A stretch of 32,000 nucleotides of DNA from Caldimicrobium thiodismutans (GTDB lineage: Bacteria > Desulfobacterota > Thermodesulfobacteria > Thermodesulfobacteriales > Thermodesulfobacteriaceae), in the NCBI RefSeq assembly GCF_001548275.1, contig NZ_AP014945.1, positions 360,001 to 392,000 on the forward strand, given 5' to 3'. A program made the translations under genes and the position numbers. Each line of letters starts with the position of its first letter. Position 1 is the stretch's first letter. Of the stretch, positions 1 through 32,000 are shown piece after piece. The notes beneath the pieces were generated by a model that worked only from the letters and a program-made list of their open reading frames with translations, was not told where the DNA came from and searched no databases.

Positions 1-785
1 AAAAGGTAAGTGGAATTTCTTATCAACAGGGAAAAGAATATCTCCTGGAAAGCAGACTTACTGAACTTGCCCTTACCCTTGGTTATAAAGACCTTTCTTC
101 CTTTTACCAAAAGGTCAGAACAGGACTAACTTCTTCTCTTATAAACCAAATTGTGGATACCTTAACAACAAATGAAACCTATTTTTTTAGAGATCAACAT
201 CCCTTTGAGACCTTAAAAAAAGACATTTTTCCGGATCTTTTTCAAAAGCGAGTATCAGAAAAAAAGATAAATATTTGGTCAGCGGCTTGTTCAACAGGGC
301 AGGAGCCTTATAGTATTGCCATCTTGCTCTCAGAGTATTTTCAGAATTTTCTAAATACCTATAGAGTCTCTATTTATGCTACAGATATTTCAGAAAGTTC
401 TCTTAAAAAAGCAAAAGAGGGAATTTATAATCAAATCGAGGTAAACAGGGGATTACCGGTTACCTTTCTTGTGAAATACTTCAAACAGGCTGGTGGAAAC
501 TGGCAAATTGATGAAAAGGTAAAAAAACTTGTGAAGTTTGAATTTTTAAATCTTCTTGAGATAGATAAAAAGGTTAGAGACACCTTTGATCTAATTTTTT
601 GCCGATATGTTTTAATCTATTTTTCCAAAGAGGTTAAAGCTAAGGTGTTTCAATCCCTTTGGAAGACCCTGAATAAAGGTGGATACTTACTCCTTGGCGC
701 AACAGAAATTCCTCCGGTGAATCCCCCAGATATGGAAAAAAAGCTCTTAGGAAAGACGGTTGCCTTTTACAAAAAGGAAGCTTAA
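1..785 (+). CDS. cheR: Chemotaxis protein methyltransferase CheR, 5'-truncated by the window edge
   Basis: The listed ORF (153..785) is open in the same frame back to nt 3. The upstream part reads GISYQQGKEYLLESRLTELALTLGY..., which looks like the CheR N-terminal helical domain. TNETYFFRD motif and SAM-binding IWSAACSTGQEPYS motif are present. Confidence 0.85.
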   Translation, partial: KVSGISYQQGKEYLLESRLTELALTLGYKDLSSFYQKVRTGLTSSLINQIVDTLTTNETYFFRDQHPFETLKKDIFPDLFQKRVSEKKINIWSAACSTGQEPYSIAILLSEYFQNFLNTYRVSIYATDISESSLKKAKEGIYNQIEVNRGLPVTFLVKYFKQAGGNWQIDEKVKKLVKFEFLNLLEIDKKVRDTFDLIFCRYVLIYFSKEVKAKVFQSLWKTLNKGGYLLLGATEIPPVNPPDMEKKLLGKTVAFYKKEA

Positions 786-789
786 ATAT

Positions 790-1218
790 TTAGTTCCTGA
801 TAATAAACACCGGACAGGGCGATTGATCAATCAAAAGCTCTATCAATCTGTCCTTAAGAGACAATAACCTTTCAAAAAGCGTTGGTTTTTTGGGTTCAAT
901 CACGATAAGATCACAATTTTCCTCTATAGCTATATCCAATATATCCTCTTCTTTTTCAATCTCTTCTACCCTAATCTTAGCAAGCACCCTTTCTTCTTCA
1001 GTTAACTCTTTTATTTGTTTATACTCTTTAAGTTTATATCCTTCTAAAATCTCTTCCAGATTTTTAATACCGGTTAAATGAAGCTCTCCTTCATATGTAG
1101 GCAAGGGTTTTAAAACTACTACCCATGTGCCCTCTTTTTTGGCTAATTTAAAGCTTTCTCGCAAAAATTCAGGTGAATTTCTGTAAATAATTAAAATTTT
1201 TCTATACCCTTTAGCCAT
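790..1218 (-). CDS. Universal stress protein-like small alpha/beta protein
   Basis: 142-aa ORF. ATG lies 3 nt after the upstream stop, with AAGGAGG embedded in the upstream gene's last codons. USP-like alternating beta/alpha pattern (KILIIY..., CDLIVIE..., CPVFIIR) but no clear ATP-binding G-2x-G-9x-G(S/T) motif. Confidence 0.5.
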   Translation of the reverse strand: MAKGYRKILIIYRNSPEFLRESFKLAKKEGTWVVVLKPLPTYEGELHLTGIKNLEEILEGYKLKEYKQIKELTEEERVLAKIRVEEIEKEEDILDIAIEENCDLIVIEPKKPTLFERLLSLKDRLIELLIDQSPCPVFIIRN

Positions 1219-1221
1219 GAT

Positions 1222-2091
1222 TTATTCCTCCTTGGCAATTAAAACTGGAATATTTATCAAATGTAATATCTTTTCCGTAGTGCTTCCTATTAACTTTCTA
1301 TCAAGGCCTTTTTTCCATCCATAAGGTCCAATAATAAGAAGGTCAATCTTTTTTCTCTCAGCAATTTCAACTATTTTTTCAGCTGGTGATCCCTCATCCA
1401 TAATTAACTCAATGGGAATCTTTGCCTCTTTGGCCATATTTTCAGCTGAAGAAAGGATTTTTTTACCCTCAACAATTATTTTTTCTTTAATCGAGGGGGT
1501 TATATAAAATTCTATCAATTCCTGATATCTCGGAAGAATATAACAAACATGAATAGAGGAGCCATATTCATTATAAAACCTAAAGGCCTTTTTAAGAGCC
1601 AGTCGGCTTGCCACTGAATCGTCAAAGGGCACAAGTATTGAATTATAATCTCCCTTACATTCCTCACAGGGCTTTTTTACCACCAAAACATCAATTGGAG
1701 AATTTAAGGCAAGCTCTGTGCTTACACTCCCAAGAACCAATCTTTTTAAAAGACCCTTTTTTCCATAAGTGCCTGTCACAATAAGCTTGGCCTTCAAGGT
1801 CTCTGCTTCGTGTAGAATAGCCTCAGAGGGATCCCCTTCTTTAAGAATACATTGGGCTTGTATCCCAAAGTGTTTTGTGATCTCTGCCTTGGCCTCATCG
1901 CAGAGCTTTTTACCTTGCTCAAAGCGTTTCTCCCGTATATCGGGGTAAAGCAGGAATTCTTCCTCGTTGAAATAGATGACATGCATTAAAAATAATGTGC
2001 CTCCATGTCTTTTTATCCAAGCGCAGGCCTCTTTGAGTCCAGCCCGGCTGTATTCTGAACCATCGTAGGCAACTAAAATAGTCTCATACAT
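1222..2091 (-). CDS. Tandem-domain universal stress protein (two UspA domains)
   Basis: Two repeats of the USP layout: ILVAYDGSEYS ... GTYGKKGLLKRLVLGSVSTELALNSPIDVLVV and ILVPFDDS ... GPYGWKKGLDRKLIGSTTEKILHLINIPVLI. Start ATG overlaps the upstream stop (TAATG). Confidence 0.8.
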   Translation of the reverse strand: MYETILVAYDGSEYSRAGLKEACAWIKRHGGTLFLMHVIYFNEEEFLLYPDIREKRFEQGKKLCDEAKAEITKHFGIQAQCILKEGDPSEAILHEAETLKAKLIVTGTYGKKGLLKRLVLGSVSTELALNSPIDVLVVKKPCEECKGDYNSILVPFDDSVASRLALKKAFRFYNEYGSSIHVCYILPRYQELIEFYITPSIKEKIIVEGKKILSSAENMAKEAKIPIELIMDEGSPAEKIVEIAERKKIDLLIIGPYGWKKGLDRKLIGSTTEKILHLINIPVLIAKEE

Positions 2092-2852
2092 TAGTGGCCT
2101 CCTTTCTTAAAGATTAGTCCAACCAAGAAACCAGCTACAAGAGCTATAATAACAGAAAAAATACCATAAATTAGGGCCTGGTTTTTTGAAAAATCAGCTA
2201 AAACCTTAACAAGCCCTACCTGAGAAACTTTTATGGATTCTCTTATCTCTTTAACTATGGTTCCCTGCTTTACTTCATATAATTCTACCTGATATTCACC
2301 TGGAGGAGCCTGATAGGGCCAATCAAGAGTAGCCTCTAATTTGGGTGCTTTATCCTCATTACAAGTAAATTGGACAACCTTTTCCTCATAAAGGCGATGT
2401 TTGCCCTGATATTTCAGATATTCTTGCCAAAACTTTATTTTTTGATTTGGATCTTTAAGAGGAAAGATTTCAGCCTTTTCTCCAAGAACTGCAAACCCAA
2501 GGTCATAATTTTCAAGAATTTTCTTGGGTAAAATACTTTCAATAGGCTTATTGCTATAAATGTAATAGAAGAGGGGAAGATTTTTATAATGGATATCGTT
2601 AACTTTCATCCAGATGAGACCACCAACCTTTTCAATGGTTTTGAAGGTGCTTTCTTCTTTTTGTTCTGAAGTTATTTTTATAATAAAATCATCCTGGCAA
2701 GAGTTAGGAGTTGCTGAGATTTGTAGTCTTTCCCCTTTATAAAAGAAGGACACTTGAATCTCCTTGGGCTTAACGGTTATCTCATCTGAGGCCAAAAGGG
2801 GATAATGAATTAAAAACAAAAGAATAAAACAGAAACCTATAAAAATTTTCAT
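2091..2852 (-). CDS. Secreted/membrane-anchored protein of unknown function (signal peptide plus C-terminal TM helix; resembles the TIGR02186-type partners of TauE permeases)
   Basis: The ORF track starts at 2906. I prefer the start at MKIFIGFCFILLFLIHYPLLASDE (ATG 2852..2850), 9 nt after GGAGG and 1 nt after the TauE stop. It has an N-terminal signal peptide and a C-terminal hydrophobic helix (IYGIFSVIIALVAGFLVGLIF). The family assignment is from memory of gene context only. Confidence 0.5.
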   Translation of the reverse strand: MKIFIGFCFILLFLIHYPLLASDEITVKPKEIQVSFFYKGERLQISATPNSCQDDFIIKITSEQKEESTFKTIEKVGGLIWMKVNDIHYKNLPLFYYIYSNKPIESILPKKILENYDLGFAVLGEKAEIFPLKDPNQKIKFWQEYLKYQGKHRLYEEKVVQFTCNEDKAPKLEATLDWPYQAPPGEYQVELYEVKQGTIVKEIRESIKVSQVGLVKVLADFSKNQALIYGIFSVIIALVAGFLVGLIFKKGGH

Positions 2853-2853
2853 T

Positions 2854-3783
2854 TTAGTGACCTCCTTTTGGGGCAATAAAAATTGAGGGTGTAAGGGTGA
2901 GGCCAAGAATCATCTTAATGGTAACCAGAAGAACAATACAGGCCAGAATTATTCTTAACTGTTCCCCTTTTAATTTTGCTCCCAGGGTAGTCCCAATCTG
3001 GGCCCCTATGGTTGAACCAAGGAGCAAGAGAATTGCAAGGATAATATCTACGGCATGGTTCATTACTGATTGTAAAATAGTAACCTCTATACAGGTAAAA
3101 AGAACAATAAACAAGCTTGTTCCTACAACAACATGCATGGGGACCTCAAGAAGGTAAACCATAACAGGCACCATCAAAAAACCTCCCCCTACTCCCATAA
3201 TGGCAGCTAAAATCCCTACTACAAAACCAAGTAGTATAGTAGTAATTACCGATTGATAAATCTGAGCCTTGGAATAAAAGGTTTGAAGAGGTAAATTCTT
3301 AAGAGTTTCTTTAAAACCACCGGGTTTTTGAGATTCTTTTTCTTGTGATGCTTCCTCTTCTTTTTTTCTCAGGGCAGACAGACTTTCAAAAAACATTAAA
3401 GTTCCTATGATACCAAGCATGATTACATAACAGAGTTTGATAAGGATATCAGCATTACCCATTGCCCTTAGGATTTTTACTAATTGAACCCCCAGCAATC
3501 CTCCTGTAAAACTTCCTATTAGAAGATGAAAGCCCAGCTTGAAATCTACATTTCCTCTTCTCCAGTGAGCATAGCATCCCGAGGCTGAGGCAGCCACTAT
3601 TTGATTGGCATCGGTCCCTGCTGCAACTACCGGATTAATTCCCATCATCATTAAAAGAGGGGTCATAAGCCACCCCCCTCCTACTCCAAAAAGACCTGAC
3701 AGGATACCAACTGCAAACCCTGCTAAGGCAGGTAAAAAGACATTAATGCTTGTTAAAGCTACGGGCAAATAAATGTTAATCAT
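2854..3783 (-). CDS. Sulfite exporter TauE/SafE family permease
   Basis: 309-aa polytopic membrane protein with the duplicated TauE signature: LFGVGGGWLMTPLL in the first half and IMGVGGGFLMVPVM in the second. The halves are separated by a charged loop. Confidence 0.85.
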   Translation of the reverse strand: MINIYLPVALTSINVFLPALAGFAVGILSGLFGVGGGWLMTPLLMMMGINPVVAAGTDANQIVAASASGCYAHWRRGNVDFKLGFHLLIGSFTGGLLGVQLVKILRAMGNADILIKLCYVIMLGIIGTLMFFESLSALRKKEEEASQEKESQKPGGFKETLKNLPLQTFYSKAQIYQSVITTILLGFVVGILAAIMGVGGGFLMVPVMVYLLEVPMHVVVGTSLFIVLFTCIEVTILQSVMNHAVDIILAILLLLGSTIGAQIGTTLGAKLKGEQLRIILACIVLLVTIKMILGLTLTPSIFIAPKGGH

Positions 3784-3795
3784 CCCAGCTCCCCC

Positions 3796-4272
3796 TTAAG
3801 AAGTTTTCGGAATCAGAGTGATAAAAGGAACAGTGAACTCTTCAACTAATTTCTTTAAACCCTTAGGTTTAGAAAAGAATTTTTCATTTGTCTTAGGTGA
3901 AATTATAAAGAGTTCTACTCTGAATTCCTTTTCTAAAAGTCCTTTAACCTCTTTAAATAAATCTTCGGTAACAATAAGAATCTCATAGTTTTCAAGAGAT
4001 GCAAGTTTGAGTTGATTTATGAGTTCTTTAATATAATTTCTGGTATCTGGAGAAAAATTTTTGAGTTCTTCTAAGGCCAGTTCTTGGGCACCTTCTTCAG
4101 CTAAGGCTGAGGCCATAAAATGGGTCTCCAAAAAATCAGAGATCTTTTTTTCTCTAAGAATCAAAAAAAGAATCTCCTTTTTAAAAAGGAGCTGCATCTC
4201 CTTGATATATCCAAGATAAGAAGAAAAATCCTCTCCTTCTCGTATTAAAATAATTATCTTACTCTTTTTCAT
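3796..4272 (-). CDS. Hypothetical protein (weakly USP-like alpha/beta fold), first gene of the sigma-54-type operon
   Basis: The ORF track starts at 4356. The ATG at 4272..4270 (MKKSKIIILIREGEDF...) is preceded by GGAGG (4285..4281). The longer N-terminus would run through the candidate promoter. Confidence 0.5.
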   Translation of the reverse strand: MKKSKIIILIREGEDFSSYLGYIKEMQLLFKKEILFLILREKKISDFLETHFMASALAEEGAQELALEELKNFSPDTRNYIKELINQLKLASLENYEILIVTEDLFKEVKGLLEKEFRVELFIISPKTNEKFFSKPKGLKKLVEEFTVPFITLIPKTS

Positions 4273-4304
4273 GGAGTAAACCTCCAGCTTTTTATAAAAA
4301 GATA

Positions 4305-4319
4305 ACAAATAATATGCCA
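4305..4319 (-). promoter_or_regulatory. Candidate sigma-54 (-24/-12) promoter: TGGCAT-N5-TTGT
   Basis: The minus strand reads gcTGGCATattatTTGTtatc, versus the consensus TGGCAC-N5-TTGC. Spacing is correct and the -12 GC is replaced by GT. The element sits about 34 nt upstream of ATG 4272 with a GGAGG between them. It lies immediately downstream of a sigma-54-dependent activator gene. Confidence 0.4.
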
Positions 4320-4404
4320 GCTTTAAAAAATTGATTTTATAAGGCCTGAAAGACAATTAACTTGAAAAGCCATGTTTAACTTTGAAACAGAAGTGAACAC
4401 TTAT

Positions 4405-5760
4405 TTAGTCCTCTTTAAGAAGTCTCCACAGGCTTGTCCTTGAAATACCGAGCACCTCGGCTGTTTTGGTCTTATTTCCTCCAAAAAATTCCAGCACCTT
4501 TTTGGCATATTCTCGGGATATTTCTTCCAATGATTTTATATTTTGAGTGTTTAAAGTTAAGACAGTGGAGATTTGAAGACTCTGAGGAAATAAATCTGGA
4601 GCAATGTATTCTTCTTTACAGAGAAGGACAGAGCGCTCAATAATATTTTCGAGTTCTCTAACATTACCTGGAAAGGTATAGTCCATTAGGACCTTCCATG
4701 CCTCTTTGGTGAATCCTTTTATCTTCTTTTTAAATTTTTGATTATATTTTTGAAGAAAGAGTTCGGCTAAGGGTTGAATATCTTCCTTTCTATCCCTGAG
4801 AGGGGGAAGATTTATTTCTATAATTGAGATGCGATAATAAAGATCTCTTCTGAAATACCACTTTTCAATTTCTACATGAATATTTTTATTGGTTGCAGCC
4901 ACAAATCTTACATCTACTTTTATAGGTTTAGTTCCTCCTAATCGCAAGATCTCTTTATCTTCGAGAACCTTAAGAAATTTAGCCTGCAGATTAACTGGAA
5001 TTTCAGTTATCTCATCTAAGAAAAGGGTTCCTTCATGGGCAAGTTCAATATGTCCTGGTTTGGATTTAAAAGCTCCTGTAAAGGCTCCTTTTTCATAGCC
5101 AAAAAGCTCACTGGCTAATAATTCTTCAGTATATAGGGAGCAGTTTATGGCAATAAAAGGGCGATTTTTTCGCTTGCTTGTAAAGTGAATGTATTTGGCA
5201 AGAGCTGTTTTTCCTGTGCCTGTTTCCCCTGTGATAAGTATAGTTGTATCTGTGTCCTTGATTTCATCAATAATCTTCAAGACCTCTTGCATAGCCTTGC
5301 TTTTTGCCACAAAGGTATGTTTTTCTAAAATTTCTTGGGAACTTTTGAGGGCTATATTTTCTCTTTGCAAGCGTTTTTTTTCATAAAAATGATTTATTTT
5401 TAAAAGAAGCTCTTCTATTTCAATGGGTTTAGTTAAATAATCTGAGGCTCCCTTTTTAATGGCTGAAACAGCTGTTTCTATACTTCCATAGGCAGTAATG
5501 ATAATAATATGAATATCCTCATCAAAGTTCCTAATTTCTGGGAGAAGATCAAGGCCATTTATATCTGGTAGACGTAAATCAAGTAAAATGAGATCATAGG
5601 ACCCTTTTTTAATTCTTTCTAAGGCCTCATTTCCTGTTTGAACTCCCTCAACAGAAAATCCCTCTTTTTCTAATAATCTGATGAGATATTTAAGAGAGAT
5701 CTCTTCATCTTCCACAATAAGAATAGAAAAATTTTTATGAATTTCTCCCATTTTTTTCAC
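4405..5760 (-). CDS. Sigma-54-dependent response regulator (REC + AAA+ + Fis-type HTH; NtrC family)
   Basis: REC domain (ILIVEDEE, ILLDLRLPD). AAA+ Walker A GETGTGKT, sigma-54 contact loop ELFGYEKGAFTGA and C-terminal HTH (KTKTAEVLGISRTSLWRLLK). GTG start at 5760; an internal ATG at 5751 is also possible. Confidence 0.9.
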   Translation of the reverse strand: MKKMGEIHKNFSILIVEDEEISLKYLIRLLEKEGFSVEGVQTGNEALERIKKGSYDLILLDLRLPDINGLDLLPEIRNFDEDIHIIIITAYGSIETAVSAIKKGASDYLTKPIEIEELLLKINHFYEKKRLQRENIALKSSQEILEKHTFVAKSKAMQEVLKIIDEIKDTDTTILITGETGTGKTALAKYIHFTSKRKNRPFIAINCSLYTEELLASELFGYEKGAFTGAFKSKPGHIELAHEGTLFLDEITEIPVNLQAKFLKVLEDKEILRLGGTKPIKVDVRFVAATNKNIHVEIEKWYFRRDLYYRISIIEINLPPLRDRKEDIQPLAELFLQKYNQKFKKKIKGFTKEAWKVLMDYTFPGNVRELENIIERSVLLCKEEYIAPDLFPQSLQISTVLTLNTQNIKSLEEISREYAKKVLEFFGGNKTKTAEVLGISRTSLWRLLKED

Positions 5761-5761
5761 T

Positions 5762-7306
5762 CTATAATGGTAATATTATTTCAAAGGTTGTTCCCTTTTC
5801 GGTGCTTTCTTTCAAAAGAATATCTCCTCCGTGTTTTTGCAAGATTTCTTTAGCCAGGGAAAGTCCTATTCCAATTCCGCTTGGTTTAGTGCTGAAAAAG
5901 GGTTCAAAAATGGACGCCTTGATTTCATCTGGAATACCTTTTCCAGTATCCCTAATTTCAAGGTGAATCATTCTATCTTTCACAGTTACTGCAATTTTAA
6001 TAGTTCCTTTACCTTCCATAGCTTCATAGGCATTTTTTAAAATATTTATTAAAGCACTTTCAATAAGGATGGGATCTCCCTCAAGTTTTAAATCTTCAGG
6101 GGAATCTATTTTAAAGAGGATTTCATTTTCAGGGTGATCTTTTATAAATTTTTCCCAGGTTTTCAAGATAAAACCTTTTAAAGGAATAGATGTTTTATTC
6201 AGGGATCTTTTTTTAGAATAAATCAAGAAGTGTTCAATGATTTCTTTAATTCTTCGTGCCTGTTTTTGTAAATCCTCTATGTATTCTTTGAATTTCTCTT
6301 TATCTTCAGATGAAAGTTCTCTTTCCAGAGTTTTTAAAGTTAAGGAGAGGTTATTGACTGGATTATTCAATTCATGGGAGATTTTGGTTAAAAGCCTTCC
6401 AAGGGCTGCCATTTTACTCATCTGATACATTTCCTCTCTTTGTCTTTCAAGTTCCTCTTCCCGTTCTTTCAATTTTTCTTCCATGAGGTTGAATTTGTAA
6501 ATCAAAAGATCTAATTCATCAGATATTTTAAAGAGCTTATATTTCTTAAAAACCCCTTTGCCTGTATTTTCTATAAGCATATTTAAAATCTTACATCTCT
6601 GTATAATTCCCCGGATCAGGAAAAGTATTCCTGCTAAGGTGAGACCTGTAAAAAATCCCAAACCAAGGATTTGAATAATTTTTAAAAATTTAAGTTTTTT
6701 TTCAATCTCTGCCCTGCATAGGAGATCCAGTTTTTTGGTAAGATTCACTAAATTTTCTCCCAGAACCCTGAGATTTTGTAAATCTCTTTCAAGTTTGTCA
6801 AGATTTTTTTCCTCTTCTGAGTTTAAAATTTTAAGCTTTTTTAAAAAATTTGAGACCTCTGAGGGATGAGAAAGAATCACGCTCCTGAGTAAGTTTAAAA
6901 GTTCAGGATTATGGGGAAACCGATTCTGGAGTTTGGCATCAACATCTCTTGAAAGGTTTTCAAGTTCAAAAAAAGTTTGTTTGTAAAGATTAAGGGTTTC
7001 TTTTAATTGAGGGATTTCCTCATATTTATACCCACTCTTAGAAAGCCCATCTATAGTTTTTTCCAGTTCCTCCATATAGCGTAAGACATTTTTATAGTCT
7101 CTCTCTAAGGCAGAACTGTATTTTAAAAAAATATTTTTTTCATATCTTCTTAATTGTAAGGCCTTGGTGCGAAGGGTGTCTGTCTGCTCAAGAAAGTAGA
7201 TTTCACCTTTAAGAGTATTAAAAAAATAAAAATTTATAGAAATTAAAAGAATAATCAAGGATAAGCTGAAGGTAAAAAGGAGAAAAATTCTTTTCTTAAT
7301 AGTCAT
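5762..7306 (-). CDS. Sensor histidine kinase
   Basis: N-terminal TM helix, a long coiled sensor region and a second TM helix. H-box ISHELNNPVNNL, N-box INILKNAYEAM, G1 IRDTGKGIP and G2 GIGIGLSL are present. Confidence 0.85.
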   Translation of the reverse strand: MTIKKRIFLLFTFSLSLIILLISINFYFFNTLKGEIYFLEQTDTLRTKALQLRRYEKNIFLKYSSALERDYKNVLRYMEELEKTIDGLSKSGYKYEEIPQLKETLNLYKQTFFELENLSRDVDAKLQNRFPHNPELLNLLRSVILSHPSEVSNFLKKLKILNSEEEKNLDKLERDLQNLRVLGENLVNLTKKLDLLCRAEIEKKLKFLKIIQILGLGFFTGLTLAGILFLIRGIIQRCKILNMLIENTGKGVFKKYKLFKISDELDLLIYKFNLMEEKLKEREEELERQREEMYQMSKMAALGRLLTKISHELNNPVNNLSLTLKTLERELSSEDKEKFKEYIEDLQKQARRIKEIIEHFLIYSKKRSLNKTSIPLKGFILKTWEKFIKDHPENEILFKIDSPEDLKLEGDPILIESALINILKNAYEAMEGKGTIKIAVTVKDRMIHLEIRDTGKGIPDEIKASIFEPFFSTKPSGIGIGLSLAKEILQKHGGDILLKESTEKGTTFEIILPL

Positions 7307-7315
7307 GTCTAAATT

Positions 7316-10300
7316 TTAATCAAAGATTTGCTTTTTAAGAAGGTCTTTAGATGGAGCGGGGTGACCTCTTTTTAACTTATGACCATAGTAAAGAAGGGGA
7401 ATAAGAAAGAGAGAAAGGAGGGTTGAGCCTATGGTTCCAAAGATGAGAGAAATGGCTAAGCCATTAAAGATTGGATCAAAAAGGATTACAAAGGCCCCTA
7501 CCACTACACCAGAGGCTGTAAGGAATATGGGACGAGTTCGCACTGCTGCTGATTCAACCACAGCTAAGGCCAGAGGAACTCCCTTCTTTACCCTTTGTTC
7601 AGCAAAATCTACTACTAAAATAGAATTTCTAACAATAATTCCAGCTAAAGCAATAAAACCAATCATAGAGGTTGCTGTAAAAAAGGAGTTTAAAATCAAG
7701 TGCCCGGGGATGATACCAAAAAGGGTTAAAGGAATAGGGGCCATGATAACCCCAGGTATTCTAAAGTCCCTAAACCAACCCAGAATGAGCACATACATAA
7801 CAAAGATTGCTCCGAGGAAGGCAAGCCCAAGATCTCTGAAAACCTCAAGGGTTATGTGCATCTCGCCATCCCATTTTACAGCAATTTTGTCTAAGGCCAA
7901 AGGATGAGTTAACCAGAATTCTCTAACTTCCCCATAGGGGTTGGAAAGAGCTTTTATTTTTTCTCTGATATCAAAGATTCCATAAACCGGGGCCTCATAT
8001 CTCCCACCCGTATCTCCCACTACATAGGTGACTCTTCTAAGGTTTTTATGATAAATGCTTGAAGGAATTAGATCCTCTTTTATCTCTACGAGTTCTGAAA
8101 GAGGGACTGGTTTGCCTTCAAAATTTACCACTTTAAGGGTTCTCAATAATTCAAGGGTGCGAAAACTTTCATCCAGTTTTAAAAGGATGGGAGTATGTTC
8201 AGTATCAGTATTCTGGAAGATTCCAACCTGTAACCCTTCGCAAAGGGCACTAAGAGTCTGAACAAGTTCAGACCTCTGCAGACCAGCTGCTTTGAGTTTT
8301 TCTTCCTTAGCCTTTAGTCTTAATCTTGGAGCCTTATCTTCAAGATAAATTCCTTCATCCGTTATAAGAGGAGAATTTTTGAAGATTTTTAGAACATTCC
8401 GAGCAAAATTTTCTTGAGAGATAAGGTCTGGTGCATAAACCTCTGCAACAATTGGTGAGAGAACAGGGGGACCAGGAGGGACCTCCACTACAGCTACATA
8501 TTTTGCACCATAAGCCTTAGCTATCTCATGAACCTTAGGACGAATCCTTTTAGCAAAATCGTGAGATTGTTCCTTTCTATGATGTTTACCAATTAGATTA
8601 ACCTGAATATCAGCCTGATGGGGCTCGCTTCTTAAATAATAATGCCTAACGAGACCATTGAAATTGTAAGGAGAGCTTGTCCCAACATAGATTTGAATGT
8701 CTGTAACTATGCTTTCCCTCTGAATATATCTCCCAATGGCCTTGGCAGTCTCCAGGGTCTTTTCAAGGGGAGTGCCTTCAGGCATATCCAGAACAATCTG
8801 AACCTCACTTTTATTGTCATAGGGAAGCATCTTTACCAAAACAACTTTAAAATAAAAAAGACTCAAGCTTGCAAGCAAAAGGAAGATTATACCTCCATAG
8901 AGGAGATAGCGTTTTTTGGGAGAACTGAGAAAGGGAAACATTCCCTTGGCAAAAAACTGGTAAAGCTTTGTCTTTTTAATATAGGAAATTTCTTGCTCAA
9001 GTTCCCTTTTTTTCATCTCTTCCAGATCATGGGCAAGCTCCTCTTCTTCAATTTCTTTATCCTCTTCAGCAGGAGTTTTTAAGATCCTGTAAGCAGCCCA
9101 GGGAGTAATAATTAGGGCTACCAGAAGGGAAAAGAGCATAGCTACTGAGGCATTAATGGGTATGGGCCTCATGTAAGGACCCATAAGCCCTGTGACAAAG
9201 GCCATTGGCATAAGGGCTGCAATAACAGTAAAGGTTGCAAGAATTATAGGGGCTCTAACCTCATTGACAGCACCTATTATAGCTAATCTGGCATTTGGGG
9301 CTAAGCGGGCCTTAAACCAGCGATGTATGTTTTCCACATCCACAATTGGGTCATCTACTAAAATTCCTATGCAAAAGATTAAGGCAAAGAGAGTGACCCG
9401 GTTCAGTGTAAATCCGTAAAGCATACTTAAAAAGAGAGCAATAGCTAAGGTAACAGGAACTGCAATACCTACTACTACAGCCTCCCTCCAGCCAAGAACC
9501 ACTGCAATGAGGAGGGTTACCGCAAAGGTAGCGATGAAAAGGTGTTCAAGAAGTTCGTTCGCCTTTTCTCTTGAGGTCTCCCCGTAGTTTCTGGTAACTG
9601 TTACATGAAGGTCTGAGGGGAGAAGTTTGCTTCTGACCTTAGAGACAAGCTCAAGCACTTCCTCTGCTACCTGAACAGCATTGGTGCCTTTCCTTTTTGA
9701 GATAGCAATTGTTACTGCAGGATAGAGCTCAGAGGAACTTTGAATACCCTTTTTGGGGCCAGCTGGCCCACCTCCAAAAAAGACATAATCTTTGACCTCC
9801 GAAGGCCCATCAGAGACCTTGGCAACATCTTTTAGATAAACAGGCCTTCCCTGAAAAATCCCTACAATTACATTTTCTACATCCTCTTTTGATCTGAAAA
9901 ACTCTCCAGTTTGAAGAAGATATTCCTGATTTTTTTCTTTCAGTCTTCCTGATACACATTGAGCATTGGCATTTTTAAGAATCTGGGCAAGCCTTAGGGG
10001 AGAGAGTCGAAAACTTTCTAATCTGGCTGGATCAAGAATAATTCTTATTTCGCGTGGCCTGCCACCAATAAGGCTGACTTCTGCTACATTTTCCAGTTTT
10101 TTAATTTCATTTTCAAGTAGAGCCGCCATCCTTCTTAGATCGTATCCGTCATACCTCTCTCCCCAGAGGGTGAGACTGAGTATGGGCACATCATCAATGG
10201 ATTTTGGTTTTATGAGAGGGGGTAAAATAACTCCTGGAGGGGCTATATCCATTGCAGACATCCACTTTGAATTAATCTCAACAAGGGCTTTAACAGGATC

Positions 10301-10615
10301 TGTCCCTACATAAAATCTTGCCGTGACAACAGCCATCCCGGGTTTGGCAACGGAATAGATGTATTCAATATCCTTTAATTCCCAGAGCTTTTTTTCAAGG
10401 GGTGTAACCACTCTCTTTTCTACCTCTTTAGGTTCTGCCCCTGGATATTGAAGCATAATGTCAATCATAGGAACTACAATCTGGGGCTCTTCCTCCTTAG
10501 GGGTCTTAAGGATGGCAAAAAGCCCAAGGACAAGAGTAACAAGAATAATTACAGGGGTAAGCTTGGAATCAATGAAATAATTAACTATTCTTGCGGTAAG
10601 ACCAAGGTCTTTCAA
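7316..10615 (-). CDS. RND efflux transporter permease subunit (AcrB/CzcA superfamily)
   Basis: 1099 aa with a 12-TM architecture and two large periplasmic loops. TM4 proton-relay motif GILVDDPIVDVENI. TTG start at 10615 with GAGGT 5 nt upstream. Confidence 0.9.
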   Translation of the reverse strand: MKDLGLTARIVNYFIDSKLTPVIILVTLVLGLFAILKTPKEEEPQIVVPMIDIMLQYPGAEPKEVEKRVVTPLEKKLWELKDIEYIYSVAKPGMAVVTARFYVGTDPVKALVEINSKWMSAMDIAPPGVILPPLIKPKSIDDVPILSLTLWGERYDGYDLRRMAALLENEIKKLENVAEVSLIGGRPREIRIILDPARLESFRLSPLRLAQILKNANAQCVSGRLKEKNQEYLLQTGEFFRSKEDVENVIVGIFQGRPVYLKDVAKVSDGPSEVKDYVFFGGGPAGPKKGIQSSSELYPAVTIAISKRKGTNAVQVAEEVLELVSKVRSKLLPSDLHVTVTRNYGETSREKANELLEHLFIATFAVTLLIAVVLGWREAVVVGIAVPVTLAIALFLSMLYGFTLNRVTLFALIFCIGILVDDPIVDVENIHRWFKARLAPNARLAIIGAVNEVRAPIILATFTVIAALMPMAFVTGLMGPYMRPIPINASVAMLFSLLVALIITPWAAYRILKTPAEEDKEIEEEELAHDLEEMKKRELEQEISYIKKTKLYQFFAKGMFPFLSSPKKRYLLYGGIIFLLLASLSLFYFKVVLVKMLPYDNKSEVQIVLDMPEGTPLEKTLETAKAIGRYIQRESIVTDIQIYVGTSSPYNFNGLVRHYYLRSEPHQADIQVNLIGKHHRKEQSHDFAKRIRPKVHEIAKAYGAKYVAVVEVPPGPPVLSPIVAEVYAPDLISQENFARNVLKIFKNSPLITDEGIYLEDKAPRLRLKAKEEKLKAAGLQRSELVQTLSALCEGLQVGIFQNTDTEHTPILLKLDESFRTLELLRTLKVVNFEGKPVPLSELVEIKEDLIPSSIYHKNLRRVTYVVGDTGGRYEAPVYGIFDIREKIKALSNPYGEVREFWLTHPLALDKIAVKWDGEMHITLEVFRDLGLAFLGAIFVMYVLILGWFRDFRIPGVIMAPIPLTLFGIIPGHLILNSFFTATSMIGFIALAGIIVRNSILVVDFAEQRVKKGVPLALAVVESAAVRTRPIFLTASGVVVGAFVILFDPIFNGLAISLIFGTIGSTLLSLFLIPLLYYGHKLKRGHPAPSKDLLKKQIFD

Positions 10616-10627
10616 TTTAAACCTCTA

Positions 10628-11743
10628 TTATTCTACTAAACAGTGATCACAGGCCCTCTCAATCCCTTCAATAACTATGGTTTCCCCTTCCTTAAGGCCA
10701 GAAAGAATCTCTATTTGGTCATTCCATTTAGCACCAGTTTTAACATATCTTAATTCCAGGGTTTTATCTGGTTTTACTACAAAAATTCCTGTTAAGTCAT
10801 AACGCTTTAAGAGGGCCTTTTCCGGGACATAAAGGGCCTCCCTTTTTTCAGGTATATAGACCTTGGCAATCAACCCACTTTTTAAACCCTGTGTTTGTTT
10901 AAGCCTGAGTTTGATAGTAAAGGTCTGCGTTTGAGAATTTAGACCTGAACTTTTTTCAATCACCTCACCTTGGATTCTTTCAGAGAGCCCCTCTACAGAA
11001 GCAAAGAGAGACTTTCCAGGGTTTATTTCATTAAAAAATTTGGCTGGGATTTCAGCCCTGATCTGATAGGGAGGCTTTTCAAAGATAAGCATGGGCTCTC
11101 CAGGAATTGCCAGATCACCTGGATTAACTCTTTTTTCAATAACACATCCTGTAAAAGGTGCCCTAAGGTAAAGATACTGAAGCTGTGAAGAGATGGCATT
11201 CTTTTGGGCTTTAACTGCGGAGATCCCGGCTTTAGCTGCTTCTAAGGCCTCCTTGGAAGCTTCATATCTTGCCTTTACTTCATCATATTCTTGAGGGGTA
11301 ACCGCACCCTCTTTGAGGAGTTTATTATATCTTTCAAAGGTTTTTAAGTTTGCCTCATAATTAGCTTTCAAAGAGAGGTAGTTTGCTTCAGCCTGCTTCA
11401 TCTGATGAGAGAGGGCCTCAATCTGGGAGCTTATCTCAGTTCCCTCAATAGAGATAAGAAGGGCTCCTGCCTTTACACAATCTCCTTCTTTAACTTTTAC
11501 AGCTGTAACTCTTCCAGAGACCTTAGTTGCAATCTCTGCCTTATCTTCTGGGATAACTTCCCCTGTGTAAGCATTTTCAACGACCTCTCTTTTTTCAACC
11601 GTGCCAAACCGCAGACCCGTAACCTTCTGGGTCTTAGGCTTTACTTCTTTGCTTTCCATCTTTGAACTAAAGAACCCTGCAATCCAGAGCAAAACAAGAA
11701 TTAAGATTCCCAAAAAAATAATATATTTTAGATGATTTTTCAT
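10628..11743 (-). CDS. RND efflux membrane fusion (periplasmic adaptor) protein
   Basis: N-terminal TM/signal anchor, lipoyl-like hairpin VSGRVTAVKVKEGDCVKAGALLISIE, a coiled-coil hairpin and a beta-barrel C-terminus. ATGA overlap with the upstream TolC-like gene. Confidence 0.85.
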   Translation of the reverse strand: MKNHLKYIIFLGILILVLLWIAGFFSSKMESKEVKPKTQKVTGLRFGTVEKREVVENAYTGEVIPEDKAEIATKVSGRVTAVKVKEGDCVKAGALLISIEGTEISSQIEALSHQMKQAEANYLSLKANYEANLKTFERYNKLLKEGAVTPQEYDEVKARYEASKEALEAAKAGISAVKAQKNAISSQLQYLYLRAPFTGCVIEKRVNPGDLAIPGEPMLIFEKPPYQIRAEIPAKFFNEINPGKSLFASVEGLSERIQGEVIEKSSGLNSQTQTFTIKLRLKQTQGLKSGLIAKVYIPEKREALYVPEKALLKRYDLTGIFVVKPDKTLELRYVKTGAKWNDQIEILSGLKEGETIVIEGIERACDHCLVE

Positions 11744-13083
11744 AAAGCCTCCTTAAGGATACCTCCTGCAAGGAGGATTTGCATGTAAGCCTCGTGTAAA
11801 TCTTTTAGGGCCTGCAGTCTTTCAAGCCTTGCCTGATCAAGTTCAGATTGGGCATCAAGGAGGTCAAGCATTCTGGCAAGACCACTTTGATAGCGCAGTT
11901 GAATAATGCGGAGCATCTCCGTTGAGGCCTGGATCCGACTCTCAGCGCTCTTAAACTTATAAAGGGCATTTTGATATTCTGTATGGGCCTTCTCTATCTC
12001 AAAGAGGATGTTATTTTTCAGAAAAAGATATTTTTTTTCCAAGGAGGAGGATTTTTGAAGCTCAGCCTGAGCCTTTTTAAGAGTTGTAAGCCCGGTGTCA
12101 AATTTCCAGGTAAGACCAAGGCCAAGGAGATATCCACTTCCACTTGAACCAAAGGGATAGTTTTTATCATTAAGGGAATAGGTTGCAAAGGCTGAGATTT
12201 GAGGAAGGTTTTCGGAAAGGGTAACTTTATAAGCCTCCCTTTGCGTCTTAATCTCCTCTTCTAAGGCCTTTAAATCTTTTCTGTTTTGGAAGGCAAGGGT
12301 TTTAACCCTTTCAATTTCTATTTGAGGGATAGAGGCTAAGTCTTCAACTTCAAAATCTCCGAGAGATGTGTTTACAAGGAGTTCAAGATTCTTTTTAGCA
12401 AGGCTGTAATAGTTTTTAGCCTTTTCCTGTGACTCCTTGGCCCTATTGAGATAGACCTCGGCACGGTAAACATCTGAAAGGAGAGCTGTGCCTGCTTGAT
12501 AGCGGGCTTTAGCAATTCTTAAGTGTTCTTCAGCCTCTCGGATTGAACTCTCTGAGACCTTTATGCTCTCTTTGGATAGGATCGCAAAAAGGTAGGCCTG
12601 GTAAACCTGAGAGAGAACCTCTTCTTCTTTGCGCTCATAAAGATTTTTTAAAGCCCGAAAATGAGCCTCAGCTTGTTTTACCTGAGCCTGAATCTTTCCA
12701 CCCAGCCAGATGGGAAGTTCAAGGGTCAAGCGGGTCTCAAAGTTTGTTCTACTCTTGGGATCATTTAACTTTTTAATTTCAAAGTCCTTAGCTGAAAATT
12801 CTTCCTGATTCAGTTTAAAAGTAAAGACCTGGGCCGGGATATCGCTGTGGCTCAAAAGTTCTTCCAATTTTAGCCTTGGAAAATATGCCCCTTTGGCAGC
12901 TTCCTTTTCAAGCTCTGAAGCCTTGATAGCCTGTTGAAAGGCCTTAAGCTCTAAGTTGTTTTTTAGGGCAAGGGCTAAAAATTCTTTTAGAGAGATTTCT
13001 TTAGCAAAAAGGGAAAAAAGAGGAAGAATAGAAAAACTAAGGATCAAAAGGACAGACCTTATTATTCGGTGTAAGTTATCCAT
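11740..13083 (-). CDS. TolC-family outer membrane efflux protein
   Basis: Signal peptide after MDNLHRIIRSVLLILSFSILPLFSLFA, followed by two OEP-type coiled repeats. The ORF track extends to 13206 through an atypical GC-rich patch. I prefer the ATG at 13083, although no clear SD precedes it. Confidence 0.75.
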   Translation of the reverse strand: MDNLHRIIRSVLLILSFSILPLFSLFAKEISLKEFLALALKNNLELKAFQQAIKASELEKEAAKGAYFPRLKLEELLSHSDIPAQVFTFKLNQEEFSAKDFEIKKLNDPKSRTNFETRLTLELPIWLGGKIQAQVKQAEAHFRALKNLYERKEEEVLSQVYQAYLFAILSKESIKVSESSIREAEEHLRIAKARYQAGTALLSDVYRAEVYLNRAKESQEKAKNYYSLAKKNLELLVNTSLGDFEVEDLASIPQIEIERVKTLAFQNRKDLKALEEEIKTQREAYKVTLSENLPQISAFATYSLNDKNYPFGSSGSGYLLGLGLTWKFDTGLTTLKKAQAELQKSSSLEKKYLFLKNNILFEIEKAHTEYQNALYKFKSAESRIQASTEMLRIIQLRYQSGLARMLDLLDAQSELDQARLERLQALKDLHEAYMQILLAGGILKEAL

Positions 13084-13370
13084 ATTAATCAATAATTTAT
13101 AGAAATTTTTAAAAAAGGCAACCCTCCAGATTTTTTTCACACTTGTTAAGTGTCTGCATGCGTCGATATTTTTTTCAGCGTAGGCAGGCCTGTCTGCGGC
13201 AGGCACAGGCAGGTCTCTATGATTTTTTTAGTTCTATTTTACTACCTTTTCATTGTAAGGGATATTATTCGTTATAAGTCATAAATCATCCTGAACTCAT
13301 TTGTGGAAATCTTGTCAGGACTAATTATGGGGCTAAATTTAGAGACATTTTTGAATTAATGTGATAAAAG

Positions 13371-14567
13371 ATGGAGATAAAAGACCTTCTTGCCAGCCTT
13401 GTCATACTCTTGACCTATGTAGGTCTTACCTTAGGGCATCTTCCTTTTTTTCGCATGAACAGGGCAGGAATAATTTTGGTTGGGGTTACAATTCTTTCTT
13501 TAATGGGGATTATTAATTTAAAGGAGGCCTGGCAATCAATTGATGCCCAAACTCTGGTTTTTTTATTTGGCATAATGATTCTTAATGCCCATCTTGGTTA
13601 TGCAGGGTTTTTTGGTTTTTCCATGCAGGCCCTTTTAAGGTATGCCAGATCCCCCTTAGCTCTGCTCTGCATTATCAGTTTCTCAAGTGGTCTTCTATCT
13701 GCCTTTTTTCTCAATGATACAATGGCCCTTATGTTAACTCCTCTTGTTTATGGTGTGGTAAAGGCTCTTAAATTAAATCCCAATCCCTATCTTCTTGCCC
13801 TTATGTTTTCCGTTAATACAGGGAGTCTCATGACTCCTACTGGGAACCCTCAAAATATTCTCATAGCCAGTATCTCCGGCTTAAGTTTTGTTACCTTTAT
13901 TAAAAACCTATGGATAGTTTCACTCTTTGGACTTCTTTTACAGATTCTTATTCTTACATTTATTTATCCTGAGGTGCGTTCTTTAAAGCCCTTACCACCT
14001 TTAGAGATGACCTTTAGAGTTCATAAGGGACTCCTGAGAAAGGGAATTATGGTTACTTCAGGTCTTTTTTTAGCCTTTCTTGCTGGTCTACCCATGGCAG
14101 AGAGCGCCTTCATAGCTTGCGGGCTTTTACTTTTTACTCGAAGATTGCGTTCTGAGAGATACTTTAGCAAAATTGACTGGGAACTCCTTATTCTTTTTGC
14201 CGGACTTTTTATTTTAACCTTTACCACGCAAAAGTTGGGGTTACACAAACCACTCTTAGTTTTTACCCAGAGTTCTTATGGCCTTCTCTTTCTTACTGTA
14301 ATTCTTTCCTTGCTTATCTCCAATGTGCCAGCAGTATTAATTCTTTCGCCTTATGTAACCACTTCAAAGGATTGGTTACTTCTTGCTGGAGGAAGTACCC
14401 TTGCAGGTAATCTAACCCTTCTTGCCAGTGTAGCCAATTTGATTGTAGCAGAACTATTAGAAAAGGGAGGACATACTTTAAGTTTTTGGGAACATTTAAA
14501 AATAGGTCTCCCTTTAACTCTTCTTAATTTGCTTTTCCTGTATCTATGGCTATATCTACTTCCTTAA
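13371..14567 (+). CDS. ArsB/NhaD-superfamily anion permease (YbiR-like)
   Basis: 398-aa polytopic membrane protein carrying the superfamily signature TPTGNPQNILIAS. Confidence 0.7.
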   Translation: MEIKDLLASLVILLTYVGLTLGHLPFFRMNRAGIILVGVTILSLMGIINLKEAWQSIDAQTLVFLFGIMILNAHLGYAGFFGFSMQALLRYARSPLALLCIISFSSGLLSAFFLNDTMALMLTPLVYGVVKALKLNPNPYLLALMFSVNTGSLMTPTGNPQNILIASISGLSFVTFIKNLWIVSLFGLLLQILILTFIYPEVRSLKPLPPLEMTFRVHKGLLRKGIMVTSGLFLAFLAGLPMAESAFIACGLLLFTRRLRSERYFSKIDWELLILFAGLFILTFTTQKLGLHKPLLVFTQSSYGLLFLTVILSLLISNVPAVLILSPYVTTSKDWLLLAGGSTLAGNLTLLASVANLIVAELLEKGGHTLSFWEHLKIGLPLTLLNLLFLYLWLYLLP

Positions 14568-16131
14568 TCTCAAGGATTTTTTCCACATTAAAAGTGCGAG
14601 GTTCTCCACGGAGACAGCAAAAGGCCTTTAGAGCAAGAAAGGGTTTCCCCCGAAATTTTTCTTCTGAGACCTCCATAGGAAGAATTCTCCGTCTGCTTTT
14701 CTCATCACTACTTTTAAGATAAATTATCTCAAGCTCTTTTTTTTCTTGACAGGCCCTTTTGAGAAGTTTAATTTTTTCTTCAAGGGGAAGACTCTTTTTA
14801 GCTAAGGCATATTGAAAGGTAGTTAAAAATTTAATAACCCCTCGGTCAAGTCTGATATGGCCCTTTTTAACCGGGCTTTTTAGCACTATGCCATCAAGGG
14901 AGGTGCAACGGGAGAGGGCAACATAGAGCTGACCATGGGCAAAGGTCCCCTTCTCAAGATCAATGATTACTCTTTCAAAGGTAAGGCCTTGACTTTTATG
15001 AATAGTTATTGCCCAGGCAAGTTTTAAAGGAAACTGAACAAAGGAGCCAATAGTTTTTGTCTTCACTATTCCCTCATTTTTGTCAAAATAGTGCTCATAG
15101 ACCTCCCATTTAAAGGGAATTACCTCAACTATCTTTCCCCGTCTCAATTCAACCACTATGGTTTCATCCTCAGGCAGGATTTCAATAACTTTACCTACAT
15201 CTCCATTTACCCAGTCACCTTCTGGATGATTATTGAGAAGCATGACCTGAGCAGATTCTTTAATCTTCAAAATAAGGGGAGCAGGAAGATCATCAACCTC
15301 AAGTCTTCCCCTTAAGGAACCCTCGAATTCAAAGAGGGGCTTTTTTATGTTTTCTAATTGCGAAAGGTTTATCTCTTCAGCTCGAGCATTGGTTGTTGTA
15401 AGGTTGATATAAAATTCATTCGTTGGGGGTTCAAATTGAGGATTGACCCTTTCGTTTAAAATTGAGAGCACATCCTCTTCTGCAGTCCCATTCCGGATAC
15501 GATTAAGTATCTCAATGAACAAGGCATCTCTTTGGCGATAGATCTTTTCAAATTCTACAAATTCAAAGGGATTCTCTTTAAAGGCCCTGGCACTAAAGAA
15601 AAAGGGAGTCTCATAGAGATATTTAAAGATTTCTTTTTCTCCTGAAGTTACCACCGGGGGAAGCTGATAAAGGTCTCCTATAAGAATGATTTGAACACCT
15701 CCAAAGGGTTGTCCTTTCTTAGGGCCCCATTTTCTTAAAAAGGTCTCCACGCAGTCAAAGAGATCAGCCCTTACCATGGAGATTTCATCAATAATAAGGG
15801 TTTGAATATGTTTATAAAGATCCTTATAGTCCTCCTTGGGCCCTAATTTCATTACCTTTTCCAGAGTGATGTCAGGTTTGAAACCAAAAAAGGAGTGAAT
15901 GGTTTGCCCCTCAATGTTTAAAGCTGAAACCCCAGTAGGAGCAAGCACTACTAAGTTTTTTTTGAGATTATCTCTTATAAATCTCAAAAAGGTGGATTTG
16001 CCAGTTCCAGCACGGCCGGTAATGAGCAAGTTTTTAGAAGTTTTTGAAATTATAGCCCAGGCCTTTTCAAACTCAGGATTAAAATCAATTTTTTTCAAAC
16101 TTAAGGTTAAATCTGTCTTTCTCCCTGGCAA
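14524..16131 (-). CDS. PIF1/RecD-family SF1B helicase with C-terminal WYL domain
   Basis: Walker A ITGRAGTGKST, Walker B LIIDEISMV, and the GDLYQLPPV and ITIHKSQGLTFERV / LYVALSRC motifs. The last ~75 aa (ELEIIYLKSSDEKSRRRILPMEV...FLALKAFCCLRGEPRTFNVEKILEI) match the WYL pattern. TTG start at 16131 with GAGGT upstream. Confidence 0.8.
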   Translation of the reverse strand: MPGRKTDLTLSLKKIDFNPEFEKAWAIISKTSKNLLITGRAGTGKSTFLRFIRDNLKKNLVVLAPTGVSALNIEGQTIHSFFGFKPDITLEKVMKLGPKEDYKDLYKHIQTLIIDEISMVRADLFDCVETFLRKWGPKKGQPFGGVQIILIGDLYQLPPVVTSGEKEIFKYLYETPFFFSARAFKENPFEFVEFEKIYRQRDALFIEILNRIRNGTAEEDVLSILNERVNPQFEPPTNEFYINLTTTNARAEEINLSQLENIKKPLFEFEGSLRGRLEVDDLPAPLILKIKESAQVMLLNNHPEGDWVNGDVGKVIEILPEDETIVVELRRGKIVEVIPFKWEVYEHYFDKNEGIVKTKTIGSFVQFPLKLAWAITIHKSQGLTFERVIIDLEKGTFAHGQLYVALSRCTSLDGIVLKSPVKKGHIRLDRGVIKFLTTFQYALAKKSLPLEEKIKLLKRACQEKKELEIIYLKSSDEKSRRRILPMEVSEEKFRGKPFLALKAFCCLRGEPRTFNVEKILEIKEVDIAIDTGKAN

Positions 16132-16390
16132 GTAGAAACCTCAACTAAAAACTATCTTAAATTTACTGCTATATTCTTTTTTATCAAGAATTTCTATAAG
16201 TCCCTATCTTTTGAGACTTTATTTTTTTAGGGCTGTAGCGCACAATCAGATATTCTTATTTTTTAGCCTTTGAGGTTTTTCTCTACTTTGGATGCTCAGA
16301 AAGAGAAAGTGTCCCTTAAGTTACATATATCTTTTTCGAGGATTACATAGTGTCAACTTTCTTGTGTATAAAATTCTTTTTCATTTGTAA

Positions 16391-16650
16391 TAATTTTAAT
16401 CTCTCCACTCCCATATCTTGCCCTCTTCTTCTCCTTTAGTTTCTCTATATCCTCTCAAAATTTTTATCCTCCTAATCCCATACTTCTCGTTCTTCACCTC
16501 CACTACTAAATAAACAATCTTGTCAACAGGACCTAAGATATTTTCAAGTATTTCGTATAATATAGTTTTAAGGATTTCATAGAGCTTCTATTTACTAAAA
16601 TTTCTTTAAATTCAACCCAATTTTCTGCCTTAATTTTAATTCTCCCCCAT
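16391..16650. repeat. Two copies of a ~20-24 nt motif, TAATTTTAAT(C/T)TCTCC...CCCAT, 240 bp apart in an ORF-poor spacer
   Basis: Copy 1 is 16391..16414 (taattttaatctctccactcccat). Copy 2 is 16631..16650 (taattttaattctcccccat). On the minus strand each reads ATGGG..GAGA(T/A)TTAAAATTA, which is a start codon overlapping the stop of a preceding mini-ORF. Confidence 0.5.
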
Positions 16651-16762
16651 CTATACCCAAAATTTCTAATACTACTGACTTCCAAGTTTTATATTATTCT
16701 TAATGATATACAGTTCTAAATAGCCTCTTTTTATCCATTAAATATTTGTTTAGTTGGGCTTT

Positions 16763-19516
16763 TTAAAAAGATTTATTCATGAGGGAAGTTAGTTCAGCAA
16801 AAGTTTTGGGGATTCTTGATTCGTTAAAATCTTTTTGCATCACTTTTAAATATTTCCATTCTTGTCCTGTTTGAGTTGTTATATCCATGCACCATTTTTT
16901 AATTGCTTCATCTTTTTTGTCAGTGTCTTCATATTCTTTACCTTTTGTTTCAATAATCCAGAAAACTTTTTTACTGCCAACTTTTTGCACAGCAACGAAA
17001 TCGGGATAATAAAATCTTATTGCTCCTTTTGAACTCAAATAGTCAATAGAGAATTTATCAGCAAGGGCAGAAAATTTTTCTATGTCGTTAGCATTATCAA
17101 GAAAATTAGCAAACTTTTCCTCAAAATTATTATAAACCGCAACAAAGTTGAATACTGTCTTTTTGCATCTTAAATGTTTCCTTCTCCAAATAAAAGGCTC
17201 GATAGACGATAGCTTAAAAGAACCCAATTTTATCACTTCTTTTTTTGTCTCAACAGAAATTTTGCCTATCTCTTTTGCTAATAAATCAATGACTGCTTCT
17301 TGAATTGAAATATCATTCAAGTTTTTCCTTAATTTTTCGTCTTCAATATCTTTTATCTTTGTTTCAAAACATCTTTCAAGGAGGTATCTTTCAACTATGG
17401 GGTATAAATTATTAAATTCAGAAGTAAGGCGTGCCCTTTTCATAACCTCCCGAACTATGTCAGAGACAAGTTCTCTACCAGATGGTAGAAATGATACATC
17501 TACTGCTACTTGATGAACCTCTGTTTCAGTTACAGGGAACTCCATTCTTAAAAGAATTTTTCTTTCTTCCTCAAGTTTATCCGAGGAATAAAGTGACGGA
17601 ATTTGTAATGGATCTAAAGTTTCTATTTTTTTATAATTTCTTGAAAACCTAAACTCAGTTCGAGGGATTTCAATATCATAAATCAATCTTGATTTTTCTG
17701 GAGCAATTGTTATAGGTAAAGGAGGCGGAGTTTTTGTTGTATTAATCCCAACCCCTTCTTTTTCAAGTTCACGGACAAAATTTTCAAATGCTTCTGTGCC
17801 CATTACTTCAAGGGTCTGGGTATGGTCTGGACTTATTCCTCTTATCAACCTCAATCCTCTTCCTACTGCCTGTTCAGGCAAAATCTGTGCTTTAGAAGTA
17901 AAGGGTCTTAATCCTAATACTATGGTTACATTTTGCACATCCCAGCCTTCTCTTAACATCAAATTACTTACGATTATTTTGATTTTGTTATCCGGTTCGT
18001 CAATTTTTCTTGCCAGTTCTCTTAATTTTGGAAGGTCTTTTTCTGAAATCTTTATTTCCGTCTCTCCTTCTCCTTTTGATTTCACATGAATAACCATTAC
18101 CTCCTCTTCAGGATTTTTAATAAATTCTTTCAAATCTTTTCTTTTTCTTATTGCTTCAGCGATTTTGTCAGCATACTCATTTTTCTCAGCCATAATAAAT
18201 AAAACTGGTTTCTTGCCAACCGTTGTATAAACTTCATAGTGTTCCTTCCATCGTTCAATTGCAGCAGTTATCCAGTCCCAATATTTCTGGACTACATTAT
18301 CTTTTGATATGCTTTCAGGGTCTTTTTTATCAACGCGATGCACTATCAATGGTGATTTGACAATCCTGTCCTCAACCGCTTGAGCAAGAGGATAATCAAC
18401 TATAATCCAGGGGTAATAGGTTCCTGTTTGTGTCTTAGGTGTAGCTGAAAAGTCAAGCCAGAGATCTATTCCATCAGGTAATGATTTATGGATTGACATA
18501 AGTGTTTTATGCCACTGTAATTCTTCATCATGAACATGGTGCGCTTCATCATTTATCACCATCAAACTGCTCAATTTTTTTATCTTATCAATTAAAGTTT
18601 CAGGCGATTTTGTTAAGTCCTTTTGAGGTTTCCTGCCAAGAATATCATCCACTATACTTTCAGGTGTCCATTCTTCCCTTCTTGATTCATATAACTGTTG
18701 AATATTGTTAACAATGAGATTGCCTGATGGATTTAAAGGTGAATTATCCCCTCGTAATGTAACTTTGATATTCCAGAGTGGTTTCCAGGCGGGAGGAATT
18801 AAAGGCAAAGAGTAGAAGATTTTATTATCAGCAAAATCTTTTGCCAATCTTTCATATACAATTACATTTGGAGCAATAATTAAGAAATTATCAGGATAAC
18901 GAGAGTCCTTTTCTCTGAGTCTATTAAAATAAGACCAGACAATAATTAAAGCCATAGCAATAGTTTTCCCGGAGCCCGTTGCCATTTTAAATGCGTATCT
19001 TAAAAGTCCTTTCTCAGGAAGGTCTTGCTCTCCTTTCTGTTCAAGCTCTGGAAAATACCTGATAAGCTTTCTTCTCCCCTCTGTATCCTCAACAAACTCA
19101 ACCGCATTACTAAATAAATCCTTCCTGAAATTTTCTGCATAGGTTTCAATTACCGGTTTTAAATCATCATATTTTTTTACTTCAAAGAGATAAATAAGGG
19201 TTTCAACTGCCTCTCTTTGACAGAACCAGAACTTGAAAGGTTCAGCGTTAACTTGATGGTCATTGAAAAACCAGAAATAAAGTAGTTCTCTTGTGGTATC
19301 AGTTACTTCAGGATAATCGTTATCACGCCACCTATCCACCTCTTCCCTTAGTTTATTTACAAGTAGCATCTTGCTCGGTCTTCTTCCTTCAACTACCTTG
19401 TAAGAATTTTCTCCATCTTTAATTAAATGAGAAACAGGCTTTTTGGATGGGTCTCTGTCTTCAATATAAGGAAGTGTCTTGTCGTATTGAACCCAGGTTT
19501 TTGGTGCTTTATTCAT
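16763..19516 (-). CDS. res: Type III restriction enzyme Res subunit (SF2 DEAH ATPase + C-terminal PD-ExK nuclease)
   Basis: Q-motif FCQREAVETL, motif I MATGSGKT, motif II VINDEAHHV, motif VI QAVGRGLR. C-terminal nuclease motif YYPDFVAV-(x14)-IIETKG (about nt 16940..17011). The start lies 1 nt after the mod stop, with GGAGGTGA embedded in mod's last codons. Confidence 0.85.
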   Translation of the reverse strand: MNKAPKTWVQYDKTLPYIEDRDPSKKPVSHLIKDGENSYKVVEGRRPSKMLLVNKLREEVDRWRDNDYPEVTDTTRELLYFWFFNDHQVNAEPFKFWFCQREAVETLIYLFEVKKYDDLKPVIETYAENFRKDLFSNAVEFVEDTEGRRKLIRYFPELEQKGEQDLPEKGLLRYAFKMATGSGKTIAMALIIVWSYFNRLREKDSRYPDNFLIIAPNVIVYERLAKDFADNKIFYSLPLIPPAWKPLWNIKVTLRGDNSPLNPSGNLIVNNIQQLYESRREEWTPESIVDDILGRKPQKDLTKSPETLIDKIKKLSSLMVINDEAHHVHDEELQWHKTLMSIHKSLPDGIDLWLDFSATPKTQTGTYYPWIIVDYPLAQAVEDRIVKSPLIVHRVDKKDPESISKDNVVQKYWDWITAAIERWKEHYEVYTTVGKKPVLFIMAEKNEYADKIAEAIRKRKDLKEFIKNPEEEVMVIHVKSKGEGETEIKISEKDLPKLRELARKIDEPDNKIKIIVSNLMLREGWDVQNVTIVLGLRPFTSKAQILPEQAVGRGLRLIRGISPDHTQTLEVMGTEAFENFVRELEKEGVGINTTKTPPPLPITIAPEKSRLIYDIEIPRTEFRFSRNYKKIETLDPLQIPSLYSSDKLEEERKILLRMEFPVTETEVHQVAVDVSFLPSGRELVSDIVREVMKRARLTSEFNNLYPIVERYLLERCFETKIKDIEDEKLRKNLNDISIQEAVIDLLAKEIGKISVETKKEVIKLGSFKLSSIEPFIWRRKHLRCKKTVFNFVAVYNNFEEKFANFLDNANDIEKFSALADKFSIDYLSSKGAIRFYYPDFVAVQKVGSKKVFWIIETKGKEYEDTDKKDEAIKKWCMDITTQTGQEWKYLKVMQKDFNESRIPKTFAELTSLMNKSF

Positions 19517-19517
19517 G

Positions 19518-21380
19518 TTATTTCACCTCCACATCAAAAATTTGTGATGTATCAATTCCAAAGATGTCAATAACTTTAACAAAAATTTTGTATTTACCCG
19601 GTTTTTCATAAGTATGTGTTGCTTTTAAATTTAGTGCTCTATTTTTCTTTGTCCTGTAAGATGTCCAGCCATTGTGAAAAGTGTCGCTCTTAAAGTCAAA
19701 ATCAATCGCCCAATAATCAATCCAGTCAGTCCATTTTTTGATCTTGTTCCGAACCTCATCTGGAATTAAATCAGTATGGGGAATAACAAAATCTTTTAGC
19801 TCTACTTCTACTTCTCTGCCTTTAGTTTTTATATCAACCTTAAAATAAGCAAGTTCAAAGAATCGGATATCCCCTTTTTTAACTGCCTCTTTGTCTAAAA
19901 CATCCATTGGTATGATTCTTAGTTTCAGTTTTACACCTTCTTTTTTGGCAATCTCTTCAATGGCATCATTTAATCCCATTTCCCATTCCCAGCCAAGGAT
20001 ATGAAGTTCTTTTCCCCCTTGAGATTTACAATCTTTTATAGCATCAATGCACTCTTGTATGGTAACAGGAGAATCCACTGCACCAACATAGACAAGGGCA
20101 TTTCCTTTTTTACCGTGTATATGAGTAAAACCTCTAACAGGCTCAGCACCATAAAGTTTTAAGATAAAAGCAAGGTATTCAAATAATGCCTGTTTTTCGT
20201 CTTTGTTTGTAAATGTCTTAACTTGCCAGAGTTGACGCTCATATTTGCCAAGATTTAAAATCTCAAAAGGTCTTGCTTTTTTACCGTATTTTTTACCTTC
20301 ATTTTCTAAATCCTTTGAGTTTTCAATATCAAGAAGCCGTTTCCTTGTTATGTGAATTGCATATCTTGATAAATCGCACCCAATCCATCTTCTTCCAAGT
20401 TTCTCTGCAACTGCTAAGGTTGTGCCTGAACCACAGAAGAAGTCAGCAACAAGGTCACCAGGATTGGAAGAGGCAAGAATAATGCGCTTTAATAAGGCTT
20501 CAGGTTTTTGGGTGTCAAAACCTACCCTTTCATTAATCATCGCAACACCTGTAGGAATATAAATCCAATCCTCAGGAAACTTACCTTTTTCTGGTAAAGT
20601 TATAGTTACTTCCTCTTTTCCATGATGAAAAATTTTCTTTCTACCTTCCATCCTTTTAGATGCCTCACTAAATTCTTGTCTTATTCTATCAGGTTCAAAA
20701 ATATAATTATCAGATTTTGTATACCACAAGATACAATCATGTCTTCTTGCTAAAACTTTTATGCCAGGAGAAGTTGCACCACTATAACACCACACTATCT
20801 CATTTCTAAAATTCTCATACCCAAAAATCTCATCCATCATCACCTTTACATAATGTCCAACACGCCAGTCAAGATGCACATAGATTGAGCCATTTTCAGC
20901 AAGTAGTTCTTTCATCAAAACAAGTCGTTCATACATCATCTGTAAGTATGAATCAAGTCCCTTCCCCCAGGTATCCCTGTATGCCTTTTCCTCAATGATT
21001 GAGTGTTCTTTTGTAATTTCCTCTGCTTCTTCTCCAACCTGAATCCTGAATTTAAAGTCAGCACCAGTTGCAAATGGTGGGTCAATGTAGATTAGATTTA
21101 TCTTTCCAGCAAATTTTTCAAGAAGTGAAGACATAATAAGTTTGTTATCTCCCCAAATGAGTTTATTACGCCACCCTTCCTCAAAAGTATTTCCTTCATC
21201 GCTTTCCCAATAGTCAAAAAGAGTTCCTTGCCCCACTTCTTTTCCTGTCCTCGGCTTGTTTATAACCTCAACAATCTGAAATGGATAAGGACCTGGCCTT
21301 TCAACTGGATTCAGTTTCCCCTCTTCATCATATTTTCCAAGCCAGACAAGTTCAGTTTTGTTGATATTGATTTTAGGCAT
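19518..21380 (-). CDS. mod: Beta-class (N6-adenine/N4-cytosine family) DNA methyltransferase, Type III Mod-like, with PKD-like C-terminal domain
   Basis: Motif IV IYIDPPF precedes motif I DFFCGSGTTLAVAEKLGRRWIGCDLS, which is the beta permutation. DPPF favours m6A. The last ~60 aa (WTSYRTKKNRALNLKATHTYEKPGKYKIFVKVIDIFGIDTSQIFDVEV) match the PKD beta-sandwich signature. Confidence 0.85.
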   Translation of the reverse strand: MPKININKTELVWLGKYDEEGKLNPVERPGPYPFQIVEVINKPRTGKEVGQGTLFDYWESDEGNTFEEGWRNKLIWGDNKLIMSSLLEKFAGKINLIYIDPPFATGADFKFRIQVGEEAEEITKEHSIIEEKAYRDTWGKGLDSYLQMMYERLVLMKELLAENGSIYVHLDWRVGHYVKVMMDEIFGYENFRNEIVWCYSGATSPGIKVLARRHDCILWYTKSDNYIFEPDRIRQEFSEASKRMEGRKKIFHHGKEEVTITLPEKGKFPEDWIYIPTGVAMINERVGFDTQKPEALLKRIILASSNPGDLVADFFCGSGTTLAVAEKLGRRWIGCDLSRYAIHITRKRLLDIENSKDLENEGKKYGKKARPFEILNLGKYERQLWQVKTFTNKDEKQALFEYLAFILKLYGAEPVRGFTHIHGKKGNALVYVGAVDSPVTIQECIDAIKDCKSQGGKELHILGWEWEMGLNDAIEEIAKKEGVKLKLRIIPMDVLDKEAVKKGDIRFFELAYFKVDIKTKGREVEVELKDFVIPHTDLIPDEVRNKIKKWTDWIDYWAIDFDFKSDTFHNGWTSYRTKKNRALNLKATHTYEKPGKYKIFVKVIDIFGIDTSQIFDVEVK

Positions 21381-21383
21381 AAT

Positions 21384-24209
21384 TTATACCTCCTCAAGTT
21401 CCTTTGTTTTGAATTTAATTATGCCGTTTTGCGAACAATAAAATCTAAAATCACACTCCTTACAAACTTTTTCAGTATCAGGTGGAATATTGACTCTAAA
21501 ATTTTCTGATTTAATTTTTTTAACCACTTCATCAAAATAATTCCACGCTGCTTCTATATCTTTCTCTGAATACTTCATTTCCATCAAGGCATCCTTTCTT
21601 TTTTCTTCCGATGTCCAGTAGATATATATTTTTTCTACTGGCTTATTATATCTTTCTTTTAAAATATACGCATATAAACAAAGTTGTTTAAAGTATTTGT
21701 CAATAAGTTCAGGATTTTTCTCTTGTTTCGGCTGTGTTTTGAAATCAAGTATTTCAAATTTTCCATCCTTTGACATTAAAAGATCTATTTTGCCTGTAAT
21801 TATATAATCTTCTTTCTCAACCGAGACCTCCACTTCCGTTTCAGAAATCCTTTCAAGAATATCCTGGTTTTGATTGAAGTAATTTATCACCTGTTTTAAG
21901 GCTACCTCTTTTTGTGTCTTTGAAATAGGTCTTAATCCTGAAAGGAGCAGGGCTTTATAATTTTGCTCAAACCAGTTTTCTATATCCTGGGTTGTAAAAC
22001 TTTTTCTATCAAGAACCGCACGATGGATGTCTTCTATTGTATGGTGAACCAAACTTCCAAACAAAACCTGGGCAGAACGAGAAGGCTGAAACTCATATTC
22101 TTTATAAAAAAGATACTGTTGGGGACAGGTCTCATAAACATTAATGTTTGAAAGAGAATACGATTTTTTAGGAACAAATTGAGGTTTTGACTGAAATTTT
22201 TGCACCTGTAATGTTTCTTTTTCCACATAAGGGTACTGATCAAGCCCTTCCCAGATAGTAGAAAACCAATCCTGAGGTTTTTCTGGTGTGGTTAAGACGA
22301 GCAATTTTTGTGCCCTGGAAAAAGCAACATAATAATGTCTTAATCTGTCAAACTTAGTCATCTGTTCTTCAGTTTCAAAAGTTCCTCTCTTAGAGAATGG
22401 AAGAAGGTCGCGGTCCACCTGCTTTTGAACAGCAAATTTTTTATGGAGCGAACCTACAAGAACTACTGGAAACTCTAACCCTTTTGCCTGATGAATTGTC
22501 ATAATCTGGACAAACCCCTTGGGTATAGGATTGTATGGGTCTTCATATTCATCAATTCCTGTTTGCATTAGAAAATTTAGAAAACTGCCAAAGAGATAAT
22601 TTTTAATAAATTCTTTATTCTTAGCTGTTACCAGTGAAATATCGTAATAATCCATAAACACTGAGAGAAGCTTTGAAAAAATAGAAAGATTATATGCTTT
22701 GTTTTTATCTTTAAGAAACGCAGAAAAAGGTTGATATGCAAGGAGCTGATAAAAGTAATCAAGTATTGTCAGGTCAAGGGAACCTGTTTTTAAATTTTCT
22801 ATCTGTCTTACCTTTCTCCGCAAGTAATCCTTGAGTGCCTGGTTTATGTTTTTGGGTAATAATTTTATTGACTCTTCAATGTATTCCCTGTGAGGGTATT
22901 CTTTAAGTATATCTCCATAAAACCCAAAAATGATTGAATAACAAGCAATGAGTAATTTAACTTCTGTATTTTCAAAATACTTCTTTGCCCGTGGAGAAAA
23001 ATAAGGGATGTTATCGTCTTTTAATGCATTAATGTAGTGTGAACTGTGTTCAGACTTAACACTTTTTAAAAGAATTGAAACATCACTCCAATCTTCAATA
23101 ATCTTTTTGTTTTTTAAAAATTTTATAAGTTGAACAACTCTCTTTGCTTCGTCCTTTTCGTCTCTTCCCCAGATACAAAAAACAGCCGGATATTCGGGAA
23201 ATTCTGCAGAAGGGTCAGGTTTTATTTCCTTTGGATATCTAAATCCGTTCCAGTCAATTGAAGTTATAAATTTATTATATTTTTCAATTATCTTTTTATG
23301 CGACCTGTAATTGATTGTCAATTTTATCTGTTTACAATTTTTAAAGTGTTTAGGAAATTCTAAAATGTTTCTTACCGTTGCTCCTCTGAAACGGTATAAA
23401 GATTGGTCTTCATCTCCAACCACACATATATTATTTTCAGGACTTGCAAGTTTAAGTAGAATCTGCTCCTGAATATAATTTGTGTCCTGATACTCATCTA
23501 CCATTATGTATCTTATTTTTGATTTTATCTTTCGATAAACCTTTTCATTACATAGTAACTCATAAAAGATTTTTAGAAGATGGGCAAAATCCACCCTGTT
23601 GGTCTCAAATAATTTTTGGCAATATGCTTTATAACAACCTGCAAGAGCCATTAGAAATTCATCATTAGAGTCTTCTAATTTAGAAATATCTATCATTTCC
23701 TCTGTTATTTTATTTAGATATGGAACCACTTCTTTAATTGCCCTCCATTTTTTAGCCCATTTGCCTAAAAACTTTCCGTCCCTTTTAATCATTACTTCAT
23801 CAAAATTTTCATAAATAAAAAATATCTGCGTTAACTCCTCTAATACTGAATATCCTCTTTTAAGAGGAGTATAAGAAAGGAACTTCATAATATACTCATT
23901 ACATAAACTATGGATAGTTCCCATCTTTATAAGATGGAGTTGCCCCTGATAATTAATTTTTCGTGCAAGTTGGCTTATTCTGTCTCTCAATTCATAAGCA
24001 GCCTTTTCAGTAAAGGTCGTAAGTATAATTTCATCTGGTTGAGCCTTTTCAGAGATAAGAAGATACAGGGTTCTTGCAACAAGGGTAAGTGTCTTACCTG
24101 TTCCAGGACCTGCAATAATAAGAAGAGGTCCATCGGTTGTAGTAATTGCCTCAATCTGGTCATCATTTAAAGAAGGAATAATCTCTTTTATTTTATCAAT
24201 TGCATTCAT
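21384..24209 (-). CDS. UvrD/PcrA-family SF1A helicase fused to a Cas4/AddB-type PD-(D/E)xK nuclease with a 4-Cys (Fe-S) motif
   Basis: Motif I IIAGPGTGKT, motif II IMVDEYQDTN, motif III VVGDEDQSLYRFRGA, INYRSHKKI, TIHQAKGLEFPVV and VAFSRAQKLLVL. The C-terminal ~260 aa carry YETCPQQY, GKIDLLM...EILDFKT (D...D-x-K), QLCLYAYIL and CKECDFRFYC (C-x2-C-x5-C, nt ~21435..21464). Confidence 0.85.
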   Translation of the reverse strand: MNAIDKIKEIIPSLNDDQIEAITTTDGPLLIIAGPGTGKTLTLVARTLYLLISEKAQPDEIILTTFTEKAAYELRDRISQLARKINYQGQLHLIKMGTIHSLCNEYIMKFLSYTPLKRGYSVLEELTQIFFIYENFDEVMIKRDGKFLGKWAKKWRAIKEVVPYLNKITEEMIDISKLEDSNDEFLMALAGCYKAYCQKLFETNRVDFAHLLKIFYELLCNEKVYRKIKSKIRYIMVDEYQDTNYIQEQILLKLASPENNICVVGDEDQSLYRFRGATVRNILEFPKHFKNCKQIKLTINYRSHKKIIEKYNKFITSIDWNGFRYPKEIKPDPSAEFPEYPAVFCIWGRDEKDEAKRVVQLIKFLKNKKIIEDWSDVSILLKSVKSEHSSHYINALKDDNIPYFSPRAKKYFENTEVKLLIACYSIIFGFYGDILKEYPHREYIEESIKLLPKNINQALKDYLRRKVRQIENLKTGSLDLTILDYFYQLLAYQPFSAFLKDKNKAYNLSIFSKLLSVFMDYYDISLVTAKNKEFIKNYLFGSFLNFLMQTGIDEYEDPYNPIPKGFVQIMTIHQAKGLEFPVVLVGSLHKKFAVQKQVDRDLLPFSKRGTFETEEQMTKFDRLRHYYVAFSRAQKLLVLTTPEKPQDWFSTIWEGLDQYPYVEKETLQVQKFQSKPQFVPKKSYSLSNINVYETCPQQYLFYKEYEFQPSRSAQVLFGSLVHHTIEDIHRAVLDRKSFTTQDIENWFEQNYKALLLSGLRPISKTQKEVALKQVINYFNQNQDILERISETEVEVSVEKEDYIITGKIDLLMSKDGKFEILDFKTQPKQEKNPELIDKYFKQLCLYAYILKERYNKPVEKIYIYWTSEEKRKDALMEMKYSEKDIEAAWNYFDEVVKKIKSENFRVNIPPDTEKVCKECDFRFYCSQNGIIKFKTKELEEV

Positions 24210-24910
24210 AACAGCTTTTCTTTTTTAAAACTTAAATAGCCATTAGCAGTAACAATAAGATGATCATAAAGCAAAAGACCTACTGATTTAGCTGCTATCT
24301 CAATAACCTTTGTTAAATTTTTGTCATATTCTGAAGGTTCTAACTTACCATTTGGATGATTATGGGCAAGAATTATTGCATAGGATTTCCTCTTTAGCGC
24401 CTCTTCAATTATTGCCCTTGGATAAACAACCGTCTTATCAATAGTTCCTGAAAAATAAAATTCTTTCGCAGGAAAATCTTTCTCTTGCTGTATTTTTAAT
24501 CCACTATCCAAATAAATTACTAAAAATTCTTCCTCCATTTTATGCCCAATCCTTTCAATACAATATTTTGCAATCGCATCTATAGATTCAAAAACTGGTT
24601 TTTCTAAAGCTTTTTGCTTGTTATAAATGATATTAATTTCTCTTATAAGTTTTATTAAAGTAATAAATTTATCTTTTATATATCTAACAGATTTTAATTC
24701 TTCCTCTTTTGCATCAAAAATACCTTTTATAGAACCAAATTTATTAAGAAGCTCTTTTGCTATTGGTTTAACATCTTTTTGGGGAAGAACATAAGTTAAA
24801 AGCAATTCAACTATTTCATATTCTTGTAATCCCTCAGAACCAAACTGCATCAACCTCTTTCTCAACCTTTCTCTATGCCCCAAATAATGTTTCTCGGTAT
24901 TATATTTCAT
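24206..24910 (-). CDS. radC: RadC-family JAB/MPN domain protein
   Basis: N-terminal RadC HhH region (HRERLRKRL...ELLLTYV). C-terminal JAMM-like signature ILAHNHPNGKLEPSEYD. Its stop overlaps the helicase-nuclease start (ATGA at 24206..24209). Confidence 0.9.
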   Translation of the reverse strand: MKYNTEKHYLGHRERLRKRLMQFGSEGLQEYEIVELLLTYVLPQKDVKPIAKELLNKFGSIKGIFDAKEEELKSVRYIKDKFITLIKLIREINIIYNKQKALEKPVFESIDAIAKYCIERIGHKMEEEFLVIYLDSGLKIQQEKDFPAKEFYFSGTIDKTVVYPRAIIEEALKRKSYAIILAHNHPNGKLEPSEYDKNLTKVIEIAAKSVGLLLYDHLIVTANGYLSFKKEKLL

Positions 24911-24933
24911 ATTTTTTTGATACTTTCATCTTT

Positions 24934-25027
24934 AAATTTACCCTACCCAATGATTCAGCATCAATTTTTTCCCTTAGGAATTGTAAAAAATTAGAAGAAA
25001 ATTTACCTCATAAGGCAAATTTACCTC
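24934..25027. repeat. Three direct copies of AAATTTACC(T/C)C in the leader/promoter region of the radC operon
   Basis: Copy 1 is 24934..24942 (aaatttacc). Copies 2 and 3 are 24999..25009 and 25017..25027 (both aaatttacctc), identical and 18 bp apart. They read GAGGTAAATTT on the coding strand of the operon. Confidence 0.5.
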
Positions 25028-25168
25028 CTTTTTGATCTGACCTGATTTATTATCATTTAACATCAGACAATAGTATATAAATAAAAAAAACAAAAAGGCA
25101 AGTTCATTTTTTAATAATTTTTTATGGTGGCTATGGGGGCTTTCGGAAAAGAGTGTAAGCCAGGATAT

Positions 25169-25327
25169 TCAAGGACAAAAATATTTAAGAAGCCATCTTT
25201 CAACAGGATAATACAGCCCTCCATGGGTGTGCCCTGAAAGCATAAGATCAAAAAGCCTAAGAGGTAAATCCCATTTAACATTTACCTTTAACTTTTTATG
25301 TCTTTTAATTTTGGAGTTTAGGAAAGT
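25169..25327 (-). pseudogene. Remnant of a calcineurin-like metallophosphoesterase gene
   Basis: The minus-strand frame reads ...KVNVKWDLPLRLFDLMLSGHTHGGLYYPVERWLLKYFCP*. It contains the classic D-L-x-L-S-G-H-T-H-G-G motif (GHTHGG at 25234..25217). It has no usable start codon, lacks the N-terminal metal-binding motifs, and its C-terminal continuation is out of frame. Confidence 0.45.
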
Positions 25328-25445
25328 TTATCTGAGTTCATTATTATGCCAGAACCCGCAGATTTTTGTCCTTTCTTTGCAGAGGGAAATAGGTATGAGA
25401 AAAAATCCTCTTGAGTCTCAAAGGATATGGAACGCAACCAACCTC

Positions 25446-25475
25446 TTGACAAGGGGCCAGATAGTGATTTATAAT
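25446..25475 (+). promoter_or_regulatory. Sigma-70 promoter for the tRNA-Met/tRNA-Cys(-queDE) unit
   Basis: Perfect -35 TTGACA (25446..25451), an 18-nt spacer and perfect -10 TATAAT (25470..25475). The element ends 15 nt before the first tRNA. Confidence 0.65.
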
Positions 25476-25490
25476 ATAAAATTAAATTTA

Positions 25491-25564
25491 GGCGACGTAG
25501 CTCAACGGGTTAGAGCATGTGGCTCATATCCACAGGGCTGGGGGTTCGAGTCCCTCCGTCGCCA
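25491..25564 (+). tRNA. tRNA-Met (anticodon CAT), elongator type; could be tRNA-Ile2 if the C34 is lysidinylated
   Basis: Hand-folded cloverleaf. Acceptor GGCGACG/CGTCGCC, D-stem GCTC/GAGC, anticodon stem TGTGG/CCACA with loop CTCATAT, T-arm GGGGG-TTCGAGT-CCCTC. 74 nt. It has a G1-C72 pair and no GGG/CCC anticodon stem, so it is not an initiator. Confidence 0.9.
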
Positions 25565-25581
25565 CTTATTTTGAAACTTAT

Positions 25582-25653
25582 GGCGGCGTAGCCAAGCGGT
25601 AAGGCGACGGCCTGCAAAGCCGTGAATCCGGGGTTCGAATCCCCGCGCCGCCT
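25582..25653 (+). tRNA. tRNA-Cys (anticodon GCA)
   Basis: Hand-folded cloverleaf. Acceptor GGCGGCG/CGCCGCC, anticodon stem ACGGC/GCCGT with loop CTGCAAA, T-arm CGGGG-TTCGAAT-CCCCG. It has the U73 discriminator and A13:A22 mismatch typical of tRNA-Cys. CCA is not encoded. Confidence 0.9.
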
Positions 25654-25666
25654 CATAATTTAATAT

Positions 25667-26041
25667 ATGTATAGGCTCAAAGTTCAGGATCACTTCTCCT
25701 CAGCTCATTACTTAAGAAATTATCAAGGGGCCTGTGAAAACCTTCATGGGCATAACTGGAAAGTTGAGCTTGTTGTTGAGGGAGAAAAACTTAATGAAAT
25801 TGATATCCTTCTTGATTTTAAGGATATTAAAAAAATTCTAAAAGAGGTCCTTTCTGAGCTTGATCATCGCTTAATTAATGAACTTCCCTATTTTCAGGAA
25901 AAGAATCCTTCATCTGAAAATATCGCCCGTTATATCTTTGATAGGGTAAAAGATAAATTAAAAGTCTTTGAAGGGGTGAGAGTAAAAGAGGTTACAGTCT
26001 TTGAAACGGAAAAGGCTTCTGCTACCTATCTGGAAGAGTGA
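25667..26041 (+). CDS. queD: 6-carboxy-5,6,7,8-tetrahydropterin synthase
   Basis: 124 aa with the QueD/PTPS signature FSSAHYL...CENLHGHNWKVELVVEG. ATG lies 13 nt after the tRNA-Cys 3' end. Confidence 0.9.
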   Translation: MYRLKVQDHFSSAHYLRNYQGACENLHGHNWKVELVVEGEKLNEIDILLDFKDIKKILKEVLSELDHRLINELPYFQEKNPSSENIARYIFDRVKDKLKVFEGVRVKEVTVFETEKASATYLEE

Positions 26042-26676
26042 ACCTTAAGGTTTCTGAGATCTTTTTTTCAATTCAGGGAGAAGGCCCCTGGGTGGGGTTT
26101 CCAACCTTTTTTGTAAGACTATACGGATGTAATCTTGCTTGTAAGTGGTGCGATACCCCTTATGCCAGAGAGGGGCAAGATTACAAAGAAATGAAACCAG
26201 AGGAGATTATCGCCTTCTGGAAAAAAAATTATCCAGAAATTCCTTATGTTACTCTTACAGGAGGAGAGCCTCTTCTCCAGGATGAAATCTATATTCTTAT
26301 AGATGAATTCTTGCAAAAGGGAGCCAGAGTTCTTCTTGAGACCAATGGGGCTCTTAGTATCGAAAATGTCCCAGAGGAGGTCTTAGTCGTTATGGACTTA
26401 AAAACTCCCTCTTCAGGAATGGAAAATTTCAATCTTTATAAGAATATTTACTTTCTAAGTGAGAAAGATGCCTTAAAATTTGTAATCAAGGATGAGGCTG
26501 ATTTTGATTGGAGTCTGAAAATAATTGAAGAGTTTAATCTTCTCTCTAAGGTAACATGTTTTTTTTCTCCCTGTGCCCCATTTATGTCCCCAAAAAAGCT
26601 TGCAGATCTTATTTTAAAAACCAAAAAGCCTCTGCGCCTTCAGATTCAGCTTCATAAATTTCTTAATTTAAAATAA
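26038..26676 (+). CDS. queE: 7-carboxy-7-deazaguanine synthase (radical SAM)
   Basis: FSIQGEG motif and radical-SAM cluster CNLACKWC. GTG start overlaps the queD stop (GTGA). Confidence 0.9.
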   Translation: MNLKVSEIFFSIQGEGPWVGFPTFFVRLYGCNLACKWCDTPYAREGQDYKEMKPEEIIAFWKKNYPEIPYVTLTGGEPLLQDEIYILIDEFLQKGARVLLETNGALSIENVPEEVLVVMDLKTPSSGMENFNLYKNIYFLSEKDALKFVIKDEADFDWSLKIIEEFNLLSKVTCFFSPCAPFMSPKKLADLILKTKKPLRLQIQLHKFLNLK

Positions 26677-26727
26677 AGCCCTTTGAAAATTTCTTGAATT
26701 TCCCCTAAATTCTGGCAAAATACCTCT

Positions 26728-27761
26728 ATGTCAAAGAAGAAACCTCCTATTCCCTATGACCTCTTTGCCAAGGCCTTCCTCAAAGATCCTGAAAACTTAA
26801 AAGGCTTCCTCTCAACCTTCCTCCCTGAGCATATTAAAACTCATCTTGACTTTGACTCCCTTAAAATTATCCCTGAAGAGCAAGTCTCTCTCTCAAGAAA
26901 AAAGAGAGAAATCCCGGACCTTGTTGCTGAGGTTAATCTTCTTAGTGAAGGGAATCTTCAACCAAAGCCCATCTCTACATCCTTATTGAGCACAAAAGTG
27001 CACCTGATAAAAGAATTTACCTTCAGATTTTAAATTACATAACGGCATTAAATGAGAGGTCTTTCAAGGAGGGGAAGGGGTATGTGCCTGTTTTACCCCT
27101 TGTGTTTTATGAAGGGAATAAGCCCTGGGGGTATCCTGAAAGGATAGAGGAGATATTTTCAGTGCCAGAGGGGTTAAAGGGAGAACTTTTTAAGGTTCAT
27201 GTGGTAGATTTAAAGAGGGTAGAGGATGAGAAGATATTGAGGATATTTGATATTTTAGCAGGGCTTGGGTGTTATCTTTATTTAATAAAGGCGGAAGCAC
27301 TGGAATTTGATGAGATAATTGAAGTTATTACAAGGGCGATAGAGAGATTAGTAGCAATAGGGGAGAAGGGGAGGTGGGAGATAGGGTTTTTGATAGAGAT
27401 AGCAGTAATAAAGAGTGGGGTTGACGAGGAGATAATCTGGTTTAATATATTAGATAGGTGTGGAGAAGAGGGGGTAAAGATGGAGTTAAAGAGCTTTTGG
27501 GATAGAGTAGGAGAGAAGTTTTATAAGCAGGGAATTGAGCAGGGAATTAAGCAAGGAATTGAGCAGGGGAAATATCAGGGGTTAATTGAGGAGGCAAGGG
27601 AGCTTGTGCTTGAGGCCATAGAGGTGAAGCTTGGGTATGTGCCTGAGGAAGTGAGGGAGAGGGTAGTAAGGGAGGAGGATAGAGGAGTTCTCAAGGAGTG
27701 GCATAGAAAAATAATTCTTGCAAAGAGCTCTGAAGATATCTTTAAACTCTTTGAAAGTTGA
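26728..27761 (+). pseudogene. Rpn/YhgA-like (PDDEXK_2, 'putative transposase') recombination-promoting nuclease gene, split by one frameshift
   Basis: ORF 26728..27033 carries the N-terminal part up to the catalytic IPDLVAEV. The family continuation HLYILIEHKSAPDKRIYLQILNYITALNE...GYVPVLPLVFYEGNKPW reads in the other frame (open from 26949) and joins ORF 27084..27761. The frameshift maps to ~26949..26969, between the catalytic D and the E-x-K. Confidence 0.75.
27527..27574 (+). repeat. 12-nt tandem repeat x4 (GCAGGGAATTGA-like) encoding QGIE-QGIK-QGIE-QGKY
   Basis: The four units are gcagggaattga / gcagggaattaa / gcaaggaattga / gcaggggaaata. They lie in frame inside the Rpn-like gene. Confidence 0.8.
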
Positions 27762-27989
27762 TAAATTCATAAATTTTTTTTCTTTTTGTGTTTGGTATAA
27801 GTTTAAATAAAAATTGGTATGGATTTAAGATCTTGAACCCCTCCTTTATAAAATTCTTTTAAAGAGCTTTTACTCAAGTCAATAAGTATTTTAAAATGGC
27901 AAAATTCAAGCAATACTCCAGCCCTATATATGGACGCATACAAGTTAAAATTGAAAAAAAATTAAAAACTGCTAAAATGATTTAAAATT

Positions 27990-28955
27990 ATGAGTGACGA
28001 AAGAGTTGAGGAAGGCATCTTAGAAAAACTTGAAGAGCTAAGCTCAATTGCTCTTATTGATGCAGTTGAGGAGGAAACCAAGCTCCCAGCTAAATTTGAT
28101 CCTCTGCAGAGATATCTTCAGGAGATCTCAAGGTATCCTGTATTATCAAGAGACGAGGAGGAGGCAGTAGCTAAGGCCTATTATGAGACCAAAGATCCAA
28201 GGCTGGCTTATAAACTTGTGGTTTCCAATTTAAGATTGGTAGCTAAAATTGCCCTTGAGTTTCAGAAATTCTGGGCTTATAATTTTCTTGACCTTATTCA
28301 GGAGGGTAATCTCGGTCTCCTTCAGGCTGTGAAAAAATTTGATCCCTACAAAGGGGTGAAATTTTCTTATTATGCTTCCTTCTGGATTAAGGCTTACATA
28401 CTGAAATATATAATGGATAATTGGAAACTGGTAAAAATGGGGACTACTCAGGCCCAGAGGAAACTTTTTTACAAACTTCGCAAAGAAAAAGAAAGGCTTT
28501 CAGCTCTTGGTTTTGAACCAACTGCTAAAGAGATTGCCAAAAGCCTTGGAGTCAAGGAAAAGGAAGTAGAAGAGATGGAAATGCGCATGTATTCGCAGGA
28601 TCTGAGTCTTGAGGCCCCAGTAAGCTATGATTCTGAAGAGACCTTTGGAGACTTTCTTAAAGATGCCCGACCAGGTCCAGAAGATACCTACGCCCGCGAG
28701 GAGATATTGAATAATTTCAGAAGGCTTCTTAAAGACTTTGCTCAAGAATTAACTGGAAAGGATTACATTATCTTTTATGACCGACTTTTAGCTGAAGAAC
28801 CTAAAACCTTAAATGAACTTTCCCAGAAGCTTGGTATCTCCAAGGAAAGAGTAAGACAGATTGAAGAAAAGATTATAAAGAGATTAAGAAAATTTTTACA
28901 GGAGAGATTGCCGGATGCGACCCTCTATCCTCAAGCCCTACCTTATAAAGAATAA
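27990..28955 (+). CDS. rpoH: RNA polymerase sigma-32 (heat-shock sigma factor)
   Basis: Region 2 DLIQEGNLGLLQAVKKFDP. RpoH box VKMGTTQAQRKLFYKLRKEKERL, compared with E. coli [23 protein letters not shown]. Region 4 HTH LNELSQKLGISKERVRQIE. Confidence 0.85.
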   Translation: MSDERVEEGILEKLEELSSIALIDAVEEETKLPAKFDPLQRYLQEISRYPVLSRDEEEAVAKAYYETKDPRLAYKLVVSNLRLVAKIALEFQKFWAYNFLDLIQEGNLGLLQAVKKFDPYKGVKFSYYASFWIKAYILKYIMDNWKLVKMGTTQAQRKLFYKLRKEKERLSALGFEPTAKEIAKSLGVKEKEVEEMEMRMYSQDLSLEAPVSYDSEETFGDFLKDARPGPEDTYAREEILNNFRRLLKDFAQELTGKDYIIFYDRLLAEEPKTLNELSQKLGISKERVRQIEEKIIKRLRKFLQERLPDATLYPQALPYKE

Positions 28956-30504
28956 GTTATTTTTTTGTATTGTGCTTTTCCTATCCTTAATTTTTGCAAA
29001 GCCCCTTCTTTCAGCCTCACCAAACTTTGAGAGGGCTTACTATTATTTTCTTATGTCTCAGTTGTTCACTGATAATGCAACGGATGTGGAAAAAAATCTT
29101 AAAAAGGCCCTTGAGCTCTCTAAGGATTCCTTCTTTTTAAGAAAGATGCTTTTTTCATTCTATCTCCAGAACAATAAATTAGAAGAGGCGGAAAAGATTG
29201 GGGAGAATCTCTATAAAAAATATCCCTATGATAGGGATCTGGTTTTTCTTATGAGTAAACTTTATTTACAACAGGAAAGGCCTAATCGGGCTATGGGAGT
29301 CCTTGAGAAATATATGGAGAAAAATCCAAGGGATGATGAGATTTTGAGTTTTCTTATCTCTCTTTATCTTCAGCAAAAGGAGTGGGATTTAGCCTTAGCC
29401 AAACTGGATGCCCTGAGTAAAAGACATCCTGATGCCTATGCCATCTGGCTCTTTAAAGCTCGTATTTATAGAGAGAAAAAAGATCAGGTATCTGCTAAAA
29501 ATGCCTATTTAAAAGCCCTTGAGCTTGCACCTTCCAATAAAGCTCTGCTTGTTGAAACCTTGAGATATCTTGAAAGTATCTCAAGTTTTGAAGATATTGA
29601 GAAAATCTTGCAGGATTATCTGGTTAAGAATCCCGAGGATAAAGATTTTTTAAGGCTCCTTCTTGGATATTATCTGGAACAAAAGTCCTGGGAAAAGTCA
29701 GAAAAACTTCTAAAGGAATATCTGGAAAAAAATAAGGATCAGCCTGAATTTCTCTTTTATCTTGGTTTGACATTGGAATACAAAAATAAATTAGAGGAGG
29801 CCTTAAAGATTTACGCAGAGATCCCTGTAGGATCTCCTTGGCATTTAGAGGCCCAAAAAAGAAGCTTTGAACTTTTTAAGAAGCAGGATTTAAAATTAGC
29901 TAAAAAATTTTTAGATGATCTTAAAGCCAAGGGCCTTGATGAAAAAAGTTATCTTCTATTTTTAGCTCATGCTTATGAGGATATTGATGAATGCGAAGTA
30001 GGGGCTGAGATAGCCTTGGAGGGCCTTAAGAAATATCAAGAGGACCCTGATCTCTCCCTTGCTCTGGCCTCAAATTATGCCTGTTTAGAGGATTATCAAA
30101 AGGTGCTTGAGGTTGTCTCTCCACTTTTGAAAAAGTTACCTGAAGATGCCTATATCTTAAATTTTGTTGGTTATAGCCTGGTTGAGCTTGGGCGTGAATT
30201 TGAAAAGGCTGAAGAGCTTCTTCTTAAAGCAGAAAAAATCAAACCCAATGATCCCTATATTGAGGATAGCCTTGGCTGGCTCTATTTTAAAAAAGATGAT
30301 TTAGAAAAAGCTAAGGCCTATCTGGAAAAGGCCTTTAAAAATGCCAAAACAGATGAACCTGTTATCTGGGAACATTTAGGTGACCTATACCTCAAGTTAC
30401 AAAAGAAGAAAGAGGCCTGTGAGCTATATAAAAAGGCCCTGGAAAAGACCGTTCACAAGAGAGAGAAAAATAGACTTTTAGAAAAGGTTAAGGCATGTCC
30501 TTAA
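28915..30504 (+). CDS. Secreted tetratricopeptide (TPR) repeat protein
   Basis: N-terminal signal peptide (FFCIVLFLSLIFAKPLLSA) followed by many 34-aa TPR-like units (A..Y.KALEL.P pattern). It overlaps the rpoH 3' end by 41 nt. Confidence 0.75.
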   Translation: MRPSILKPYLIKNKLFFCIVLFLSLIFAKPLLSASPNFERAYYYFLMSQLFTDNATDVEKNLKKALELSKDSFFLRKMLFSFYLQNNKLEEAEKIGENLYKKYPYDRDLVFLMSKLYLQQERPNRAMGVLEKYMEKNPRDDEILSFLISLYLQQKEWDLALAKLDALSKRHPDAYAIWLFKARIYREKKDQVSAKNAYLKALELAPSNKALLVETLRYLESISSFEDIEKILQDYLVKNPEDKDFLRLLLGYYLEQKSWEKSEKLLKEYLEKNKDQPEFLFYLGLTLEYKNKLEEALKIYAEIPVGSPWHLEAQKRSFELFKKQDLKLAKKFLDDLKAKGLDEKSYLLFLAHAYEDIDECEVGAEIALEGLKKYQEDPDLSLALASNYACLEDYQKVLEVVSPLLKKLPEDAYILNFVGYSLVELGREFEKAEELLLKAEKIKPNDPYIEDSLGWLYFKKDDLEKAKAYLEKAFKNAKTDEPVIWEHLGDLYLKLQKKKEACELYKKALEKTVHKREKNRLLEKVKACP

Positions 30505-31073
30505 AAAGATTTATAATTTTCTTTTTATTTTTTCTTTTAACAAGTTGTGCCTACAAAGAAGTTCAAGTCCCCTCAGTCTATTTAACTCTTGCTACAGAGG
30601 GATTTCAGGGGAGAACCCTTAAAGGCAGGGTCTTTTTCCAGGGGGAGTTATTTTTTTTAAATGATAATAATTCAAGTGGTGGATCCTATGGAACCTTTTA
30701 TACTACAGCGGATGAATTGATCTTAATTTTAACTCCCCCTCTTTCCACAGAGATTTTTATCTATTGGAAAAGAGGAGAAGAAGTGAGGGTTTTAAATACT
30801 TCTAAAAAAAAGGTCTATACCATTAAAATAAAAGAATTAAGAGATATTGATTTCCCTTCCTATTTTTTGGGTTTAAAAGAAAGGGAGCGCTCCTTTAAGA
30901 AGGGCTTTTTCTCGGGAGAATATCGCTTTTCGGATAAAGATCTACAGGGGACTCTGGAAAGTAATTTACTTAAACTTAACTGGAAGATAAAAGAAATAGC
31001 CTTTACAGAAGAGACTTTGCCCCGTCCTGATTGGAAGGACTTTAAAGAAAAGGATATTAAGTTAATCTTTTAA
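30495..31073 (+). CDS. Lipoprotein (LolB/DUF4292-like outer-membrane lipoprotein; product uncertain)
   Basis: Lipobox FFLLTSC at the N-terminus. The start overlaps the end of the TPR gene. The family assignment is weak. Confidence 0.55.
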   Translation: MSLKRFIIFFLFFLLTSCAYKEVQVPSVYLTLATEGFQGRTLKGRVFFQGELFFLNDNNSSGGSYGTFYTTADELILILTPPLSTEIFIYWKRGEEVRVLNTSKKKVYTIKIKELRDIDFPSYFLGLKERERSFKKGFFSGEYRFSDKDLQGTLESNLLKLNWKIKEIAFTEETLPRPDWKDFKEKDIKLIF

Positions 31074-32000
31074 TTTAAGAATTACCTCTTCTACTCTCTG
31101 AGGAACCGCTCGGTGAATTATAATCTTTAAATTTTTATAATTTATGATTTCTCCCCTTTCAGGAATCCTTTTTAAGATGTGATAAATAAAGCCATTTAGG
31201 GTTTCATAATCTCCTGAAGGAATGGGTAGGCCCAATTCCTGAAGCTTTTCAATCTCTATCCAGCCTTTTACCAAAAATTCCTCTGGAGAGAGTCTTTTTA
31301 ATTCAGGCTCGTGATAGTCTAAGGCATCTCTAAATTCCCCCAGCACCTCCTCAACAAGGTCTTCTATAGTAAGTATTCCAGTAACTAAGCCATACTCATC
31401 TACAACAATGCTTATTTCCTGAGCACCTTCCTGCATCATCTTTAAAGCCTGATGGGCAGGGATAAGTTCAGGTATAAAAAGAGGAGCTCTTGCTAAGCGG
31501 ATGAGGGGAATCTTTTTTTCTGTAAGAACTTTCCCCAGAATGTCCTGAACCCTTAAGATATACTTTATCTTGGATGGATCTCCCTCATAGAGAGGAATAT
31601 AGGAAAAATTATATTTACTTGTAAATTCAAGGGCCTCCTCTAAGGTTGCATCAAGGGGTAGGGCTTTGACCTTGGGAAGGGGAATCATAACTTGAACCAC
31701 TTTTTTTCTTCCAAATTCAAGAATACTCTGCATGAGTCTTTTTTCCATAAGATCAATTTCCCTTTCATAACTTATCATGGTGAGAAAGACCTCTCTGAAT
31801 CTGGTCAAAAAATAGGGGCGATTGTGGTCTTCATTTTTTAAAAAAAGGCCCAAAAATCTTTGATTGAGAAAGTAAATTGGATAAAAAAGATAAGAAATAA
31901 AGTAAAGCGGTGGAGCCAGATACAATACCAGAGGATAGGCTAACTTTTTACCAATACTCTTAGGCAGGATCTGTCCAAAGAGAAGGATAAAAAAGGGTAA
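31062..32000 (-). CDS. CBS-pair + CorC/HlyC domain protein (hemolysin/CNNM family), 5'-truncated by the window edge
   Basis: Two CBS modules and the C-terminal CorC_HlyC transporter-associated domain (GDYETLNGFIYHILKRIPERGE). The frame stays open to nt 32000, reading ...LFGQILPKSIGKKLAYPLVL, the end of a DUF21 membrane domain. The true start is therefore outside the window. Confidence 0.8.
   Translation of the reverse strand, partial: LPFFILLFGQILPKSIGKKLAYPLVLYLAPPLYFISYLFYPIYFLNQRFLGLFLKNEDHNRPYFLTRFREVFLTMISYEREIDLMEKRLMQSILEFGRKKVVQVMIPLPKVKALPLDATLEEALEFTSKYNFSYIPLYEGDPSKIKYILRVQDILGKVLTEKKIPLIRLARAPLFIPELIPAHQALKMMQEGAQEISIVVDEYGLVTGILTIEDLVEEVLGEFRDALDYHEPELKRLSPEEFLVKGWIEIEKLQELGLPIPSGDYETLNGFIYHILKRIPERGEIINYKNLKIIIHRAVPQRVEEVILKLKD

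Follow-up and report, generated by a model that had tools for sequence, protein, structure and literature searches.

In Caldimicrobium thiodismutans, four closely packed genes on the minus strand encode, in this order, a RadC protein, a UvrD-like helicase fused to a nuclease (HelNuc), a Mod methyltransferase and a Res ATPase-endonuclease, and our data support that radC, HelNuc, mod and res are one conserved, co-inherited unit. The window analyzed was a 32,000-nucleotide stretch of contig NZ_AP014945.1, which contains the following features:

24206..24910, minus strand: radC, first gene of the operon, encoding a canonical-type full-length RadC of 234 aa
21384..24209, minus strand: HelNuc, encoding a 941 aa protein that joins a UvrD-like SF1A helicase to a nuclease at the C-terminus
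19518..21380, minus strand: mod, encoding a beta-class amino-methyltransferase of 620 aa
16763..19516, minus strand: res, encoding a 917 aa SF2 ATPase with a C-terminal endonuclease
25072..25101, minus strand: TTGCCT-18-TATACT, a candidate sigma-70-like promoter 5' of radC, a consensus match only
14524..16131, minus strand: gene for a PIF1/RecD-like helicase ending in a WYL domain (Pfam PIF1 3.6e-31, WYL 2.5e-07)
25491..25654, plus strand: tRNA-Met and tRNA-Cys (ARAGORN, Rfam), flanking the island and divergent from radC

The coordinates and strands of the four open reading frames are exactly those given in a preliminary description of this DNA, and the junctions it reported match the sequence as well: the radC stop and the HelNuc start share an ATGA overlap, HelNuc and mod are 3 nt apart (TAA-att-ATG), and mod and res are 1 nt apart (TAA-c-ATG). 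A GGAGG-type Shine-Dalgarno sequence had also been claimed for each downstream start, which holds for mod, preceded by GAGGAGG, and for res, preceded by GGAGGTG, but not for HelNuc, before whose start we read AAAAGAAAAGCTGTT and no GGAGG, leaving the ATGA overlap as the one sign of coupling between radC and HelNuc.

The survey of clade 1, to which this locus belongs, covered 80 metagenome loci retrieved with the HelNuc nuclease domain and four loci (L001, L002, L004 and L008) found by looking up proteins and scanning a genome. In this gene-neighbourhood check, RadC was encoded directly upstream of HelNuc in 45 of the 59 informative loci of the nuclease-domain survey, and where at least 9 kb was available downstream of HelNuc, Mod was present in 21/23 loci and Res in 18/23, the apparent exceptions to this linkage being mostly contigs that end within an inserted gene. 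The reverse survey from Res (61-77% identity) found RadC-HelNuc-Mod upstream in all four informative loci (4/4). The overlap of the radC stop with the HelNuc start was seen in 38/46 loci across GC contents, and the gap between mod and res was 20 nt or less in 34/47. The four genes are thus linked across unrelated phyla, homologs with more than 50% identity having hosts in many of them, and the fixed RadC-HelNuc partnership proposed earlier does recur, with its overlap conserved. Furthermore, pairwise identities in 24 complete loci co-varied most closely for RadC-HelNuc (r = 0.95), HelNuc-Res (0.94) and RadC-Res (0.92), with lower values for Mod-Res (0.89), HelNuc-Mod (0.82) and RadC-Mod (0.79). 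Chance hitch-hiking of unrelated genes in one genome, for which the generally mosaic make-up of defence islands and nothing further can be cited, is refuted by this survey and retains a negligible probability: dozens of loci in unrelated phyla show this order and strand again, with varying flanking genes and conserved overlaps, an arrangement that far exceeds chance.

The operon RadC, 100% identical to C. thiodismutans RadC, is a canonical member of its family (TIGR00608/PF04002), with a full-length architecture of an N-terminal HhH/UPF0758_N region (6e-07) and a JAB/JAMM domain (Pfam RadC, 2.4e-33). It scores above the TIGR00608 cutoff (165.5 versus 133.85 bits), slightly below that of the PRK00024 equivalog (173.5; cutoff 180), and is matched by PDB 2qlc at 6.2e-15. 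Of 49 operon RadC sequences, at least 95% retain the E, HxH and D of the JAMM motif, and stand-alone chromosomal RadCs in housekeeping contexts share about 43-45% identity with the operon protein.

HelNuc matches Pfam UvrD-helicase (1.2e-66), UvrD_C, PDDEXK_1 (1.7e-28) and Cas_Cas4, and its nearest PDB sequences are PcrA and UvrD. Its C-terminal part is a Cas4/AddB-like four-cysteine PD-(D/E)xK nuclease domain, which alone retrieves 109 clusters (50% identity, E ≤ 1e-30), mostly proteins of 940-1000 aa matched at their C-terminus. The Walker A motif GPGTGKT, DEYQD, D809, D822-x-K824 and the cysteines C695, C916, C919 and C925 are invariant in 12 homologs, in keeping with the earlier assignment as an SF1A helicase with an Fe-S-type PD-(D/E)xK nuclease. 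These features indicate membership in the UvrD-Cas4 fusion family (pfam12705 branch), which Hudaiberdiev et al. (2017, BMC Evol Biol 17:232, PMC5704561) found to be monophyletic. HelNuc is not an AddA or RecB equivalog, as its NCBIfam scores lie far under the cutoffs (addA_Gpos, 181 versus 707.65; recB, 120.9 versus 696), and the four-gene operon holds no AddB-, RecC- or RecD-like gene. Like AddAB, RecBCD and AdnAB, it joins an SF1A motor to a PD-(D/E)xK domain, carries the AddB/Cas4-type 4-Cys Fe-S motif and would be expected to act on a DNA end; it differs from them in being a single chain whose gene belongs to an R-M operon and not to a repair locus, with no second motor or nuclease subunit beside it unless RadC serves as one. 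A Gabija identity was also rejected: although the PADLOC GajB models match the helicase part at up to 2.4e-58, this similarity is generic to UvrD helicases, GajB is without a Cas4-like nuclease, and no GajA (OLD/TOPRIM)-like protein was found among the scanned open reading frames of the window. Neither RadC nor HelNuc has a model of its own in PADLOC, where HelNuc gives only generic GajB/Cas4 matches.

Mod and Res are those of a Type III-like system. Mod matches Pfam N6_N4_Mtase at 7.4e-48, the PADLOC model MTase_III PDLC03633 over its full length at 1.5e-165, and the EcoP15I Mod (4zcf_A) at 1.7e-18. It is a beta-class enzyme in which motif IV (DPPF, near residue 100) precedes motif I (FCGSG, near residue 313), and its central target-recognition region (residues ~180-290) is unconserved among 48 homologs, while the C-terminal ~250 aa stand out as conserved in the profile. 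The catalytic motifs of Mod are conserved, like those of the other three proteins. Res, 100% identical to THC_0379 and encoded directly 3' of mod, combines an SF2 ATPase (Pfam ResIII, 4e-16) with a C-terminal PD-(D/E)xK endonuclease (RE_endonuc, 8.2e-07), and ≥95% of 43 sequences retain the motifs ATGSGKT, NDEAHH, QxxGRGLR and PD...ETK. No PDB chain matched its sequence at E ≤ 0.01, and the best 50 Foldseek matches comprised generic SF2 helicases without the EcoP15I Res. The canonical Type III enzymes EcoP1I and EcoP15I are Mod2Res1 complexes that hemi-methylate an asymmetric motif and, in an ATP-dependent reaction, require two inversely oriented unmethylated sites and cleave ~25-27 bp away. 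The Caldimicrobium unit shares with them the beta-class Mod with a variable center, followed at 1-2 nt by an SF2-ATPase/PD-(D/E)xK Res, and differs in its two added upstream genes and its long conserved Mod C-terminal extension.

In a sister clade (clade 2), whose HelNuc is 34-42% identical to that of clade 1, HelNuc-Mod-Res occurs without RadC in 31/33 loci and Mod in 32/33. Carriers include plasmids of Enterococcus, Phaeobacter and Nitrosomonas, a Caudoviricetes phage and IMG/VR proviral contigs, and the triad also lies in islands of three E. coli chromosomes. The Mod proteins of the two clades share 43% identity, and Res, of the RE_endonuc type in one and TnsA-like in the other, is homologous in its helicase and endonuclease parts alike; the triad is, judging from these homologies, ancestral to two deep clades. 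RadC is missing from all clade-2 loci and from 14 of the 59 clade-1 loci, the latter scattered across the HelNuc tree, and is thus dispensable.

Insertions concentrate at the HelNuc-Mod joint, a hotspot for them. This joint exceeds 100 nt in 32/62 loci, and in about half of the loci it holds unrelated defence or regulatory genes, including Tiamat TmtA, a Schlafen/HATPase_c_4 regulator and HTH-M78, with gene order and strand unchanged even there. Strict co-translation of four proteins is therefore not required, and the stoichiometric co-translation predicted in the preliminary description was overstated, since tight coupling is confined to two pairs and RadC is missing in about one quarter of loci. 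Mere co-localisation in a defence island is conceivable. More specifically, RadC and HelNuc, or HelNuc alone, could be an autonomous defence module that shares an island slot and a promoter with the Type III system, a view suggested by the two tight pairs and the defence genes housed between them. The partner can also vary, HelNuc being paired with a Type I R-M system at L096 and standing in a second context with Dcm and MORC-like ATPases at L001 (Caldithrix); with the Dcm/Vsr context reported for the family (PMC5704561), these cases show that Type III specificity is not absolute. Autonomy is nonetheless unlikely: HelNuc is almost never found in either clade apart from an adjacent methyltransferase-based system, order and strand are invariant despite the inserts, HelNuc and Res co-diverge, the triad appears ancestral to both clades, and PADLOC contains no stand-alone model. 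The independent RadC-HelNuc module offered in the preliminary description is weakened by this R-M linkage, with the inserts in its favor, whereas its other proposal, that HelNuc works with the R-M system, is favored by the near-constant R-M partner and by the triad common to both clades.

Most likely, HelNuc is an accessory that acts on DNA ends once restriction has taken place, and RadC is the partner coupled to it. We put at roughly even chances the fuller proposal of a distinct, horizontally mobile Type III-like R-M lineage, in which HelNuc would be a dedicated accessory degrading Res-made ends and RadC a coupled partner in one major clade. From family membership, Mod would methylate the host and set the target site, and Mod and Res together would cut unmodified incoming DNA. 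HelNuc would stand outside the core restriction enzyme, as an accessory; it would load where Res has left breaks or ends and unwind 3'->5', while its Fe-S PD-(D/E)xK domain would degrade the strand passing through it; we infer this step from domain homology to RecB, AddA, AddB and Cas4 and from the near-obligate genomic linkage. Such degradation would make restriction irreversible and independent of the host RecBCD/AddAB. Counting against the proposal are the dispensability of RadC, the genes inserted between HelNuc and Mod, the partners other than Type III systems, the extra helicase-like gene of the Type III system Eco86II, without which methylation proceeds (PMC8259958), and the endonuclease motif that Res itself retains, which leaves no obvious need for another nuclease.

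HelNuc, with or without RadC, might instead act within the restriction reaction, unwinding or remodelling DNA for methylation or cleavage by Mod/Res, which corresponds to what Hudaiberdiev et al. (PMC5704561) put forward as "site-specific unwinding and cleavage". The near-obligate linkage and co-divergence of HelNuc with Mod and Res are compatible with this, and Res is so divergent from the EcoP15I Res that an atypical division of labour is possible; moreover, thermophile m4C Type III systems require Res for methylation (PMC8259958). However, the ATPase and PD...ExK motifs of Res are complete, the HelNuc-Mod inserts speak against a fixed stoichiometric holoenzyme, and RecB, AddA, AddB and Cas4, the closest functional relatives of HelNuc, work on DNA ends. 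We regard such a role as improbable, to about the same degree as autonomy.

RecBCD is able to rescue chromosomes from restriction, and RadC and HelNuc might likewise protect the host, through recombinational repair of Type III breaks in its own DNA, through processing of the ends of such breaks, or by stabilising the mobile cassette after transfer. The resemblance of HelNuc to the recombination enzymes AddA and RecB and of the operon RadC to housekeeping-context RadCs fits this, as does the movement of the cassette across phyla and on plasmids and proviruses, a newly arrived R-M system endangering an unmethylated host. Yet no Chi-recognition or RecA-loading features were identified, HelNuc falls far short of the AddA and RecB cutoffs, and the recurrent neighbours and inserts are defence rather than repair genes, making host protection slightly less probable still than a role within the restriction reaction.

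Returning to end degradation after restriction, the part of RadC is the most speculative step: its task may be the processing of blocked ends or of the other strand, or the regulation of HelNuc. A nuclease-like role was inferred by Iyer et al. (2011, PMC3239186) from DinG-helicase fusions in which RadC replaces a 3'-5' exonuclease domain, and RadC also occurs in polyvalent proteins encoded by conjugative elements (Iyer et al. 2017, PMC5512222; PMC11981726). In these cases, as here, the RadC JAB domain takes a place that an exonuclease would otherwise fill and is linked, physically or genetically, with a DNA helicase; the operon RadC differs as a separate HhH+JAB protein whose partner is an SF1 UvrD-Cas4 rather than an SF2 DinG protein, and it lies in a host defence (R-M) setting rather than a plasmid anti-restriction/leading region. 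Only tentatively do we suggest that RadC is a dedicated partner of the helicase-nuclease, as second catalytic subunit (nuclease or end-processing) or as regulator acting on the DNA that HelNuc would unwind, in an unnamed restriction-plus-degradation system. If true, and because the operon RadC is close to housekeeping RadC (~45% identity, same domains and metal site), a near-universal bacterial protein would gain its first fixed biochemical context. The function of RadC has been disputed since the 1980s, and in HelNuc this long-enigmatic protein has a fixed partner open to testing.

What appears new here is RadC, as the pairing of HelNuc with Type III R-M has been known since 2017, when Mod+Res was reported as the commonest UvrD-Cas4 neighbourhood and an ancillary defence role was proposed for the association (PMC5704561). 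The preliminary description had not recognised the four-gene architecture, which is correct insofar as it is no named system and PADLOC lacks a model, but the UvrD-Cas4/Type III link had been published. That work shares with ours the SF1 UvrD + pfam12705 Cas4-like nuclease family, the Mod + Res neighbourhood, accessory Schlafen-ATPase-HTH and WYL/HTH genes and a Dcm + MORC-like context; it is without a system name, experiments, the RadC-HelNuc overlap, the two-clade structure, the insertion hotspot and the Tiamat cargo. RadC, JAB or COG2003 is not mentioned in the article or its text supplements, one of them covered in part, and a pairing of RadC with Type III-like R-M was not found in the literature consulted. 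An extra helicase-like gene lies immediately 5' of mod-res in Eco86II and BspHIV (Murray et al. 2021, PLoS One, PMC8259958); methylation proceeds without the Eco86II-type gene, which recurs in over 500 genomes and was undetected in partially purified endonuclease. Compared with HelNuc by description only, that gene differs in being SF2-like with no nuclease motif according to its authors, and RadC is not involved; the three E. coli genomes with the HelNuc triad differ from the strains of that study.

As to the surroundings of the operon, promoter-like sites are as numerous in the region as expected from shuffling, so that the evidence for the candidate promoter is weak, and no att-like direct repeat was found at the island. 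The PIF1/WYL gene lies ~630 nt downstream of res and gives weak PADLOC PDC-S68, PDC-M16A and RecD-like matches. As a survey query, it did not recur beside the unit; it probably shares the low-GC island with the operon but lies outside the conserved unit. WYL/HTH genes are present at some UvrD-Cas4 loci (PMC5704561).

All four minus-strand ORFs that the preliminary description had read as an extended Type III R-M operon were found with exactly the boundaries proposed there, and domain searches returned matching assignments for RadC, for HelNuc (a UvrD-like helicase fused to a C-terminal Cas4-like PD-(D/E)xK nuclease), for the methyltransferase Mod and for Res, an SF2 ATPase with an endonuclease:

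24910-24206, minus strand: radC, ORF with JAB domain and UPF0758_N
24209-21384, minus strand: HelNuc, ORF with UvrD helicase and PDDEXK_1/Cas4
21380-19518, minus strand: mod, ORF for a beta-class N6_N4 methyltransferase (PADLOC MTase_III, 1.5e-165)
19516-16763, minus strand: res, ORF with ResIII and RE_endonuc

The junctions also agreed, with an ATGA overlap between radC and HelNuc, a gap of 3 nt between HelNuc and mod and one of 1 nt between mod and res. A GGAGG-type SD, proposed before each downstream start, was present for mod (GAGGAGG) and res (GGAGGTG), whereas the HelNuc start has the overlap only. RadC and Res of the window are 100% identical to C. thiodismutans RadC and to THC_0379, respectively. 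The cassette has a GC content of 0.30-0.36, compared to 0.37-0.44 in most of its flanks, and adjoins tRNA-Met and tRNA-Cys, the only Rfam elements found in the window. Neither an integrase nor att-like repeats were found in the window, nor phase-variable simple repeats in mod or res. The low-GC stretch of the cassette also contains, about 630 nt 3' of res, a gene (14524-16131, minus strand) whose product is a PIF1/RecD-like SF1B helicase ending in a WYL domain; it gave weak PADLOC matches to the candidate systems PDC-S68 and PDC-M16A and did not recur in the surveyed loci. A YhgA/Rpn-like 'Transposase_31' gene (26728-27761, plus strand), with a very G-rich coding strand (GC skew 0.505 over 27001-28000), is broken into ORFs 26728-27033 and 27084-27761 and is pseudogene-like.

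The architecture had not been recognized as a named defence system, and PADLOC 2.0 indeed holds no fitting model; RadC gave no match even at E <= 0.1, and defence annotation would thus at best label the system an ordinary Type III. As a PADLOC-named component, HelNuc matched only GajB, RTasHel, Cas4 and DruK, all generic. A monophyletic UvrD-Cas4-like fusion has been reported whose commonest neighbourhood is Type III Mod and Res, with Schlafen-ATPase-HTH and WYL/HTH genes, and whose second context is Dcm/Vsr/MORC; an ancillary defence role was proposed for it (Hudaiberdiev et al. 2017, PMC5704561). The link between HelNuc and Type III systems is therefore already known, from comparative genomics only: in the literature searched, the term 'UvrD-Cas4' appeared in that paper alone, and we found no experimental test of a UvrD-Cas4 plus Type III system following the 2017 computational report. 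The main text of PMC5704561 contains none of the terms 'RadC', 'JAB' and 'COG2003', its supplements in text form, one of them in an incomplete version, contain neither 'RadC' nor 'COG2003', and no paper tying RadC to UvrD-Cas4 or Type III R-M was found in our search. Eco86II, a Type III system, has an additional helicase-like gene 5' of mod and res that methylation did not require and that was not seen in the partly purified enzyme (Murray et al. 2021, PMC8259958); this gene is a possible relative of HelNuc. The four-gene unit is thus a RadC-bearing variant of an unnamed UvrD-Cas4 plus Type III-like R-M system known from genomes alone. No earlier report was found of the RadC partnership, the conserved overlap, the two-clade structure or the hinge with Tiamat cargo described below.

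HelNuc homologues above 50% identity were found in Thermodesulfobium, Desulfurella, WOR-3, TA06, Caldithrix, Ignavibacterium, Bacteroidales and a Helarchaeota MAG. In the first three neighbourhoods (Caldithrix, TA06 and WOR-3), RadC lies directly 5' of HelNuc and a Type III Mod lies 3' in every case; Res is also present in TA06 and WOR-3, and the Caldithrix locus stops within Mod. When a genome collection was scanned with an alignment of complete HelNucs, generic UvrD motifs drew in mainly housekeeping UvrD/PcrA loci, only loci L006-L008 being useful, and the search was repeated on metagenomes with the nuclease domain alone. The resulting 80 metagenome loci (45-82% identity) and four loci from protein look-ups and the genome scan (L001, L002, L004 and L008) were scored by phmmer. 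RadC stands directly upstream of HelNuc in 45 of the 59 loci with enough upstream sequence, and among the 23 loci with at least 9 kb downstream, Mod was found in 21 and Res in 18. Loci seemingly lacking Mod were mostly contigs ending within an inserted TmtA or Schlafen gene. In a reverse survey from Res homologues (61-77% identity) picked solely for long contigs, RadC-HelNuc-Mod preceded Res in all four informative loci. The four-gene linkage thus recurs from both HelNuc and Res. The four genes also diverge together, as measured by the correlation of their pairwise identities.

Co-divergence of the four proteins (Pearson r of pairwise identities, 24 complete loci)
RadC-HelNuc: r = 0.95
HelNuc-Res: r = 0.94
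RadC-Res: r = 0.92
Mod-Res: r = 0.89
HelNuc-Mod: r = 0.82
RadC-Mod: r = 0.79

Since flanking genes vary between loci, the unit moves as a block. These data indicate that the four-gene architecture is strongly conserved and that the unit is real and mobile. The system as a whole is widespread, being found in many bacterial phyla, at least one archaeal MAG, plasmids, a phage, proviruses and E. coli islands.

The junctions are conserved unequally. The RadC stop overlaps the HelNuc start in 38/46 loci, 33 of them as a 4-nt NTGA, in AT-rich and GC-rich hosts alike, and Mod and Res are spaced by at most 20 nt in 34/47 loci. HelNuc and Mod are equally close (<=20 nt) in 27/62 loci and more than 100 nt apart in 32/62. 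The same-strand genes that recur in this gap encode a TmtA-like protein (1,077-1,101 or 1,508-1,563 aa; PADLOC TmtA (Tiamat), 1389 bits for locus L128) that begins with a sacsin-type GHKL ATPase and ends in NOV_C/DUF3883, a Schlafen/AlbA_2 + HATPase_c_4 + HTH protein, or HTH and M78 peptidase pairs. The unit thus consists of two tight pairs, RadC with HelNuc and Mod with Res, joined by a permissive hinge that gathers other defence genes. The first pair could on this basis be an autonomous defence in its own right; given its linkage to Mod and Res, we regard this as unlikely.

TmtA of Tiamat, a single-gene defence system, occupies the hinge on the same strand in about 21 of the 80 metagenome loci of clade 1, the HelNuc group of the window (loci with this arrangement include L008, L112, L119, L125, L127, L128, L136, L142, L153, L156 and L159), and lies divergently upstream in 4 of 33 loci of the sister clade (L197, L202, L205 and L210). 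This difference in placement suggests a functional affinity rather than one single insertion. In Caldithrix abyssi (L001, locus coordinates 10899-16875), a five-gene insert separates HelNuc from the Type III Mod, encoding AbiEi_4, a C5 DNA methylase, a MORC/MutL-like HATPase_c_3 protein, a 420 aa protein of unknown function and HhH-GPD, so that both contexts of PMC5704561 are joined in one locus. The Mod-Res joint is not fully closed to insertions either: small genes lie in it in some loci, one for a GIY-YIG protein in TA06 (L002/L003, 13706-13972) and a GATase-like ORF in L167, and in L088-L091 Mod and Res are separated by about 760 nt. Downstream of one clade-1 HelNuc that lacks RadC (L096, 13428-19076) lies a full Type I hsdM-hsdS-hsdR system in place of Type III Mod/Res.

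Sister-clade HelNucs (34-42% identity) come from plasmids of Enterococcus, Phaeobacter and Nitrosomonas, the Acutalibacteraceae phage NatCom_11578 and about 27 IMG/VR contigs. HelNuc-Mod-Res was found in 31/33 of these loci, and RadC in none. Their Mod is 43% identical to that of the window, and their Res, which has no significant PADLOC match, carries a C-terminal TnsA-like endonuclease module, its helicase and PD...ExK parts being homologous to the window Res. As both clades share HelNuc with homologous Mod and Res, the triad is ancestral. In one sister-clade locus (L006, a Lachnospiraceae MAG, 17344-20680), an IetA/IetS defence pair (AAA ATPase and S8 protease) lies directly 3' of Res.

RadC, by comparison, is an addition specific to the clade containing the window. 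RadC-less loci are scattered across the HelNuc tree, whose deepest branches have no RadC, and no consistent substitute was found among their upstream genes, which are mixed (HNH_2, SNase, EVE or nothing). The operon RadC scores above the TIGR00608 cutoff and matches PDB 2qlc, and the E...HxH...D residues are retained in at least 95% of 49 sequences. At about 43-45% identity it is related to stand-alone RadCs whose chromosomal surroundings are ordinary (scpAB, znuABC and the like), which makes it a close offshoot of housekeeping RadC rather than of the short prophage type. Monophyly of the operon RadCs was put to an NJ tree whose housekeeping sample was picked by similarity to the query. With such relatives, RadC and HelNuc might serve in host-protective repair, which we consider quite improbable. 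A nuclease-like role of RadC has been inferred from fusions to DinG helicases (Iyer et al. 2011, PMC3239186).

In HelNuc, Walker A, DEYQD, the nuclease D/D-x-K/QxxxY and four Fe-S cysteines are invariant among 12 homologues, and Res keeps every ATPase and endonuclease motif. Res is Type III-like by architecture and only putatively related to EcoP15I Res: no PDB sequence match was found, and its AF2 model (pLDDT 73) matched generic SF2 helicases only. The centre of Mod is variable, as changes of specificity would predict, and a C-terminal stretch of some 250 residues is unusually well conserved. In its C-terminal half, Res is similar to the BPTD_3080 family restriction endonuclease of Bordetella pertussis (NCBIfam NF046055, 5e-87, short of the cutoff for the family). 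For Type III systems of Bordetella the reported mark is m4C, not m6A (PMC8259958), so that either mark is conceivable for the Mod of the window.

We propose that Mod and Res would provide recognition, protection and the first cleavage, and that HelNuc would act as an accessory on the resulting ends, unwinding them 3'->5' and degrading the DNA via its Fe-S nuclease, which would make restriction irreversible without host RecBCD/AddAB. RadC, co-produced with HelNuc, may process the complementary strand or blocked ends, or regulate HelNuc. Alternatively, HelNuc, with or without RadC, may act inside the restriction reaction itself, to which we give a low probability. Accessory end processing is the best-supported reading: the linkage is near-obligate in either direction, the proteins co-diverge, the triad is deeply conserved and the active sites are intact. 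Caution is due in that many loci do without RadC, the hinge accepts insertions, and HelNuc can pair with Type I (L096) or Dcm systems (PMC5704561).

If HelNuc degrades restricted DNA, the system would be a self-contained substitute for the host RecBCD/AddAB step of restriction, which would matter for phage RecBCD inhibitors and for the way R-M feeds other immune pathways. The unit is of value chiefly as an accessible test bed for RadC, to whose function the strictly conserved translational coupling with HelNuc would give a concrete handle, with phage resistance as the read-out. Among 5,426 complete E. coli genomes, only three were found to carry the RadC-less triad, in IS-flanked islands, and none of the three is a strain named in the Eco86II paper (Murray et al., PMC8259958). 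These loci, including L212 (AH21, NZ_CP081711.1, 62917-70246) and L213 (VG888-46E9), are annotated only as 'ATP-dependent helicase', 'site-specific DNA-methyltransferase' and 'DEAD/DEAH box helicase', and would serve as a convenient mesophilic model.
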